Assembly (NCBI GenBank): GCA_023700825.1 | Contig: JAMPYE010000003.1 | Span: 1 to 36,178 of the forward strand | Reading direction: 5' to 3' | Length of the DNA: 36,178 nt | DNA from: Thermoanaerobaculia bacterium | Lineage (GTDB): Bacteria > Acidobacteriota > Thermoanaerobaculia > Gp7-AA8 | Shown here: piece after piece, positions 1 to 36,178 of the stretch | How the letters are laid out: each line of letters starts with the position of its first letter | Position numbering within the stretch: the stretch's first letter is position 1 | The notes under the pieces: model-generated | The model's input: the letters and a program-made list of their open reading frames with translations, nothing else | Told to the model about the DNA's origin: nothing | Database searches by the model: none | Program-made: the position numbers and the translations under genes

Positions 1-1692
1 GACCCGTTCGGATTCATGCACGAGAATCCGCCCGACACGGCCTCGGTCGTCTGGGATCTCGACTACACCTGGAACGACTCGGCCTGGATGGAACGCCGTG
101 CGGCGTCGGCGCCGCTCAACGAGCCGATGTCGATCTACGAGATCCACCTCGGGTCGTGGAGGCGCGTGCCGGAGGAAGGGGAGCGGTTCCTGACCTACCG
201 CGAGCTCGCCGAAGCGCTCCCCGCCTACGTGAAGCAGATGGGGTTCACGCACGTCGAGTTCATGCCGGTCATGGAGCATCCTTTCTACGGGTCGTGGGGC
301 TACCAGGCGACCGGTTTCTTCGCGCCGACGAGCCGCTTCGGCACGCCGCAGGATCTGATGTACCTCGTCGACCGGCTCCACCAGGAAGGGATCGGCGTGA
401 TCCTCGACTGGGTGCCGTCGCACTTCCCGACCGACGGACACGCGCTGGCCTACTTCGACGGCACGCACCTGTTCGAGCCGGCCGATCCGCGGCGCGGTTT
501 CCATCCCGACTGGAAGAGCATGATCTTCGACTACGGCCGGCCCGAGGTCTGCTCGTTCCTCACGAGCAGCGCGGTCCACTGGCTCGAGAATTTCCACGCC
601 GACGTCCTGCGCGTCGACGCCGTGGCGTCGATGCTGTATCTCGACTACTCGCGCCCCGCGGGGCAATGGATCCCCAACAAGTACGGCGGACGGGAGTACC
701 TCGAGGCGATCACGTTCCTCCGGAAGCTGAACGAGGCCGTCTACGCCGAGATCCCCGGCGCGCAGACGATCGCCGAGGAGTCGACGGCGTGGCCGCACGT
801 GTCGAAGCCGACCTACGTCGGCGGGCTCGGGTTCGGCTTCAAGTGGGACATGGGCTGGATGCACGACACGCTGAAGTACATGGCGGAAGACCCGATCGCC
901 CGCAAGTATCACCACAGCAAGCTGACCTTCAGGCAGATCTACGCGACGAGCGAGAACTTCGTGCTGTCGCTCTCGCACGACGAGGTCGTGCACATGAAGG
1001 GGTCGCTGCTCGGCAAGATGCCGGGTGACAAGTGGAAGAAGCTCGCGAACCTGCGCCTGCTCTACTCGTGGATGTACGCGCAGTCGGGCAAGAAACTCCT
1101 CTTCATGGGCAGCGAGATCGCTCAGTCGCGCGAGTGGAACCACGACGAGAGTCTCGACTGGCATCTGCTCGAGGATCCGGGTCACGCCGGCGTCCAGCGA
1201 TTCGTGCAGGATCTGAACGCGCTCTACCGCTCGCAACGCGCGCTGTGGGAGATGGACACGCTGCCGCAGGGCTTCGAATGGATCGACTGCAACGACTGGG
1301 AGCAGAGCATCGTAGCGGTGATGCGCCGCGGGGAGACGCAGGGCGAGGAGATCATCGCGGTGCTGAACTTCACGCCGGTCGTCCGCTACGACTACCGGGT
1401 CGGCGCGCCTCGCGCCGGAACGTGGACAGAAATCCTCAACAGCGACGCCGACACCTACGGCGGCAGCGGCATCGGGAACATGGGATCCGTCGTCGCGACC
1501 GAGCAGGCGCATCACGGGCGGCCGGCGTCGATGAGCGTGACGCTTCCGCCGCTCGGCGCCGTGTTCTTCAGAAATTTCGAGCCGATGCCGGAGGATGAGC
1601 GGGGACCGTTCGGACCCTCGTCGGAAGGCGGGCCGGAAGCTCCGGCGAGGCCGGCGAAGAGAGGGGCGAAGAAACCCTCGAAGAAGAAGTAG
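1..1692 (+). CDS. glgB: 1,4-alpha-glucan branching enzyme (GH13), 5'-truncated by the window edge
   Basis: Frame is open from base 1 (DPFGFMHE...). GH13 branching-enzyme motifs [30 protein letters not shown] (nucleophile), IAEES (acid/base), [13 protein letters not shown]. Confidence 0.97.
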
Positions 1693-1720
1693 GAGGCGAC
1701 AGGTGAAGGGAGACCTCGTG

Positions 1721-2191
1721 ATGGCGATCGACGCGAGCGGGTTCAAGAAGGCGATGAGCCGCTGGGTGAGCGGGGTCACGGTCGTGACCGCCGAGCACAA
1801 CAGCGTCCGGCACGGAATGACAGTCAGCTCGTTCTCTTCCGTGTCGCTCGACCCGCCGCTCGTACTGATTTGCATCGGCAAGGCGGCGCCGACGCACGAC
1901 ACGATCCGGAAGGGTGAAAGGTTCGTCGTCAACGTTCTCGCCGAAGGCCAGGAGGCAATCTCGATCCGCTTCGCAACGAAGCACGACGACCGTTTCGAGG
2001 GCGTCGCGGTGCACGACGGCCAGCTCGGTGTGCCGATGATCGACGGTTGTGTTGCGTCGATCGAGTGCCGACTCTTCGAGACGCTGCCCGGCGGCGACCA
2101 TACGATCTTCGTCGGCGAGGTGGTCAACGCAGAGCTCGCTGACGGATCCCCGCTGCTTTACTTCCAGGGCGGTCACCGGAAGATGGCGTAG
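1721..2191 (+). CDS. Flavin reductase-like protein (HpaC/RutF/DIM6-NTAB type), 156 aa
   Basis: ATG 1721 follows GGGAGA. Motifs SGVTVVT, GMTVSSFSSVSLDPPLVLICI and GGDHTIFVGEV are typical of the family. Confidence 0.93.
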   Translation: MAIDASGFKKAMSRWVSGVTVVTAEHNSVRHGMTVSSFSSVSLDPPLVLICIGKAAPTHDTIRKGERFVVNVLAEGQEAISIRFATKHDDRFEGVAVHDGQLGVPMIDGCVASIECRLFETLPGGDHTIFVGEVVNAELADGSPLLYFQGGHRKMA

Positions 2192-2220
2192 CTACGAGCC
2201 TTGCGATCAGCACGCTCACG

Positions 2221-2249
2221 GGCGACCCATCGGGTCGCCTGTTTTTCTT
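2221..2249 (+). terminator. Intrinsic terminator after glgB-flavin reductase
   Basis: Hairpin GGCGACCC-atc-GGGTCGCC followed by TGTTTTTCTT, between convergent genes. Confidence 0.8.
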
Positions 2250-2273
2250 GCCGATGTGAGGCAGAGGCTGCCG

Positions 2274-3158
2274 TTACTTCGGGTCGCGCTGTTTTTCGAG
2301 GCTCTTCTCGAACGCCTGGCGCCAGTAGTCGACGAACTCACGGAACTCGTCCGGCGAGACGAACGGGTTCTCCGTCCCTCCGGCCCTTAGCGCGGCCGCC
2401 TTCTTCGCGAGATCGAAGAACGACCCGTGCGTCGAGAGGAAGATATCGGGCGTCGGGCGGGCCGGATCCGCAAGGTTCCCGAGGCGCTCGAACGTCGCGC
2501 GGTAGTCGTCGACGATTTCCGGATACGAATCGTTGCGGGCCAGCTTGTAGCCTGGCGCAGAGAGGCTCGGCGCAAATACGACGAGAAACTCCCGGTCTCC
2601 CTCGCGGACGCGAGTCGTCCACGTAGTGTTGCCCTTCGTGTGCCCCGGAGTCAGGTACGCGACGAGCGTCGTGCCGCCGGGCGCGAATCCGCCCAGCGTC
2701 ACTCCCTGGCCGTCCAGGAGAATCACGTCGGCGGTGACTGGCGGGTACGCCGCGTCGTCGCCGAATGCGAAGTCGTCGCGCCCGCCGCGCGCGGCGAGCT
2801 CGGCGTCGGCCTTCGAGAGGTAGAGCCGCGCGCCGGTCTTCGCCTTGATCGCGGCGAGCCCGCCCGCATGATCGACGTGGGCGTGGCTGTTCAGCAGGAC
2901 CCGGATCTTCTTCGGGTCGAAGCCGAGCTTTTCGATGTTGCCGAGAATCAACTCCACGTTCTCCTCGAGCGGCGCATCGAGGAGGAAATACCCCTCGGGG
3001 GTCACGATGAGCCACGACGAGAGCTCCGCCGTCCCGACGTAGTAGATGTTGCCGGCAACCCGGAACGGCTCCACGGGGGTGGTCCAACTCTCGGGAATGT
3101 CCATCGCCGCGGCCGGGACGGCGAGGAGAGCCAGGAGCAGCAGTGACTGAAGTTTCAC
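2274..3158 (-). CDS. bla: Subclass B3 metallo-beta-lactamase, exported, about 294 aa
   Basis: GTG 3158 is preceded by AGGAGG. Signal peptide [18 protein letters not shown]3 hallmarks W[18 protein letters not shown], HAHVDH, TPGHTKG and DIFLSTH. Confidence 0.92.
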
Positions 3159-3296
3159 GTCGTTCGTCCTCCTGCATGGGATCATCCGTGGTGGAAATGG
3201 CAAAAAGATGACGGAACGGAGGCATTCGCAGGGCTTCGCGACGCCCCGCCGAGACTACCGGAATTCCGCGATCGACGGCCCGGATTTCAACGACCG

Positions 3297-4307
3297 ATGA
3301 CCCCTGTGGACACGCTTGGAAGGCCGCTGCGCGACCTGCGCATCTCGGTGACCGACCGATGCAACTTCCGCTGCGTCTACTGCATGCCGAAGGAGGTCTT
3401 CGGCCGCGACTTCAAGTTTCTCGACCGCTCGCAGATTCTCACGTTCGAGGAGATCGCGCGGCTCGCGGGAGTCTTCGTCGGCCTGGGCGTGGAGAAGATC
3501 CGGATCACGGGCGGCGAGCCGCTCGTCCGCCGCGACATCGAGGAGCTCGTCGGCCAGCTCTCTCGCGTACCCGGCCTCCACGACCTCACACTGACGACCA
3601 ACGGCTCCCTGCTCAGCCGCGCAAAGGCGCAGGCGCTGAGCGATGCCGGCCTCCGTCGCATCACCATCAGCCTCGACTCGCTCGACGACGAAGTGTTCAG
3701 GGTGATGAACGACGTGAAGTTCCCGGTTTCGGTCGTGCTCGACGCGATCGACTCCGCGCTTGCGGCCGGGCTCACCCCCGTCAAGGTCGACACCGTCGTC
3801 CGCCGCGGAATGAACGAGGCGGGCATCGCCGATCTCGCCGGACGTTTCCGAGGAACCGGCGTGATCGTCCGCTTCATCGAGTACATGGACGTCGGGAACA
3901 CGAACGGCTGGCGCATGGACGACGTCGTGCCGGCCTCCGAGGTCGTCGCCCGCATCGCGGAGCGCTGGCCGCTCGAGCCGGTGGACGCGAACTACTTCGG
4001 GGAGGTTGCCGAGCGGTGGCGCTACGCTGACGGCGCGGGCGAGATCGGCATCATCTCCTCGGTGACGCGCCCGTTCTGCGCGAGCTGTACCCGCGCCCGG
4101 CTTTCCGCCGAGGGAAAGCTGTACACGTGCCTCTTCGCGTCGAAAGGGGAGGATCTTCGCGCTCTCCTGCGAGGGGGAGCGAGCGACGACGCGATCGCGG
4201 CCCGCCTCTCGGTGGTCTGGGGCGCACGCGACGACCGCTATTCGGAGATCCGCACTTCGAACACCCCGCGCGGGCCGAAAGTAGAGATGTCGCACATCGG
4301 CGGGTGA
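3297..4307 (+). CDS. moaA: GTP 3',8-cyclase (molybdenum cofactor biosynthesis radical SAM enzyme)
   Basis: [16 protein letters not shown] radical SAM motif, TGGEP, C-terminal CASC-x13-C second cluster and terminal IGG. Confidence 0.97.
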
Positions 4308-4373
4308 GCCTCGGGCTCCGCTCCTGCAACCTTTTCGCCCCGTTCCCGTTATTGCTCCACAGGGAGCAACGCC

Positions 4374-4916
4374 ATGAAAAGCTGGGGACGAATCGCACTG
4401 CTGGTCGCACTCGCTGCCTCCGCGGCGCCGGCGGCAAGAGCCTCGGATCTCTGGCTCCACATTCGCGTTGCGGAGACCGGTGCGCATCCCACCACGGTCA
4501 AGGTCAACGTGCCCTTCTCTTTGGTCCAGCGTGCGGCGCCGCTCATCGAGGACGCCCGGATCGACGACGGGGAGATCGCATGGAACGGCGACCACGTCGA
4601 GATCGCCGAGTTGAGAGAGACGTGGCGTGCGCTACGCTCGGGATCGAACCGTGTGACGAAGGACGGAGTGACGTGGGAGCTCACGGGCAAGGGTGCGTCT
4701 GAGGCGCTCGTCGTTCGAGAGACGAAGGGCTCCGGCGCCGTCGAAATGCGCATCCCCGCGGCGCTCGTCGACGCGCTGCTCGCCGATGGTCGCCAGCTCG
4801 ATCTCGTCGCGGCGGTCGACGCGATCTCTCGCCTCGGGTCGGGTGAGCTCGTCGCCGTCGACGAGGACGGAACCCGGGTGCGCATCTGGGTCGACAGGAC
4901 CCCGGAAGCGGAGTGA
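4374..4916 (+). CDS. Exported hypothetical protein, 180 aa
   Basis: GGGAG RBS, clear Sec signal peptide (MKSWGRIALLVALAASAAPAARA), GC3-rich codon usage. No family recognised. Confidence 0.8.
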   Translation: MKSWGRIALLVALAASAAPAARASDLWLHIRVAETGAHPTTVKVNVPFSLVQRAAPLIEDARIDDGEIAWNGDHVEIAELRETWRALRSGSNRVTKDGVTWELTGKGASEALVVRETKGSGAVEMRIPAALVDALLADGRQLDLVAAVDAISRLGSGELVAVDEDGTRVRIWVDRTPEAE

Positions 4917-4925
4917 GGTGACACC

Positions 4926-5393
4926 ATGACGAAAACCCACAAGATCCTGATCGGAATCGCCGCCGGCGTTTGCCTGATGTTCGGCAGCATCGCGTACGCG
5001 GTGCACCACGTGGTGACGAGCCAGGGTGTCGTGTCGATCGACGTGGTGGAGAAGTTTCCCGGCGGCGCGCGGGTGAAGATCCTGGTGCCGGGTGCGCTCG
5101 TGAACTTCTGCCTGTCCTTCCTGCCGATCGCGATTCCTCAAGACGAGCGCGAGAGGCTGCAGGAGGAGCTCGCACGTTACGAGCCGCTCCTCGCGGCCGT
5201 CGTCGACGAGCTGGAGCAGGCGCCCGACATGGTCTTCGTCGAAGTCGAGGACGGGAACGAGCACGTGACGATCGCCAAGCGAGACGGCCACATCGTGATC
5301 GACGTCGAGACCGACGAGGAGGACGTGCGGGTGGAAGTCCCGGTGGCCTCGGTGCGGGCGACGTGGCGCGGAGTGATCGCCCCGATTTCCTGA
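4926..5393 (+). CDS. Membrane-anchored or exported hypothetical protein, 155 aa, apparently related to the upstream gene
   Basis: GAGG RBS, N-terminal hydrophobic helix. Shares a repeated V-x-[VIM]-x-[VI]-P-x-x-[LS]-V motif with 4374..4916. Confidence 0.8.
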   Translation: MTKTHKILIGIAAGVCLMFGSIAYAVHHVVTSQGVVSIDVVEKFPGGARVKILVPGALVNFCLSFLPIAIPQDERERLQEELARYEPLLAAVVDELEQAPDMVFVEVEDGNEHVTIAKRDGHIVIDVETDEEDVRVEVPVASVRATWRGVIAPIS

Positions 5394-5475
5394 ATCACAG
5401 CAGCCGACGCGATTCGCGGCGTACAATACGGCCGCGCGGAACGGGCCCATTCCGTGAGGGCCACCGCGTGAGGAC

Positions 5476-7200
5476 GTGCCGGTGGCAACGCGGAAGAAAA
5501 GCAGCGCAGCCACGCCCGGAAAGCGGTCTTCCGGATCGCCTGGGGCGGGAGCGCGCGGTCGCAAACCGGGTCCCGACGAGGCGGATCTCGCGGTCCTCAA
5601 CGAGATCGCTCGCGTTGCCAGCCTCGACCTCGAGCTGCAGCCGACTCTTCAGAGAATCACCGACGCGCTTGCCCGCCACTTCGACTGGGACACGGTTGCC
5701 TGCGTGCTGGTCGAACAGGAGCGGAATCGCTTCGTCTGCATGGCGCTCACGAGCCGTCTCGCAATGGTCCCCGCGATCGGAGTCCATCATCCGCTTGGAA
5801 CCGGCATCATCGGCGAGGTGGCGAAGCGCGGCCGCGCGGTACTGCTGCGCGACGTCAGGCGGTCAAAGCGATACGTCGCATGGAGCGCGGAGGTTCGCTC
5901 GGAGCTCTGTGTTCCGGTCAGGCACCATGGGCGGGTCGTGGCGGCTCTCAACATCGAGAGTCGCCGCCTCGGCGCGTTCGACGGCCAGAAGGTGCTCCTC
6001 GAGACGATCGCCGAGCAGATCAGCGGAGCGATCGCCAACGCCCGACTCTTCGAGCAGGTGAGGGCGCGGGCCGCCCAACTCGAGATGATCGGAGAGATCT
6101 CCCGGCTCGCCCTCGACGCTGGCGAGTTGTCGGAACTGCTCGAGCGCGTCGTCGGCTTCGTGCAGCGGAACTTCCGCCTGACGGCGACCGCGATTCTCCT
6201 GCTCGACGAACGCGGCGAGAGATTCGAGATCGCGGCGCGGGCCGGGAACGCGCCACAGAACGAGAGGATCGGAGCCTCGTTCCCGCTCGTCGGCGTCGTC
6301 GGACGGGCGATGAGAACGGGGACGTCGCTCCTCGTGAGCGACGTTCGCAGCGATCCGGAATACGTGATGCTCCACCCCGAGGTCGTCGCGGAGCTCGTGG
6401 TCCCCTTCCGCTTCCGCGAGAAGGTACTCGGCGCGCTCAACCTCGAGAGCGACGACAGTGAGGTGTTCTCGGAGGAAACCGTCGCGTTTCTCCAGGCCCT
6501 CGCAAGCCAGATCGCGGGCGGCATCCACATGGCGCGGGTCAACCGCCGCCTGGCCGAGACGAATCGTCTCGTCGAGGAGCGGACGCGCGAGGTCGAGCAG
6601 GTCAATCAGGAGCTCCACCTCTCCAACCAGGTACTGCAACAGCTTTCGACGCACGACGGGCTCACCGGCGTGGCGAACCGGCGACAGTTCGACGAGATCC
6701 TCCTCGTCGAATGGAGGCGCGCGGCGCGGGTCGAGGGTCCGATCGCGCTCGTCATGGTCGACATCGACCAGTTCAAGGCGTTCAACGACACCTACGGGCA
6801 CCAGGCGGGCGACGACGCGCTGAAAGAGGTCGCATATGCGCTGCAGGACTCGGTGCAGCGGGCGGGTGAAGTCACCTCCCGTTATGGCGGCGACGAATTC
6901 GCGATCATCCTTCCGGGGATGCACATCGACGAAGCGGCCCGGCTCGCCGAGGACCTTCGCCAGGCAGTCGAAGGGCGCAAGATCCGTCACGCGAGCTCGA
7001 GCGTGTCCCGGTATGTCACTCTGAGTCTCGGTGTGGCATCGTTGCAGGCCGCGCGTGCGGGATCGGCCGCAGAGCTGGTCGCGGCCGCGGATCGGGCGCT
7101 CTACTCGGCCAAGTTCGCGGGCCGCAATCGCGTAGAAGTCGAAAAGGATCGCGGGCCGGATCGCAGGCTGTCGGTGATCGGCGGGGGGAAGGTCGAATGA
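5476..7200 (+). CDS. Diguanylate cyclase with two GAF domains and a coiled coil (GAF-GAF-GGDEF)
   Basis: Two GAF repeats (GIIGEVA...SELCVPV...ALNIES; GVVGRAM...AELVVPF...ALNLES), then DGLTGVANRR, DIDQFKAFNDTYGH and RYGGDEF. Exact start (GTG 5476) uncertain. Confidence 0.93.
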   Translation: MPVATRKKSSAATPGKRSSGSPGAGARGRKPGPDEADLAVLNEIARVASLDLELQPTLQRITDALARHFDWDTVACVLVEQERNRFVCMALTSRLAMVPAIGVHHPLGTGIIGEVAKRGRAVLLRDVRRSKRYVAWSAEVRSELCVPVRHHGRVVAALNIESRRLGAFDGQKVLLETIAEQISGAIANARLFEQVRARAAQLEMIGEISRLALDAGELSELLERVVGFVQRNFRLTATAILLLDERGERFEIAARAGNAPQNERIGASFPLVGVVGRAMRTGTSLLVSDVRSDPEYVMLHPEVVAELVVPFRFREKVLGALNLESDDSEVFSEETVAFLQALASQIAGGIHMARVNRRLAETNRLVEERTREVEQVNQELHLSNQVLQQLSTHDGLTGVANRRQFDEILLVEWRRAARVEGPIALVMVDIDQFKAFNDTYGHQAGDDALKEVAYALQDSVQRAGEVTSRYGGDEFAIILPGMHIDEAARLAEDLRQAVEGRKIRHASSSVSRYVTLSLGVASLQAARAGSAAELVAAADRALYSAKFAGRNRVEVEKDRGPDRRLSVIGGGKVE

Positions 7201-8945
7201 AGTTAGGCAGGTTGACAGGCTACGTTTCCGTGGTGCGGGCGCTTCTTTGCGCAGTAGTGGTGCTCGGTGTCGCGCTGCGAACGGAGGCCCAGGTGGACCG
7301 GGTCACCGGGAGATCATTCGCGACTCGCTCCGAGGTCATCGCGAAGCACGGGATGGCGGCCACCAGCCAGCCGCTCGCGACGCAGATCGCGATCGACATC
7401 CTGAAGAAGGGGGGCTCGGCGGTCGACGCTGCCATCGCAGCGAATGCGGCGCTCGGCCTCATGGAACCGACCGGCAGCGGCATCGGTGGCGATCTCTTCG
7501 CGATCGTGTGGGACGCGAAGAGCGGAAAGCTTCACGGACTCAACGCGTCGGGACGTTCCCCGAAGGCGCTCTCGTACGATCAGATGAAGGCCGAGCTCGA
7601 GAAACTGGGGCGCGGGACGATTCCGCCACACGGCGTGCTTCCGGTCTCCGTTCCCGGCGCCGTCGACGGCTGGTTCGAGCTGCATGCGAAGTTCGGCCGG
7701 CTGCCGATGAAGGACGTGCTCGCGCCGGCGATTGCCTACGCCGACGAGGGCTTTCCCGTCTCGGAGCTCATTGCCTACTACTGGCAACGAAGTGTGCCGG
7801 TGCTCTCGAAGCAGCCCGGGGGGTTCCGTGACACGTACTCGGTCAACGGAGCCGCGCCCGGCAAAGGCGACCTGTTCCGCAACCCCGATCTCGCGCGGGT
7901 GTACAGGCTTCTCGTCTCGAAGGGGCGCGACGGCTTCTATCGCGGCGAGACCGCGGAGCGCATCGACCGGTTTTTCCGCGAGAACGGCGGCTACCTCCGG
8001 CGCGAGGATCTCGAGGCGCACCGCTCGGAGTGGGTCGAGCCGGTAAGCGTCAACTATCGTGGCTACGACGTGTACGAGCTTCCGCCTAACACGCAGGGAA
8101 TCGCCGCGCTCCAGATGCTGCAGATCCTCGAGGCTTACGACCTTGCGTCGATGGGGTTCAACAGCCCCGAGGCGCTGCACCTGATGATCGAGGCGAAGAA
8201 GATCGCGTTCGAGGACAGGGCGCGTCATTACGCCGATCCCGACTTCTCGAGAATCCCGCTCGAAGGGCTCCTGTCCGACGAATACGCGGCGGAGAGGCGG
8301 AAGCTGATCGATCCGGCTCGCGCGCAGCGGCGTATCGCCTCGGGCAATCCGAAGATCGACGAGGGCGACACGATCTATCTCACGACGGCCGATCGCAACG
8401 GCAACATGGTTTCGCTCATCCAGAGCAACTATCGCGGGATGGGCTCGGGCATCGTCGTGCCGGGGCTGGGCTTCGGCTTCCAGGACCGCGGCGAGCTGTT
8501 CACGATGACGCCCGGGCACCCGAACGTCTACGCGCCTGGCAAGCGGCCGTTCCACACGATCATCCCGGCCTTCGTGACGAAGAACGGCGAGCCGTGGCTC
8601 AGCTTCGGACTGATGGGCGGCGCGATGCAGCCGCAGGGGCACGTGCAGATCGTCGTCAACCTGATCGACTTCGGGATGGGGCTTCAGGAGGCCGGTGACG
8701 CGGCGCGCTGGCAGCACGAGGGCTCCTCGGAACCGACTGGCGAAGAGATGACGGACGGTGGCTTCGTGTACGTCGAGTCAGGGGTGCCGTGGGAGGCCGT
8801 GCGTGCGCTGAAGGCGAAGGGGCACGACGTGCGCACCGACGTCGGCGGCTATGGCGGATACCAGGCGATCATGCGCGACGCGAAGCGCGGGGTGTACTTC
8901 GGGGCGTCGGAATCGCGGAAGGACGGACAGGCCGGCGGCTATTAG
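7197..8945 (+). CDS. ggt: Gamma-glutamyltransferase family protein (Ntn hydrolase), exported
   Basis: GGSAVDAAIA, EPTGSGIGGDLF, VSVPGAVDGW, autoprocessing site GD|TIYL, PGKRPFHTIIP, GGAMQPQG and N-terminal signal peptide. ATGA overlap with the DGC stop. Confidence 0.95.
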   Translation: MKLGRLTGYVSVVRALLCAVVVLGVALRTEAQVDRVTGRSFATRSEVIAKHGMAATSQPLATQIAIDILKKGGSAVDAAIAANAALGLMEPTGSGIGGDLFAIVWDAKSGKLHGLNASGRSPKALSYDQMKAELEKLGRGTIPPHGVLPVSVPGAVDGWFELHAKFGRLPMKDVLAPAIAYADEGFPVSELIAYYWQRSVPVLSKQPGGFRDTYSVNGAAPGKGDLFRNPDLARVYRLLVSKGRDGFYRGETAERIDRFFRENGGYLRREDLEAHRSEWVEPVSVNYRGYDVYELPPNTQGIAALQMLQILEAYDLASMGFNSPEALHLMIEAKKIAFEDRARHYADPDFSRIPLEGLLSDEYAAERRKLIDPARAQRRIASGNPKIDEGDTIYLTTADRNGNMVSLIQSNYRGMGSGIVVPGLGFGFQDRGELFTMTPGHPNVYAPGKRPFHTIIPAFVTKNGEPWLSFGLMGGAMQPQGHVQIVVNLIDFGMGLQEAGDAARWQHEGSSEPTGEEMTDGGFVYVESGVPWEAVRALKAKGHDVRTDVGGYGGYQAIMRDAKRGVYFGASESRKDGQAGGY

Positions 8946-8948
8946 CCC

Positions 8949-9062
8949 AATCGAGAATTGAGAATCGGGAATTGAGAAATGGCGGTCATCGCGGGGAGTT
9001 GAATCGATGATCGAAAACGGAGAGGTTTCGGTCTCTCAATTCTCGATTCCCACTTCTCAATT
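8949..9062. repeat. Inverted pair of tandem heptamer arrays (consensus AATYGRG x4 and its reverse complement x4)
   Basis: 8949-8976 reads AATCGAG AATTGAG AATCGGG AATTGAG. 9035-9062 reads CTCAATT CTCGATT CCCACTT CTCAATT. Spacer is 58 nt, and the element lies between convergent stop codons. Confidence 0.85.
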
Positions 9063-11108
9063 CAGTTTTTCGTCCTGCCGCGACATCAGCTCGTGGAGGT
9101 CCTCGACGGGGCGCGGTCTGCTGAACAGGAAGCCCTGCATCTGTTCGCACTGTTGCGAGCGGAGGAACTCCGACTGGCTCTCGGTCTCGACCCCTTCGGC
9201 GATCACCGTGAGGCGCAGCTTGTGCGCCATCGCGATCACCGCGCTGACGATGGCCGCGTCGTTCTCGTTCGTTTCGATGTCGCGCACGAACGACTGGTCG
9301 ATCTTGAGGCTGTCGATCGGGAAGCGGCGGAGGTAGCTCAGCGACGAGTAACCGGTGCCGAAGTCGTCGATCGAGATGCGAAGCCCCATCGCCTTGAGGT
9401 CGACGAGCATCTTGATCGCCATCTCCGGATTGCGCATCGCGTTGCTCTCCGTGATCTCGATCTCGAGGAACTCGGCGGGAAGGCCGGTCTTCTCCAGGAC
9501 GCGGGCGATGACCTGCGGCAGGTCCTTCTGATGGAATTGCCGCGGCGAGAGGTTGACGGCCACGCGCAGATCCCAGCCACGGTCGCGTCTCCAGGCGGCG
9601 GCTTCCGTGCACGCCTTCTCCAGGACCCATTCGCCGATCGGGATGATGAGCCCGACCTCCTCGGCGATCGGGATGAACGTGTTGGGAGGAACCAGCCCGC
9701 GCGTCGGGTGAAACCAGCGGATCAGCGCCTCCATGCAGAGCACGCGCCCGTTCGCCGAATCGATCTGCGGCTGGAAGTGGAGCCGGAGCTCGTCGCGCTG
9801 AAGCGCGCGGCGGAGGTCGTTCTCCAGCTCGAAGCGCTCGGCCGCGTGATCGCCGCTCGTCTGGCCGAAGAACTCGAAGGTGTTGCGCCCTGCGTCCTTG
9901 GCCCTGTACATCGCGACGTCGGCGTTCCTCAGGAGCGTCTCGGCGTCCTTGCCGTCGATGCCCGACATGGCGAGGCCCATGCTCGCGGTCATGAAGAACT
10001 CGCGCCCCTCGAGGAGGAAGGGCTCGGTGATCGAAGCAAGGAGCTTGCCGGCGATGTGGGCCGCGTCCTCGCGTGACTTGACGTGATGGAGGATGACGGT
10101 GAACTCGTCGCCGCCCAGGCGCGCGACCGTGTCGTACTCGCGCAGGCAATTCTGCAGCCGGTACGCGACCAGCTGAAGGAGCTGGTCGCCCACACGATGG
10201 CTCAGCGTGTCGTTGATCGCCTTGAAGTGGTCGAGATCGAGGAAGGCGACGCAGACGTGGCGGGTCAGGCGCCCCGCCTGGCTCAGGGCCACCTCGAGTC
10301 GCTCACGGAGAAGCGTGGGGTTCGGCAGCCCGGTGAGGGCGTCGTAGTTCGACTGGTACGCGATCTGTTCCTCGGCGAGGCGGCGGGCGGTGATGTCGAA
10401 CATCGTCCCTTCGACGAAGACGCGCTCGCCGTCGTCGATGAGCGCGAGATTCTGCAGCGCCCAGGCCGGCGTGCCGTCGGCCTTTCGCATGCAGACCTCG
10501 ATGCGGCTCTTCGTCCGTTCCTTCTTGAGCTCGCGGAAGAGCGTCTCGCGCTCTTGCGGCTCGAGGTAGGGGCTCGGGTCTCCGCTCTCGAGCAGGGCGC
10601 GCTGTGAGGGATACCCGAGCATCTGCGCGAACGAGTCGTTGCAGTCGAGGATCCGCCCCTCCAGATCGCAACGGTAGATTCCGGCGAGGTTGTGCTCGAA
10701 GAGCTGGCGGTAGCGGCTTGCGAGCGACCGATGATCGGCGCCCTCGGCCACTGGCGGGACTTCGCGGGCGGTCACGATGATCGAGCCGTCGATCCGCTCG
10801 CTGCCCAGGGCGAGCTCCACCCGCGCGGGCTGGCCGGGATGTGACGCCGTCAGCGTGATGCATCGTTCTGCGGCGCCGTCGGTCGAACGGCGTGCAAGCG
10901 CAAGTCTCTCGGCAGCGTCCTCTTCGAGAAAACGCTCCGCGAAGAAGGTGCCGTCGAGCGGCAGCCCAAGCAAGGCCGACGCCGGAGCGTTCGCAACAAG
11001 CACCGTTCCGTCCGTGCCCAGGACGAGCATCGGCACCGCCGCCGCCTCTACGAACTCCCGGTCGGCCTTCCGGCGGGTTCCACGCTGTTTTTCGGTTTCC
11101 GAGGCCAT
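9057..11108 (-). CDS. PAS-PAS-GGDEF-EAL c-di-GMP cyclase/phosphodiesterase, about 683 aa
   Basis: PAS/PAC features (RYRQLFEHNLAGIY...RKADGTPAW...FDITARR), DALTGLPN, RLGGDEF, MEALIRW, EITE, DDFGTGYSSL, KID and AEGVET. ATG 11108 chosen as the likely start. Confidence 0.95.
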   Translation of the reverse strand: MASETEKQRGTRRKADREFVEAAAVPMLVLGTDGTVLVANAPASALLGLPLDGTFFAERFLEEDAAERLALARRSTDGAAERCITLTASHPGQPARVELALGSERIDGSIIVTAREVPPVAEGADHRSLASRYRQLFEHNLAGIYRCDLEGRILDCNDSFAQMLGYPSQRALLESGDPSPYLEPQERETLFRELKKERTKSRIEVCMRKADGTPAWALQNLALIDDGERVFVEGTMFDITARRLAEEQIAYQSNYDALTGLPNPTLLRERLEVALSQAGRLTRHVCVAFLDLDHFKAINDTLSHRVGDQLLQLVAYRLQNCLREYDTVARLGGDEFTVILHHVKSREDAAHIAGKLLASITEPFLLEGREFFMTASMGLAMSGIDGKDAETLLRNADVAMYRAKDAGRNTFEFFGQTSGDHAAERFELENDLRRALQRDELRLHFQPQIDSANGRVLCMEALIRWFHPTRGLVPPNTFIPIAEEVGLIIPIGEWVLEKACTEAAAWRRDRGWDLRVAVNLSPRQFHQKDLPQVIARVLEKTGLPAEFLEIEITESNAMRNPEMAIKMLVDLKAMGLRISIDDFGTGYSSLSYLRRFPIDSLKIDQSFVRDIETNENDAAIVSAVIAMAHKLRLTVIAEGVETESQSEFLRSQQCEQMQGFLFSRPRPVEDLHELMSRQDEKLN

Positions 11109-11273
11109 CAGTTCTGCAGTGTAAAGCTTACCGCGCCTTTTGCCGGAATCGTTGTGACTCGCGACACCTTTACCGACCTGGCAACCACGCCCGATGCGCG
11201 CATCGTCTTGACTCGCCACTGAATACGAAGTAATGGTGCGATCGTTTCAACGACCCAACCAAAGGGAGTAGAC

Positions 11274-11798
11274 ATGGTTTCGATCGAATGGCCGGCCCGC
11301 CGCATCCTCAAAGAGCTCTGCAGCCCGGAGCGACGTCGCGACATCCTCCTCGCGTTCTGGACGCGAGGAGACCAGACGAGCCGGCGAATGGCGCAGGCGC
11401 AGCTCGCGAAGAGCCTCCACTTCCGCGACGAGACGATGAAAAAGCTCCCGGCCGGGAAGAAGGCCGAGTTGCTCGCGGCTCGACTCGCGTCGACCGAGTT
11501 CGAGCCACACTTCGAGGCCGCGTTGCTGACGTTTCACGTCCTCGAGCGCGGCGAGTTGATGGGCGCGTTCCTCGACGCGTGGGGAATCCGGCACAAGGAG
11601 GGCTCGATCGAGGACGACGAGTACACCGTGCCGAGCCGCGAGAAAGTCGAGTCGGCGGTCGCCGAGCTGGGCGAGCGATTCGCCAAGGACGACGTCCTGC
11701 TCTACGTCGCTACGGCAGGGCTCGTCATGGGGCAGGGGATGCCCGAGTGGCGCGAGTCGACGTGGCCCGTCGTCGACGCGAACGTCTCCGCGTCGTGA
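11274..11798 (+). CDS. Hypothetical cytoplasmic helical protein, 174 aa
   Basis: GGGAG RBS before the ATG and typical codon bias. It fills the gap between flanking genes. No function recognised. Confidence 0.8.
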   Translation: MVSIEWPARRILKELCSPERRRDILLAFWTRGDQTSRRMAQAQLAKSLHFRDETMKKLPAGKKAELLAARLASTEFEPHFEAALLTFHVLERGELMGAFLDAWGIRHKEGSIEDDEYTVPSREKVESAVAELGERFAKDDVLLYVATAGLVMGQGMPEWRESTWPVVDANVSAS

Positions 11799-11817
11799 GC
11801 TCCGGTTCCGCCGCGGC

Positions 11818-12663
11818 TCAGAGGATGCGCTCTTCGCCCGAGTAGACGTTCATCTGCTCGTCGCGCAGAAAGCCGACGAGTGTCATGCCGAACTCGCGTG
11901 CCAGGTCGATCGCGAGGCTCGACGGCGCTCCGATCGCGGCCAGGATCGAGCAGCTCGCGGCCAGCGATTTCTGCACCAGCTCGAATCCTGCGCGGCCGCT
12001 GACGAGGATGATCCGGTCGCGGAGCGGAGTCGCCCCGGCAATGAACTGGTTTCCGATGATCTTGTCCAGCGCGTTGTGGCGCCCCACGTCCTCGCGACTC
12101 TCGAGAAGCCGCCCCTCGCTGTCGAAAAGCGCCGTCGCGTGAATGCCTCCGGTCGAGGCGAACACCTCCTGCGACGCCCCGAGCGCCGACGGAAGGGAGT
12201 GGAGGACGTTAGCGGGGACCCGCGGCCCCTTCTCGAGGGTCGGCTTTACCGCGAGGTGCACTGCCTCGATCGAGGTCTTGCCGCATACGCCGCAGCTCGA
12301 CGCCGTATAGATGTGGCGCTCGAGCCTTCGGTAGTCGACTTCGACTCCGTCTGCCAGGTCGACACGAACGACGTTCCTGGTCTCGTTCGGCCCCGCTCCG
12401 GGGCCGCAATGGCGGATGTCCCTGACGTCCGAGGCCTTCGCGATGATCCCTTCGGTGAAGAGAAAACCGGCGGCGAGCTCGAAGTCGTCGCCGGGCGTGC
12501 GCATCGTGATCGAGATTGTCCTGTGGGAGAAGCGTCCGCTTGCCCACGACCCAAGCTGGATCTCGAGCGGCTCCTCGATCGCGACCATGTCGCTCGCGGT
12601 CGAGGGGTTCCGCCCACGGGCGAGCCGTGTCCGGGAGATCTCCAAAGCCCGTGGATTGGTCAT
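11818..12663 (-). CDS. fdhD: Formate dehydrogenase accessory sulfurtransferase
   Basis: EEPLEI, TMRTPG, GFLFTEG, SSCGVCG, TGGIHA, EDVGRHNALDK, SGR and APSSLA. ATG 12663 is the likely start. Confidence 0.95.
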   Translation of the reverse strand: MTNPRALEISRTRLARGRNPSTASDMVAIEEPLEIQLGSWASGRFSHRTISITMRTPGDDFELAAGFLFTEGIIAKASDVRDIRHCGPGAGPNETRNVVRVDLADGVEVDYRRLERHIYTASSCGVCGKTSIEAVHLAVKPTLEKGPRVPANVLHSLPSALGASQEVFASTGGIHATALFDSEGRLLESREDVGRHNALDKIIGNQFIAGATPLRDRIILVSGRAGFELVQKSLAASCSILAAIGAPSSLAIDLAREFGMTLVGFLRDEQMNVYSGEERIL

Positions 12664-12869
12664 GTTGGCGCAGATTGTAACGCCCGGCAGCGGGAGGGCC
12701 GTCGGGAACAAGTGCGGGGATGGATGCAATTTAGCTCGAAATCTACCAAAACTGAGTCCTCTATTGTGGACACTAAATTGAAATACGGTCCGGAGGGGGG
12801 TGGTTGTCGGGCGCTCAAAGAGGGAAGACTGCTCCCGAAACCAAGACAGATGGAGAACGAAACAAACCT

Positions 12870-13637
12870 ATGACGACCAGCCTGCTCATCGACGACGTGC
12901 GAGTGATCTGCGCTTGCCAGCGCGGAACTCACGAGACCTCGCCGACGCTGTCTCGCCTGGCCGCCCGCGCGAATGGGGCCTTGCCGCTCGCGCTTTCGCT
13001 TTGCCTGGCGATCACCAGCCTCGGATTCACGAAGTGGATTCCCGCCTCGGACCATCCCGCGGTCGCAGGTCTGCCGGAGGCCGATGCCTCCGACGACCGC
13101 GCCCTGACCGGCCCCCCGGCCGAGCTTCGAACGGACGACAACGTCGTCAACCGCGAACAGCTCGATGCGGCGCGCCGCAGCTACTTTCACCGCCATGTGC
13201 CTTTTGGCGCGCTCATCTATCGCGAAGCGGTTCGCAACGGGCTCGAGCCTGAGCTGGTTGCGGCCATCGTCCGCGCGGAGTCGAACTTCCGGCCGGTTGC
13301 CGTCTCTGAGAAGAGCGCTACAGGCCTGATGCAGCTGATTCCCTCGACCGGCAAGGAACACGGGGTCGAGGATCTGACTGATCCGCAGGCGAACGTTCGC
13401 GCCGGAGTGAAGTACCTTCGCCGGTTGAACGACCAGTACGGCGGAAACCTCTCCCTGACGCTCGCGGCGTACAACGCGGGCGAGGGGGCCGTTCGCAAGT
13501 ACGACGGGGTTCCTCCGTACCGCGAGACGCAGCAATACGTGCGTCGCGTTTCCAGCTATCGCCGGGCGTTCCGGCAGGCCGTGGCCTATCAGGCCGTGTA
13601 CGGCGAGGCCCCTGAGGGCCATCCGGCACAAAGGTGA
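12870..13637 (+). CDS. Lytic transglycosylase (SLT/GH23 domain) with N-terminal membrane anchor
   Basis: AIVRAESNF (catalytic Glu), GLMQL, LAAYNAG and ETQQYV. Hydrophobic segment near the N-terminus. ATG 12870 follows GGAG. Confidence 0.93.
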   Translation: MTTSLLIDDVRVICACQRGTHETSPTLSRLAARANGALPLALSLCLAITSLGFTKWIPASDHPAVAGLPEADASDDRALTGPPAELRTDDNVVNREQLDAARRSYFHRHVPFGALIYREAVRNGLEPELVAAIVRAESNFRPVAVSEKSATGLMQLIPSTGKEHGVEDLTDPQANVRAGVKYLRRLNDQYGGNLSLTLAAYNAGEGAVRKYDGVPPYRETQQYVRRVSSYRRAFRQAVAYQAVYGEAPEGHPAQR

Positions 13638-13649
13638 CGGATCGCACCC

Positions 13650-14426
13650 TTGCGAATCTCGCGAAGGGTGAGAGAATGTGCCGGCTTGAGCGGACCGAGT
13701 ACCCCGCAATCCTCCCCTTCCCACGCTGTCGACGTGCGCGGAGTCTCGCGCAGGTACGGCCGCCGGTGGGCTCTCATCGACGTGTCGTTCACGGTGCCTC
13801 ACGGCAAGGTCGTGATGGTTGCCGGGAGGAACGGCTCGGGTAAGTCGACGCTGTTGCGCGTGCTTTCCACCGCGATCCGGCCGGATCTGGGTACCGCGAA
13901 GATCGAAGGCTTCGACCTCAAGCACGAGCGCGACGACGTCCGCCGGAAAGTCGCGATCCTTGGACATGCGTCGTACACCTACGACGAGCTGAGCGCCATC
14001 GAGAACCTTCAGCTGATGGCGCGGCTCGTCGGAGTCGACTCGAGCCGCGAGGCGATGCTGCACCTGCTCAACCAGGTCGGCCTCGCAGAGCGCGCCGAGG
14101 ACTCGATCAACACGTTCTCGGCCGGAATGCGCAAGCGGATCTCGCTCGCGCGGGTGCTGTTGCAGAAAGCGACGGTGGTGATGCTCGACGAGCCGTACGG
14201 TCAGCTCGATCCTCCCGGATTCCGGTTCATCGACGGGATGGTGCGGCATCTCCGCGACGAGGGTGTGACGCTGCTGATGGCGACCCATCAGCTCGAGCGG
14301 GCCTCGGCGCTCTGCGACCTCGGCATCGTGCTCGATCGTGGACGCCTGACCTGGGAAGGAGCGGCGAAGGACCTTCCCAGCGAGGGAGGGCTCGAGCCCG
14401 CGGGCACCCCGGAGGGCGGCCCATGA
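13650..14426 (+). CDS. ccmA: Heme exporter ATP-binding protein CcmA (true start possibly TTG 13686)
   Basis: Walker A GRNGSGKST, signature FSAGM, Walker B MLDEP and H-loop ATH. Directly upstream of ccmB/ccmC. Confidence 0.92.
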   Translation: MRISRRVRECAGLSGPSTPQSSPSHAVDVRGVSRRYGRRWALIDVSFTVPHGKVVMVAGRNGSGKSTLLRVLSTAIRPDLGTAKIEGFDLKHERDDVRRKVAILGHASYTYDELSAIENLQLMARLVGVDSSREAMLHLLNQVGLAERAEDSINTFSAGMRKRISLARVLLQKATVVMLDEPYGQLDPPGFRFIDGMVRHLRDEGVTLLMATHQLERASALCDLGIVLDRGRLTWEGAAKDLPSEGGLEPAGTPEGGP

Positions 14427-15088
14427 GGCAACTCATTGCCGCGCTCCGCAAGGAGATGTTGCTGCAGTGGAGGACCCGGGCGCAGATTCTCGCCATTTTC
14501 GTCTTCGGCGCGACGTCACTGCTGCTGTTCAGTTTCGCCGTGGGGCCGAATTCCACGGCGCTTCGCCTGCACGCTGCCGGGTTCCTCTGGCTCGCCCTTC
14601 TGCTCTCCTCGACGCTTGCGCTGGCCGAGAGCTTCCAGCTCGAAACCGAGCAAAAGGGGCTCGAGGGGCTGCTGCTGCTGCCCGCGAGCGCCAGGGCGAT
14701 GTACTACGCCAAGGCGATCGCCAATGCGTTCCAGCTATCGATCCTCGGCATCGCGCTGGTGCCGGTGATGGTCGTGCTCTACGACGTGAGCATCGAAAAC
14801 CTGTTCGGGGTGTTCGGGGTCATCGTGCTGGGCGCCGCGGGGCTTTCGGCCCCGGGAACGATTTACTCCGCCATGGCCTCGCAGGCGAGGGCGAAACAAA
14901 CCCTGCTCCCGCTGCTGTTGTTCCCGCTGGTCGTACCGGTCCTGCTCGCGTCGGTCAAGGCGACCTCGCTTCTCATCGCCGGTGACCCGATGGGCCAGCT
15001 CAAGTCATGGGTGACACTAGTCACAAGTTTCGATCTCATCTACTGGTCACTATGCGGCCTGGTATTTGGTCGCGTCGTGGAGGATTGA
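14423..15088 (+). CDS. ccmB: Heme exporter permease CcmB
   Basis: Six hydrophobic segments, F-x-x-E-x-E-x-x-GLE-x-LLL and LLPLLLFPL-x-x-PVL motifs. ATGA coupling to ccmA. Confidence 0.92.
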   Translation: MRQLIAALRKEMLLQWRTRAQILAIFVFGATSLLLFSFAVGPNSTALRLHAAGFLWLALLLSSTLALAESFQLETEQKGLEGLLLLPASARAMYYAKAIANAFQLSILGIALVPVMVVLYDVSIENLFGVFGVIVLGAAGLSAPGTIYSAMASQARAKQTLLPLLLFPLVVPVLLASVKATSLLIAGDPMGQLKSWVTLVTSFDLIYWSLCGLVFGRVVED

Positions 15089-15829
15089 TTGTCCGACCCC
15101 CTGTTCGATAACGCCGCATCCGAAGGGCGTCCCGTGGTGGCTTGGGTCCTGATCGGTCTCGGGATCGCAACGCTGTTGTTCGGTTCCTACGTCGGCCTCT
15201 TCGTGGCGCCGCAGGAAAAATTCATGGGCGAGGTCTACCGCATCCTCTTCGTCCATGTGCCGACCGCGTGGAACGCGCTGCTCGCGCTCACGTTCGCCTT
15301 CGGCTGCGCGCTGATGTTCCTTTTCCGGGGCGACTGGCGCTGGGATGCGCGGCTCGAGGCGGGCATCGAGATCGGCGTCGTGCTCTCGTTTCTCCTCTGC
15401 TGCCAGGGTGCGATCTGGGCGAAGCCGACCTGGGGCGTCTGGTGGGACTGGGATCCGCGCCTGACCACGACGGCCGTGCTGCTCGCCGCGTTCCTCGGCA
15501 TCCTCGCGCTCCGGCGCTTCGTCGACGATCCGGTCAAGCGCGCGACGTGGTCTTCGGTCGCGACGGTGATCGCCTACGTCGACGTGCCGATCGTCTACTT
15601 CTCGGTGAAATGGTGGAACTCGCTGCACCAGATGCAGTCGACGCCGAACACCGTGTCTTCCGCGTTTCACCTGCCGCTCCGCGTCAACGCGATCGGCATC
15701 CTGCTCCTCCTGATCGGCGTCATCACGCTCCGAACGCGGATCGCGAAGATGCGCCTGCGCGAGGAGCTTGCCCCGCCGGAGCCCGCCGCGGGATCGGCGA
15801 TGGAATACGCGCCAGGAGCCGGACGATGA
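15089..15829 (+). CDS. ccmC: Heme handling protein CcmC
   Basis: FVHVP, WWD domain GAIWAKPTWGVWWDWDPRLT, and WWNSLHQ. Confidence 0.95.
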   Translation: MSDPLFDNAASEGRPVVAWVLIGLGIATLLFGSYVGLFVAPQEKFMGEVYRILFVHVPTAWNALLALTFAFGCALMFLFRGDWRWDARLEAGIEIGVVLSFLLCCQGAIWAKPTWGVWWDWDPRLTTTAVLLAAFLGILALRRFVDDPVKRATWSSVATVIAYVDVPIVYFSVKWWNSLHQMQSTPNTVSSAFHLPLRVNAIGILLLLIGVITLRTRIAKMRLREELAPPEPAAGSAMEYAPGAGR

Positions 15830-15990
15830 ACGAGACGAGCGGAGTGATTTCCGGCGGGTGGGAGTTCGTCACCGCCGCCTACGCGATCACGGCAGTCTTC
15901 CTGGGGGGGTACGTGGTTTCGGTCCTCGCCCGTTTCTCCAGGGAGAGCAAGGCAGCCCGGCGTCGCGCCTCGGGCTCGGAGGTGAACTAA
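15826..15990 (+). CDS. ccmD: Heme exporter protein CcmD, 54 aa
   Basis: Small single-TM protein (WEFVTAAYAITAVFLGGY) with a basic tail. Overlaps the ccmC stop (ATGA) and the ccmE start (TAATG). Confidence 0.85.
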   Translation: MNETSGVISGGWEFVTAAYAITAVFLGGYVVSVLARFSRESKAARRRASGSEVN

Positions 15991-16481
15991 TGAGTGAACC
16001 CGTCATGAACGAAGCACCGGTGTCGCGCAAGAACGCGTCGCGAAACAAGTGGGCGGCAGTCGGCGCGTTGGGCGTCGCACTCGTCGCGTTTCTGCTGATC
16101 ACGGTCAGCGGCATCGGAGACAATCTCGTCTACTACTGGACTCCGAGCGATCTCGAAGCGAACCGCGACAAAGCGGTCGGCGCCACCATCCGTCTCGGCG
16201 GCATGGTCAAGCCCGGCTCGATCGTCGGCGGAAAGAACGGATCGACGCTCGAGTTCGACGTCACTGATTACAAATCGACGGTCCACGTGAAATCGAACGG
16301 CGTGCCGCCGCAGATGTTTCGCGAAGAGATCGGCGTCGTTGTCGAAGGCACCATGACCGATGCGGGCCATTTCGAGTGCAACCGCCTCATGGTTTCGCAC
16401 GGCAACGAGTACCGGGCACCCAAAGAAGGTGAGCACCCGGACGTCAAAGAGCTCATCCAGTCAACCGAAGGCCTCGAGTAG
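15990..16481 (+). CDS. ccmE: Heme chaperone CcmE (His-type)
   Basis: N-terminal TM, NLVYYWTPS, IRLGGMVKPGS, PQMFRE, VVVEG and heme-binding HxxxY (SHGNEY). Confidence 0.94.
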   Translation: MSEPVMNEAPVSRKNASRNKWAAVGALGVALVAFLLITVSGIGDNLVYYWTPSDLEANRDKAVGATIRLGGMVKPGSIVGGKNGSTLEFDVTDYKSTVHVKSNGVPPQMFREEIGVVVEGTMTDAGHFECNRLMVSHGNEYRAPKEGEHPDVKELIQSTEGLE

Positions 16482-16496
16482 CGGAGGGTTCCCCCC

Positions 16497-18506
16497 GTGG
16501 TTCCTCTTATTGGTCGTACCCTGATCCTGCTGTCTCTTCTCGCGGCGGCTTCGGGCGCCATCATCGCGTTCACCGCGGGCTCCCGGAAGAGCGTCGTCGG
16601 AGCGCTTTGGGCCCGGCGGTTCGCGTACACCTACGCGATCCTCATCTCGTCGGCGAACTTCCTGATGATCTACGCGCTGATCGCGCACGACTTCACGGTC
16701 GGGTACGTCGCGCAGGTCGGCTCGCGGGCCACTCCCCTCTGGGTGACGATCTCGAGCCTCTGGTCGTCGCTCGAAGGATCGATCCTGTTCTGGGGCCTGG
16801 TGCTCGGCATCTACGTCTTCGTCGCGACGTGGACCTGCCGCAAGCACTACCCGGAGCATCTGCCTTACGCGATCGCCGTGTGGCTTGCGTGCGGCGCGTT
16901 CTTCAGCTTCCTGCTCGCGGGCCCGGCGCAGCCGTTTCACACCGTGCTGAACCCGCCGATGGACGGCCCGGGACCGAATCCGCTCCTTCAGAACCACGTC
17001 CTGATGGTACTGCACCCGCCGTTCCTCTACCTCGGCTACGTCGGAATGACGATCCCCTTCGGTCTCGCGTCGGCGGCGCTGCTCGTCGGGCGGCTCGGGC
17101 ACGAGTTCCTCCGTCCGCTTCGCACCTGGCTGCTGCTTCCGTGGACGTTTCTCACGGTCGCGATCGTCATGGGTGGCTGGTGGGCTTACGAGGTTCTCGG
17201 ATGGGGCGGCTACTGGGCCTGGGATCCCGTCGAGAATGCGTCGTTCCTGCCATGGCTGACCGCGACGGCGGCGCTTCACTCGGCGCTCGTCATGGAGCGA
17301 CGCTCGATCCTCAAGGGTTGGACCGTCACGCTCGTGATGGCGAGCTTCCTGCTGACGGTCCTCGGCACATTCATGACGCGCTCGGGCGTGTTCAACTCCG
17401 TTCACTCGTTCACGCAGAGCTCGATCGGACCCACGATCCTGGCATTCCTTGCGGTCTCGCTCGTCTGGTCGGTGCTGATCCTCGCAATGCGCGTCGATCA
17501 TCTCTCCGCCGAAGGTCAGATCGATTCGGGCAAGAGCCGCGAGGGCGCGTTCCTCGCGAACAACCTGCTCTTCGTGCTCTTCACCTTCACGGTGCTGATC
17601 GGCACGGTCTTCCCGCTGGTGGTCGAGGCGGTCAAGGGCGTGCAAATGAGCGTCGGAAGCCCCTACTTCAACAGGATGTCGGTGCCGATCGGTGTTGCAC
17701 TGCTGTTTCTCATGGGCGTCGGTCCGGCGCTTCCGTGGGGAAGGGCGACGAAGCAGCAGATGATCAAGGCTCTCGTTCCGCCAATCATCGGCGGAGTCAT
17801 CCTGCTCGCGATCGGTTTCGCTGTCGGCGCGCGCAACGCATGGACGCTGCTGGCTCTCTTCTTCGGCGGATACACGGCACAGGTGACCCTGCGTGAGATG
17901 TGGCTGCCGCTCGTCCAGAGGATGAAGGGAGGCGCGGGCATCGGCCAGGCGCTCGTCGAAGGCCAGCTCGTTCGCGGGCGCCGGCGTTTCGCCGCGTACG
18001 TCGTTCACGCGGCGGTCGTGGTCATCATCGTTTCGATCGCGGTGTCGAGCACGATGCAGCAATCGACAGAAGTGCAGCTGATGAAGGGCCAGTCGGCGAA
18101 GATTGGCCCGTACGAATTGACGCTCCAGGGCGTCGAGACGGTATCGGAGGCGCATCGAGAGGGAGTGCTCGCGAGGCTCTCCGTGACGAAGAACGGCAAG
18201 CCCAGCGGCGAGATGCTGCCGCGGATGAACTACTACGCGATGAGCAAGGATCCGATCGGCACGCCCGAGGTTCGGACGACGCTCACGCACGACCTTTACC
18301 TGTCGATCATGAACATCGACGAGCGCTCGCAGTCGGTCGGCCTTCACCTGATCATCAACCCGATGGTCGGCTGGATCTGGATCGCGACTGGAGTCATGGC
18401 GCTCGGCGGCTTCATGGCGACCTGGCCGACGAAGTCACGACGCAACGAGGCAATTCTGCGTGACGCCGCGCAAGCGCGCGGAGGAGAGGCCGTCGTTGAA
18501 TCGTAA
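16497..18506 (+). CDS. ccmF: Heme lyase CcmF
   Basis: WSSLEGS, NPLLQN, HPPFLYLGY, WAYEVLGWGGYWAWDPVENAS, GTFMTRSG and SVHSF. GTG start follows GGAGG. Confidence 0.96.
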   Translation: MVPLIGRTLILLSLLAAASGAIIAFTAGSRKSVVGALWARRFAYTYAILISSANFLMIYALIAHDFTVGYVAQVGSRATPLWVTISSLWSSLEGSILFWGLVLGIYVFVATWTCRKHYPEHLPYAIAVWLACGAFFSFLLAGPAQPFHTVLNPPMDGPGPNPLLQNHVLMVLHPPFLYLGYVGMTIPFGLASAALLVGRLGHEFLRPLRTWLLLPWTFLTVAIVMGGWWAYEVLGWGGYWAWDPVENASFLPWLTATAALHSALVMERRSILKGWTVTLVMASFLLTVLGTFMTRSGVFNSVHSFTQSSIGPTILAFLAVSLVWSVLILAMRVDHLSAEGQIDSGKSREGAFLANNLLFVLFTFTVLIGTVFPLVVEAVKGVQMSVGSPYFNRMSVPIGVALLFLMGVGPALPWGRATKQQMIKALVPPIIGGVILLAIGFAVGARNAWTLLALFFGGYTAQVTLREMWLPLVQRMKGGAGIGQALVEGQLVRGRRRFAAYVVHAAVVVIIVSIAVSSTMQQSTEVQLMKGQSAKIGPYELTLQGVETVSEAHREGVLARLSVTKNGKPSGEMLPRMNYYAMSKDPIGTPEVRTTLTHDLYLSIMNIDERSQSVGLHLIINPMVGWIWIATGVMALGGFMATWPTKSRRNEAILRDAAQARGGEAVVES

Positions 18507-19020
18507 AGTTCTCATCGCCGGCCTCGTCATCGTCGTTCCGTTCATCGTCCTGCTGGTGATGAACCTTGGGCGCGACCCGCACAAGGTCGACTCGCCGCTG
18601 ATCGGTAAGGCGTCGCCGCCGTTCTCGCTGCGACAGGTTGGAACACCCGCCGTCGTCGACATCATGTCGCTGCGCGGCAAGCCCGTCGTCCTGAACTTCT
18701 GGGCGACCTGGTGCGTGCCTTGTTATGCCGAACACCCCGTGCTCGTCGCGGGCGCCCGCCAGTACGCGGACAAGGCGCAGTTCGTCGGCGTCGTTTACGA
18801 CGACCAGGAGAACAAGATCGTCCAGTTCCTCGCCGAGAACGGGTCGAGCTACCCGACGCTGTTCGACGAGTCGGGGCAGACCGCGATCGCCTTCGGCGTC
18901 TACGGTGTGCCCGAGACGTTTTTCCTCGACGCGGACGGAAAGATCGTCGACAAGCACGTCGGCCCGCTCGATCCCGCCACTCTCGAAGCCAAGCTCCGGC
19001 TCGCCGGGGCATTCAGGTGA
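18496..19020 (+). CDS. ccmG: Thiol-disulfide oxidoreductase CcmG/DsbE (TlpA family)
   Basis: N-terminal TM, LNFWATWCVPC and GVYGVPETF. TTG 18496 follows GGAGGAGAGG. Confidence 0.92.
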   Translation: MNRKVLIAGLVIVVPFIVLLVMNLGRDPHKVDSPLIGKASPPFSLRQVGTPAVVDIMSLRGKPVVLNFWATWCVPCYAEHPVLVAGARQYADKAQFVGVVYDDQENKIVQFLAENGSSYPTLFDESGQTAIAFGVYGVPETFFLDADGKIVDKHVGPLDPATLEAKLRLAGAFR

Positions 19021-19025
19021 GTCCG

Positions 19026-19664
19026 ATGACATTCCGCCACACCATCGCGCGACGGTTCGTGCTCGCGTTGACGCTGCTCATGCTCGTGCTTCCCCTCGCG
19101 GCGCAGGCGCCCGAGCGGTCGGACGAGATCAAGTCGCCCGATCCGAAGTGGGTCGTCGGCGATCCCGCGGGCCCGCCGCGGACGGGTGTAGAGCTCGAGA
19201 AAGAAACCGCGCGTGTCGCGAGCCTTCTGCGCTGCCCGGTCTGCCAGGGGCTCTCCGTCAACGACTCGCCTGCCACGATGGCGCAGAACATGAAGCGCCA
19301 GGTGCGCGACCTCGTGGCGAAGGGCTACTCCGAAGAGCAGGCACTGCTCTATTTCGAGCGCGCCTACGGAGAGTTCGTGCGCCTCGAGCCGCCGCTCCGC
19401 GGGGTGAACTGGCTCGTCTGGGCCGCGCCCGTCGCGCTGCTCGTCATCGGGGGGTTCTTCGTTCTCTTCATGATGAAGCGGCTGCAACGAGCACCGAAGA
19501 ATGTCGAGGTCGCGAGCGTCGACTCGGCGACGCCGGGTCGTGACACGCTTCCCGACGACGAGCATCTTGCGCACTACGTGCTTCGCACGCGCGAGCTGGC
19601 CTATGGCTGGCCGGGCGGGCTCTCGCCCGCGTCGCGCGGCGAGGGCGGGGAGGAGTCGCGATGA
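19026..19664 (+). CDS. ccmH: Cytochrome c biogenesis protein CcmH (CycL)
   Basis: Signal peptide, LRCPVCQG motif, YGEFV, C-terminal TM. Confidence 0.92.
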   Translation: MTFRHTIARRFVLALTLLMLVLPLAAQAPERSDEIKSPDPKWVVGDPAGPPRTGVELEKETARVASLLRCPVCQGLSVNDSPATMAQNMKRQVRDLVAKGYSEEQALLYFERAYGEFVRLEPPLRGVNWLVWAAPVALLVIGGFFVLFMMKRLQRAPKNVEVASVDSATPGRDTLPDDEHLAHYVLRTRELAYGWPGGLSPASRGEGGEESR

Positions 19665-21097
19665 TGATGCTGATGCAGGCACCACCAGTCGACTGGACCC
19701 TGCCGATTGCGATGCTCCTCGGCGGGCTCGTGATCGGTACGATCGTCGCGATCGTCGTCTCGCAACGGAGCCCGAAAACGCGGAAGGACGACGCCCCCCT
19801 CGACGCCAACTCGCACGAGCTCGAAGTCCGCGATCTCGGTGCGAAGCGCGACTCGCTCTTCGACCAGCTTCGCGAGCTCGACGACACGAGCGCGAAACGC
19901 GACGCCGATCAGCTTGCCGTCGAGCGCTACGAGCTCGAGCTCGAAGCGGCGAGAACGCTTCGCCGGCTTGACGAGCTGACGGGACGCCACGCGCCCTCGA
20001 AGCGCAGTGCTCCCGGCGCGAAGGCTGTCGCGGCCGCCGCTCCGGCAGTCGAGGTCGAGACGGTCGTCGCTCCCCCGAGTCCAGTGAAGGGATTCCTCTG
20101 GGGAATCGGCAGCGCAGCCGCGATCGTCGCCCTCGTCTTCTTCGTCGCGAAGTCGGCGGACGAACGGGGCGACGGTGGCTCGATGACCGGCAACATCCCG
20201 GGTGGTGGAGGCATGCAGTCGGGAGACGGCGCGCCGCAGGATCCCGAGATGCAGCAGCTGCTCTCGCGCGTGCAGGCAAATCCGAACGACCTCGACCTTC
20301 GTAACGAGCTCGCGTTCCAGCAGCTGATGCGCGAGCAGCTCATGGGAGTGTTCGAGACGACGCAGTACGTTCTCGAGCGACGGCCCGGCGACCCTGCGGC
20401 GATGACCTATCAGTCCGTCGTACGGCTCGCGATGGGGCAGTCGGCCGAAGCGGAGCAGATGCTGAAGCGAGCGATCGAGGCGCGGCCCGACCTGCTCGAC
20501 GCGCGCGTCTACCTCTCGCTCACGTACGCGCAGCTCGGACGCTATGACGAGGCCAAGGCAGCCATCGACGAGGCGATCCGCCTGAGTCCCGCCGAGGCCG
20601 ACCGTCTCCGCCAGCTCTGGTCGCAGATCGAAGCGCAGAAAGCCGCGGGCCCTCCGCCGTCGACCGCGGGGAAGAAGGACGATCCTCATGCCGGCATCGC
20701 ACTCCCGCCGATGAGCGGAGAAGGCGTGCAGCCCGCCCAGGCGCCGCCATCGACGGCGTCGTCGGATCCGCGCGCGGTGCGCGGAACGCTGACGCTCGCC
20801 GCGGGGGGGAGCGTGCCGCGAGGCGCGGCCGTGTTCCTGATCGTGCGCACGGCCGGAGCGAAAGGCGGCGCGCCCGTGGCGGTCGCGCGCGTGGACGCCG
20901 GCTCGTTCCCGCTCGCGTTCGAAGTCAGCCTCGCGAACTCGATGATGGGGCAGCCGCTTCCCGACTCCATGCTCATCGAGGCGCGCGTCGATCTCGACGG
21001 CAACCCGATGACGCGCGATGCCGGTGCCCCGTCCGGGTCCGCCGACAACGTCGCAGCGGGATCTTCGGGAGTGAAGATCGATCTCTCGGTTCGCTGA
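19661..21097 (+). CDS. ccmI: CcmI/CycH-type TPR apocytochrome chaperone
   Basis: TM-(LRELD coiled coil)-TM, TPR repeats and a C-terminal Ig-like domain (AVFLIVR...PVAV...FPLAF...NSMM...EARV) typical of CycH. ATGA coupling. Confidence 0.85.
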   Translation: MMMLMQAPPVDWTLPIAMLLGGLVIGTIVAIVVSQRSPKTRKDDAPLDANSHELEVRDLGAKRDSLFDQLRELDDTSAKRDADQLAVERYELELEAARTLRRLDELTGRHAPSKRSAPGAKAVAAAAPAVEVETVVAPPSPVKGFLWGIGSAAAIVALVFFVAKSADERGDGGSMTGNIPGGGGMQSGDGAPQDPEMQQLLSRVQANPNDLDLRNELAFQQLMREQLMGVFETTQYVLERRPGDPAAMTYQSVVRLAMGQSAEAEQMLKRAIEARPDLLDARVYLSLTYAQLGRYDEAKAAIDEAIRLSPAEADRLRQLWSQIEAQKAAGPPPSTAGKKDDPHAGIALPPMSGEGVQPAQAPPSTASSDPRAVRGTLTLAAGGSVPRGAAVFLIVRTAGAKGGAPVAVARVDAGSFPLAFEVSLANSMMGQPLPDSMLIEARVDLDGNPMTRDAGAPSGSADNVAAGSSGVKIDLSVR

Positions 21098-21121
21098 CCG
21101 GTCACGACATCGATTGGCCCT

Positions 21122-21153
21122 TCGGGCACCGGATTCCGGTGCCCGATTTTTTT
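21122..21153 (+). terminator. Intrinsic terminator of the ccm operon
   Basis: Perfect 11-bp stem TCGGGCACCGG-att-CCGGTGCCCGA followed by T7. Confidence 0.9.
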
Positions 21154-21210
21154 GCGGGGAGTGCGGCTGCCGTTCCGCCGTGAGGTCGATTCGGCTAAAC
21201 TCTGCGAATC

Positions 21211-22512
21211 ATGGATAACTCGCTGCAGGGTAATCTCGGTCATTTCTCTCTCCATGACGTTCTTCGCTTCCTCGCGGACGGAGGACGTACGGGAACGATG
21301 AAGCTCACCAGCGGCGGCCGCGAAGCCATCGCGTGGCTCGACGGAGGCGCGATCGTCTTCGCCTGGTCCAACCAGGAGCAGATGCGGATGCCGCTCGTGC
21401 TGGCGCGGCGCGGAAAGCTGACGAAGGATCAGCGCGCACGGCTCGAGGAGCTCGCCAAACAGGAAGGCGAGCGCTTCGCGCAGGCGGCGATCAAGCAGGG
21501 TGTGTTCAAGGCCGATCAACTCCGCGACCTTTCCGCGGAGTACGTCGCCGAAGTGATGATCGACGCTCTCCTCTGGGACGGCGGTTCGTTCGGATTCTCG
21601 GTCGAGCTGGCGCTTCCCGACTCGGCGGTTCCGGTGCTGCTCAAGGTCGACGATCTGCTCGAGCGCGGCGCGAAGCGCGAGGCCGAGTGGGCGGAGTGCC
21701 GCAAGCTCTTCCCGAACCCCGCTCAGGCCTTCCAGGTCATGGGCGACCCCGAGGCCGACGAGAAGATCACGCTCAGCGTCACGCAGTTCAAGACGCTGCT
21801 CAAGATCAAGGAACTCGGCGCCGCGAGCGTCGAACAACTCTGCCTGATGCTCGACCGCGATCCTCTCGAGACCTACCGGACCATGGACGGCCTCCGCACT
21901 GCGGGGCTGATCGTCGAATCGTCGGCGCCCGTTGCCGTCGCGACTGCGCCAGCCGTCAGGCCGGTGCCTCCTCCACCGGCTCCCGCTCCTCCCGTCGTCG
22001 CCGCGCCCCCCCCGCCGCCGCCGGCACCGGAGCTCGAGAGCGAGGACGATGTCCCGACGGCAGTCGCGGACTGGCGTGATCAGGTCGCGCATCCCGCACC
22101 CGATGCCGCTGGCATTCCGGAACCGGAGCCGACTGTTGCCACGCCGCTGGCTTCGTTCCGTCCCGCGCCGGAGCCGTCGATCGAGTCGCTCATCGGAGTG
22201 CTCACGCTCGACAATGCCGACAAGACTTCGTTCCCTCTTTTCGAGACGGAACACTCGGTCGGACGCGAGGCGAACAACTCGATTCAGGTTCCCGACTCGA
22301 GCGTCTCGGGGGCGCACGCACGGATCCGGAAGACGCCCGAGGGATATCTGCTCGAGGATCTGAACAGCCGAAACGGAACGTACGTGAACGGCGAACGGAT
22401 TCAGACCCGCCTGCTTCGGAACGACGACAAGATCCGTCTCGGCAAGGTCCACATGGTGTTCAACCTGCCGACTCAGATGCAGCCGCCGAAGACGACGGCC
22501 CCGGGCGACTAG
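21211..22512 (+). CDS. DUF4388 (PATAN-like) domain, Pro-rich linker and C-terminal FHA domain
   Basis: N-terminus LQGNLGHFSLHDVLRFL...RTGTMKL...GAIVFA...WDGGSFGF. FHA residues VGR, VSGAHA and DLNSRNGTYVNG are intact. Confidence 0.88.
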   Translation: MDNSLQGNLGHFSLHDVLRFLADGGRTGTMKLTSGGREAIAWLDGGAIVFAWSNQEQMRMPLVLARRGKLTKDQRARLEELAKQEGERFAQAAIKQGVFKADQLRDLSAEYVAEVMIDALLWDGGSFGFSVELALPDSAVPVLLKVDDLLERGAKREAEWAECRKLFPNPAQAFQVMGDPEADEKITLSVTQFKTLLKIKELGAASVEQLCLMLDRDPLETYRTMDGLRTAGLIVESSAPVAVATAPAVRPVPPPPAPAPPVVAAPPPPPPAPELESEDDVPTAVADWRDQVAHPAPDAAGIPEPEPTVATPLASFRPAPEPSIESLIGVLTLDNADKTSFPLFETEHSVGREANNSIQVPDSSVSGAHARIRKTPEGYLLEDLNSRNGTYVNGERIQTRLLRNDDKIRLGKVHMVFNLPTQMQPPKTTAPGD

Positions 22513-22539
22513 CGTCGGCGGTCTCTCGTCGGCGCATTG

Positions 22540-22580
22540 ACGGCGCTTCACGCAGCGAGCTGCGCGAAGCGCCGTTTTTC
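22540..22580 (+). terminator. Probable intrinsic terminator after the DUF4388-FHA gene
   Basis: ACGGCGCTTC-a-CGCAG-cgag-CTGCG-c-GAAGCGCCGT followed by TTTTC. Confidence 0.7.
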
Positions 22581-22664
22581 GTTGTGCCCGCGCGTCGTTT
22601 TCGAATGGTGCAGCGCGTGCGTCGCGGACTGACCGCGCAGGGCTTCCCGGCGTTCGCGAAACGC

Positions 22665-22735
22665 TTTCAAAAGAATTCACATTTGGATGTGAGTTGTGCT
22701 AAAACTCAACTCGTTTCCAAAAACTAAAGTTCGGA
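22665..22735 (+). promoter_or_regulatory. AT-rich putative promoter/operator region of the redox operon
   Basis: Local drop in GC. Palindrome TCACAT-ttgg-ATGTGA (22677-22692) and overlapping inverted repeat GAGTTG-N10-CAACTC (22691-22712). Weak TTCACA-N18-TAAAAC promoter match. Confidence 0.55.
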
Positions 22736-22759
22736 TGAACGGAGAAGCTCGGCGAAGTC

Positions 22760-25159
22760 ATGAGCTCACGCCAGAGATTTGATCTCATCATCGTCGGCTC
22801 GGGCCCCGCGGGTATTGCAACCGCGTCGCACGCGCACGACAACGGCATCAACTACGTGCTTCTCGAGAAGACTGACCATCTCTCGGACACGATCTTCTGC
22901 TATCAGGCACGCAAGTACGTCATGGCGGAGCCGATGGCGATCCCCGCGCGCGGCGACGTGCCGTTCGAAGCGGGATCCCGCGAGCAGATTCTCGGAGCAT
23001 GGGAATCGCACGCGAAGAACAAGCAGCTGAAGGTCGAGTACAACAAGGAAGTCAAGTCGGTGAAGAAGGTCGGCGCGACCTTCGAGGTCAAGGCCGCCGA
23101 CGGCAGCGAGTACGAAGGCAAGTGGGTCGTGCTCGCGATGGGAACGCAGGGATCGCAGCGCAAGCCCGGGTGCCCCGGCGAGGACATGTCGCACGTCCTC
23201 TATCGCCTCGCGGATCCTTCCGAATACGCCGAGAAGGACATCATCGTCGTCGGCGCCGGCGATTCCGCGATCGAGATCGCTGTCGCGCTGGCCGACGAGA
23301 ACCGCGTGAGCCTCGTCGTGCGCTCGGCGGAAATCGTCCGTGCGAAGGACAGTCTCATTCGCGAGGTGCTCACGCGGCAGGCGCAGGGCAGCATGACGGT
23401 CTACTACGGCACGACGCTGAAGGAGATCACCCTCGGCCATACCGACCTGAACGTGCGCGGAGAGACCGTTCGCGTTCGGAGCGACTACATCTTCCTGAAG
23501 CTCGGAGCCGACGCGCCCCGGAAGTTTTTCGAGTCGATCGGCGTGAAGTACACGAGTTCCGACAAGGACGCGCGTCCTTCGCTGACGCCGCAGTACGAGT
23601 CGGTCGACGTTCCTGGGCTGTTCCTGATCGGCGCCGCGAGCGGTCGCGACCTGGTCAAGCTCGGCATGAACCAGGGGTGGGAAGTCGTCGAGCATCTCTG
23701 CGGACGCAAGGTCGATCCGGCCGACGAGGCCGTGCTCAAGGAGCGGCTGCCGCACTGGAGCGGTTCCGTCGTCGAGCGAATGCAGCAGATCAAGCAGCGC
23801 GTGCCGCTGCTGGCCGCGGCCGACGACGAGAATCTCCGCGAGATGTTCCTCTCGACGAACGTGCGTGAATACCGCGACGGCGAGGCGATCATCCGCCAGA
23901 ACGACTACACGAACGAGTTTCTCATCATCGCCGAGGGGCGCGTGCAGCTCTGGGTCTCTCCGGAGGGATCGAAGGAGCAGCGGAAGATCACGACGATGAC
24001 CGCGGGGAACTTCTTCGGCGAGATGAGCCTGATCTCCGGCCGCCGCCGCACGGCAACGGCGATCGCGGAAGGACCCACGCGGATCATCGAGGTTCCGCGC
24101 AAGGCGATTCTCAAGCTGCTCGTCACGTCGCCGCGAGTGAAGGATCTCGTCGACCAGGCGTTCCTGATCCGCGCGATCCAGGGATATCTCTTCGGCGACA
24201 CGCCCGCGACGGTGCTGGGCGAGCTCGCCGCCAAGGCGACGATGATCACGCTCGCCAAGGATGCACCGGTGTTCAAGGAAGGCGATCCGGGCGACGCGTT
24301 CTACCTGATCCGCAACGGCATGGTGAAGATCGGCAAGACTTCGAACGACAAGGAGATCGTCCTTTCGTATCTCGTCGCCGGCAACTTCTTCGGCGAGTCG
24401 GCGCTGCTCGAGGGCGCGCCGCGCACCGCGACCGTGACGACGATCTTCCCGTCGGAGCTGATCAAGCTTTCGAAGCGGGACTTCGACCAGTTCCTCGACA
24501 GTCAGCCCGAACTGAGGAAGAAGCTGCTCAAGAAGCTCGAAGACCGGCGCGTGCTCAGCCTCATCGCCGAGGCGACGCCGGGGTCGGGGAGCATCCTGAA
24601 CGACCTGATCCGCGAAGAGGTCGTCATGGGAACGCACTCGCTGATCATCGACAACCACAAGTGCGTGCGGTGCAGCAACTGCATCCGCGCGTGCGAGGGG
24701 GTCCACGCCGACGGGCAGTCGCGCCTCTCGCTCACGGGCATCCAGCTCTACAACCTGCTCGCGCCGAACTCGTGCTGGCAGTGCCAGAACCCGATGTGCA
24801 TGCTCGACTGTCCGCCCGACGCGCTCACGCGCGACCCGCGCGGCGAGGTCTACATCCGCAGCAACTGCATCGGCTGCGGCAACTGCGAGAGGAACTGCCC
24901 GTACGGCAACATCTTCATGGTGCATCCGAAGCATGAAGGCGGCGGTCTGTTCGGCTGGATCAAGGGACTCTTCAGCAAGGAGAAGGCGGCGCACGACGAG
25001 GTCGAACGCACGCTGGCGGTCAAGTGCGACCTCTGCCGCGAGATCAGCGGCGGGCCGGCGTGTGTTCGCAGCTGTCCCACGGGCGCCGCGGTCCGGCTCA
25101 CTCCCGAGGAATACCGGGGCACACTCGAGGAACTGGTCATCATGAGAGGAGAGCGTTAG
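22760..25159 (+). CDS. Fusion of TrxR-fold FAD/NAD(P)H oxidoreductase, two cNMP-binding domains and a 4x[4Fe-4S] DmsB/NrfC-like domain
   Basis: IIVGSGPAG and VVGAGDSA dinucleotide motifs. cNMP cassettes FFGEMSL...RTATA and FFGESAL...RTATV. Cys groups CVRCSNCIRAC, CWQCQNPMCMLDCP, CIGCGNCERNCP and CDLC-x8-CVRSCP (16 Cys). Confidence 0.92.
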   Translation: MSSRQRFDLIIVGSGPAGIATASHAHDNGINYVLLEKTDHLSDTIFCYQARKYVMAEPMAIPARGDVPFEAGSREQILGAWESHAKNKQLKVEYNKEVKSVKKVGATFEVKAADGSEYEGKWVVLAMGTQGSQRKPGCPGEDMSHVLYRLADPSEYAEKDIIVVGAGDSAIEIAVALADENRVSLVVRSAEIVRAKDSLIREVLTRQAQGSMTVYYGTTLKEITLGHTDLNVRGETVRVRSDYIFLKLGADAPRKFFESIGVKYTSSDKDARPSLTPQYESVDVPGLFLIGAASGRDLVKLGMNQGWEVVEHLCGRKVDPADEAVLKERLPHWSGSVVERMQQIKQRVPLLAAADDENLREMFLSTNVREYRDGEAIIRQNDYTNEFLIIAEGRVQLWVSPEGSKEQRKITTMTAGNFFGEMSLISGRRRTATAIAEGPTRIIEVPRKAILKLLVTSPRVKDLVDQAFLIRAIQGYLFGDTPATVLGELAAKATMITLAKDAPVFKEGDPGDAFYLIRNGMVKIGKTSNDKEIVLSYLVAGNFFGESALLEGAPRTATVTTIFPSELIKLSKRDFDQFLDSQPELRKKLLKKLEDRRVLSLIAEATPGSGSILNDLIREEVVMGTHSLIIDNHKCVRCSNCIRACEGVHADGQSRLSLTGIQLYNLLAPNSCWQCQNPMCMLDCPPDALTRDPRGEVYIRSNCIGCGNCERNCPYGNIFMVHPKHEGGGLFGWIKGLFSKEKAAHDEVERTLAVKCDLCREISGGPACVRSCPTGAAVRLTPEEYRGTLEELVIMRGER

Positions 25160-25161
25160 GC

Positions 25162-25992
25162 GTGCCAATCCCGCGTTACGGTGTCCGCTGGCGCATCATC
25201 GCCCTCGTTCTGACGATCGGGCTCGTCGCGTCGTACGTCTGGTACCAGGGGCGCGAGCCGTTCACTCACGGTGGAACGCCGACGGGCCTCATCTACGGCT
25301 TCGTCGCCCTCTTCATGATGGGGTTCCTGCTTTATTTCGGCATCCGGAAGCGCGCCTACCGCAGTCGCTTCGGCACCCTGCAGGAGTGGTTGCACGCACA
25401 CATCTGGCTCGGTCTCTTCAGTTTCTTCGTGATCGTGGCCCATACCGGCCTCCGCTTTCAGGACAAGATTGCCGTGGCGCTCTTCGTGGTGATCGTCGGG
25501 GTGATCGCCACGGGCATCTTTGGGGCGCTGCTCTACAAGACGATTCCGAGAGAGCTGACGGAGATCCAGTCGAACCTCACGGGGCAGGAGATCTCCGACC
25601 AGCTCAATCAGCTTTCGAAGGCGATGGCGCGAATCGCGTCGGGCAAGTCGTCGCCGTTCCAGAGGATCTACTACAGTCTCCAGCGCGAGGCGATGCCGGG
25701 ATTCCTGGCGGGCTGGAAGCTCATCCTCTCGAGCGGCAAGCGGAACGAGAAGGCGGGAGACTGGACCGGCCTGGTCGGGATGGTCGAGAAGAGCGAGCAA
25801 GACGAGCTTCGTCAGTTGCTCGTCGCCTCGCGCCAGCAGAAGGAGCTGCATCTTCGCCTCGTCTACCAGCAGCGCTACCGCAACATTCTCGATTTCTGGC
25901 TCTACCTGCACATTCCCCTGTCGGTTGCGATGATCGTGCTGATCTTCGCGCACGTGTGGGGTGTCTTCTACTACGGCGTGGTCAAGTTCTGA
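25162..25992 (+). CDS. Inner-membrane protein, probable di-heme cytochrome b (ferric-reductase-like TM domain), 276 aa
   Basis: GTG lies 2 nt after the upstream stop. About 5 TM helices, two of which carry His pairs spaced i/i+14: HIWLGLFSFFVIVAH and HIPLSVAMIVLIFAH. Confidence 0.75.
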   Translation: MPIPRYGVRWRIIALVLTIGLVASYVWYQGREPFTHGGTPTGLIYGFVALFMMGFLLYFGIRKRAYRSRFGTLQEWLHAHIWLGLFSFFVIVAHTGLRFQDKIAVALFVVIVGVIATGIFGALLYKTIPRELTEIQSNLTGQEISDQLNQLSKAMARIASGKSSPFQRIYYSLQREAMPGFLAGWKLILSSGKRNEKAGDWTGLVGMVEKSEQDELRQLLVASRQQKELHLRLVYQQRYRNILDFWLYLHIPLSVAMIVLIFAHVWGVFYYGVVKF

Positions 25993-26035
25993 GGACGCGA
26001 GCCCCGCGAGACGGCTCGACGAGATACGGCGAACG

Positions 26036-28435
26036 ATGAGCTTCATCATTCAGAGGATCGAAGGCTCCAAGGTCATTCTTCGGGAGCACAAGGGCTCGAC
26101 GCTGCGGATCGGACGCGGCACGGATGCGCAGCTCCGATCGGAGAATCCGGTCGTTGCCCTCGAACACGCCATCATCGAGGCGCTCGAGTCGGGCTACGAC
26201 ATCGTCGACCGCGGCAGCATCACCGGCACCTACCTGAACGGCAGGACGATCGAGTCGAGCCGGCTCGGCAAGGGTGACGAGATCGAGATCGGCGACCTTC
26301 GGATCACGGTGCAGTCCGCCGACGCGGGCCGGCCGCTCTTCATCCGCGTCGAGGAGACCGACGAGGAGAGCGCCGCCGACGAGGACATTCCGGTGCCCGT
26401 GGGCACCGTCGCTCTCCCTCGGCCCGCTCCCGGAGGCGTGCTCAAGGCGCCGCGCGTCGACTACGTCGCGTCGTATCAGCTGCAGCGGAAGTTCCTCTCG
26501 AAGACCGTCGTGGCGTGGATGGCGATTCTCGTCGCTCTCACGACGCTCGGACTCGTCACCGTCGGCAACCAGCAGGTGGCGTTCCGCCCCGGCAAACTCT
26601 CCGTCGCGCACACCCAGGCCGCGGTCGAAGGCGTGCGACTGATCGGCGAGAGCAACTGCAGCGCGTGCCACGCGCCGTGGGGCGGCGCGACCGACGAGAA
26701 GTGCCAGGCATGTCACAAGCAGGCCGGTCACCAGGAAGGCCTCGCGCAGGTTGGCGCATGCACGGCGTGCCACACCGAGCACCGCCAGCTCGCGAATCTC
26801 GGCGAGGTCTATCAGCGCGAGTGCCTCGCGTGCCACAAGGAACTGCAGCCCGATCCCGGCAAGACGCTTCGCGTCGCGAAGAACATCACTGCGTTCGAGA
26901 AGGACCATCCCGAGTTCAAGCTCACCATCCTCGCCGGCGGCAAGGAGACGAAGGTCAGCCTGAGCGACCCGAAGGGTCGTTCGGCCGACGCCAATCGCTT
27001 CAAGTTCAACCACCAGTGCCACGTCGTCGGCACCTGCAACAAGCGACCCCCGACGATCGAGAACCCGGTCCAGGAAGTCGAGAAGCTGACGTGCGACTCG
27101 TGCCACAAGGTTCAGGGCGACACGGGCATCATCGACGACCGCTCGTACGACAAGTACTGTGCGCGCTGCCACCCTCTCACCTTCGACAACCGCTTCCCGC
27201 CGGTTCCTCACCATCTGAACCTGCAGACCGTCGCCGGCTACATCGCCAACGCCTACTCTGGAAACCAGAACATCCTGAAGATGAGCGCCGAGGAAGTCAC
27301 TCGCGTCTTCGCGTCGGGCTCGTCGAACCAGATCAACGTGGGAAGCGAGATCGTCCGCAGCGCGCAGCGAACGGTGCAGGCGCGATGCAAGGTCTGCCAC
27401 GACTTTCAGCCTAACGGGGAGGCCGTGCGTCCGCCGACCAAGTCGAACCGCTGGTTCAAGGGCCAGCGCGTCTTCGACCACGGCAAGCACCTCAACGAGA
27501 GCGTCAAGACCAAGTGCATCGACTGCCACGAAGGCGTGGTCGAGAGCAAGAAGACGTCCGACGTCAACATGCCGGGCATCAAGACCTGCGTCGGCTGCCA
27601 CAAGGCGGCGAGCGAGTACAAGGACAAGGGCATCGAGACGTGCCAGACGTGCCACGCGTACCACTCGCTGACGGTGTCGCAGGGAGCGGGTTGGACGCTC
27701 AAGGCCTCCGTCATTCCTGCGGAGATGCGACTCATCGCGCTCGGAGGCAAGTCGGAGTCGCAGCAACCCGGCAAGCCGGCGACGAACCGCTTCGCGGTAC
27801 CCCTTTGGGCGGCGTTCGCCGTGCCGATCGGCCTGGTCGTGCTCATCGGAGTCGTCGGCGGGTTGCTCGGCGCGATCCGTGCGCGCGCCGCCGCTCCGAC
27901 TCCTCCTCCCGCGCCGCCCAAGCCCAAGGGCGGAGCGCCGAAGCCCGCACCTTCCGCCGCGCCCGCTGCGCCCCCGAAACCCGCAGCCCCGAAACCTGCT
28001 GCGCCTAAACCGAAGCCGGCGCCCCCGCCTCCTCCCGTTCTTCCCGAGAGCACGGTGGCGATGGATCTCTCCGAAGTGAAGCGTACGGTCGCGGAGGCGC
28101 TGCCGGCGGGACCGACGGTGAATGCCGAGTACTTCGGCAGAATCGCCTTCACCGGAGGGAAGTTGTCGGGACAGAGCTTCACGATCGATCCCGACAAGGG
28201 TCTCTTCATCGGACGAGACCGCGAGGTCGCGAGCGTCGTGATCGATGACTCCCGCATCTCGAGACGCCACACGTGGGTCGGCGTTAGGGACGGCAAGGTC
28301 GTCGTGGTCGATCAGAAATCGACCAACGGCACGTACCTGGAGTCGACTCAGAACCGGATCACCGAGGCGGAGTTGAAGGAAGGCGCAGTCGTGATTCTCG
28401 GGGAGAACGCGGCGAGTTTCAGGTATGAGCGCTGA
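26036..28435 (+). CDS. FHA - TM - decaheme cytochrome c - TM - Pro-rich linker - FHA, 799 aa
   Basis: Ten CxxCH motifs (CSACH, CQACH, CTACH, CLACH, CDSCH, CARCH, CKVCH, CIDCH, CVGCH, CQTCH) between two hydrophobic helices. FHA motifs at both ends (IGR...HA...GTYLNG; IGR...SRRH...STNGT). Confidence 0.92.
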   Translation: MSFIIQRIEGSKVILREHKGSTLRIGRGTDAQLRSENPVVALEHAIIEALESGYDIVDRGSITGTYLNGRTIESSRLGKGDEIEIGDLRITVQSADAGRPLFIRVEETDEESAADEDIPVPVGTVALPRPAPGGVLKAPRVDYVASYQLQRKFLSKTVVAWMAILVALTTLGLVTVGNQQVAFRPGKLSVAHTQAAVEGVRLIGESNCSACHAPWGGATDEKCQACHKQAGHQEGLAQVGACTACHTEHRQLANLGEVYQRECLACHKELQPDPGKTLRVAKNITAFEKDHPEFKLTILAGGKETKVSLSDPKGRSADANRFKFNHQCHVVGTCNKRPPTIENPVQEVEKLTCDSCHKVQGDTGIIDDRSYDKYCARCHPLTFDNRFPPVPHHLNLQTVAGYIANAYSGNQNILKMSAEEVTRVFASGSSNQINVGSEIVRSAQRTVQARCKVCHDFQPNGEAVRPPTKSNRWFKGQRVFDHGKHLNESVKTKCIDCHEGVVESKKTSDVNMPGIKTCVGCHKAASEYKDKGIETCQTCHAYHSLTVSQGAGWTLKASVIPAEMRLIALGGKSESQQPGKPATNRFAVPLWAAFAVPIGLVVLIGVVGGLLGAIRARAAAPTPPPAPPKPKGGAPKPAPSAAPAAPPKPAAPKPAAPKPKPAPPPPPVLPESTVAMDLSEVKRTVAEALPAGPTVNAEYFGRIAFTGGKLSGQSFTIDPDKGLFIGRDREVASVVIDDSRISRRHTWVGVRDGKVVVVDQKSTNGTYLESTQNRITEAELKEGAVVILGENAASFRYER

Positions 28436-28443
28436 TTTCCGGG

Positions 28444-28472
28444 TTGACAAGACACGGATCCAAGGTTACGTT
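28444..28472 (+). promoter_or_regulatory. Putative sigma70-type promoter upstream of the GlcG/HbpS-like gene
   Basis: TTGACA (28444-28449), 17 nt spacer, TACGTT (28467-28472) in a 64-nt intergenic gap. AAGGTG RBS before ATG 28500. Confidence 0.6.
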
Positions 28473-28499
28473 TTCGCCACAACTTAAAAAGGTGAATCG

Positions 28500-30269
28500 A
28501 TGAGCCCAAGAGCCTTGCATCGTGGGGTAGTACGCCGTTTTCTGCTCATTTTCACGATATCCCTGCTGGTCGGCGCGGGCGCAGCGCTGGCGCAGCCGAC
28601 TCCTCCCGACTGCGCGGGAGTCGACGTCGTCGGTTCTCCCTGTCGCGACGGGCGCCCCGGGGGGATCGAGGCGGCGGAGGGATCGTTCCTTCCGCTCAAC
28701 GCCGACGAGGTGAGAAGCCTGGCGGTGACGGCGTCGGTTCTGATCGACGATCCGAAGATCACCGTGGCGGTGGTCGATCGGGCAGGCAGGGTTCTCGCGA
28801 TCGTGAGAAATCCCGAGGCCGACCCCGCGAACGACGAGTTGGCAGTGGGCGTCGCGCGCACGTCAGCGTTCTTCAGCCACAACACCGCGCCGCTCTCGTC
28901 GCGCACCGTGCGTTTCATCAGCAGCCTGCACTTCCCACCTGGCGTGAAGAAGGCCTACGAGAACGCGCTGTACGGGATCGAGAACACCAATCGCGGCTGC
29001 GACTTCAACCTTCAGTTCAACGCGGGAAAGTGCATTCCCCGCGCGACTTCCGTCGTCAATGCCGGACCCTGCAACGGGCTCGACAACTCCGGCTGCGGGC
29101 CGGGGATCGTGACGGGCAAGCCGCAGCCGTTCGATCAGCACGAGGACGGGAAGCACCCGGCGCCGATCGGACTGCAGGGACCCTTCAACCCGGGCGGTCT
29201 GCCGGTCAATGCGGGCGGCATTCCGCTCTACCGCATCGGCAGTTTCGAGATTCTCAAGGGAAGCCTCGCCGAGGGCAATGCGAAGGTCGAAGTCGAAGGG
29301 CCCAGCTACATGGTCGGAGCCATCGGAGTCGCGGGCGTGTCGTCGGACCACGCGGAGTTCGCGGCGTTCGGCGCGGCCGCGCTCGGAGTCCCCGGGGTCA
29401 TCTTCCCGGCTCCGTCGTTCCCCGAACTGCCGCGGCCCGGGCGAGTCATCATCGACGGAATCCGCCTTCCTTTCGTCGACCAGGGGTTTCGTCCGAAAGG
29501 CACGAGGCAGGCGGCGGCGGCTTCGGGGACGTTCATCGTCGGTCCGAATCCCGGAGGGTGCGTCGGCAACCGTTATCTCGCCGGGCCGATCGGATCGCCC
29601 GAGCTGAGCCGTGACGAGGTGGACGGGATCATTCGCCGCAGCGTCGCGACCGCGCAGAAGACGCGCGGATACATCCGCCTTCCGCTGAACTCCTACTCGC
29701 GGATGGTCATCGCCGTCTCCGACCTGAACGGCAACATCCTCGGGCTCTATCGCATGCCGGACGCGACGATCTTCTCGATCGACGTCGCGGTGGCGAAGGC
29801 TCGCAACGTCGTCTACTTCAGCGGCGCAGGAAACTCGGATCTGCCCGGCGTGCCGGTGGGTACCGCGGTCAACGCCCGCACGCTCGGTTATGCCGGCTCC
29901 CCGCTCTTCCCGGGTGGCATCGATTTCACGGACCCGGGGCCGTTCTTCGACATCTTCCTCAACGACCTCGCCAACGCCTGTTCACAGGGGTTCCAGGCGC
30001 CTAACGCCAACCAGAACGGGATCGTCTTCTTCCCGGGCTCGACGCCGCTCTATCGGAACGGGGTTCTGGTCGGTGGCCTCGGGATTTCCGGGGACGGCGT
30101 CGACCAGGACGATTACGTGACGCTCAAAGGAGCAGCAGAGTTCTACCCCGATCCCTCGATCTGGGCCGATCGCGTGAAGATCGACGGAGTCCGACTGCCG
30201 TACCTCCACCTTCCCCGCCAGCCGGAAGGCGTAACCGAGAAATTCATTGAGCCCTTCGATGAGCCATAG
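28500..30269 (+). CDS. Exported protein with two GlcG/HbpS-like heme-binding domains
   Basis: Signal peptide ending ALA-Q. Domain 1: VAVVDRAG...ART...GGIPLY...VGAIGVAG. Domain 2: IAVSDLNG...AVAKARN...PGSTPLY...VGGLGISG. Confidence 0.82.
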   Translation: MSPRALHRGVVRRFLLIFTISLLVGAGAALAQPTPPDCAGVDVVGSPCRDGRPGGIEAAEGSFLPLNADEVRSLAVTASVLIDDPKITVAVVDRAGRVLAIVRNPEADPANDELAVGVARTSAFFSHNTAPLSSRTVRFISSLHFPPGVKKAYENALYGIENTNRGCDFNLQFNAGKCIPRATSVVNAGPCNGLDNSGCGPGIVTGKPQPFDQHEDGKHPAPIGLQGPFNPGGLPVNAGGIPLYRIGSFEILKGSLAEGNAKVEVEGPSYMVGAIGVAGVSSDHAEFAAFGAAALGVPGVIFPAPSFPELPRPGRVIIDGIRLPFVDQGFRPKGTRQAAAASGTFIVGPNPGGCVGNRYLAGPIGSPELSRDEVDGIIRRSVATAQKTRGYIRLPLNSYSRMVIAVSDLNGNILGLYRMPDATIFSIDVAVAKARNVVYFSGAGNSDLPGVPVGTAVNARTLGYAGSPLFPGGIDFTDPGPFFDIFLNDLANACSQGFQAPNANQNGIVFFPGSTPLYRNGVLVGGLGISGDGVDQDDYVTLKGAAEFYPDPSIWADRVKIDGVRLPYLHLPRQPEGVTEKFIEPFDEP

Positions 30270-32298
30270 AACGAACGCACTCGCTCTTGCCGCGGCGGTT
30301 CTGATCGCCGTGGCCGCGCTCGGCGCGCACGCCGAGGATCTGACGCTGACGATCGGGGTGTCGGCAGACACGCCGGTCTACGCACACACCGCGAGGCCGG
30401 AGATCGCCGGCTCGACGAACGCCCCGCCCGGTTCGGTCGTCGCCATCACGATCGACGGACAGACGCAGAACGCGCAGGTCGGCGAGGACGGCAAGTTCTC
30501 CGTCGAATGGGGCATCGACCTCGAGGTCGGGTCGCACCTGGTCAGCGCGAGCGTTTCGACTGCCGACGGCCGGAGCGCGAAGGCCGAGCAGGATCTTCGC
30601 GTCGACCTCGAAGAGTTCATGCCGCGCCAGCCGATCGAGCCGCTTCTGATTCCGGAGCCGCTCCCGCGGATCGTCCCGAACATCGAGGACTTCGCCGCGT
30701 ACACCGACCGCTGGCAGATCTCCCCGCCGGCCGACTACGAGTTGCAGGTGTCCCCGCGAGGGAAGTGGGATCCGTACAACCAGAACATCCTCAAGGGAGA
30801 CAAGCCTCGCTTCGGCAAGGACATCTTCCTGAACCTGACCGGAATCTCCGACTTCCTCGTCGAGATCCGCGACCTGCCGACGCCCACGGGCATCTCGACC
30901 GACGACCCGACCTCGTTCCCGTTCTTCGGTGACAGCGAGCAGGTCGTCATGAACCAGAACGTCGTGATGACCGCGGACCTCTACAAGGGCCTGACCACCT
31001 TCCGCCCCGCGACGTGGCGTGCCCGCGCCACCCTGGTGGGCAACGTGAACCACGTGATTCTGCAAGAGGCGAACGCCGTGAACATCGACGTGCGAGAGGG
31101 GACCGATCGCACGGATGGAACCTTCGCCGTGCAGGAGCTCTTCTACGAACGCAAGCTCGCCGACCTGACTGAGAGCTTCGACTTCATGTCGATCCGCGCC
31201 GGGGTGCAGAGTTTCGTCAGCGACTTCCGCGGCTTCATCTTCAACGACCAGAACCTCGGTGTCCGTTTCTTCGGCAACTGGGACGCGAACCGTTACCAGT
31301 ACAACGCGGCTTTCTTCGATCGTCTCGAGAAGGACACCAACAGCGGGCTCAACAAGGTGGAGCGGCGCGAGCAGCAGGTGTTCATCATGAACGCCTACCG
31401 GCAGGACACGTTCGTGCCGGGTTACACCACTCAGGTCAGCTTCCACTACCTCCACGACGATCCGTCGGTGTACTACGACAAGAACGGCTTTCTCGTGCGC
31501 CCTGCGCCGGTCGGTGACTTCGTGCCGCACGAAATCGACGCTTACTACCTCGGCTGGTCAGGGCTCGGCAAGGTCGACGTCTGGAACGTCGATCACGCGT
31601 TCTACTACGTTACCGGCAAGGACAGTCGTAGCCCGATCGCGGGCTCGGATCCGCTCGGCGGCGGAGTCGGCAACGACGGCGTCACGCCGGGTTCGGCCGA
31701 GGTCGACATCAACGGGTACATGGGCTTCGTCGAGATCTCGCGCGACTACGACTGGCTTCGCCCGAGGGCGGCGATCTTCTTCGCGTCGGGAGACGACGAC
31801 CTGTACGATCGCGACGCGGAAGGCTTCGACGCGGTCTTCTCTAACGTGAACGCGCTCGGCGGCGGCTTCAGCTTCTGGAACCGCCAGGGAATCCGTCTTC
31901 CTGGGACGGGCGTCGGCCTCACGCAGCGCGGAAGCCTCCTGGCCGACCTGACGAGCAGCAAGGACGAAGGGCAACCGGAGTTCGTGAACCCGGGCGTGCA
32001 GATCGCGAGCGTCGGACTCGACGTCGACGTCACCCCGAGGATCAAGGCGATCTTCACGACGAACTACATTCGCCTGGCCAAAACCGAGGTCGTCGAGGGC
32101 CTGATCTTCCAGGACGACGTCGACAAGGAGATGGGGCTCGACGTGAGCCTCGGCGTCCGTTACCGACCGTTCTTCTCGAACAACATGACCGTCCTCGGTG
32201 GCGCGGCGATGTTCGCGCCTGGCTCGGGCTGGGAAGACATCTACGAAGACGACGATCTGCACTGGCAATTCTTCACGACACTGACTCTGCAGTTCTGA
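30259..32298 (+). CDS. Outer-membrane beta-barrel protein with N-terminal Ig-like domain, 679 aa
   Basis: Signal peptide (AHA-E). Bacterial Ig-like segment (PEIAGST...GSVVAITIDG...VGEDGKFSV). Many amphipathic strands and C-terminal BAM-type signal FFTTLTLQF. Overlaps the upstream stop. Confidence 0.8.
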   Translation: MSHRTNALALAAAVLIAVAALGAHAEDLTLTIGVSADTPVYAHTARPEIAGSTNAPPGSVVAITIDGQTQNAQVGEDGKFSVEWGIDLEVGSHLVSASVSTADGRSAKAEQDLRVDLEEFMPRQPIEPLLIPEPLPRIVPNIEDFAAYTDRWQISPPADYELQVSPRGKWDPYNQNILKGDKPRFGKDIFLNLTGISDFLVEIRDLPTPTGISTDDPTSFPFFGDSEQVVMNQNVVMTADLYKGLTTFRPATWRARATLVGNVNHVILQEANAVNIDVREGTDRTDGTFAVQELFYERKLADLTESFDFMSIRAGVQSFVSDFRGFIFNDQNLGVRFFGNWDANRYQYNAAFFDRLEKDTNSGLNKVERREQQVFIMNAYRQDTFVPGYTTQVSFHYLHDDPSVYYDKNGFLVRPAPVGDFVPHEIDAYYLGWSGLGKVDVWNVDHAFYYVTGKDSRSPIAGSDPLGGGVGNDGVTPGSAEVDINGYMGFVEISRDYDWLRPRAAIFFASGDDDLYDRDAEGFDAVFSNVNALGGGFSFWNRQGIRLPGTGVGLTQRGSLLADLTSSKDEGQPEFVNPGVQIASVGLDVDVTPRIKAIFTTNYIRLAKTEVVEGLIFQDDVDKEMGLDVSLGVRYRPFFSNNMTVLGGAAMFAPGSGWEDIYEDDDLHWQFFTTLTLQF

Positions 32299-32314
32299 CC
32301 GAGGCACGCGCGCC

Positions 32315-35300
32315 ATGACTCAAATGATCGGAAAACTGACCACCAATCCGCCGCGCGCCGCAATCGCGGTGATCGCCTTCGTCGCGATTCTCTGCCTGCC
32401 GGCGATCGTCACGTCGTCGACCAGCGGCACACAGGTCGACGCGACGACCGCGTTGATGTCCCAGACGCACGAGCAGGCGCTCGCGAAGAGCCGTTCATGC
32501 CTCGGCTGCCACGAAGGGATCGAGGACGCGCACGCCTCCGACGCCGTCAAGCTCGGCTGCACCGACTGTCACGGGGGTGACGCGAACGTCGCGGTCACGA
32601 AGGGATGGTCGCGCGAGTCGGCCGAGTACGAGCAGGCGATGAACTCGTCGCACGTGCTGCCCCGCCATCCGGAGAACTGGGTGCGCGACGGGCGGCGCAC
32701 GTCGTCGAATCCGACGAACTCTTACGTCGACCTGATGAAGGAGCCGGCGGAGTTCGTGAAGTTCATCAACCCCGGCGATCTCCGCGTCGCGCAGGAAGCG
32801 TGCGGCGGCTGCCACCAGAAGCAGGTCAACAACGTGCCGAAGAGCACGATGGCGACGGCACAGACGTTCTGGGCGGCCGCTTCGTACGCGAACGGAATCC
32901 TCGGTCTCAAGTACGGCATCCTCGGCGAGCACTACACCCGCGACGGCGAGCCGGGCATGATCAAGGAAACGCGCACGCTCACCGACGAAGAGAAAGCGCG
33001 TGGCGCACTTTCCGTGGCGCTGCCGCTTCCCCGCTGGGAGCTCATCCAGCCGGGTGAGTACTTCCGCGCGTTCGAGCGCGGCGGCATCGAGTCGGGGAAC
33101 ACGCCGCCTGAGCCAGGCAATCCGAACATCCTGGAGGAGGCGGGCAAGCCCGATCTCCGCCTGAGCAATCGGGGCCGCGGCACGGGCCTCCGCATCAGCC
33201 CCGCGCTGATCAACATTCACAAGACCCGACTCAACGATCCGCACCTGTCGTTCCTCGGTACGAACGACCACCCGGGCGACTATCGCTCTTCGGGTTGCAG
33301 CGCGTGCCACGTCGTCTACGCGAACGACCGCGATCCGTTTAACTCCGGCCCCTACGCGAAGTACGGCCACCAGGGGCTCAGCCAGACCGGCGACCCGACG
33401 ATTCCGAAGAACGAGAAGGGCCACCCGATCCGCCATCGCCTGAGCCGTGCGATTCCGACGGCGCAGTGCATGGTCTGCCACATGCATCAGCCTAACTCGT
33501 TCGTGAACACCTATCTCGGCTACACGATGTGGGAGAACGAGATCAACGCGGAGTTCATGTATCCGAAGAAACAGAAGTACCCGACGGCCGAGGAGGAGGA
33601 TGCGATTCACATCCACAATCCCGAAGGCTCGTCGGTGCGTGGGCTCTGGTCTGACACCGACTTCCTCGAAAAGGTCAGCGAGCTGAACCCGAAGCTCGAA
33701 GATGGCCAGTTCGCCGACTACCACGGCCACGGCTGGATCTTCAAGGCGATCTTCAAGAAGGACCGCAAGGGAAACCTGCTCGACAAGGACGACAACATCG
33801 TCTCGTTCGAGGACCCCGAGAAGTTCAAGAAGGCGGTCCACCTCAAGGACATCCACCTCGAGAAGGGGATGCACTGCGTCGACTGCCACTTCGAGGTCGA
33901 CAACCACGGCGACAGTTACCTCAAGAGCGAGTACGCGGAAACGATCGAGATCGACTGCGAGAACTGCCACGGCGACAACGACTCGTACGCGAACCTGCGC
34001 ACGACCGGTCCCGCCGCCCCCAAGGGGGGCACCGATCTGTCTCTCATGACGACATCGGGAGGACGCCGCCGCTTCGCCTGGATCGACGGCAAGCTCTTCC
34101 AGCGCTCGGTCGTCGACCCGACGCTCGAGTGGGAAGTCAGCCAGGTCAAAGACTCGATCACGCCTGGACATCCGCAGTACAACGAGAAGTCCCGTTACGC
34201 GAAGACGATCCAGAAGGACGGCTCCACATGGGGGCTCCCCGCCACGGCGGACAAGCTCGCGCACTCGAACCAGAAGATGTCGTGCTACACCTGCCACTCT
34301 TCGTGGATCACGTCGTGCTTCGGCTGCCACCTTCCGCAGAAGTCGAATCGGAAGACCGAAATGCAGCACTACGAGGGAACCGAGACGCGCAATTACGCGA
34401 GCTACAACCCGCAGGTAGTGCGCTCCGACGTCTACATGCTCGGCGTCCACGGCCGCGCGGAGAAGGGCAAGATTGCGCCGGTCCGTTCGTCGAGCGCGCT
34501 GATGCTGAGCTCGACGCAGTCGAACCGCCAGAAGATCTACAACCAGCAGACGACGATCTCGGCGCCGGGCTTCAACGGCCAGGCGTTCAACCCGCACGTT
34601 CCGCACACGGTGCGAACCAGGGAGACGAAGGGCTGCCCCGACTGTCACGTCTCCGAGGCGAACGACAACAACGCCTGGATGGCGCAGCTGCTGCTTCAGG
34701 GCACGAACTGGGTGAACTTCATCGGGAAGTACGCCTGGGTGGCGACCGGGGACGAAGGGATCGAAGCGATCCGCGTGACGGAGGATCCGGAGCCGCAGGC
34801 CGTCATCGGGAGCACGCTCCACAAGATCGTCTATCCCGATTACTACGCGAAGCACGAGAAGAACCACAAAGAACTCGAGGACGCGTATCACCATCACGGC
34901 CACGGGATCCGCAGCCTCCAGCAGCGGGGTGAGTATCTTTACGTCGCGAAGGGCCACGATGGCGTGCAGGTCTACGACATCGCGGTCGTCGACAATAAGG
35001 ACTACTCCGAGCGCTTCGTGAGCTCGCCGTTCACCAAGTACGGCCAGAACACGAAGATCAAGACGAAGTACGCGACGGCGATCGCATTGCCGACGAACAT
35101 GCCGATGGCGCCGCACCGCAAGCCGTTGCCGGGCGAGCAGCTGATCCACCCGACCTATTCGTACGCGTATATCAGCGACAAGGAAGAGGGCCTGATCCTC
35201 TTCAACTCGAACACCTTCACCGACGGCGATCCGCTCAACAACTTCATCGAGAGGGCGGTCACCTTCAACCCCGACGACGCGCTCCACGGAGCGATGAACC

Positions 35301-36094
35301 TGACCGTGGCGGGCAACTATGTGTACCTGGTGTGTGACCGGGGACTACAGATCATCGATGTCAACGATCCGCTCAAGCCGTCGATCATCGCAACGGTCCC
35401 GGAGATCAAGCATGGCACGGCGGTCGCCGTGCAGTTCCGGTACGCGTTCGTGACCGATGCCGACGGGCTGAAGGTCGTCGACATCACGACTCCGAGCCAG
35501 CCGCGCCTCGCCGCAACCGTGCCGCTCGAGGACGCGCGCAACGTCTACGTCGCGAGAACCTACGCGTACGTGGCGGGCGGCAAGCAGGGAATGGTGATCG
35601 TCGACGTGGAGAAGCCGGAGCAGCCGTTCGTCGACCAGGTGTACGACGCCGAGGGCGAGATGCACGGGGTCAATGACATCAAGGTGGGCTCCACGTCGTC
35701 GAGTCTCTACGCCTACGTCGGCGACGAGCACGGGCTTTTCGTCATCCAGCTGACGTCACCGAAGACGGTGCCTGGGTTCGAGGGCTTCTCGCCCCGTCCG
35801 GTCCCGAACCTCATCGCGAAGCGGCACACGCACTCGGCGGTGCTCGCGCTCTCGAAGGGGCTCGATCGCGACAGGGCTGCCGACGAGAGCGGGAACCAGA
35901 CGATCGTCTTCAACAGGCAGGGAGCCCGGCCGATGAACCTGACCGAGCTGCAGAGAATGTACCTGAGAGACGGCCGCCTCTGGACGGTCAAGGCGACGCC
36001 GCCAGGCCCGCCGATGGATCCGCCTCCGGTTGGCGAACAGGCAACGGCGACGCCTGCCCCGAATTCGGCCACCACGACGGGAGGCGGACGATGA
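32315..36094 (+). CDS. Exported decaheme cytochrome c fused to a C-terminal LVIVD-repeat beta-propeller, 1259 aa
   Basis: Ten CxxCH motifs (CLGCH, CTDCH, CGGCH, CSACH, CMVCH, CVDCH, CENCH, CYTCH, CFGCH, CPDCH). Repeats YVY...GLQIIDVNDP, YAFV...GLKVVDITTP and YAYV...GMVIVDVEKP. N-terminal hydrophobic signal. Confidence 0.92.
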   Translation: MTQMIGKLTTNPPRAAIAVIAFVAILCLPAIVTSSTSGTQVDATTALMSQTHEQALAKSRSCLGCHEGIEDAHASDAVKLGCTDCHGGDANVAVTKGWSRESAEYEQAMNSSHVLPRHPENWVRDGRRTSSNPTNSYVDLMKEPAEFVKFINPGDLRVAQEACGGCHQKQVNNVPKSTMATAQTFWAAASYANGILGLKYGILGEHYTRDGEPGMIKETRTLTDEEKARGALSVALPLPRWELIQPGEYFRAFERGGIESGNTPPEPGNPNILEEAGKPDLRLSNRGRGTGLRISPALINIHKTRLNDPHLSFLGTNDHPGDYRSSGCSACHVVYANDRDPFNSGPYAKYGHQGLSQTGDPTIPKNEKGHPIRHRLSRAIPTAQCMVCHMHQPNSFVNTYLGYTMWENEINAEFMYPKKQKYPTAEEEDAIHIHNPEGSSVRGLWSDTDFLEKVSELNPKLEDGQFADYHGHGWIFKAIFKKDRKGNLLDKDDNIVSFEDPEKFKKAVHLKDIHLEKGMHCVDCHFEVDNHGDSYLKSEYAETIEIDCENCHGDNDSYANLRTTGPAAPKGGTDLSLMTTSGGRRRFAWIDGKLFQRSVVDPTLEWEVSQVKDSITPGHPQYNEKSRYAKTIQKDGSTWGLPATADKLAHSNQKMSCYTCHSSWITSCFGCHLPQKSNRKTEMQHYEGTETRNYASYNPQVVRSDVYMLGVHGRAEKGKIAPVRSSSALMLSSTQSNRQKIYNQQTTISAPGFNGQAFNPHVPHTVRTRETKGCPDCHVSEANDNNAWMAQLLLQGTNWVNFIGKYAWVATGDEGIEAIRVTEDPEPQAVIGSTLHKIVYPDYYAKHEKNHKELEDAYHHHGHGIRSLQQRGEYLYVAKGHDGVQVYDIAVVDNKDYSERFVSSPFTKYGQNTKIKTKYATAIALPTNMPMAPHRKPLPGEQLIHPTYSYAYISDKEEGLILFNSNTFTDGDPLNNFIERAVTFNPDDALHGAMNLTVAGNYVYLVCDRGLQIIDVNDPLKPSIIATVPEIKHGTAVAVQFRYAFVTDADGLKVVDITTPSQPRLAATVPLEDARNVYVARTYAYVAGGKQGMVIVDVEKPEQPFVDQVYDAEGEMHGVNDIKVGSTSSSLYAYVGDEHGLFVIQLTSPKTVPGFEGFSPRPVPNLIAKRHTHSAVLALSKGLDRDRAADESGNQTIVFNRQGARPMNLTELQRMYLRDGRLWTVKATPPGPPMDPPPVGEQATATPAPNSATTTGGGR

Positions 36095-36150
36095 CCGTCG
36101 TGACGCCACGTACTCGCGCGCATGCAGAAGAGATGAAAAGGGAGTCGAAC

Positions 36151-36178
36151 ATGAAACGTCTCATGTCGATCGCAGCGA
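36151..36178 (+). CDS. Start of a further, probably exported, gene (MKRLMSIAA...), truncated by the window end
   Basis: AGGGAG RBS before ATG 36151. The frame is open from ATG 36091, which overlaps the upstream stop. Only 9 codons are visible. Confidence 0.5.

Follow-up and report, generated by a model that had tools for sequence, protein, structure and literature searches.

Does the gene cluster at the end of this contig encode a conduit that carries electrons across the whole cell envelope, with cyclic-nucleotide and phosphothreonine control built into it? So held the original prediction, made from the letters of the window (the whole 36,178-nucleotide stretch of DNA that was analysed).

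Organization of the gene cluster

The cluster consists of six + strand genes spanning positions 22760-36094, with gaps of 2, 43, 64, -11 and 16 nt, exactly as first described. The seventh gene suspected at the edge was also recovered, as an ORF that begins at 36151 (MKRLMSIAA..., preceded by AAGGGAG) and continues past the contig end. Pfam, motif and helix analysis bore out the domain contents assigned to the six products, as did an AF2 model in the case of P5. The features are as follows:

21211..22512, + strand: DUF4388 + FHA protein, 433 aa (Pfam DUF4388 E 8e-21, FHA E 1.4e-19)
22760..25159, + strand: P1, cytoplasmic TrxR-fold FAD/NAD(P)H flavoprotein with two cNMP-binding domains and a 4x[4Fe-4S] ferredoxin domain, 799 aa (Pfam, motif conservation)
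25162..25992, + strand: P2, 5-TM membrane protein, predicted di-haem b cytochrome, 276 aa, GTG start (helices, His pairs, family matches)
26036..28435, + strand: P3, N-terminal FHA (degenerate), TM helix, periplasmic decahaem part, TM helix, Pro-rich linker and C-terminal FHA (canonical), 799 aa (domains, CxxCH counts)
28500..30269, + strand: P4, exported protein with two HbpS-like/DUF336 domains, 589 aa (HbpS-like match, signal peptide)
30259..32298, + strand: P5, outer-membrane 18-stranded beta-barrel with N-terminal Ig-like domain and disordered linker, 679 aa (AF2 model)
32315..36094, + strand: P6, exported protein of 1259 aa in which a decahaem part of about 820 aa (10 CxxCH) is joined to an LVIVD beta-propeller (Pfam, CxxCH)
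36151..36178, + strand: P7, beginning of a periplasmic tetrahaem cytochrome truncated at the contig end (start, signal-peptide-like N-terminus)

The P7 orthologue in locus L001 has 492 aa and matches Cytochrome_C554 (E 1.6e-11), and four CxxCH motifs are present in 38 of 38 P7 homologues. P3, P6 and P7 together bring the c-type haems of the operon to 24.

Conservation of the cluster

Among the matches listed, 591 of 599 genome stretches, from many phyla, proved to carry a P6 relative. We then considered the 45 loci whose upstream flank measured 9 kb or more. P5 was found in all 45, P3 in 43, P2 and P4 in 42 each and P1 in 39; the complete P2-P5 set was present in 39. Within the class Thermoanaerobaculia, 32 of the 151 genomes sampled carried P6. 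In 26 of these 32, a P2 match lay no more than about 11 kb away on the contig that carries P6; in five it was on another contig, and one genome had none. Since the same gene string recurs across phyla as well as within the class, the arrangement goes beyond chance, and the genes taken at the outset for one module do co-occur across genomes. This is a real, very widespread and uncharacterised bacterial gene cluster.

Among the matches listed, the named carriers include Limnobacter, Parahaliea, Stagnimonas, Nitrospira and Methylobacter, which are aerobic genera, and many carriers are heterotrophs. Predatory lineages are represented in the same matches by four loci labelled Bdellovibrionota or Bdellovibrionales and by one Polyangiaceae locus.

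A predicted NAD(P)H-linked module in the inner membrane

In P1, Pfam detected Pyr_redox_3 (E 2e-39), cNMP_binding in two stretches (E 1.5e-43) and Fer4 families. Domain by domain, its relatives are a YpdA/Bdr-type reductase, a PKA-R-like tandem CNB and a HycB-type ferredoxin. Across 42 aligned sequences, the FAD and NAD(P)H GxGxxG motifs and the 16 FeS cysteines of the four Cys4 motifs were invariant (42/42). Both cNMP phosphate-binding cassettes (FGE...R) were conserved in this alignment, with the sites intact, and no disulphide-reductase CxxC was found in the flavin domain.

P2 has five hydrophobic helices and four invariant histidines: all 47 aligned sequences have H80/H94, and 46 of the 47 have H250/H264. 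In each pair the two histidines share one helix (two helices in all) and have 13 residues between them. Two such invariant pairs are the signature of a di-haem b cytochrome. The P2 sequence of the window stays below Pfam cut-offs; among 29 members of its family, Ni_hydr_CYTB was matched by 13 (best E 2e-7), Ferric_reduct by five and DUF4405 by four. P2-like genes also adjoin ORFs with 32 and 41 CxxCH motifs and occur within ptd-like clusters (see below). In one relative, a natural fusion was observed, a 744-aa ORF made of Fer4, Pyr_redox_3 and a P2-like domain (hhalign 97%, E 8e-11).

An electron path from NAD(P)H and FAD through FeS clusters and haem b to haem c, as originally drawn for the inner membrane, fits the cofactor motifs, their conservation and this fusion; judged by sequence, this part of the path is well supported. 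The TrxR-fold flavin domain of P1 would take electrons from NAD(P)H and pass them along the four [4Fe-4S] clusters to P2, where they would enter at the haem on the cytoplasmic side. P2 would conduct them through the inner membrane, and the decahaem P3, anchored in that membrane, would receive them. Quinone sites are common in the superfamily of P2, and P2 could, like its other members, react with quinones too.

P3, FHA domains and control

P3 contains FHA in two stretches (E 1e-24), two TM helices and ten CxxCH motifs, a number kept in 39 of 40 homologues. It matches the Pfam MtrC/MtrF domain II/IV model at the cut-off (30.2 bits vs 30). Only the Thermoanaerobaculia forms have a second TM helix and an FHA domain at the C-terminus. 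The FHA copies were judged by the canonical phosphothreonine-binding residues of such domains. Of 41 sequences, most lack the canonical Ser/Arg and Asn residues in the N-terminal FHA, which all homologues share, and the only canonical FHA in P3 is the lineage-specific C-terminal one. The idea of phosphothreonine control built into the wire is hence weakened.

Built-in cNMP control, in turn, agrees with the intact sites of P1 and with the cyclase, kinase, PP2C and FHA genes that recur beside the cluster. In 80 loci with limited flanks, the recurrent neighbours were PP2C (11), a 2xFHA protein (9), a Ser/Thr kinase (7) and a CHASE2-cyclase (7). The DUF4388 + FHA protein has the GR, S..H and SRNGT positions, and a counterpart of its FHA part lies immediately upstream of P1 in loci L002, L013 and L015 (44-48% identity); this gene (21211-22512) probably belongs to the system as a signalling accessory. 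Binding of cAMP or cGMP to P1 would thus gate the flux, and Ser/Thr phospho-signalling via FHA domains may add further control.

Regulation this elaborate, by second messengers together with kinase, phosphatase and FHA genes, would also suit a NOX-like system or redox valve, which would pass excess NAD(P)H electrons to O2 or a non-specific acceptor and serve production or detoxification of reactive oxygen species, redox balance, or attack and defence. The NAD(P)H flavoprotein and di-haem b layout, its natural single-chain fusion and the predatory carriers point the same way. However, 24 c-type haems, a conserved 1259-aa P6, a dedicated barrel and a double HbpS-like protein exceed the needs of O2 reduction, and domain searches found no peroxidase, catalase or superoxide dismutase domain in the cluster. 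We therefore regard this explanation as very doubtful.

P4, P5 and the outer membrane

P5 carries a signal peptide and ends in ...LTLQF; its residues 150-679 matched no Pfam family at E<=1. The AF2 model is an 18-strand barrel (pLDDT 81, pTM 0.69). Its best Foldseek matches were AlgE (E 8e-17, TM 0.68-0.70 on target), then OccD/OccK and chitoporin, and MtrB was absent among the 50 matches listed. P5 models as an AlgE/Occ-like solute channel rather than as a cytochrome sheath of the MtrB type, and the electron step through the outer membrane envisaged at first loses its footing. Small barrels are still able to pass electrons, as in the fused cytochrome-porin Cyc2, so that the 18-strand barrel makes outer-membrane electron transfer less probable, though still conceivable.

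P4 has a signal peptide, HbpS-like domains in two stretches (E 2e-23) and a conserved GxSGDGxxQDD motif; its PDB relatives are solely EfgA, the PduO C-terminal domain and HbpS. The HbpS-like family includes extracellular haem-binding proteins, and an outer-membrane channel here shares an operon with a putative reductase. Iron is required by every aerobe. P5 might accordingly import a ferric or haem compound that P4 would bind and P6 and P7 would reduce for uptake. This reading has a very slim chance. No conserved His, Tyr or Cys pattern suggesting haem ligation stood out in the P4 alignment, P4 was not detected in 3 of the 45 long loci, and no TonB-dependent receptor, Feo/Efe transporter or ABC importer recurs among the neighbour families of the 80 loci. 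Moreover, cNMP and Ser/Thr kinase control would be unusual for iron uptake. P4 would rather be an accessory protein.

P6 as a candidate terminal enzyme

P6 combines ten CxxCH motifs with LVIVD in three stretches (E 2e-20). All ten CxxCH are invariant in its alignment, where mean column identity is 65%; identity across phyla is about 50-60%, with many invariant non-motif His, Asp and Asn residues. The haem part has a low density of about one haem per 80 residues. Residues 201-500 had no Pfam match, and a PDB sequence search with P6 gave no significant relative (best E 0.088). Low haem density and strong conservation make P6 look enzyme-like. The N-termini of P6 and P7 are Sec-type signal peptides with no consistent lipobox, as judged by eye. 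Conservation, haem density and signal peptides suggest a catalytic, periplasmic P6.

A true trans-envelope conduit would run from P3 or P7 through or at the P5 barrel to a surface-located P6 and on to extracellular Fe(III), Mn(IV), humics or electrodes. We find it rather unlikely: in addition to the barrel type and the missing lipobox, the conservation of P6 far exceeds that usual for surface cytochromes, many carriers belong to aerobic genera, and the cluster is without a quinol dehydrogenase. In its favor, multihaem proteins and an outer-membrane barrel are encoded in one operon, and P3 reaches the cut-off of the MtrC/MtrF model. Furthermore, LVIVD repeats are called cell-surface repeats in a Tenderiales preprint, and the related ptd cluster is read as a porin-cytochrome complex by its authors (10.1101/2023.11.21.568154).

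Proposed function and direction of electron flow

We consider that there is an even chance that the cluster encodes a regulated system by which a multihaem enzyme in the periplasm is supplied with electrons from cytoplasmic NAD(P)H, and not a classical outer-membrane wire. P3 would hand the electrons to the soluble tetrahaem P7 and to P6, the latter acting as terminal reductase of a small, probably anionic substrate, with the AlgE-like channel P5 as the route in for substrate or out for product. From the predicted trans-envelope conduit, the inner-membrane path and the cNMP sites are thus retained, and the outer-membrane step is not.

Outward flow would be downhill from NAD(P)H and aided by the inside-negative membrane potential, which favors the outward direction; by standard bioenergetics, inward flow to NAD(P)+ would be uphill on both counts. 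This weighs against uptake, in which P6 and P7 would oxidise a periplasmic or extracellular donor (Fe(II), a sulphur or a nitrogen compound) and P3-P2 would feed the quinone pool or P1. Uptake is also at variance with the conservation of P1 as a complete NAD(P)H/FAD/FeS unit, with the resemblance of the fused Fer4-flavoprotein-P2-like protein to an NAD(P)H oxidase-type exporter, and with the many heterotrophic carriers. The quinone sites frequent in P2's superfamily and the lithotrophs Nitrospira and Limnobacter among the carriers listed would agree with it. A P3-like 'Forkhead-associated protein, 10 CXXCH' is tabulated in 27 of 87 iron-oxidiser genomes (PMC10734462, Table 1), and such a role is proposed for an FHA-nonahaem trio in a Ferrigenium preprint (10.64898/2026.01.22.701106), the Gallionellaceae proteins being likened to P3 by description only. 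Overall, we judge uptake quite improbable.

Comparison with known systems

In the NOX/Fre-MsrQ-MsrP and FdnH-FdnI modules, cytoplasmic NAD(P)H flavin chemistry is coupled through two stacked b haems to a periplasmic enzyme, and a di-haem b subunit has a 4x[4Fe-4S] protein as its partner. The present cluster shares this transmembrane plan and this pairing. It differs by a TrxR fold in place of the FNR type, by a P2 with five TM helices that is below Pfam cut-offs, by c-type multihaems as acceptors and by signalling domains fused to the components. With MtrCAB/Pcc it has in common decahaems encoded together with an outer-membrane barrel. However, P5 models with 18 strands and as AlgE-like, whereas the MtrB barrel has 26, and a lipoprotein cytochrome is missing here, as is any feeder of the CymA, ImcH or CbcL type, the proposed donor being NAD(P)H.

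The Geobacter extHIJKLMNOPQS cluster, as far as the available text describes it, resembles ours in its outer-membrane anion-type porin (ExtI), periplasmic multihaems and inner-membrane b-cytochrome/FeS entry; its catalytic partner, a pentahaem selenoprotein, is a polysulphide reductase (PMC5877670; PMC13510729). That entry is a quinol-fed, bc-like Rieske/cytochrome b, described without flavoprotein, cNMP or FHA domains (same sources). P6 shows a weak local match to the ExtM model, with a score far below its cut-off (94 bits vs 800, E 8e-27); P6 differs in carrying the propeller, and no in-frame TGA was found inside its relatives.

As to novelty, we found no functional characterisation of the cluster in the literature searched, but the inner-membrane module is already in print, in the Gallionellaceae trio and in the ptd operon, and for this module novelty is lower than had been assumed. 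By descriptions alone, the Gallionellaceae trio likewise encodes together a membrane-anchored multihaem protein with cytosolic FHA, a 5-TM protein and a [4Fe-4S] protein (10.64898/2026.01.22.701106; PMC10734462). In the preprint's accessible sections it is described as novel with no function assigned by the authors, has nine haems and one TM helix and adjoins nirK, and genes for P4-P7 are not mentioned (10.64898/2026.01.22.701106).

The nearest description in print, itself of an uncharacterised system, is the ptdABCDEFG operon. It was described from marine Alphaproteobacteria and is widespread, and its function is called 'completely unknown' by its authors (bioRxiv 10.1101/2023.11.21.568154). 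By that description, it shares with ours an FAD/NAD(P) oxidoreductase, a cNMP-binding 4Fe-4S protein, a ferric-reductase-like TM protein, a decahaem, a tetrahaem and a porin. Where genomes of the same class lack P6, a ptd-like cluster gave matches to P1 (E 2e-42), P2 (8e-13), P3 (1e-17) and P7 (8e-12). Its porin has no detectable relation to P5 (probability 0.1%), and P4, an extra protein here, P5 and P6 are not shared. In contrast to ptd as described there, the flavoprotein and cNMP/FeS parts form one chain here (P1), the decahaem bears an FHA domain, and the terminal protein is the decahaem-propeller P6 in place of the NrfA-like pentahaem PtdA (hhalign probability 34%, local, for a sequence from the ptd-like cluster and not a published Ptd).

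Organization of the cluster and its surroundings

Gene calls were obtained from an ORF listing and translation, and domains from Pfam, NCBIfam and motif counts. The window corresponds to one entire contig of 36178 bases. The six co-oriented genes of the original prediction, with gaps of 2, 43, 64, -11 and 16 nt, were confirmed by the ORF listing and translation, and each domain claimed for their products, P1 to P6, was found again by Pfam, NCBIfam or motif counts. A seventh gene, coding for P7, starts close to the contig end.

Features of the window
1595-2191 (+): flavin reductase-like protein, unrelated neighbour
7197-8945 (+): gamma-glutamyltranspeptidase, unrelated neighbour
11818-12729 (-): FdhD/NarQ-family protein, unrelated neighbour
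21211-22512: DUF4388-FHA protein, immediately upstream of P1
22760-25159 (+): P1, flavoprotein/cNMP/FeS protein; Pyr_redox_3/2, two cNMP_binding stretches, Fer4 families
25162-25992 (+): P2, predicted membrane cytochrome b; GTG start with GAGGAG upstream, five hydrophobic helices, no Cys
26036-28435 (+): P3, FHA-decahaem protein; two FHA stretches, ten CxxCH, two TM helices
28500-30269 (+): P4, HbpS-like protein; signal peptide, two HbpS-like stretches
30259-32298 (+): P5, predicted outer-membrane barrel; signal peptide, C-terminus ...LTLQF
32315-36094 (+): P6, decahaem-LVIVD propeller; ten CxxCH, three LVIVD repeats
from 36151 (+): P7, tetrahaem protein; ORF start, truncated by the contig end

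A system I cytochrome c maturation operon (CcmB, CcmE, CcmF, CcmH and a TPR/CycH-like protein) lies just upstream of the cluster, at 14423-21097 (+). Behind it lies a strong terminator (21122-21146; stem of 11 bp, T7 run), the sole convincing one of the terminator scan. Inside the cluster, the scan of the window returned promoter and terminator signals at chance level only, and neither the window nor four loci contained a riboswitch or other RNA matching Rfam at the gathering score. The window ORFs at 2338-4595 (-) and 12660-14288 (-) have no Pfam match. Genes for c-di-GMP signalling are also found near the cluster, at 5476-7200 (+) and 9057-11219 (-) in the window and at 15297-19442 in the closest relative, L001; their types are GAF-GGDEF, PAS-GGDEF-EAL, PilZ and response regulator. 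A GGDEF-EAL family recurs in 9 of the 80 loci compared below, which for such a common family may be chance.

Conservation of the cluster across phyla

P6 is single-copy in its own genome and has at least 8000 relatives in the databases. The best 120 of these show 56-94% identity over at least 87% of the query, and 'hypothetical protein' is the only name given to them, where there is any. In a scan using one genome per species, P6 was confirmed in at least 591 of 599 candidate stretches, spread over soil, groundwater and marine lineages and including nitrite oxidisers and methanotrophs. The 80 loci kept for comparison (L numbers) carry the labels Thermoanaerobaculia and other Acidobacteriota, Nitrospira/Nitrospirota, Binatia, 'Deltaproteobacteria', Bdellovibrionota, Polyangiaceae, Bacteroidota, Planctomycetota and Alpha-, Beta- and Gammaproteobacteria. 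Isolates carrying the cluster include Limnobacter alexandrii LZ-4, Stagnimonas aquatica THS-13, Parahaliea maris HSLHS9 and Fontimonas sp.

The presence of P1 to P7 was assessed by tblastn and ORF-level blastp in the 45 loci having at least 9 kb of sequence upstream of P6.

Presence of the cluster genes in the 45 loci
P5: 45/45
P3: 43/45
P2: 42/45
P4: 42/45
P1: 39/45
P7-like ORF: 38/45

P2 to P5 are complete in 39 of these loci. P1 and P2 are missing in L008, L030 and L080, together with P3 in two of the three, and P4 is missing in L039, L054 and L060. The commonest orders are P1 to P7 colinear (13 loci) and P2 to P7 with P1 behind them (13 loci, Burkholderiales-type); the block P1-P2-P3 is displaced or inverted with respect to P4-P7 in a few loci (L023, L026, L036).

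Within the class, P6 was detected in 32 of 151 sampled genomes (G numbers), and within the family in 25 of 35 genomes, the window's own genome excluded. Strong P2 profile matches (n = 29, E <1e-70) were confined to the P6-positive genomes of the class sample. P2 lies on the same contig as P6, within about 11 kb, in 26 of the 32 P6-positive genomes and on another contig in five, all fragmented assemblies; it is absent at E <= 1e-10 from the last one, G072. The P6 match is broken into two or three adjacent pieces in G012, G083 and G139, and these may be frameshifts, assembly errors or decaying copies. Overall, the predicted co-occurrence of the genes across genomes was borne out by the 45 loci and the 32 class genomes. 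The cluster is real.

The inner-membrane module

Across 42 homologues of P1, invariance extends to all 16 cysteines of the four [4Fe-4S] motifs and to the glycine motifs for FAD and NAD(P)H. The phosphate-binding cassettes of the cNMP domains (FGE...R) are both conserved, and each domain has the Gly-Glu...Arg feature: G420, E421, R430, G545 and R555 are conserved in at least 95% of the 42 sequences and E546 in at least 80%. These six residues belong to the phosphate-binding cassettes, and from their conservation the cNMP sites look functional. The flavin domain contains no CxxC; therefore, P1 is not a disulphide reductase. In the PDB, it is related to flavoproteins of the YpdA/Bdr type with TrxR fold, to the tandem cNMP domains in the regulatory parts of protein kinase A/G, and to polyferredoxins of the HycB type.

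P2 has the features of a di-haem membrane cytochrome b, with two His pairs on two TM helices. H80 and H94 (47/47 sequences) are on one helix and H250 and H264 (46/47) on the last helix, with 13 residues between the His of each pair. The window protein scores below the Pfam gathering cut-offs of Ferric_reduct (21.6 bits versus 28), DUF4405 (18.3 versus 26.7) and Ni_hydr_CYTB (16.5 versus 30.1). Among 29 relatives, Ni_hydr_CYTB was matched at E<=0.01 by 13 (best 2e-7), Ferric_reduct by 5 and DUF4405 by 4, all three being families of di-haem membrane b cytochromes. We read the positive-inside pattern as placing the 120-residue loop (122-246) probably in the cytoplasm, and one His of each pair probably near each membrane face.

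A 744-aa ORF of the same class (L083:8194-10428, +, in G052) joins a ferredoxin (2x[4Fe-4S]), a flavoprotein (Pyr_redox_3) and a di-haem b membrane domain resembling P2. P2 aligns with it by hhalign at a probability of 97% (E 8e-11) with the His pairs superimposed. To judge from its domains, this fusion is a putative NOX-like flavocytochrome made from different parts; no multihaem ORF was found near it in the 20 kb examined. Frames of 745-750 aa similar to this fusion occur in G088 and G116. At L081 (about 9380-13431, +) and L082 (3936-3, -), P2-like genes are directly followed by ORFs with 32 and 41 CxxCH, which suggests that the P2 family also serves as a membrane entry point for giant multihaem cytochromes. 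Finally, genomes of the class that lack P6 contain a paralogous cluster in which P1 is split and is accompanied by a P2-like gene and a decahaem gene. The fusion, the P2-like genes next to the 32- and 41-CxxCH ORFs and the paralogous cluster tie the inner-membrane parts together. The predicted inner-membrane logic of the cluster is well supported by the sequence data.

P3 and the proposed signalling control

P3 is a membrane-anchored protein with FHA domains and 10 CxxCH in about 335 residues. The ten motifs are present in 39 of 40 homologues, and the common form, of about 520-600 aa, consists of an FHA domain, one TM helix and the decahaem part; a second TM helix is found only in the nine Thermoanaerobaculia forms. 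Set beside the periplasmic MtrA/DmsE-type decahaem of MtrCAB and Pcc conduits, this membrane-anchored protein reaches 30.2 bits with Mtrc-MtrF_II-IV_dom (cut-off 30) and also matches Cytochrome_C7.

FHA domains reading phosphothreonine have canonical GR, S-R-x-H and S-x-N-G positions. The N-terminal FHA domain, common to all P3 homologues, retains the GR and the His. In 41 sequences, the canonical Ser is found in 5 only and replaced by Ala in 27, the Arg is changed to Leu in 30 and the Asn loop is not conserved. This domain may serve for docking. Canonical residues are present in the C-terminal FHA domain of the window protein and of 6/6 Thermoanaerobaculia forms with C-termini compared. The FHA part of the DUF4388-FHA protein recurs in the same position in three related loci.

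The non-cluster ORFs of the 80 loci were clustered, then assigned by Pfam and position. Because the flanks are limited, the counts are lower bounds for these neighbours, which recur in several phyla.

Recurrent neighbours in the 80 loci
PP2C phosphatase: at least 11/80
two-FHA protein: at least 9/80
ccm genes: at least 8/80, all Burkholderiales-type
Ser/Thr kinase: at least 7/80
CHASE2-adenylate/guanylate cyclase: at least 7/80

A recurrent ORF family of 1101 aa was discarded as a high-GC antisense artefact overlapping the cyclase gene on the opposite strand.

In clusters resembling the published ptdABCDEFG operon, the flavoprotein, not the decahaem, carries an FHA domain. Taken together with the cNMP sites and the FHA, kinase, phosphatase and cyclase neighbours, this leads us to consider cNMP and phospho-Ser/Thr signalling as a trait of the family. 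This is not exactly the built-in control by cNMP and phosphothreonine that had been predicted: the cNMP cassettes are conserved and the signalling genes recur, but the N-terminal FHA domain of P3 lacks the canonical Ser-Arg and Asn in most sequences.

P6 and P7

P6 carries its ten haems in a haem part of about 820 residues. Across twelve sequences drawn from several phyla, the columns average 65% identity, and each of the ten motifs is invariant, as are many further His, Asp and Asn residues; invariant stretches include KTRLNDPH, NDHPGDYRSSGC..CH, CHMHQPN and DYHGHGW. About 600 residues have no relative in Pfam or the PDB, and residues 201-500 have no Pfam match. Comparison of the P6 profile and of its two halves with PDB sequences gave nothing meaningful (best E 0.088; NrfA, E 0.31). 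The sole named similarity is to ExtM (NCBIfam NF040943); it covers 3 local stretches and reaches 93.9 bits, the cut-off being 800. Twelve P6 N-termini are Sec-type signal peptides with no consistent lipobox, as judged by eye.

Two other assignments were rejected. A relationship with the pentahaem or octahaem proteins of ptd-like clusters comes down to local di-haem similarity (for the pentahaem, hhalign probability 34% over only 112 columns). Selenocysteine, raised by in-frame TGA flags on several matches, was dismissed since 5 of 7 stretches have no internal stop; of the other two, one has a stop that falls only in the C-terminal tail, an unconserved part at the end of the gene, and the other, L092, has no alignment row. 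The relatives of P7 are tetrahaem proteins of about 460-490 aa with a Cytochrome_C554-type stretch.

P5 and the outer part of the cluster

An AF2 model of P5, calculated from a 33-sequence alignment (pLDDT 81, pTM 0.69), shows an Ig-like domain (30-115), a disordered linker (121-184) and 18 long strands (189-678). Foldseek against the PDB placed AlgE first (E 8e-17, TM 0.68-0.70 normalised to AlgE, 12-14% identity), followed by OccD/OccK channels, chitoporin, MOMP and OmpF-type porins; MtrB was absent among the 50 matches listed. The model is thus predicted to have the 18-stranded monomeric barrel fold of AlgE. The P5 profile had no PDB sequence match at E<=10. Membership of the AlgE/alginate-export sequence family and an alginate biosynthesis setting were rejected, residues 150-679 having no Pfam family at E<=1 and the cluster having no polysaccharide genes.

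These results bear on the original prediction that multihaem proteins and barrel form an electron conduit across the outer membrane. In MtrCAB and Pcc systems, a large barrel sheaths a decahaem and the outer-surface multihaem is a lipoprotein. The barrel of MtrB has 26 strands. In contrast, P5 is modelled with 18 strands, AlgE-like, and the twelve P6 N-termini examined by eye have no consistent lipobox. Together with the high conservation of P6, this makes a trans-outer-membrane conduit unlikely. Instead, the outer part looks like a set in which P6 would be a periplasmic enzyme, P7 an electron carrier and P5 a substrate channel, unlike a barrel-sheathed haem wire. A periplasmic reductase system with a dedicated channel is the likelier of these two readings, and we consider the arguments for and against it to be about evenly balanced.

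NAD(P)H is taken as the electron donor because outward flow is downhill and aided by the inside-negative potential, inward flow being uphill on both counts; the direction is inferred from this bioenergetic argument. Inward electron uptake, against which the same argument speaks, shares the remaining probability with a NOX-like valve and with iron or haem acquisition.

More tentatively, P6 could be the catalytic subunit of an unrecognised, very widespread family of periplasmic multihaem enzymes, powered directly by cytoplasmic NAD(P)H via the NOX-like FeS/di-haem-b/decahaem module and switched by cAMP/cGMP and by kinase, phosphatase and FHA proteins. The cluster would then be an 'electron valve' by which bacteria of many phyla, mostly aerobic ones, reduce an anionic substrate from the environment that is brought by the dedicated AlgE-like channel. 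The inner-membrane module would be a portable injector that also serves other terminal enzymes, for example in ptd. We regard this full scheme as possible, though somewhat doubtful.

In bacteria, redox systems of the periplasm and the cell exterior normally receive their electrons from the quinone pool. If the scheme is true, a direct NAD(P)H feed, cNMP sites on the donor and dedicated kinase, phosphatase, FHA and cyclase genes would represent a different wiring from cytoplasm to outside. As the cluster is common (at least 591 stretches), a new reductase activity could matter for element cycling. P5 and P6 are large conserved families that lack a Pfam model or a solved relative, and the named isolates make the cluster directly testable; it is notable for how widely it occurs, for its unusual donor and control, and for the isolates at hand.

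Comparison with known systems

A full-text literature search, outside of which lay the supplementary tables of the ptd and Gallionellaceae papers that possibly list homologues, returned no functional study of the cluster, which is real and uncharacterised. Its closest published description is the ptdABCDEFG operon (bioRxiv 10.1101/2023.11.21.568154), consisting of a pentahaem, a porin, an FAD/NAD(P) oxidoreductase, a tetrahaem, a cNMP-binding 4Fe-4S protein, a ferric-reductase-like membrane protein and a decahaem, with a function 'completely unknown' according to its authors. Going by these descriptions of the Ptd proteins, the inner-membrane set (oxidoreductase, cNMP and 4Fe-4S protein, ferric-reductase-like TM protein, decahaem) and the tetrahaem are also found in the window cluster. 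On the same basis, the window cluster differs in having the flavoprotein and the cNMP/FeS protein as one chain, with the FHA domain on the decahaem and with P4 as an addition.

Ptd-like clusters were also observed in P6-negative Thermoanaerobaculia genomes (L084:2585-15559 and L085:2723-15173). They contain a pentahaem, a porin-like protein, an octahaem, a cNMP+Fer4 protein, a P2-like protein, a decahaem, a two-FHA protein and a 765-aa flavoprotein (FHA and 2Fe-2S). The P1-P3 set matches these clusters by sequence. In contrast, no relation was detected between P5 and their porin, the terminal protein P6 differs from their pentahaem, and the window has no pentahaem gene.

Two other reports can be likened to P1-P3 by the descriptions they offer. 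In Ferrigenium, an FHA-nonahaem, a 5-TM protein and a [4Fe-4S] protein were called novel (preprint 10.64898/2026.01.22.701106), and in the Gallionellaceae pangenome a 'Forkhead-associated protein' with 10 CXXCH appears in the category 'Other' (PMC10734462). In function, the nearest studied analogue is the Geobacter ext cluster, in which a bc-like entry module is combined with multihaem proteins and the porin ExtI (PMC5877670); the pentahaem selenoprotein of the ext cluster is now reported as a polysulphide reductase (PMC13510729). Overall, part of the cluster already has a name in print, ptd, and what is new is the arrangement of components that are themselves known cofactor modules.

Follow-up and report, generated by a model that had tools for sequence, protein, structure and literature searches.

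A putative flavin and iron–sulphur oxidoreductase with tandem cyclic-nucleotide-binding domains, encoded in a conserved multihaem cytochrome cluster of a Thermoanaerobaculia bacterium

Proteins of the kind described here are already in print as catalogue entries: family 13 of the cyclic nucleotide-binding (CNB) domains, 'Bact_Pyrredox', the Fe-S/inner-membrane-protein pair of the PCC4 clusters, and PtdE-PtdF-PtdG. Bact_Pyrredox comprises 38 sequences listed without experiments, and the accessible part of that text is silent on a C-terminal FeS module, on partners and on function (Kannan et al. 2007, Genome Biol 8:R264, PMC2246266). The inner-membrane protein of the PCC4 and PCC3 clusters is described as having five transmembrane (TM) helices, with W-x3-H-x13-H on TM3 and TM5 and S-G-x-x-G on TM4, and in subgroup II of PCC4 its gene is immediately preceded by a pfam13247 Fe-S gene (He et al. 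2017, PMC5566968). According to the accessible text of the same paper, the PCC4 multihaem cytochromes carry 4, 5 and 10 haems, the clusters are found in Proteobacteria and Planctomycetes, and they are modelled as taking up electrons to quinone. Within ptdABCDEFG, PtdE, PtdF and PtdG are a cNMP/4Fe-4S protein, a ferric-reductase-like membrane protein and a decahaem protein, respectively, and in the accessible part of their preprint Elbon, Stewart and Glass call Ptd function 'completely unknown' (bioRxiv 10.1101/2023.11.21.568154). The literature accessible to search held no functional study and no measured cofactor, ligand or activity for any member of the family; in a 2026 peat preprint on porin-cytochrome clusters of Acidobacteriota, the terms cNMP and FHA have 0 occurrences each.

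We analysed a window of 36,178 nucleotides (the whole stretch JAMPYE010000003.1:1-36178 of assembly GCA_023700825.1) from a Thermoanaerobaculia bacterium. Positions 22760–25159 of the plus strand, on which all genes described below lie, hold a 799-codon open frame that ends with a TAG stop at 25157–25159; its GC3 of 0.88 against a GC2 of 0.42 is the pattern of the other real genes in the window. The 799-aa product (hereafter, the target) consists of a YpdA/Bdr-like FAD/NAD(P)-binding domain (residues ∼5–330; 22772–23749), cNMP-binding domains A (∼340–470; 23777–24169) and B (∼477–600; 24188–24559), and a HycB/HydN-like ferredoxin module with motifs for four [4Fe-4S] clusters (∼625–785; 24632–25114). 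Pfam searches matched Pyr_redox_3 to residues 10–291 (E 2.3e-39), cNMP_binding to two stretches (E 1.5e-43; PF00027 at 147.1 bits against a gathering cut-off of 27.5) and several Fer4 models to residues ∼628–781. By the first two of these matches the target belongs to Bact_Pyrredox as defined in the accessible text, and by our own count its domain A cassette, GEMSLISGRRRTATAIA, is identical to the consensus of that family, GEMGLISGRRRGATVRA, at 13 of 17 positions. Among 8000 scored candidates, 3625 were homologues of the target at E≤0.001, and the best 120 all measure 789–807 aa and have the same domain set; the architecture is therefore far beyond chance. An AF2 model of the target (pLDDT 84.0, pTM 0.70) gave single-module matches only when the whole chain was searched for its fold (TMq ≤0.36), and no solved structure with its arrangement was retrieved.

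The N-terminal domain carries the Rossmann motifs GSGPAG and GAGDSA. The top match for residues 5–300 was Bdr/YpdA (PDB 7a76 and 7a7b; E 2.2e-25 for 7a76, Foldseek TMt 0.85–0.86), which has the same two-Rossmann layout. The cysteine of the GGGPCG motif of Bdr/YpdA is catalytic. Where 7a76 has GGGPCG the target has GSGPAG, the motif Cys being replaced by Ala, and the target differs further in being fused to sensor and FeS modules. Just ahead of the second Rossmann motif (VVGAGDSA), the place taken by CxxC in low-Mr thioredoxin reductases (TrxR) is occupied by HVLYRLADPSEY (residues 145–156), and no Cys before C635 is invariant in a family alignment of 29 sequences. The first-pass annotation had described a flavin, cNMP and FeS oxidoreductase at 22760–25159 whose TrxR-fold part has HVLYRLADPSEY in place of CxxC; both statements are borne out, the former by the open frame, Pfam and motifs, the latter by the want of a conserved Cys in that part. 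Its assignment of the domain to an electron-transferase type rather than to the disulphide reductases is supported by the same missing CxxC and by the Cys-to-Ala change relative to Bdr. The VR-x5-RAK motif that it reported is present as V187-R188-x5-R194-A-K, with R188 at least 90% conserved in the 29-sequence alignment, and the preference for NADPH drawn from R188 and RAK is plausible by analogy.

The C-terminal module has four cluster motifs, with Cys at 635/638/641/645, 672/675/680/684, 703/706/709/713 and 756/759/768/772. None of the 16 varies among diverse full-length homologues with identities as low as 29% (29/29 sequences), as expected of the 16-Cys four-cluster domain that had been claimed, and all are kept in 119/119 close orthologues and 44/44 distant full-length homologues. 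Modules of the HycB/HydN/AegA type (PDB 7qv7 and 7z0s) also carry four Cys motifs, arranged as in the target, and HycB3 (7qv7_A) aligns with target residues 627–780 (E 6e-17). AegA and YgfT likewise combine a four-cluster module with an NADPH flavoprotein, but the type of flavoprotein and the order of domains differ from those of the target. With the HydN equivalog NF007658 the target scored 53.8 bits against a cut-off of 260, and the conserved cluster contains no hydrogenase or formate dehydrogenase partner. Homologues of FdhD and MoaA, neither of which served as a query there, were not met in the part of the related loci that was looked over.

Between these two redox modules the cNMP domains display the cassettes FGEM..GRRRTATA (residues 419–434, with G420-E421...R430-T431) and FGES..GAPRTATV (544–559, with G545-E546...R555-T556), so that both GE...RT cassettes are as intact as had been reported. 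The earlier likening of the tandem to the switches of PKA and PKG also stands, since the tandem aligns as a single unit with those of PKA-R (residues 134–368) and PKG. A long C-terminal helix of domain B (583–605) runs directly into the FeS module. In close orthologues the cassette Arg is present in 119/119 sequences for domain A and in 116/119 for domain B, and Gly-Glu and Arg of both cassettes are retained in 116/119; such retention is a signature of selection for binding of a ribose-phosphate. Among the 44 distant full-length forms, 25 have both Arg residues and 36 have at least one; among the 35 split forms the numbers are 27 and 35. The remaining eight of the 44 distant full-length homologues have lost both and possess all 16 Cys, suggesting that cNMP binding is dispensable for the core function. 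One homologue (P0181) joins the flavoprotein to the FeS module and has no cNMP domains at all. Taken with the eight sequences lacking both Arg, it points to the cNMP domains as a regulatory add-on that lies outside the wire; they may serve as a scaffold as well. The residue following the cassette Arg, a Thr in the target, had been read as favouring cGMP. At this position 107 of the 119 close orthologues have T and 10 have N, 12 of the 44 distant homologues have S and 8 have T, and PRTA is, in the accessible text, the consensus of several unrelated CNB families including channels (Kannan et al. 2007, PMC2246266), which makes the case for cGMP weak.

As already stated in the first-pass annotation, no nucleotide cyclase for cAMP or cGMP, that is, none of class III, is encoded in the window, whose two GGDEF proteins make c-di-GMP and not cNMP. 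The search it proposed for class III cyclases co-occurring with the cluster turned up four such domains elsewhere in the source genome, which are a possible source of cNMP; the one that was checked does not track the target. This FHA+GAF+cyclase protein (L081) had been a promising candidate in view of the many FHA domains of the operon. Of 401 Acidobacteriota genomes, 256 encode homologues of it, among them 8/8 of the source genome's own family, two of which (G040 and G326) have no target; the unpublished genomes G024, G049 and G150 are counted in these tallies. L081 was consequently rejected as a dedicated cyclase.

The gene next to that of the target starts with GTG 2 nt past the target's stop (25162–25992) and encodes a 276-aa protein with five TM helices, a putative di-haem b membrane protein. 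It carries W76-x3-H80-x13-H94 on TM3, W246-x3-H250-x13-H264 on TM5 and, corresponding to S-G-x-x-G, T-G-I-F-G on TM4, so that all three traits of the PCC4/PCC3 inner-membrane protein, as given in the accessible text of He et al., are found in it. The four His residues (H80/H94 and H250/H264) are invariant in 21/21 orthologues and make up two H-x13-H pairs on parallel helices, a trait of the ferric-reductase domain. All Pfam matches of the partner were under cut-off, including Ferric_reduct (PF01794; 21.6 bits against 28) and a weak match to Ni_hydr_CYTB (E 0.0074), and its AF2 model (pLDDT 78.9) had 0 Foldseek matches in the PDB at E≤0.001, a search aimed at solved domains of the NOX, STEAP and MsrQ types. 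The fold search thus gives no structural backing for placing the partner in the ferric-reductase domain family, and that membership was not demonstrable.

In order to assess docking, the complex of target residues 600–799 with the partner was predicted. The ipSAE was 0.45 (0.44, 0.45 and 0.51 in the separate runs), against 0.01 for the best control; the partner had a pLDDT of at least 75 and the runs shared at least 83% of contacts. Of 80 solved complexes, 58 come up to the mark applied to docking, as do 2 of 110 mismatched pairs, and values of 0.60 or less were seen for just 7 of those 80 complexes and for both mismatches that passed. The prediction lends weak support to docking of the FeS module on the partner.

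Five further genes complete the set of seven open frames between 21211 and 36094. Upstream of the target lies a gene for a DUF4388 + FHA protein (21211–22512). Downstream of the partner follow a decahaem cytochrome c with 10 CxxCH between two TM helices and an FHA domain at each cytoplasmic end (26036–28435; the start was set at the ATG at 26036, the frame being open from 25961), a secreted protein with HbpS-like domain(s) (28500–30269; Pfam PF03928, two matched stretches), a secreted 683-aa protein with a C-terminal Phe (30247–32298), and a secreted 1259-aa decahaem protein with 10 CxxCH and LVIVD repeats (32315–36094). The 683-aa protein matched no family, and a cluster atlas look-up returned only 'hypothetical protein' clusters; it may be an outer-membrane barrel, and a porin role is possible. 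Linkage was counted in the best 80 of 337 related loci, with at least 900 nt of flank required for the membrane gene. In these loci the membrane gene comes next after the target in 74/74 cases, and the decahaem protein is found downstream in 63/64, the HbpS-like protein in 51/54, the barrel-like protein in 48/49 and the LVIVD decahaem protein in 45/47; in 53/74 the FHA part of the DUF4388 + FHA protein is encoded no more than 700 nt ahead of the target. Among these loci, only L001 and L002 combine the cluster with the upstream genes for cytochrome c maturation (ccm; 13650–21097), which are therefore outside the conserved unit. The di-haem partner and the cytochrome chain, neither of which figured in the first-pass annotation, would define what the target feeds.

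The order of a cNMP/4Fe-4S gene, a 5-TM gene and a decahaem gene is that of the Ptd and PCC4 Fe-S/inner-membrane-protein genes, a likeness drawn from the accessible descriptions alone. Measured against the same texts, the target has a YpdA-type flavoprotein fused to its N-terminus whereas Ptd has a separate flavohaemoprotein-like PtdC, and its 16 Cys would hold four clusters where two are given for Ptd. The decahaem protein encoded after the partner is, unlike that of Ptd, membrane-anchored and has FHA at both ends. Just two of the seven open frames encode CxxCH motifs, ten in each; penta-haem or tetra-haem proteins, such as PtdA and PtdD, are not among the seven. The accessible text of the PCC4/PCC3 paper, in contrast to the target, has 0 occurrences of cNMP domains (He et al. 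2017, PMC5566968).

Split homologues composed of cNMP-cNMP-FeS, 30–37% identical to residues ∼320–785 of the target, adjoin homologues of the membrane protein, as PtdE adjoins PtdF: in 13 metagenome loci the membrane homologue is directly downstream in eight and upstream in one, and three contigs end too soon. A separate YpdA-like gene stands just upstream of the split gene in two loci (L089 and L090), and in another (L094) the YpdA-like domain is fused onto the C-terminus of a protein with FHA and nine haems. One four-domain protein (P0142) itself bears two FHA domains. Related forms occur in metagenome-assembled genomes of Acidobacteriota, Nitrospira and Pseudomonadales.

Given its constant adjacency to a two-haem membrane protein and multihaem cytochromes, the target probably sends electrons from inside the cell across the membrane. 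The cofactor content, docking, direction of flow, terminal acceptor and cNMP effect of the route that follows are those we infer, and we give the route as a whole, from NAD(P)H through FAD, four [4Fe-4S] clusters and two haems b to cytochrome c outside the cytoplasm under the control of cNMP, an even chance of being right. The target would serve, in the cytoplasm, as the soluble entry module of a conserved membrane-crossing path. The FAD of its YpdA-like domain would be reduced by NAD(P)H, probably NADPH, and electrons would run down the four clusters of the C-terminal module, which would dock at the cytoplasmic face of the 5-TM partner. There, two stacked b-type haems, an inner one held by H80/H250 and an outer one by H94/H264, would take them across the membrane to the anchored decahaem protein and then to the secreted HbpS-like, barrel-like and LVIVD-decahaem proteins. 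Positioned between flavin and FeS wire, the tandem cNMP domains could, when occupied by cAMP or cGMP, re-orient the redox modules and thereby switch the path on or off, and the FHA domains of the operon may provide an additional phospho-threonine input.

The logic proposed resembles that of NOX/FRE proteins, in which a cytoplasmic NAD(P)H flavoprotein passes electrons outward through two stacked b haems on H-x13-H helices under tight regulation, and the membrane protein is likened to NOX/FRE also in the accessible text of He et al. (PMC5566968). The target system is nevertheless not a member of that group: its flavoprotein is TrxR-like and not FNR-like, an FeS wire is interposed, and the partner has five and not six TM helices. 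Because electrons that leave via a haem pair deplete NAD(P)H and move with the membrane potential, tight gating would be as sensible here as in the eukaryotic NADPH oxidases. We put forward more tentatively, as a possibility that we ourselves rather doubt, that the system is equivalent, in bacteria, to NADPH oxidase/ferric reductase and operates without the quinone pool, as an 'electron valve' for NAD(P)H electrons worked by a second messenger and by phospho-threonine/FHA. Such a valve would discharge NAD(P)H electrons of the cytoplasm, by way of the FeS wire and the haem b pair, to multihaem cytochromes in the periplasm or outside the cell, the messenger shifting the flavin and FeS modules relative to each other.

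Electrons might also travel in the opposite direction: a donor in the periplasm or outside the cell, for instance Fe(II) or reduced humics, would give them up to the cytochromes, and the di-haem protein would pass them on to FeS/FAD for the reduction of NAD(P)+. Related PCC4 clusters do occur in Fe(II) oxidisers, and an inward model has been drawn for them in the accessible text of He et al. (2017, PMC5566968); FNRs of the TrxR type are reversible in principle, and 3lzw, 3ab1 and 2zbw are among the fold relatives. Inward flow would, however, oppose the membrane potential, and reduction of NAD(P)+ by donors at the level of Fe(II) is, on bioenergetic grounds, expected to be uphill, in a conserved cluster that holds no energy-coupling subunit; we regard it as decidedly improbable. 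Rather unlikely, too, is a quinone-reactive cytochrome b as the identity of the partner, with the flavo-FeS protein forming an NAD(P)H:quinone or quinol-linked side branch. This reading is favoured by the weak Ni_hydr_CYTB match and by the accessible text of the same paper, in which the H-x13-H motifs are compared to cytochrome b as found in the bc1 complex and in hydrogenase. Yet no quinone-site motif was identified in the partner, whose Pfam matches all stayed below cut-off, and the soluble four-cluster wire, translationally coupled to it, would already provide it with a cytoplasmic redox partner; Fe-S and membrane protein are at times annotated as one gene (PMC5566968, accessible text).

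The outward route could hold while the cNMP domains act as a rigid spacer, a dimerisation scaffold or a binder of another ligand, with no gating by cAMP or cGMP. Domains of the CAP fold are known to bind other ligands too, the eight distant homologues devoid of both cassette Arg keep the domains along with the 16 Cys, and the one cyclase checked did not co-vary with the target. The near-universal Gly-Glu and Arg of both cassettes in close orthologues and the at least one Arg kept in most distant full-length and all split forms weigh against this, as does the canonical cassette of CNB family 13 (Kannan et al. 2007, PMC2246266, accessible text), and we consider it unlikely. Hardly tenable is a thiol-disulphide reductase of the Bdr or TrxR type for which FeS clusters and cNMP domains would be sensors. 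Bdr/YpdA and TrxR are indeed the top sequence and fold matches for residues 5–300, and some database names read 'thioredoxin reductase' or 'YpdA family'; but with no CxxC, Ala for the Bdr motif Cys and no conserved Cys in the domain, this reading appears already contradicted by the target's own sequence, and the target reaches the cut-off of neither NCBIfam model (138.4 bits against 339.9 for TIGR04018, Bdr/YpdA; 74.4 against 343.45 for TIGR01292, low-Mr thioredoxin reductase).

Should the cNMP-regulated outward route be correct, a cyclic nucleotide would act on the internal electron path of a redox enzyme and not on transcription, a kinase or a channel; we know of no characterised enzyme under such control. 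The electron entry would also have been identified for a widespread class of cytochrome clusters, including the marine PCC4/ptd clusters. If the 'electron valve' were true, a cyclic nucleotide would for the first time be seen to gate, by allostery, an electron-transfer chain contained in a single molecule. Since the target is soluble and its motifs are clear, the hypothesis is directly testable in vitro. Clusters of this class have been linked, as a matter of speculation, to the cycling of iron, manganese, humics or nitrogen in soils, in groundwater and in oxygen-deficient waters.

Some minor observations concern the control and expression of the operon. A palindrome, TCACATTTGGATGTGA, is located at 22677–22692, 83 nt ahead of the target's start codon. 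The regions upstream of the target gene were scanned for TCACA and TGTGA, 4–8 nt apart and in either order; the half-sites were found in 1 of 79, that of the window itself, and were missing even from L001 and L002, which are 93–97% identical, and the palindrome was rejected as an operator. The data set X1, with 0.94 of the sampled words, is probably the sample from which the window came. Short contigs 91–98% identical to the operon are present in metatranscriptome library X19. As DNA may occur in such libraries and a contig does not equal a transcript, they are a hint of expression only; one of them (24991–25214) bridges the junction of the target and membrane-protein genes, and another (25760–26020) that of the membrane-protein and decahaem genes.

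The open reading frame at 22760-25159 (+) comprises 799 codons with GC3 of 0.88 against GC2 of 0.42, a pattern shared by the other plus-strand genes of the 65% GC window and reversed, as a mirror image, in the overlapping antisense ORF. Pfam searches identified Pyr_redox_3 at residues 10-291 (E = 2.3e-39), two stretches of cNMP_binding (E = 1.5e-43; domains A and B) and several 4Fe-4S models covering residues ∼628-781. Among NCBIfam models the N-terminus is nearest to YpdA/Bdr (TIGR04018; 138.4 bits versus a cut-off of 339.9) and the C-terminus to the FeS parts of AegA, HydN, DmsB and NrfC, all matches scoring far under the equivalog cut-offs. The first-pass annotation had described a TrxR-fold part devoid of CxxC, a VR-x5-RAK motif, two intact cNMP cassettes and a 16-Cys four-cluster domain, and these observations are confirmed. 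The site before the second Rossmann motif, the place of CxxC in low-Mr thioredoxin reductases, is filled by HVLYRLADPSEY (residues 145-156); the VR-x5-RAK motif is found as V187-R188-x5-R194-A-K; the cassettes read FGEM...GRRRTATA (from residue 419) and FGES...GAPRTATV (from 544); and the 16 cysteines, arranged in four motifs, are all invariant (16/16) across 29 aligned full-length homologues with identity down to 29%, among which no conserved Cys was found upstream of residue 635. The interpretation built on these observations appears to be borne out in part.

The closest solved relative is Bdr/YpdA (7a76; E = 2.2e-25, Foldseek TMt 0.85), the GGGPCG of which aligns to GSGPAG, so that the motif Cys of Bdr/YpdA is Ala in our protein. 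The tandem cNMP region aligns as a single piece with those of PKA-R and PKG, and the FeS module aligns with HycB3, HycB4 and HycB; no solved structure covering more than one module was retrieved by Foldseek (TMq ≤0.36). In the secondary structure of an AF2 model built on an alignment of relatives (mean pLDDT 84.0, pTM 0.70), the helical stretch before domain A directly continues the last helices of the flavoprotein, and the long C-terminal helix of domain B (583-605) leads straight into the FeS module. As modelled, these connections would fit a switch. In PKA, Epac and CAP the corresponding helical elements move on cNMP binding, and by analogy the matching helices may move here as well.

The TAG stop codon (25157-25159) is followed, after a 2 nt gap, by a GTG at 25162 that opens a 276-aa protein (25162-25992, +) with five hydrophobic helices. 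Judging by positive charges, its N-terminus, the loop 62-75 and a ∼110-residue loop (126-240) lie on the cytoplasmic side. TM3 carries W76-x3-H80-x13-H94 and TM5 W246-x3-H250-x13-H264, the four His being invariant in 21/21 orthologues. H36-G37-G38 in the first periplasmic loop, likewise invariant or nearly so in the 21 orthologues, may serve for contact or ligand binding on the side of the cytochromes. For the candidate porin-cytochrome clusters PCC3 and PCC4, He et al. (2017, PMC5566968) reported a conserved inner-membrane protein signature, including S/T-G-x-x-G on TM4, and likened the protein to a two-haem ferric-reductase domain; the signature, as described there, is matched exactly by the 276-aa protein. 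Its formal membership in the ferric-reductase domain family stays putative: the Pfam Ferric_reduct score is below threshold (21.6 versus 28), and Foldseek returned no PDB fold match for its AF2 model (pLDDT 78.9). The complex predicted between residues 600-799 of the upstream protein and the membrane protein had an ipSAE of 0.45, compared to 0.01 for the best control (partner pLDDT ≥75, contact agreement ≥83%), and was graded 'weak support'; among 80 solved complexes 58 reach the mark applied, as do two among 110 mismatched pairs, but an ipSAE of 0.60 or less is seen in only seven of those 80 and in both passing mismatches.

Further downstream follow a decahaem cytochrome c (26036-28435, +; in order FHA, TM, ten CxxCH, TM, Pro-rich linker, FHA) and then three secreted proteins, one with HbpS-like domain(s), one of 683 aa (30247-32298, +) and one of 1259 aa with LVIVD repeats and ten CxxCH. 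The 683-aa protein, assigned to no family, ends in ...TLTLQF, with a final Phe, and may be the outer-membrane barrel of the conduit. With phospho-threonine-binding FHA domains at both cytoplasmic ends, the decahaem cytochrome combines a periplasmic redox chain with cytoplasmic phospho-signalling in an unusual way. Upstream of the 799-aa protein lies a DUF4388+FHA protein. Among the best 80 of 337 related genome loci, counting those with enough flank, homologues were found downstream for the membrane protein (74/74), the FHA-flanked decahaem (63/64), the HbpS-like protein (51/54), the barrel-like protein (48/49) and the LVIVD decahaem (45/47), and an FHA protein lies within 700 nt upstream in 53/74. 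Directly upstream of the cluster, 13650-21097 (+) encodes the whole system I pathway for cytochrome c maturation (CcmA, B, C, E, F, G, H and a TPR/CcmI-like protein); in the same 80 loci the ccm genes queried stand beside the cluster only in L001 and L002, the two loci most closely related to it. In the AT-rich spacer ahead of the 799-codon gene, 83 nt from its start codon, lies a perfect 6+4+6 palindrome, TCACATTTGGATGTGA (22677-22692); other loci, the nearest relatives included, do not conserve it.

Homologues are numerous: a word-indexed search yielded at least 3625 at E ≤0.001 among 8000 scored candidates. The best 120 are all 789-807 aa long, 67-88% identical (the protein's own entry excluded) and of the same domain composition; the organism-named entries among them are from Thermoanaerobaculia or other Acidobacteriota, under the names 'cyclic nucleotide-binding domain-containing protein', 'NAD(P)-binding domain-containing protein' or 'hypothetical protein'. 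When 1.84 billion cluster representatives were searched in full with HMMER, 924 matched at E ≤1e-30, and the best 150 of these include 44 full four-domain forms and 35 split cNMP-cNMP-FeS forms (∼440-550 aa); named members of the distant clusters derive from Nitrospira and Pseudomonadales MAGs. Full-length orthologues occur in 8/401 sampled Acidobacteriota genomes, namely our own, 6/8 others of its family and 1/1 of a sister family, and 13 more (including the unpublished G049) match only residues ∼410-790. A scan using the split forms recovered 13 metagenome loci in which the cNMP-cNMP-FeS gene is complete; eight have the membrane homologue immediately downstream, one has it upstream, and three contigs end too early to tell. 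Locus L087 is without it but has LVIVD and barrel-like homologues side by side, and at L089 and L090 a separate YpdA-like gene lies just upstream of the split form. At L094 a 1314-aa ORF (10465-14409, +) combining FHA domains, nine CxxCH and a C-terminal YpdA-like flavoprotein domain adjoins both the split gene and a membrane-protein homologue. Since these parts are repeatedly linked or fused across loci, gene context argues that flavoprotein, sensor-FeS protein, membrane protein, multihaem cytochrome and FHA domains form one machine.

In such a machine, electrons would pass from NAD(P)H through the FAD and the four [4Fe-4S] clusters to an inner haem b (H80/H250) and an outer haem b (H94/H264) of the membrane protein, then to the decahaem and further periplasmic or outer components, with the tandem cNMP domains controlling how the flavin is placed relative to the first cluster. 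Three points favour outward flow: a flavoprotein of NAD(P)H type stands at the cytoplasmic end, electrons moving outward run with the membrane potential, and such a drain would need heavy regulation, as seen here. Inward flow through the same components is an unlikely reading. Coupling of the membrane protein to quinone, after the proposal of He et al. (PMC5566968) for its PCC counterpart, is also improbable in our estimation.

The third alternative concerns the cNMP domains, which might be non-signalling. Cassettes were tallied in 242 of the 269 proteins P0002-P0270 (27 of <400 or >1300 aa were dropped; 44 further distant sequences fit neither the full nor the split class). The cassette Arg (R430 in domain A, R555 in B) is present in 119/119 and 116/119 close orthologues, respectively; of the 44 distant full-length forms, 29 have it in A, 32 in B, 25 in both and eight in neither, and of the 35 split forms, 27 have it in both and none lacks it in both. 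The full set of 16 Cys is kept in 119/119, 44/44 and 31/35. Based on these tallies, ribose-phosphate binding is probably under selection in most lineages, yet can apparently be lost while the FeS module stays, as would be expected for a regulatory insert. The variant architectures agree: P0181 joins the flavoprotein to the FeS module without cNMP domains, P0185 and P0203 have flavoprotein and cNMP domains without the FeS module, P0130 has one more ferredoxin domain, placed after the flavoprotein and ahead of the cNMP domains, and P0142 has two FHA domains fused ahead of the four-domain protein. A non-signalling role seems rather unlikely to us, and we retain the regulated outward conduit as the proposed reading.

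As to the ligand, the earlier suggestion that Thr after the cassette Arg favours cGMP is weak. HCN channels also have Arg-Thr, yet prefer cAMP. The residue following the Arg varies (T, N or S) in the homologues, and several CNB families unrelated to one another share the consensus PRTA in the table of Kannan et al. (2007, PMC2246266). The co-occurrence check for class III cyclases proposed in the first-pass annotation gave no specific link for the one cyclase compared across genomes. Our own genome (4.7 Mb, 90.84% complete) encodes four class III cyclase domains, one in an FHA+GAF+cyclase protein (L081 463-2127, +, on contig C361) and another in a DUF5939+cyclase protein. The FHA-GAF-cyclase is ruled out as a dedicated partner since it is present whether or not the 799-aa protein is, in 256/401 Acidobacteriota genomes (unpublished G024, G049 and G150 included). 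Two c-di-GMP signalling proteins, GAF-GAF-GGDEF (5476-7200, +) and PAS-GGDEF-EAL (9057-11219, -), showed no link to the cluster in the window.

The protein is an additional member of a catalogued, functionally uncharacterised kind, for which the literature searched contained no functional study. Its cassette is near-identical to that given for 'Bact_Pyrredox', CNB family 13 of Kannan et al. (38 sequences). He et al. place an Fe-S gene upstream of the PCC4 inner-membrane protein, their PCC4 description leaving cNMP domains unmentioned. In the ptdABCDEFG cluster of Elbon et al. (2024 preprint, bioRxiv 10.1101/2023.11.21.568154), described as of 'completely unknown' function, PtdE has cNMP and 4Fe-4S domains, PtdF is ferric-reductase-like and PtdG is a decahaem protein. 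Compared by these published descriptions, the acidobacterial operon forms a separate variant on the PCC4/ptd theme, set apart by the fused flavoprotein, the FHA-flanked decahaem and the LVIVD decahaem. A hint of operon expression comes from one metatranscriptome library, with short contigs 91-98% identical on the 799-codon gene, both gene junctions and the HbpS-like gene.

Follow-up and report, generated by a model that had tools for sequence, protein, structure and literature searches.

A decaheme cytochrome with two FHA domains in a candidate trans-envelope electron-transfer cluster of a Thermoanaerobaculia bacterium

Described systems and the gene cluster in the window

The ptdABCDEFG operon encodes, among other proteins, PtdE, which combines cNMP-binding and 4Fe-4S domains, PtdF, a ferric-reductase-like membrane protein, and PtdG, a periplasmic decaheme cytochrome. 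Its function is stated as unknown in the accessible part of the preprint (Elbon, Stewart & Glass, bioRxiv 10.1101/2023.11.21.568154), in which FHA domains are not mentioned. Our literature search found 'ptd' as the name of such a cluster in Elbon et al. alone. A second system, 'NHC' of Ferrigenium straubiae, is presented in the available text of bioRxiv 10.64898/2026.01.22.701106 as a protein with a cytosolic FHA domain, one transmembrane (TM) segment and nine CxxCH motifs; its authors propose inward electron flow to quinone, and relatives were found in iron oxidisers. One row in the accessible part of a Gallionellaceae pangenome table reads 'Forkhead-associated protein', with 10 hemes. Beyond the NHC preprint and this row, a literature search for 'FHA domain' together with 'multiheme cytochrome' returned nothing. 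FHA-multiheme terms were absent from a peat multiheme preprint, and there is no description of the cluster in the main text of He et al. 2017. A published paper on an LVIVD protein was considered and rejected, its protein being unrelated.

Here we describe a comparable locus in a Thermoanaerobaculia bacterium; the window, that is, the whole stretch of DNA analysed, is 36,178 nucleotides long. A complete Ccm (System I) operon (13650-21097) lies directly upstream of the cluster, and the only strong terminator-like hairpin (21122-21146, with an 11-bp stem) stands ahead of the first cluster gene. This gene (21211..22512, + strand) encodes a soluble protein of 433 aa in which Pfam identifies DUF4388 and a canonical FHA domain. 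It is followed by the gene of the donor candidate (22760..25159, +), a cytoplasmic protein of 799 aa with a YpdA/TrxR-like FAD/NAD(P)H domain, two cNMP-binding domains and a 16-Cys, four-motif ferredoxin domain, assigned from Pfam, NCBIfam and the Cys and GxGxxG motifs; its PDB relatives are 7a7b, 7a76, PKG/PKA-R and HycB3 (7qv7). The GTG start of the next gene, for a 276-aa protein with five TM segments (the 5-TM protein; 25162..25992, +), lies 2 nt after the stop of this flavoprotein, and the gene of the decaheme cytochrome (26036-28435, +) comes next. Downstream lie genes for a secreted HbpS-like protein (28500..30269, +), with an N-terminal hydrophobic leader and two HbpS-like (heme-binding/degrading-type) domains recognised by Pfam; for a candidate outer-membrane barrel of 683 aa (30247..32298, +), with a leader peptide, an Ig-like N-terminus and the C-terminus ...TLTLQF; and for an LVIVD-repeat protein of 1259 aa (32315..36094, +; Pfam), with 10 CxxCH motifs and a weak ExtM-like match (93.9 bits vs a cut-off of 800). 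Two ORFs on the opposite strand were rejected: 20686-22680 (-), which has no Pfam match and was taken for an antisense frame of 65% GC DNA, and 25982-28450 (-), which is antisense to the cytochrome, long antisense frames being common in DNA of this GC content.

The order of these genes (FHA protein, flavo-cNMP-FeS protein, 5-TM protein, cytochrome, HbpS-like protein, outer-membrane protein (OMP) and LVIVD protein) is kept in 13/13 loci of relatives wherever the contig allows. Wider counts were made on 80 species-representative loci, with denominators that vary by gene: upstream, the 5-TM gene was present in 72/73 loci and the flavo-cNMP-FeS gene in 65/66; downstream, the HbpS-like, OMP and LVIVD genes were present in 46/51, 47/51 and 46/51, respectively. 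The cytochrome is part of a same-strand, operon-like cluster and is no stand-alone receptor. The core family itself comprised 2151 representatives in a profile search at E <= 1e-30, spread over Acidobacteriota, Nitrospirota and Pseudomonadota.

Likened to ptd by description and not by sequence, as far as the accessible part of the preprint goes, the window holds the same core trio, in which a decaheme cytochrome is joined by a cNMP/Fe-S protein and a TM protein of ferric-reductase-like type. In the same text ptd has a pentaheme PtdA, a porin PtdB and a tetraheme PtdD, whereas the window cluster is without a five-heme or four-heme gene and its outer module consists of the HbpS-like protein, the 683-aa OMP and the LVIVD decaheme protein. 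Relative to the ptd proteins as described there, the window also differs in that its cNMP/Fe-S protein includes a fused flavin domain and its decaheme cytochrome carries an extra TM segment and an extra FHA domain. Gammaproteobacterial homologs of the window core adjoin pentaheme and tetraheme genes (loci L091 and L092), and the decaheme protein at these loci has an FHA match of 27.5 bits (Pfam cut-off 20.7). The NHC system, again compared by description from the available text, is alike in that the multiheme gene lies next to genes for a 5-TM and a [4Fe-4S] protein. It differs in having nine CxxCH motifs, one TM segment and one FHA domain, against ten, two and two in the window, and in its 5-TM protein, in which its authors, according to that text, found no redox motif, whereas the 5-TM protein of the window carries four invariant His.

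The decaheme cytochrome and its membrane partner

An earlier note, made from the letters of the window, had read the cytochrome as FHA-TM-10xCxxCH-TM-Pro/Ala/Lys linker-FHA, and this layout was confirmed by Pfam, motif counts, hydropathy, an AlphaFold2 model and recurrence among orthologs. ORF 26036-28435 (+) encodes 799 aa, in the order FHA1, TM1, ten CxxCH motifs, TM2, Pro/Ala/Lys linker and FHA2. Translation starts at the ATG at 26036, which is common to orthologs (the alignment consensus opens with MSFxIQR); a longer ORF with the GTG at 25961 as its start was dismissed because the N-termini of the orthologs are MSF. The main alignment comprised 46 homologs, 36-88% identical to the window protein, and the cytochrome reached the cut-off of no NCBIfam family. 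The arrangement recurs: 70 of 105 database matches have 10 CxxCH motifs and two TM segments, and a second FHA domain is fused in 48 of 76 complete orthologs from species-representative genomes. The FHA + multiheme + FHA architecture is not a chance juxtaposition. The note had held, too, that FHA domains are not part of characterised respiratory multiheme proteins; this stands, yet fusions of FHA and multiheme domains do appear in the literature.

Both termini fold confidently as FHA domains, as the note had supposed. PF00498 matches two stretches of the 799-aa protein (87.2 bits vs a cut-off of 20.7, E 1e-24), and block pLDDT values in the AlphaFold2 model are 87-96 for residues 1-110 and 93-97 for residues 700-799. 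A Foldseek search against the PDB gave 89 matches at E <= 0.001, and the top matches listed are FHA structures (GarA, CT664, FhaA, DgcB and others).

Two hydrophobic helices, identified by hydropathy and as helices in the AlphaFold2 model, frame the heme domain: TM1 (residues 156-176; 26501..26563, +), of signal-anchor type, and TM2 (residues 590-618; 27803..27889, +), which would take the chain back to the cytoplasm. There are four K/R before and two after TM1, and one before and four after TM2, a pattern consistent with an N-in/C-in topology and with the periplasmic hemes that had been proposed. Heme attachment and a periplasmic site of the heme domain are suggested by the two TM segments, the K/R distribution and the adjoining Ccm operon.

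The decaheme domain (residues 192-543; 26609..27664, +) carries CxxCH motifs at residues 208, 223, 242, 263, 353, 375, 451, 494, 518 and 536, all ten of which are invariant in the 46 aligned homologs. Among non-motif residues, His 192, 232, 249, 291, 326, 329, 392, 482 and 543 are likewise invariant and H485 is kept in at least 90%, which gives 9-10 conserved distal His. The protein thus has the several CxxCH motifs and conserved distal ligands of a multiheme cytochrome c. The family also holds forms with nine CxxCH and one Cx4CH, a likeness to NHC. Pfam matches in this domain are Cytochrome_C7, Paired_CXXCH and Cytochrom_CIII. PF03264 (Cytochrom_NNT) gave no match at E <= 0.01, which places the protein outside the NapC/NirT/CymA group, and the best match in a PDB sequence search was a cytochrome c7 at E 0.073, so the heme domain is without a close solved relative.

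The 5-TM protein has two His pairs, His80/His94 in TM3 and His250/His264 in TM5, each with i/i+14 spacing, and all four residues are invariant in alignments of 15 and of 14 sequences. Pfam Ferric_reduct (PF01794) matches weakly (20.9 bits, under the cut-off of 28), and Atlas neighbours carry the name 'ferric reductase like' (0.96). In a Foldseek search no PDB structure resembled the model of the 5-TM protein (0 matches at E <= 0.001), and NCBIfam gave 0 matches. Because there is no PDB fold match and the Pfam match is below cut-off, it is the His pattern that suggests heme b, and we regard the protein as a candidate di-heme b protein. In Geobacter CbcL/Cbc complexes and in NOX/FRE enzymes, two b hemes pass electrons to or from a multiheme c or an external acceptor, and in NOX/FRE the NAD(P)H/FAD donor lies on the cytoplasmic side. 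To our knowledge these systems are quinol- or NADPH-fed and have no FHA or cNMP domains; Pfam and the fold search of the 5-TM model showed no significant membership in either group.

Residues 1-620 of the cytochrome were co-folded with the 5-TM protein, which gave a score of 0.71, against 0.00 for the best of three controls; among reference pairs, 58 of 80 solved complexes attain the mark used for such scores, as do 2 of 110 mismatched pairs, and these counts apply only roughly because the alignments used here were our own. The runs share at least 82% of contacts, with a partner pLDDT of at least 76. The predicted interface pairs cytoplasmic with cytoplasmic parts and brings the motif of heme 1 (residues 208-218) to the partner's periplasmic loops, and TM1 packs against TM5 of the 5-TM protein. 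A conserved juxtamembrane segment, ...KAPRVDYxxAYxLxR... (residues 127-151; 26414..26488, +), in which D142, L149 and R151 are invariant in the 46-sequence alignment, would, according to the prediction, dock onto the partner's cytoplasmic domain; FHA1 and TM2 are absent from the confident interface of this pair. These models support docking of the cytochrome onto a four-His membrane protein, a point that is new here.

Two FHA domains of different character

FHA1 (residues 1-108; 26036..26359, +) is classed from Pfam and an alignment with GarA as a cytoplasmic, non-canonical FHA domain. Of the canonical pThr-pocket residues (Arg, Ser-x-x-His, Asn), Arg27 and His44 are retained, whereas Ala41 occupies the Ser position and Thr63 the Asn position; both replacements are invariant in the 46-sequence alignment. 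In the alignment of 143 representatives of the wider family the Asn is present in 0/143 and the Ser in 17/143 (the counts are taken from the alignment, a regular expression applied to 150 representatives having proved too crude, with many non-matches). With Ser and Asn both replaced, FHA1 is probably no canonical pThr reader, and the domain is found across the family in this non-canonical form, as judged from these alignments, which is a second new point.

FHA2 (residues 698-799 plus stop; 28127..28435, +) has the full canonical pocket, with G726, R727, S742, R744, H745, S762, N764 and G765; R727, S742, H745 and N764, as aligned to CT664, OdhI and GarA, are invariant in 46 sequences. GarA and OdhI are also the best PDB sequence matches of the cytochrome's FHA domains. 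FHA2 is joined to TM2 by a Pro/Ala/Lys-rich linker (residues 619-697; 27890..28126, +) predicted to be disordered (pLDDT <50). The linker is variable except for Thr673 (codon 28052-28054, +), in the motif E-S-T-V-A-M-D, which is kept in 44/46 sequences; TVAMD is also found in a stand-alone FHA paralog. Thr673 is the likeliest candidate for a phospho-site. Its position upstream of FHA2 recalls the switch of GarA, which, with OdhI, we take to be an FHA protein that binds its own pThr.

The C-terminal module has its own history. TM, linker and FHA are encoded as a separate gene in 4 of 76 loci, and a stand-alone paralog of 251 aa is 53% identical across residues 617-797. A canonical FHA domain after the last heme is missing from 24 of the 76 loci and from 140 of the 150 representatives that scored best. 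The form without TM2 and FHA2 is common and is the ancestral core; the second FHA domain is therefore not essential to the function of the family. All forms that bear FHA2 belong to one clade (SH-aLRT 99) within Thermoanaerobaculia, and the phylogeny places the gain of FHA2, which is at times a separate gene, in this single clade. The upstream FHA protein accompanies 31/34 fused and 2/2 split loci, against 2/19 single-FHA loci, a co-occurrence that may reflect one inherited event and would then not be independent support. In its layout of TM, Pro-rich linker and canonical FHA the module resembles FhaB/FipA (Rv0019c), and like it occurs in some genomes as a separate gene of ~200-250 aa. It differs in being joined to a cytochrome and is no member of the family, with 63.3 bits to NCBIfam FhaB_Rv0019c (NF049868) against a cut-off of 125. 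This canonical TM-linker-FHA module of FhaB/FipA-like layout, with its gain in one clade, its occasional occurrence as a separate gene and its stand-alone paralog, and the conserved linker Thr673 are likewise new here.

Kinase genes are numerous in the genome, with 96 Pkinase matches, 95 of them above cut-off, and 3 PP2C_2 matches; there are some 90 kinase genes in 4.7 Mb. Four kinase domains and two PP2C domains from the same genome were used in tblastn searches of 94 neighbourhood sequences (1.6 Mb). A kinase was located within ~10 kb in 10 of the 94 sequences, which represent nine distinct loci because two of them (L014 and L035) belong to the same genome; in five of the nine it shares the strand of the FHA protein and directly precedes it. 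None of the 94 sequences (0/94) contains PP2C, and across the loci examined the cluster has neither a kinase nor a phosphatase among its conserved genes. At ~90 kinases per 4.7 Mb, nine loci do not exceed chance and thus lend no support to a kinase link.

Electron conduit, scaffold or sensor

On balance, and with moderate confidence, we take the cytochrome to be an inner-membrane decaheme subunit, PtdG-like by description, of a trans-envelope electron chain under Ser/Thr-kinase control. Electrons would start from NAD(P)H and pass over FAD and the 16-Cys Fe-S wire of the cNMP-binding protein, cross the membrane on two b hemes held by the four invariant His of the 5-TM protein, run along the ten bis-His c hemes of the cytochrome in the periplasm, and end at the outer-membrane module of HbpS-like protein, 683-aa barrel and LVIVD decaheme protein. 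TM1 and the juxtamembrane segment would hold the cytochrome beside the 5-TM protein. FHA1 would be an ancient cytoplasmic adaptor on the donor-docking face, probably atypical or independent of phosphorylation. FHA2 would read pThr from the end of a flexible, Pro-rich tether and would stem from a fusion with an FHA protein of FhaB/FipA-like layout that was itself anchored in the membrane. FHA2 and the soluble FHA protein encoded by the first gene could jointly let a Ser/Thr kinase control the docking of the donor or the assembly of the complex. We infer the heme b binding, the direction of flow, the ligands of FHA1 and FHA2 and the gating by phosphorylation that this route comprises. The proposal of the earlier note that electron flow or complex assembly depends on phosphorylation remains the best reading for the canonical FHA2 alone and does not extend to FHA1, which lacks the Ser and the Asn.

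This same lack is the starting point of a different view, in our opinion rather unlikely, that both FHA domains are phospho-independent scaffolds of the YscD/GltG kind, organising or oligomerising the inner-membrane complex without kinase input. Rv1747, YscD and GltG, all among our matches, likewise place a cytoplasmic FHA domain on a membrane machine, and differ in having no hemes and an unrelated cargo or function. The order of FHA, TM and periplasmic domain is that of T3SS YscD and gliding-motility GltG, Yop-YscD_cpl reaches 65.4 bits in Pfam (NCBIfam GltG 60.9, far below its cut-off of 650), YscD structures are among the Foldseek matches, and the cluster has no conserved kinase. Against this, every canonical pThr-contact residue is retained in FHA2 (46 sequences) and in the upstream FHA protein, a lone Thr is kept within a linker that otherwise drifts freely, and the best structure and sequence matches are the pThr readers GarA, OdhI, FhaA and DgcB, not YscD.

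The kinase-controlled conduit can also be drawn more specifically, as a wire with two independent switches, the NAD(P)H/Fe-S donor responding to a cyclic nucleotide and the decaheme cytochrome to a Ser/Thr kinase, with FHA2 reading pThr673; we put this forward tentatively, as one of the less probable options. FHA2 would either bind pThr673 in cis and so form a latch like that of GarA, or bind it in trans in concert with the soluble FHA protein, and this reading would decide whether the donor docks beside FHA1.

Phosphorylation might, alternatively, serve clustering: multivalent contacts between FHA2 and pThr673 in trans, aided by the soluble FHA protein, would draw many conduits together in patches and leave single complexes ungated. 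Such clustering is reportedly proposed for the ABC transporter Rv1747, which has several linker Thr and two FHA domains. The sequence and fold matches include each of these two domains, and the ingredients (FHA domains, a long disordered linker, a conserved Thr, a third FHA protein within the operon) are all present; with one conserved linker Thr against several in Rv1747, and with FHA1 non-canonical, we judge clustering improbable. Slightly more improbable still is a redox sensor, the other option of the earlier note, in which the oxidation state of the hemes would act through TM2 on FHA2 to release or capture a phosphoprotein, with the electron-transfer neighbours as regulated target or signal source: the receptor-like two-TM topology with a cytoplasmic adaptor domain at each end is suggestive, and the cNMP-binding domains make it clear that signalling is built into the cluster, but an output enzyme domain is absent, ten bis-His hemes whose spacing is strictly conserved speak for a wire rather than for a ligand or redox sensor, the ancestral core does without TM2 and FHA2, TM2 lies outside the predicted interface, the region of heme 1 adjoins the four-His protein, and the gene is tightly coupled to its redox partners upstream. 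A kinase-gated subunit of an electron conduit, as an inferred function, is more likely than a sensor and is the most likely reading.

Trans-envelope and extracellular electron transfer is usually described as transcriptionally regulated. If the kinase-controlled conduit is real, pThr readers on the conduit and cNMP sensors on the donor would allow fast post-translational switching of an electron wire, and, should the two-switch form apply, 'eukaryote-like' kinase signalling would directly open or close electron export over the envelope. The two-FHA form provides experimental handles in FHA2, the linker Thr, the natural split form and the predicted docking interface. With these, the control and the purpose of the chain become testable questions.

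The two-FHA decaheme cytochrome

The two-FHA decaheme cytochrome is real and conserved. It is encoded by an ORF of 799 aa at 26036-28435 (+ strand), the start of which was set by alignment with its orthologs, all opening with MSFxIQR. Pfam matched FHA twice (87.2 bits, cut-off 20.7). An AlphaFold2 model was built on a 46-sequence alignment, in which residues 1-110 and 700-799 were folded (block pLDDT 87-97), TM helices were placed at 156-176 and 590-618, and residues 111-142 and 620-697 were disordered. FHA-domain structures were the top PDB matches listed by Foldseek. All 46 homologs, whose identity to the protein is 36-88%, retain the ten CxxCH motifs (residues 208-540) without change. A further nine His are invariant and a tenth is at least 90% conserved; judged from sequence, the conserved His would suffice to provide all ten hemes with bis-His ligation. 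The K/R distribution flanking both TM helices is compatible with an N-in/C-in orientation, and Pfam identified a complete Ccm System I operon closely 5' of the cluster; we infer this topology and heme loading. The FHA-TM-10xCxxCH-TM-linker-FHA anatomy described in the earlier note, including FHA folds at both ends, is therefore correct.

The C-terminal domain (FHA2) retains G726, R727, S742, R744, H745, S762, N764 and G765, all invariant in the 46 sequences. When aligned with the FHA protein GarA, the N-terminal domain (FHA1) retains R27 and H44, whereas Ala41 replaces the phosphate-binding Ser and Thr63 replaces Asn, both being invariant in the 46-sequence alignment. Among 143 representatives of the wider family, this Asn occurs in 0/143 and the Ser in 17/143. 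FHA1 nevertheless ranks among the best-conserved regions of the cytochrome, and its role is likely conserved but probably non-canonical; it could, for example, serve as an adaptor on the face at which the donor would need to dock. Within the otherwise variable linker preceding FHA2, Thr673, flanked as [D/E]-x-T-[V/R/Q]-[I/M/A], is retained in 44/46 sequences.

Gene cluster and membrane partner

The cytochrome lies in a cluster of tightly spaced genes on one strand. A strong terminator-like hairpin (21122-21146; 11-bp stem, 9 GC pairs, T7 tail) precedes the cluster, separating its first gene (21211) from the ccm operon, whose CcmI-like gene ends at 21097; otherwise, terminator-like sites in 20900-36178 are about as frequent as chance predicts (11 observed vs 10.2 expected). 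The first gene encodes a DUF4388 and canonical FHA protein (21211-22512, +; Pfam), followed by a 799-aa flavo/cNMP/Fe-S protein (22760-25159, +) that combines a YpdA/TrxR-like FAD/NAD(P)H domain with two cNMP-binding domains and four ferredoxin motifs containing 16 Cys. Its cNMP-binding tandem is PKA-R/PKG-like, with FGE...R[TS]A cassettes in both domains, and its 16-Cys module is HycB-like. A 276-aa 5-TM protein (25162-25992, +) has its GTG start 2 nt past the preceding stop. Directly after the cytochrome comes a secreted protein with two HbpS-like domains (28500-30269, +; Pfam), then a candidate outer-membrane barrel of 683 aa, OMP683 (30247-32298, +), with a leader peptide, an Ig-like N-terminus and an OMP-type C-terminus (...TLTLQF), and a 1259-aa LVIVD-repeat protein with 10 CxxCH (32315-36094, +; Pfam and motif count). 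The listed ORFs of the HbpS-like protein and OMP683 overlap by 23 nt, and neither protein was assigned to a named family. The LVIVD protein weakly matches the selenite/tellurite-reduction cytochrome ExtM (93.9 bits, cut-off 800), and relatives conserve it more strongly (61-88% identity) than they do the FHA cytochrome (36-75%). Elsewhere in the window, c-di-GMP turnover genes lie 5' of the ccm operon, namely GAF-GGDEF (5476-7200) and PAS-GGDEF-EAL (9057-11219, -); the window also encodes FdhD (11818-12729, -) and gamma-glutamyltranspeptidase (7197-8945).

The gene order is retained in 13/13 loci of relatives from the same family and order, within the limits of the contigs. In a wider set of 80 loci from species-representative genomes, the 5-TM gene immediately precedes the cytochrome gene in 72/73 loci (the exception being L087) and the flavo/cNMP/Fe-S gene is upstream in 65/66; downstream, HbpS-like, OMP and LVIVD genes occur in 46/51, 47/51 and 46/51 loci, respectively. 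Among 40 relatives searched at E <= 1e-80, a cytochrome ortholog was found in 14/24 genomes of the same family, 2/3 other genomes of the order and 0/13 genomes from the rest of the class, the unpublished G030 included. Within the genus, one genome (G002, 97% complete) is without the ortholog and carries only a paralog of the FHA2 module.

The 5-TM protein has four invariant His, H80/H94 and H250/H264, two per helix and each pair spaced i/i+14, with one ligand pair near each membrane face in the predicted topology. His pairs near both faces are the classical pattern for two membrane-spanning b hemes, and the protein is a candidate for a new di-heme b family. Beyond the His pattern, support for the b-heme reading is thin: the Ferric_reduct match is below the Pfam cut-off, language-model neighbours carry the name 'ferric reductase like', and Foldseek found no solved structure in the PDB matching the model. 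Co-folding with cytochrome residues 1-620 scored 0.71, against 0.00 for the best of three controls; the mark used is reached by 58/80 solved complexes and 2/110 mismatched pairs, counts that are only approximate since our own alignments were the input. Contacts agreed at least 82% between runs, with a partner pLDDT of at least 76. The conserved juxtamembrane segment 127-151 of the cytochrome is placed on the cytoplasmic helical domain of the 5-TM protein (141-188, 230-248), TM1 against its TM5, and the heme-1 motif (208-218) with residues 247-261 on its periplasmic loops (33-36, 100-104, 269-273); neither FHA1 nor TM2 lies within the confident interface. This predicted interface is coherent in topology and supports binding of the two proteins.

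Origin of the second FHA module

The core, which comprises FHA1, a TM and the ten heme sites, occurs widely, with 2151 matches at E <= 1e-30 in a profile search of 1.84 billion representatives. Among the best 150 of these, all with at least 341 bits, 146 have ten heme sites (137 with 10 CxxCH, 9 with 9 CxxCH and one Cx4CH), and only 10 have a canonical FHA past the last heme. The TM2-linker-FHA2 module is fused in 48/76 complete species-representative orthologs, is encoded separately downstream (about 200-240 aa) in 4/76, and is missing from the remaining 24/76, one of which is undecidable at a contig end. A maximum-likelihood tree of the core (77 rows, four truncated ORFs dropped, quick IQ-TREE search, SH-aLRT support only) placed every FHA2-bearing form in one clade (support 99) inside Acidobacteriota, with five Pseudomonadota rows on the opposite side. 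The split forms branch from within the fused ones; L062 groups with the fused L050 and L057 (support 100). The genome also holds a stand-alone paralog with a TM, a Pro-rich linker, the TVAMD-type motif GHTVAMDPSEY and a canonical FHA (G000:C224:914-1666, locus L108, - strand, about 251 aa), 53% identical to cytochrome residues 617-797 and containing the Thr673 motif; it adjoins an acyl-CoA-synthetase-like gene, and its counterpart in a relative (L109:1709-2464, -) is 251 aa. In the two-FHA cytochrome, then, an FHA-decaheme is fused to a membrane-anchored FHA protein whose layout resembles that of FhaB/FipA. Membership of the cytochrome in the FhaB family itself was rejected (63.3 bits, cut-off 125). 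The soluble FHA protein at the cluster head accompanies FHA2 in 33/36 loci vs 2/19 single-FHA loci, and this co-occurrence may represent one inherited event.

In the genome, 96 Pkinase matches (95 exceeding the cut-off, some being fragments of one gene) and 3 PP2C_2 matches were counted, none of either on the window's contig. In the 94 sequences searched, 9 distinct loci have a kinase close to the cluster, and in 5 of these 9 it immediately precedes the FHA protein gene on the same strand; with a kinase density this high, such proximity is not enrichment. In one sub-clade (L028, L029, L035, L043, L083) a Hanks-type kinase is directly upstream of the FHA protein, at about 3.1-4.8 kb in the locus, and at L096 a kinase comes after a single-FHA cytochrome.

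Relation to described clusters

According to Elbon et al. (bioRxiv 10.1101/2023.11.21.568154), the ptdABCDEFG cluster includes PtdE (cNMP and 4Fe-4S), the ferric-reductase-like membrane protein PtdF and the 'periplasmic' decaheme PtdG, and further a pentaheme, porin, FAD oxidoreductase and tetraheme; its function is called unknown, and FHA is unmentioned there. Gammaproteobacterial homologs of the window's core (L091, 423-6535; L092, 9361-12178) adjoin pentaheme and tetraheme genes in place of the HbpS-like/OMP683/LVIVD module, and their decaheme bears a Pfam-significant FHA. For these reasons it is reasonable to call the core ptd-like, going by the cluster description, and the cytoplasmic/inner-membrane core thus pairs with two or more distinct outer modules. 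The 5-TM gene and an FHA-decaheme are also present on contig L089, which is titled as a Klebsiella pneumoniae MAG; it clusters in the tree with the Gammaproteobacteria MAG of L091, and its label looks like a binning error.

The Ferrigenium straubiae preprint reports an FHA-nonaheme, 'NHC', encoded next to a 5-TM and a [4Fe-4S] protein, and states that FHA with multihemes was not reported before; it saw no redox motif in that 5-TM protein, in contrast to the four invariant His found here. A 10-heme 'Forkhead-associated protein' is also tabulated for 27 genomes in a Gallionellaceae pangenome. In the literature searched, we found no description of the second TM and FHA2 module, of FHA1 as non-canonical, of the four-His pattern in the membrane partner or of the conserved linker Thr. 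The two-FHA, two-TM form is new by this search and belongs to a kind that is already named.

We infer the mechanism assigned to the FHA domains throughout. The cytochrome is best read not as a receptor but as an electron-chain subunit, namely the inner-membrane decaheme of a trans-envelope electron chain that is linked to NAD(P)H and controlled by cNMP and probably by a kinase.

Follow-up and report, generated by a model that had tools for sequence, protein, structure and literature searches.

A conserved decahaem cytochrome fused to an LVIVD beta-propeller: terminal oxidoreductase or electron conduit?

Is a large cytochrome that spreads ten haems over more than half of its length and ends in a beta-propeller an enzyme or an electron wire? 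The question is raised by a gene in the window, by which we mean the whole stretch of 36,178 nucleotides analysed from a Thermoanaerobaculia contig (JAMPYE010000003.1). A sequence-only reading had judged the product, P0001, to be catalytic rather than a wire. With a confidence just short of even, we regard P0001 as the terminal redox module of an envelope chain resembling the PCC4 and ptd clusters discussed below, and a role as multihaem oxidoreductase in the periplasm as likelier than that of a passive wire. The gene and its parts are the following.

32315..36094, + strand: gene of the decahaem cytochrome/LVIVD-propeller protein P0001, 1259 aa (open reading frame, translation, ATG start)
32315..32434, + strand: Sec-type signal peptide region, aa 1-40 (hydrophobic segment aa 15-33; homologue N-termini)
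32435..34714, + strand: cytochrome domain, aa 41-800, ten c-type haem sites (CxxCH, model, weak 1sp3 fold match)
33200..33349, + strand: most conserved block, aa 296-345, ending in the haem-4 motif C328-H332 (alignment identity); candidate active-site region
33836..33979, + strand: di-haem module, haems 6 and 7, aa 508-555 (hhalign, HMMER, best stretch for NCBIfam ExtM)
34715..35989, + strand: LVIVD beta-propeller, aa 801-1225, about seven blades (Pfam PF08309, DSSP of the model, Foldseek)
35990..36094, + strand: Pro/Thr/Ala-rich C-terminal tail, aa 1226-1259, and stop codon (translation)

The haem pattern is as the sequence-only reading had described it. Counted by regular expression, there are exactly ten CxxCH motifs (aa 62, 82, 163, 328, 385, 521, 548, 657, 668 and 774), which span 717 aa from the first Cys to the last His (aa 62-778; about 720 aa had been given), and the haem-free stretches put at about 160 and 130 aa measure 165 aa (C163 to C328) and 136 aa (C385 to C521). 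In an alignment of 65 sequences the motif Cys and His of all ten sites are retained in 98-100%. Hence, the ten-haem pattern is real and selected rather than a product of chance. The four additional His clusters that had been pointed out are also all present (aa 385, 469, 761 and 858), and three of them are conserved in the same alignment: M390 and H391 as well as H470 and H472 at 100%, H761 at 95% and H764 at 100%. The fourth, YHHHGH, is not, with H860 alone reaching 89% and the other residues 14-48%.

Low haem density had been taken as the sign of an enzyme. As a rule of thumb this is sound: according to the accessible parts of one survey, solved multihaem cytochromes with less than 5 kDa per haem are electron carriers and those with more than 7 kDa per haem are catalytic (PMC7096707). 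The cytochrome domain of P0001 has 84.6 kDa, or 8.5 kDa per haem (aa 41-800; 13.5 kDa per haem for the mature protein), which lies above the wire class of the MtrA, STC and NrfB type (<5 kDa per haem) and within the "peptide replete" catalytic class. However, the same parts of the survey name OmcS, with 7.5 kDa per haem, as an exception that is a wire (PMC7096707). Because of this exception, haem density by itself decides nothing.

OmcS also lends weight to the main alternative, in which P0001 would be a non-catalytic electron-transfer head, an "insulated" cytochrome of the MtrC or OmcS kind with all haems six-coordinate. Electrons would then pass to a partner protein, a shuttle or an insoluble acceptor, and the propeller would anchor the protein to the barrel or the surface. 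We see this as a serious possibility, if one we rather doubt. The haem density of MtrC is similar to that of P0001, and every motif in P0001 is canonical; CxxCK, CX3CH and CX4CH are absent by regular-expression search of the translation. Outside the motifs, fourteen His are each conserved in 95% or more of the 65 sequences, four more than the ten distal sites, so that bis-His ligation of all ten haems would be possible. Together with three conserved Met, these His could make every haem six-coordinate, which argues against an enzyme. On the other side, the at least four extra conserved His have no obvious role in a carrier, and neither does the invariant charged block at haem 4.

This block is the best-conserved part of the protein. 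The segment aa 291-340 reaches a mean identity of 0.83, the maximum of P0001, compared with 0.33-0.70 elsewhere. Near haem 4, at least 95% of the 65 sequences retain K303, T304, R305, L306, D308, P309, G321, D322, R324, S326 and G327, and also Y335, N337, D338 and R339; K303, like K199, is an invariant Lys. Judging from this conservation, the block around haem 4 (aa 296-345) may well be the active-site region.

Resemblance to known enzymes is local in sequence and weak in fold. An AlphaFold2 model of aa 41-805 (pLDDT 83.5, pTM 0.86) has little secondary structure and a beta-rich stretch ahead of the last haem. Compared with 48,161 representative PDB chains, it matches six at Z of at least 2, led by 1sp3_A, the enzyme octahaem tetrathionate reductase (OTR) of Shewanella oneidensis, at Z 4.7, a value which, like any Z below 8, may reflect merely a common arrangement; the second match has Z 2.5. 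The 1sp3_A alignment covers 259 of 436 residues (model 30..755, chain 1..425) with an rmsd of 5.0 and 17% identity. No other cytochrome is among the matches, and OTR is the only solved chain with a chain-spanning, if weak, fold match. Foldseek also places 1sp3 first (E 0.086, weak), with no match at E ≤ 0.001. MtrC, OmcA and OmcS do not appear at Z ≥ 2 among the chains searched, which counts against an electron-transfer head without excluding it.

At the sequence level, hhalign aligns the di-haem module with the OTR-family profile over 46 columns (95% probability, E 2.6e-8), and beyond these columns the profile comparison detects no similarity. Only at haems 6 and 7 is the sequence of P0001 clearly similar to that of known multihaem enzymes. 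This is a further point against an enzyme, as the alignable part is limited to a di-haem module of 46-56 residues, of a kind also found in non-catalytic cytochromes. P0001 shares with OTR this module, the low secondary structure and the beta-rich stretch before the final haem, but OTR packs eight haems into about 440 aa and lacks a propeller. The active haem of OTR is Lys-ligated with an open sixth position. Its family model TIGR04315 misses P0001: searched against the genome of the window at E ≤ 10, it finds seven places, none within 32315-36094. A different gene of the same genome (L082) scores 151.8 bits against this model.

The nitrite reductases TvNiR (octahaem, 2ot4) and NrfA (pentahaem, 1qdb) resemble P0001 in local matches at haems 1-2 and 6-7 and in having long stretches free of haem ahead of a central one. 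With HMMER, the P0001 family profile matches the octahaem nitrite reductase chains of Thioalkalivibrio at haems 1-2 and 6-7 (E 2.5e-4), and the single P0001 sequence matches an NrfA chain at E 0.52. No whole-domain match to either enzyme was reported for P0001 in sequence or fold, and the catalytic haem of both enzyme types is bound by CxxCK, which P0001 lacks. Two Pfam scans of P0001 list no whole-enzyme family such as PF11783, that of OTR. The best family match is NCBIfam ExtM (NF040943), with 93.9-98.3 bits over three to four stretches, far under the 800-bit cut-off; ExtM, from a Geobacter operon for selenite and tellurite reduction, has a model of 599 positions and no propeller.

Most of 40 homologue N-termini that were read manually look like signal peptides; there is no conserved lipobox, and two carry a Cys at a lipobox-like place. 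Surface multihaem cytochromes such as MtrC and OmcA are lipoproteins with a lipobox Cys. We infer that P0001 is periplasmic, and the lack of a conserved lipobox weighs against an electron-transfer head, as does the identity of 48-62% in loci of other phyla, which is unusual for surface cytochromes. In favour of such a head, some homologues have precomputed Pfam matches to MtrC/MtrF domains II/IV.

The family itself is very large and extremely conserved: of 8000 candidates scored from databases, 7980 match P0001, and 585 related stretches occur in a collection that has a single genome for each species. The only name it carries in databases is "hypothetical", and no experiments on it were found in the literature searched. 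The record titles of the 80 loci kept cover eight or more phylum-level groups. Across these loci, P0001 homologues are 48-88% identical, whereas their cluster neighbours are merely 21-45% identical in most loci. P0001 is the best-conserved part of a widespread, putative electron-transfer gene cluster, whose genes in the window, together with the maturation genes upstream of it, are the following.

13650..21097, + strand: cytochrome c maturation genes ccmA, B, C, E, F, H and I, upstream of the cluster (Pfam)
22760..25159, + strand: cytoplasmic fusion of a pyridine-nucleotide oxidoreductase, two cNMP-binding domains and a 4Fe-4S ferredoxin, 799 aa (Pfam)
25024..25992, + strand: five-TM membrane protein, probable di-haem b, ferric-reductase-like (two WX3HX13H motifs)
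25961..28435, + strand: decahaem cytochrome of the inner membrane; two TM helices, both cytoplasmic ends carrying an FHA domain (motifs, Pfam)
28500..30269, + strand: tandem HbpS-like (DUF336) secreted protein, 589 aa (PF03928, E 2.3e-23, two stretches; in 65/80 loci)
30247..32298, + strand: outer-membrane barrel protein, 683 aa, N-terminal Ig-like domain (signal peptide, C-terminal ...LTLQF)

The maturation genes match ABC_tran, CcmB, CcmE, CcmF_C, CcmH and CycH in Pfam; ccmC has no Pfam hit and is named by position. The oxidoreductase fusion (Pyr_redox_3, 2.3e-39; cNMP_binding, 1.5e-43; Fer4_11, PF13247, 6.6e-6) and the inner-membrane decahaem are each found in 59/80 loci. In the decahaem, the ten CxxCH motifs lie within aa 233-561, the TM-like segments span aa 183-201 and 618-636, and the FHA match has E 1.1e-24. 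The five-TM protein (56/80 loci) has five hydrophobic segments, a weak PF01794 match (E 4e-4) and WX3HX13H motifs at aa 122-140 and 292-310, both motifs also being present in the Limnobacter homologue; its start probably lies downstream of 25024. In relatives, a c554-like tetrahaem gene follows P0001 in 49 of the 67 loci with enough downstream DNA. It has four haem motifs, or four plus CX4CH, and its place next to P0001 homologues recalls the pairing of HAO and c554. Including this tetrahaem, known from relatives only, the cluster comprises at least 24 c-type haem motifs; with a barrel in addition it has the composition of an electron conduit, which argues against an enzyme.

The barrel gene lies directly upstream of P0001 and has a homologue in 75/80 loci. 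Its family hints at alginate export: 7 of 43 homologues match Pfam Alginate_exp (best E 1.5e-5), which limits the hint, and 31% of the members of an Atlas neighbour cluster carry that family. The Pfam scan found no MtrB/PioB match on the barrel, and the family profile found no solved barrel structures. AlgE-type barrels are narrow channels of 18 strands and hence could not sheath a cytochrome. The hints of this rather than the Mtr kind are a point against an electron-transfer head. MtrCAB and Pcc (OmbB-OmaB-OmcB) likewise place an outer-membrane barrel gene beside genes of large multihaem cytochromes, with ten haems. However, their chain begins at quinol and the present one at NAD(P)H, and P0001 lacks a conserved lipoprotein signal.

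The closest known arrangements are the PCC4 cluster (He, Barco, Emerson & Roden 2017; PMC5566968) and the ptdABCDEFG operon (bioRxiv 10.1101/2023.11.21.568154). In the accessible parts of both papers these are bioinformatic descriptions, from genomes and transcripts only, with the function left unassigned. Shared with the present cluster are a porin adjoining a multihaem cytochrome, a 4Fe-4S protein that binds cNMP, an oxidoreductase of the FAD/NAD(P) type and a tetrahaem. A further shared component is a five-TM protein resembling ferric reductases, which has two WX3HX13H motifs, on TM3 and TM5, and is followed by a decahaem. Both papers interpret theirs, in those parts, as porin-cytochrome complexes, which favours an electron-transfer head for P0001 as well. 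The cytochrome beside the porin is there a pentahaem with a beta-sandwich, in ptd placed in the NrfA COG family (10.1101/2023.11.21.568154), whereas here it is a decahaem with an LVIVD propeller. The NrfA assignment of the ptd pentahaem counts in favour of an enzyme. Haem counts are 4, 5 and 10 in the described sets as compared with 10, 10 and, in relatives, 4 or 4 plus CX4CH. The present cluster also adds the tandem HbpS-like protein, fuses the oxidoreductase to the cNMP-binding and FeS parts, carries FHA domains on the inner-membrane decahaem, and has TGxxG in its five-TM protein where the PCC4 logo has SGxxG in TM4 (PMC5566968). A literature search returned no mention of LVIVD in the accessible parts of either paper. 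As a decahaem-propeller fills the pentahaem slot, we regard the cluster as a variant of the PCC4/ptd type rather than the described set.

He et al. also offer, in the same parts, a model of an inward-running chain for the PCC4 of iron oxidisers and of genomes from drinking-water filters (PMC5566968). On this model P0001 would oxidise an external or periplasmic donor, for example Fe(II) or Mn(II), and feed the inner membrane. One locus (L046) is indeed titled as an uncultured Ferrovum MAG. We nevertheless find this reading improbable, as the present chain has at its inner end a cytoplasmic flavoprotein/ferredoxin of NAD(P)H type, joined to a ferric-reductase-like di-haem b protein, and electrons would have to move uphill to reach NAD(P)+. 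Flavoproteins coupled to ferric-reductase-like di-haem b proteins move electrons outward in the NOX, FRE and MsrQ systems. In addition, most of the cultured hosts among the loci (Limnobacter, Fontimonas, Spectribacter and Undibacterium) are, to our knowledge, not recognised as iron oxidisers.

The claim that P0001 is catalytic is borne out in part. It is favoured by haem density, the weak OTR fold, the TvNiR/NrfA profile match, conservation at haem 4, spare His, the missing lipobox, the tetrahaem neighbour and the barrel hints; it is weakened by motifs that are all canonical, by spare His sufficient for bis-His ligation throughout, by the weakness of the fold match and by a conduit-like cluster. 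From domain content and gene order we infer how an oxidoreductase would be supplied; the direction of flow, a catalytic haem and a channel role of the barrel are proposals. Cytoplasmic NAD(P)H would reduce the flavin/4Fe-4S protein, gated by cyclic nucleotide. The ferric-reductase-like protein with its two b haems would take the electrons across the inner membrane to the membrane-anchored decahaem, from which the c554-like tetrahaem would probably relay them to the ten haems in P0001. One haem would be the reactive site, most likely haem 4 (C328-H332), and the substrate may be a small oxidant that arrives through the cognate narrow barrel; at a guess, prompted by the distant relatives, it may be a sulfur, nitrogen or Se/Te oxyanion.

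A more specific proposal is that P0001 founds a new HAO/OTR-class family, a periplasmic terminal reductase with a propeller, fed from NAD(P)H through a quinone-independent haem chain gated by cNMP and phosphothreonine, with a dedicated narrow outer-membrane substrate channel. We put it forward tentatively and with more doubt than belief. If true, hundreds of species from many phyla, most of them aerobes, would have a respiratory or detoxifying pathway of a type not yet described. If P0001 is an enzyme of any kind, a common redox reaction in soils, sediments and waters awaits assignment. If it is the head of a conduit, the export of electrons from NAD(P)H by many aerobes serves a purpose yet to be explained. 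The presence of the family in cultured, tractable bacteria adds to its interest.

The fusion to an LVIVD propeller, also claimed from the sequence, is well borne out. PF08309 matches P0001 with 72.2 bits in three stretches (gathering cut-off 20.2), and the AlphaFold2 model of the whole protein (pLDDT 81.5, pTM 0.87) has an all-beta region at about aa 800-1225 with pLDDT mostly above 90. For the suggested metal binding by the propeller we found nothing in support, the His-rich YHHHGH linker being unconserved; a docking or substrate-presenting module would be our preferred role. By manual count of DSSP strands there are six groups of four and a split seventh, and Foldseek with the whole model retrieves propellers only. 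In most of the 80 loci, tblastn matches stop by about aa 1225-1235, where the Pro/Thr/Ala-rich tail begins.

The 1259-aa protein P0001, encoded by the ORF at 32315-36094 (+), carries CxxCH at exactly ten positions (aa 62, 82, 163, 328, 385, 521, 548, 657, 668 and 774), and no variant haem motif was found in it. Long stretches lie without haem between haems 3 and 4 (165 aa) and between haems 5 and 6 (136 aa). In Pfam its LVIVD repeats score 72.2 bits (cut-off 20.2), and c3/c7 signatures appear only weakly, at aa 511-562. The AlphaFold2 model of aa 41-1225, made on a 65-sequence alignment (pLDDT 81.5, pTM 0.87), shows a loop-rich mixed haem domain; from about aa 800 onward it is an all-beta propeller, with six four-strand groups and a split seventh counted on the model's DSSP string. 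Motif count, Pfam and model hence confirm what the sequence-only reading had described: ten CxxCH motifs, long haem-free gaps and an LVIVD propeller. Its extra His clusters call for one correction. In the 65-sequence alignment CMVCHMH, YHGHG and HVPH are conserved, but YHHHGH is lineage-specific, and only H860 within it reaches 89%. Since YHHHGH is not conserved, we reject a metal-binding role for it.

The window is an entire contig of 36,178 bases (G+C 65%) from a genome that is about 91% complete. To describe the genes around P0001, we compared the window's proteins by tblastn with 80 loci carrying P0001 homologues; in many of the cases where a homologue is missing, the locus is cut by a contig end. 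The cluster consists of the following genes:

22760-25159 (+), fusion of a pyridine-nucleotide oxidoreductase, two cNMP-binding domains and a 4Fe-4S part; homologue in 59 of 80 loci
25024-25992 (+), five-TM membrane protein; homologue in 56 of 80 loci
25961-28435 (+), inner-membrane decahaem; homologue in 59 of 80 loci
28500-30269 (+), secreted tandem HbpS-like protein; homologue in 65 of 80 loci
30247-32298 (+), outer-membrane barrel; homologue in 75 of 80 loci
32315-36094 (+), P0001; in all 80 loci

P0001 is the best-conserved member, with about 50-62% identity in most loci versus about 21-45% for the others. Two WX3HX13H motifs occur in the five-TM protein, and its match to a Pfam ferric-reductase family is weak. 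In the inner-membrane decahaem, ten CxxCH motifs lie between two TM helices, each cytoplasmic end carries an FHA domain, and the linker is rich in Pro, Ala and Lys. The 488-aa homologue from Limnobacter (L018:3042-4508) keeps the ten CxxCH motifs and has no FHA match. A c554-like tetrahaem of 444-492 aa is encoded downstream of P0001 relatives in 64 of the 80 loci, and its gene begins at most 1.5 kb 3' of the P0001 homologue in 49 of the 67 loci whose DNA extends far enough. Here this gene is cut off because the window ends 84 bases after P0001. The Limnobacter protein at this position (L018:12736-14070) has four CxxCH and one CX4CH, and from these motifs it may bind five haems.

Several other genes accompany the cluster. 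Directly upstream lies a complete-looking cytochrome c maturation operon, ccmABCEFHI (13650-21097, +); a ccmI/CycH homologue is found near the cluster in 11 of the 80 loci. A DUF4388 and FHA protein (21211-22512, +) is encoded between operon and cluster, and only four of the 80 loci have a homologue. A homologue of a CHASE2-adenylate/guanylate cyclase occurs in 13 of the 80, adjoining in the Limnobacter locus (L018, 16567-18831). Further away, genes for a GAF-GGDEF protein (5476-7200, +) and a PAS-GGDEF-EAL protein (9057-11219, -), both of c-di-GMP turnover, flank a gamma-glutamyltranspeptidase gene (7197-8945), and another PAS-GGDEF-EAL gene lies 3' of the cluster in L001.

Two relatives of the cluster have been described. 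He et al. 2017 (PMC5566968) defined the candidate cluster PCC4. Beside its porin, this cluster has three cytochromes of the periplasm, containing 4, 5 and 10 haems, together with an Fe-S gene (pfam13247), further redox genes and a five-TM protein that carries two WX3HX13H motifs. A preprint of 2024 (10.1101/2023.11.21.568154) names the same architecture ptdABCDEFG: a pentahaem with a beta-sandwich (ptdA), a porin encoded by ptdB, an FAD/NAD(P) oxidoreductase (ptdC), a tetrahaem (ptdD), a cNMP/4Fe-4S protein (ptdE), a ferric-reductase-like membrane protein (ptdF) and a decahaem (ptdG). There, PtdA is placed in the NrfA COG family and the function of ptd is called completely unknown. Going by these descriptions, the window's cluster has five of the seven ptd parts in common and adds the HbpS-like protein. 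In ptd a pentahaem stands beside the porin, whereas in the window this place is taken by the decahaem-propeller protein; hence P0001 occupies the PtdA slot. The oxidoreductase, cNMP and 4Fe-4S parts form a single 799-aa protein here; the ptd operon has two genes for them. In the literature that we searched (on LVIVD cytochromes, decahaem propellers, multihaem cytochromes of Limnobacter and Thermoanaerobaculia, and PCC4) we found no description of this protein, no paper linking LVIVD to this cytochrome and no experimental follow-up of PCC4. P0001 belongs to a type of gene cluster known from genomics alone, and within that type it is a variant not yet characterised.

In which direction would electrons flow? 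At the inner end of the chain stand a flavoprotein of the cytoplasm that uses NAD(P)H and has ferredoxin domains, and a ferric-reductase-like di-haem b protein. NOX, FRE and MsrQ are outward electron carriers of like architecture. Because the inner end is built like these proteins, we infer an outward path from NAD(P)H to P0001. Electrons would pass from NAD(P)H to the FAD/FeS protein under cNMP gating, cross to haem b2, enter the membrane decahaem, move on to the tetrahaem and arrive at P0001. The FHA domains of the membrane decahaem suggest phosphothreonine control. PCC4 has been drawn with inward flow of electrons from Fe(II) or Mn(II); this seems improbable to us given the build of the inner end.

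For P0001 itself, the sequence-only reading had proposed an enzyme instead of a plain electron carrier. We tentatively favor the reading that P0001 is a terminal reductase of the periplasm, in which one haem (probably haem 4) is reactive and the substrate comes through the barrel. Its haem domain amounts to 8.5 kDa per haem. Among solved multihaem cytochromes, values above 7 belong to catalytic proteins and values below 5 to carriers, with OmcS as a counter-example, according to a review (PMC7096707). Conservation peaks (0.83) at aa 291-340, a stretch that ends in haem 4 and in which K303, R305, D308, D322, R324, Y335, N337 and D338 are invariant. Just before it, aa 249-293 have a pLDDT below 50 in both AlphaFold2 runs, though they are well conserved across phyla (identity 0.61 at aa 241-290), which would fit a loop whose ordering depends on haem or a partner.

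The fold of the haem domain points in the same direction, if faintly. Modelled alone (aa 41-805; pLDDT 83.5, pTM 0.86) and compared with 48,161 representative PDB chains, it reached Z ≥ 2 with six. The top chain is an enzyme, octahaem tetrathionate reductase (OTR; 1sp3), with Z 4.7, rmsd 5.0, 259 of 436 residues and 17% identity, and the match covers 30..755 of the model and 1..425 of the chain; the remaining five have Z 2.5 or less and are local. Against an enzyme, the 1sp3 score is low by the comparison tool's own yardstick. Foldseek independently ranked 1sp3 first for the haem domain (E 0.086), with no match at E ≤ 0.001, and a VIA recheck gave the same single match. With the whole model, Foldseek returned propellers only, which is uninformative on the haem part.

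Sequence comparison gives a similarly mixed answer. The P0001 family profile matches octahaem nitrite reductase chains (E 2.5e-4) in the regions of haems 1-2 and 6-7; with P0001 alone, the PDB search gave nothing beyond NrfA (E 0.52) and a c555 construct. Aligned with the OTR family, whose alignment was built from the OTR-like gene of the window's own genome, the P0001 profile reaches 95% probability at haems 6-7. As the alignment is limited to 46 columns, the catalytic haem of OTR cannot be mapped on P0001, and the di-haem module common to both occurs in carriers too. The OTR family model (TIGR04315) does not match P0001, and NCBIfam and Pfam at E ≤ 10 yield no enzyme family beyond weak ExtM, ExtN and HmcA matches. 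Separately from P0001, the window's genome codes for an octahaem protein of 450 aa that belongs to the tetrathionate-reductase family (L082, contig C334:13-1365); it scores 151.8 bits with TIGR04315, under the cut-off of 375, has homologues carrying PF11783 and has close relatives in Geobacter-type bacteria.

One could also argue that P0001 is a non-catalytic electron-transfer head, a reading that we rate below the reductase but take seriously. The cluster as a whole resembles a conduit, all haem motifs are canonical, and the conserved His and Met would suffice for ligating all ten irons. In favor of an enzyme, the family conserves 14 non-motif His where 10 would be enough. The barrel speaks for an enzyme as well. 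Seven of its 43 homologues match Alginate_exp in Pfam, which points to a narrow-channel barrel rather than a cytochrome sheath. Its alignment contains 10 to 29 amphipathic beta-strand segments, a crude count that varies with the threshold, and a PDB profile search with it returned only chance bromodomain rows. A complex prediction of barrel aa 126-683 with propeller aa 800-1225, run with no controls, scored 0.00 and favours neither side. The signal peptides of the P0001 family are without a conserved lipobox, another point for the enzyme reading. Our guess is that the propeller is a docking or substrate module. Overall, the proposed catalytic role appears plausible and somewhat strengthened.

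P0001 is of interest since it is very widespread and conserved, and its cultured hosts make the choice between enzyme and wire directly testable. In a word-indexed database search 7980 of 8000 scored candidates match it at E ≤ 0.001; identity in the best 120 is 56-94%, and the source names shown are all "hypothetical protein". When aa 1-840 were run in full HMMER against representatives at 50% identity, 2757 proteins came up at E ≤ 0.001, 526 of them at E ≤ 1e-30. Across a one-genome-per-species collection a pattern was matched by at least 599 stretches, at least 585 of which encode a P0001 relative. The ten haem motifs are each kept in 98-100% of the 65 aligned sequences. Identity across the 80 loci kept is 48-88%, the upper end being the closely similar locus L001 (88% over aa 1-1226). 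By record title, these loci belong to Acidobacteriota, Alpha-, Beta- and Gammaproteobacteria, Myxococcota, Nitrospirota, Ignavibacteria, Verrucomicrobia, Planctomycetes and Binatia, and their cultured hosts include Limnobacter alexandrii, Fontimonas thermophila, two Spectribacter species and an Undibacterium. Within its own class the distribution is patchy: the gene is present in 18 of 41 genomes, namely in 15 of 24 of the same family (the window's genome excluded) and in none of 13 from ten class-level families. One full cluster (L057, CAMCQE010000013.1) comes from a MAG titled Klebsiella pneumoniae and resembles betaproteobacterial loci; the label may come from a mistake in binning or naming.
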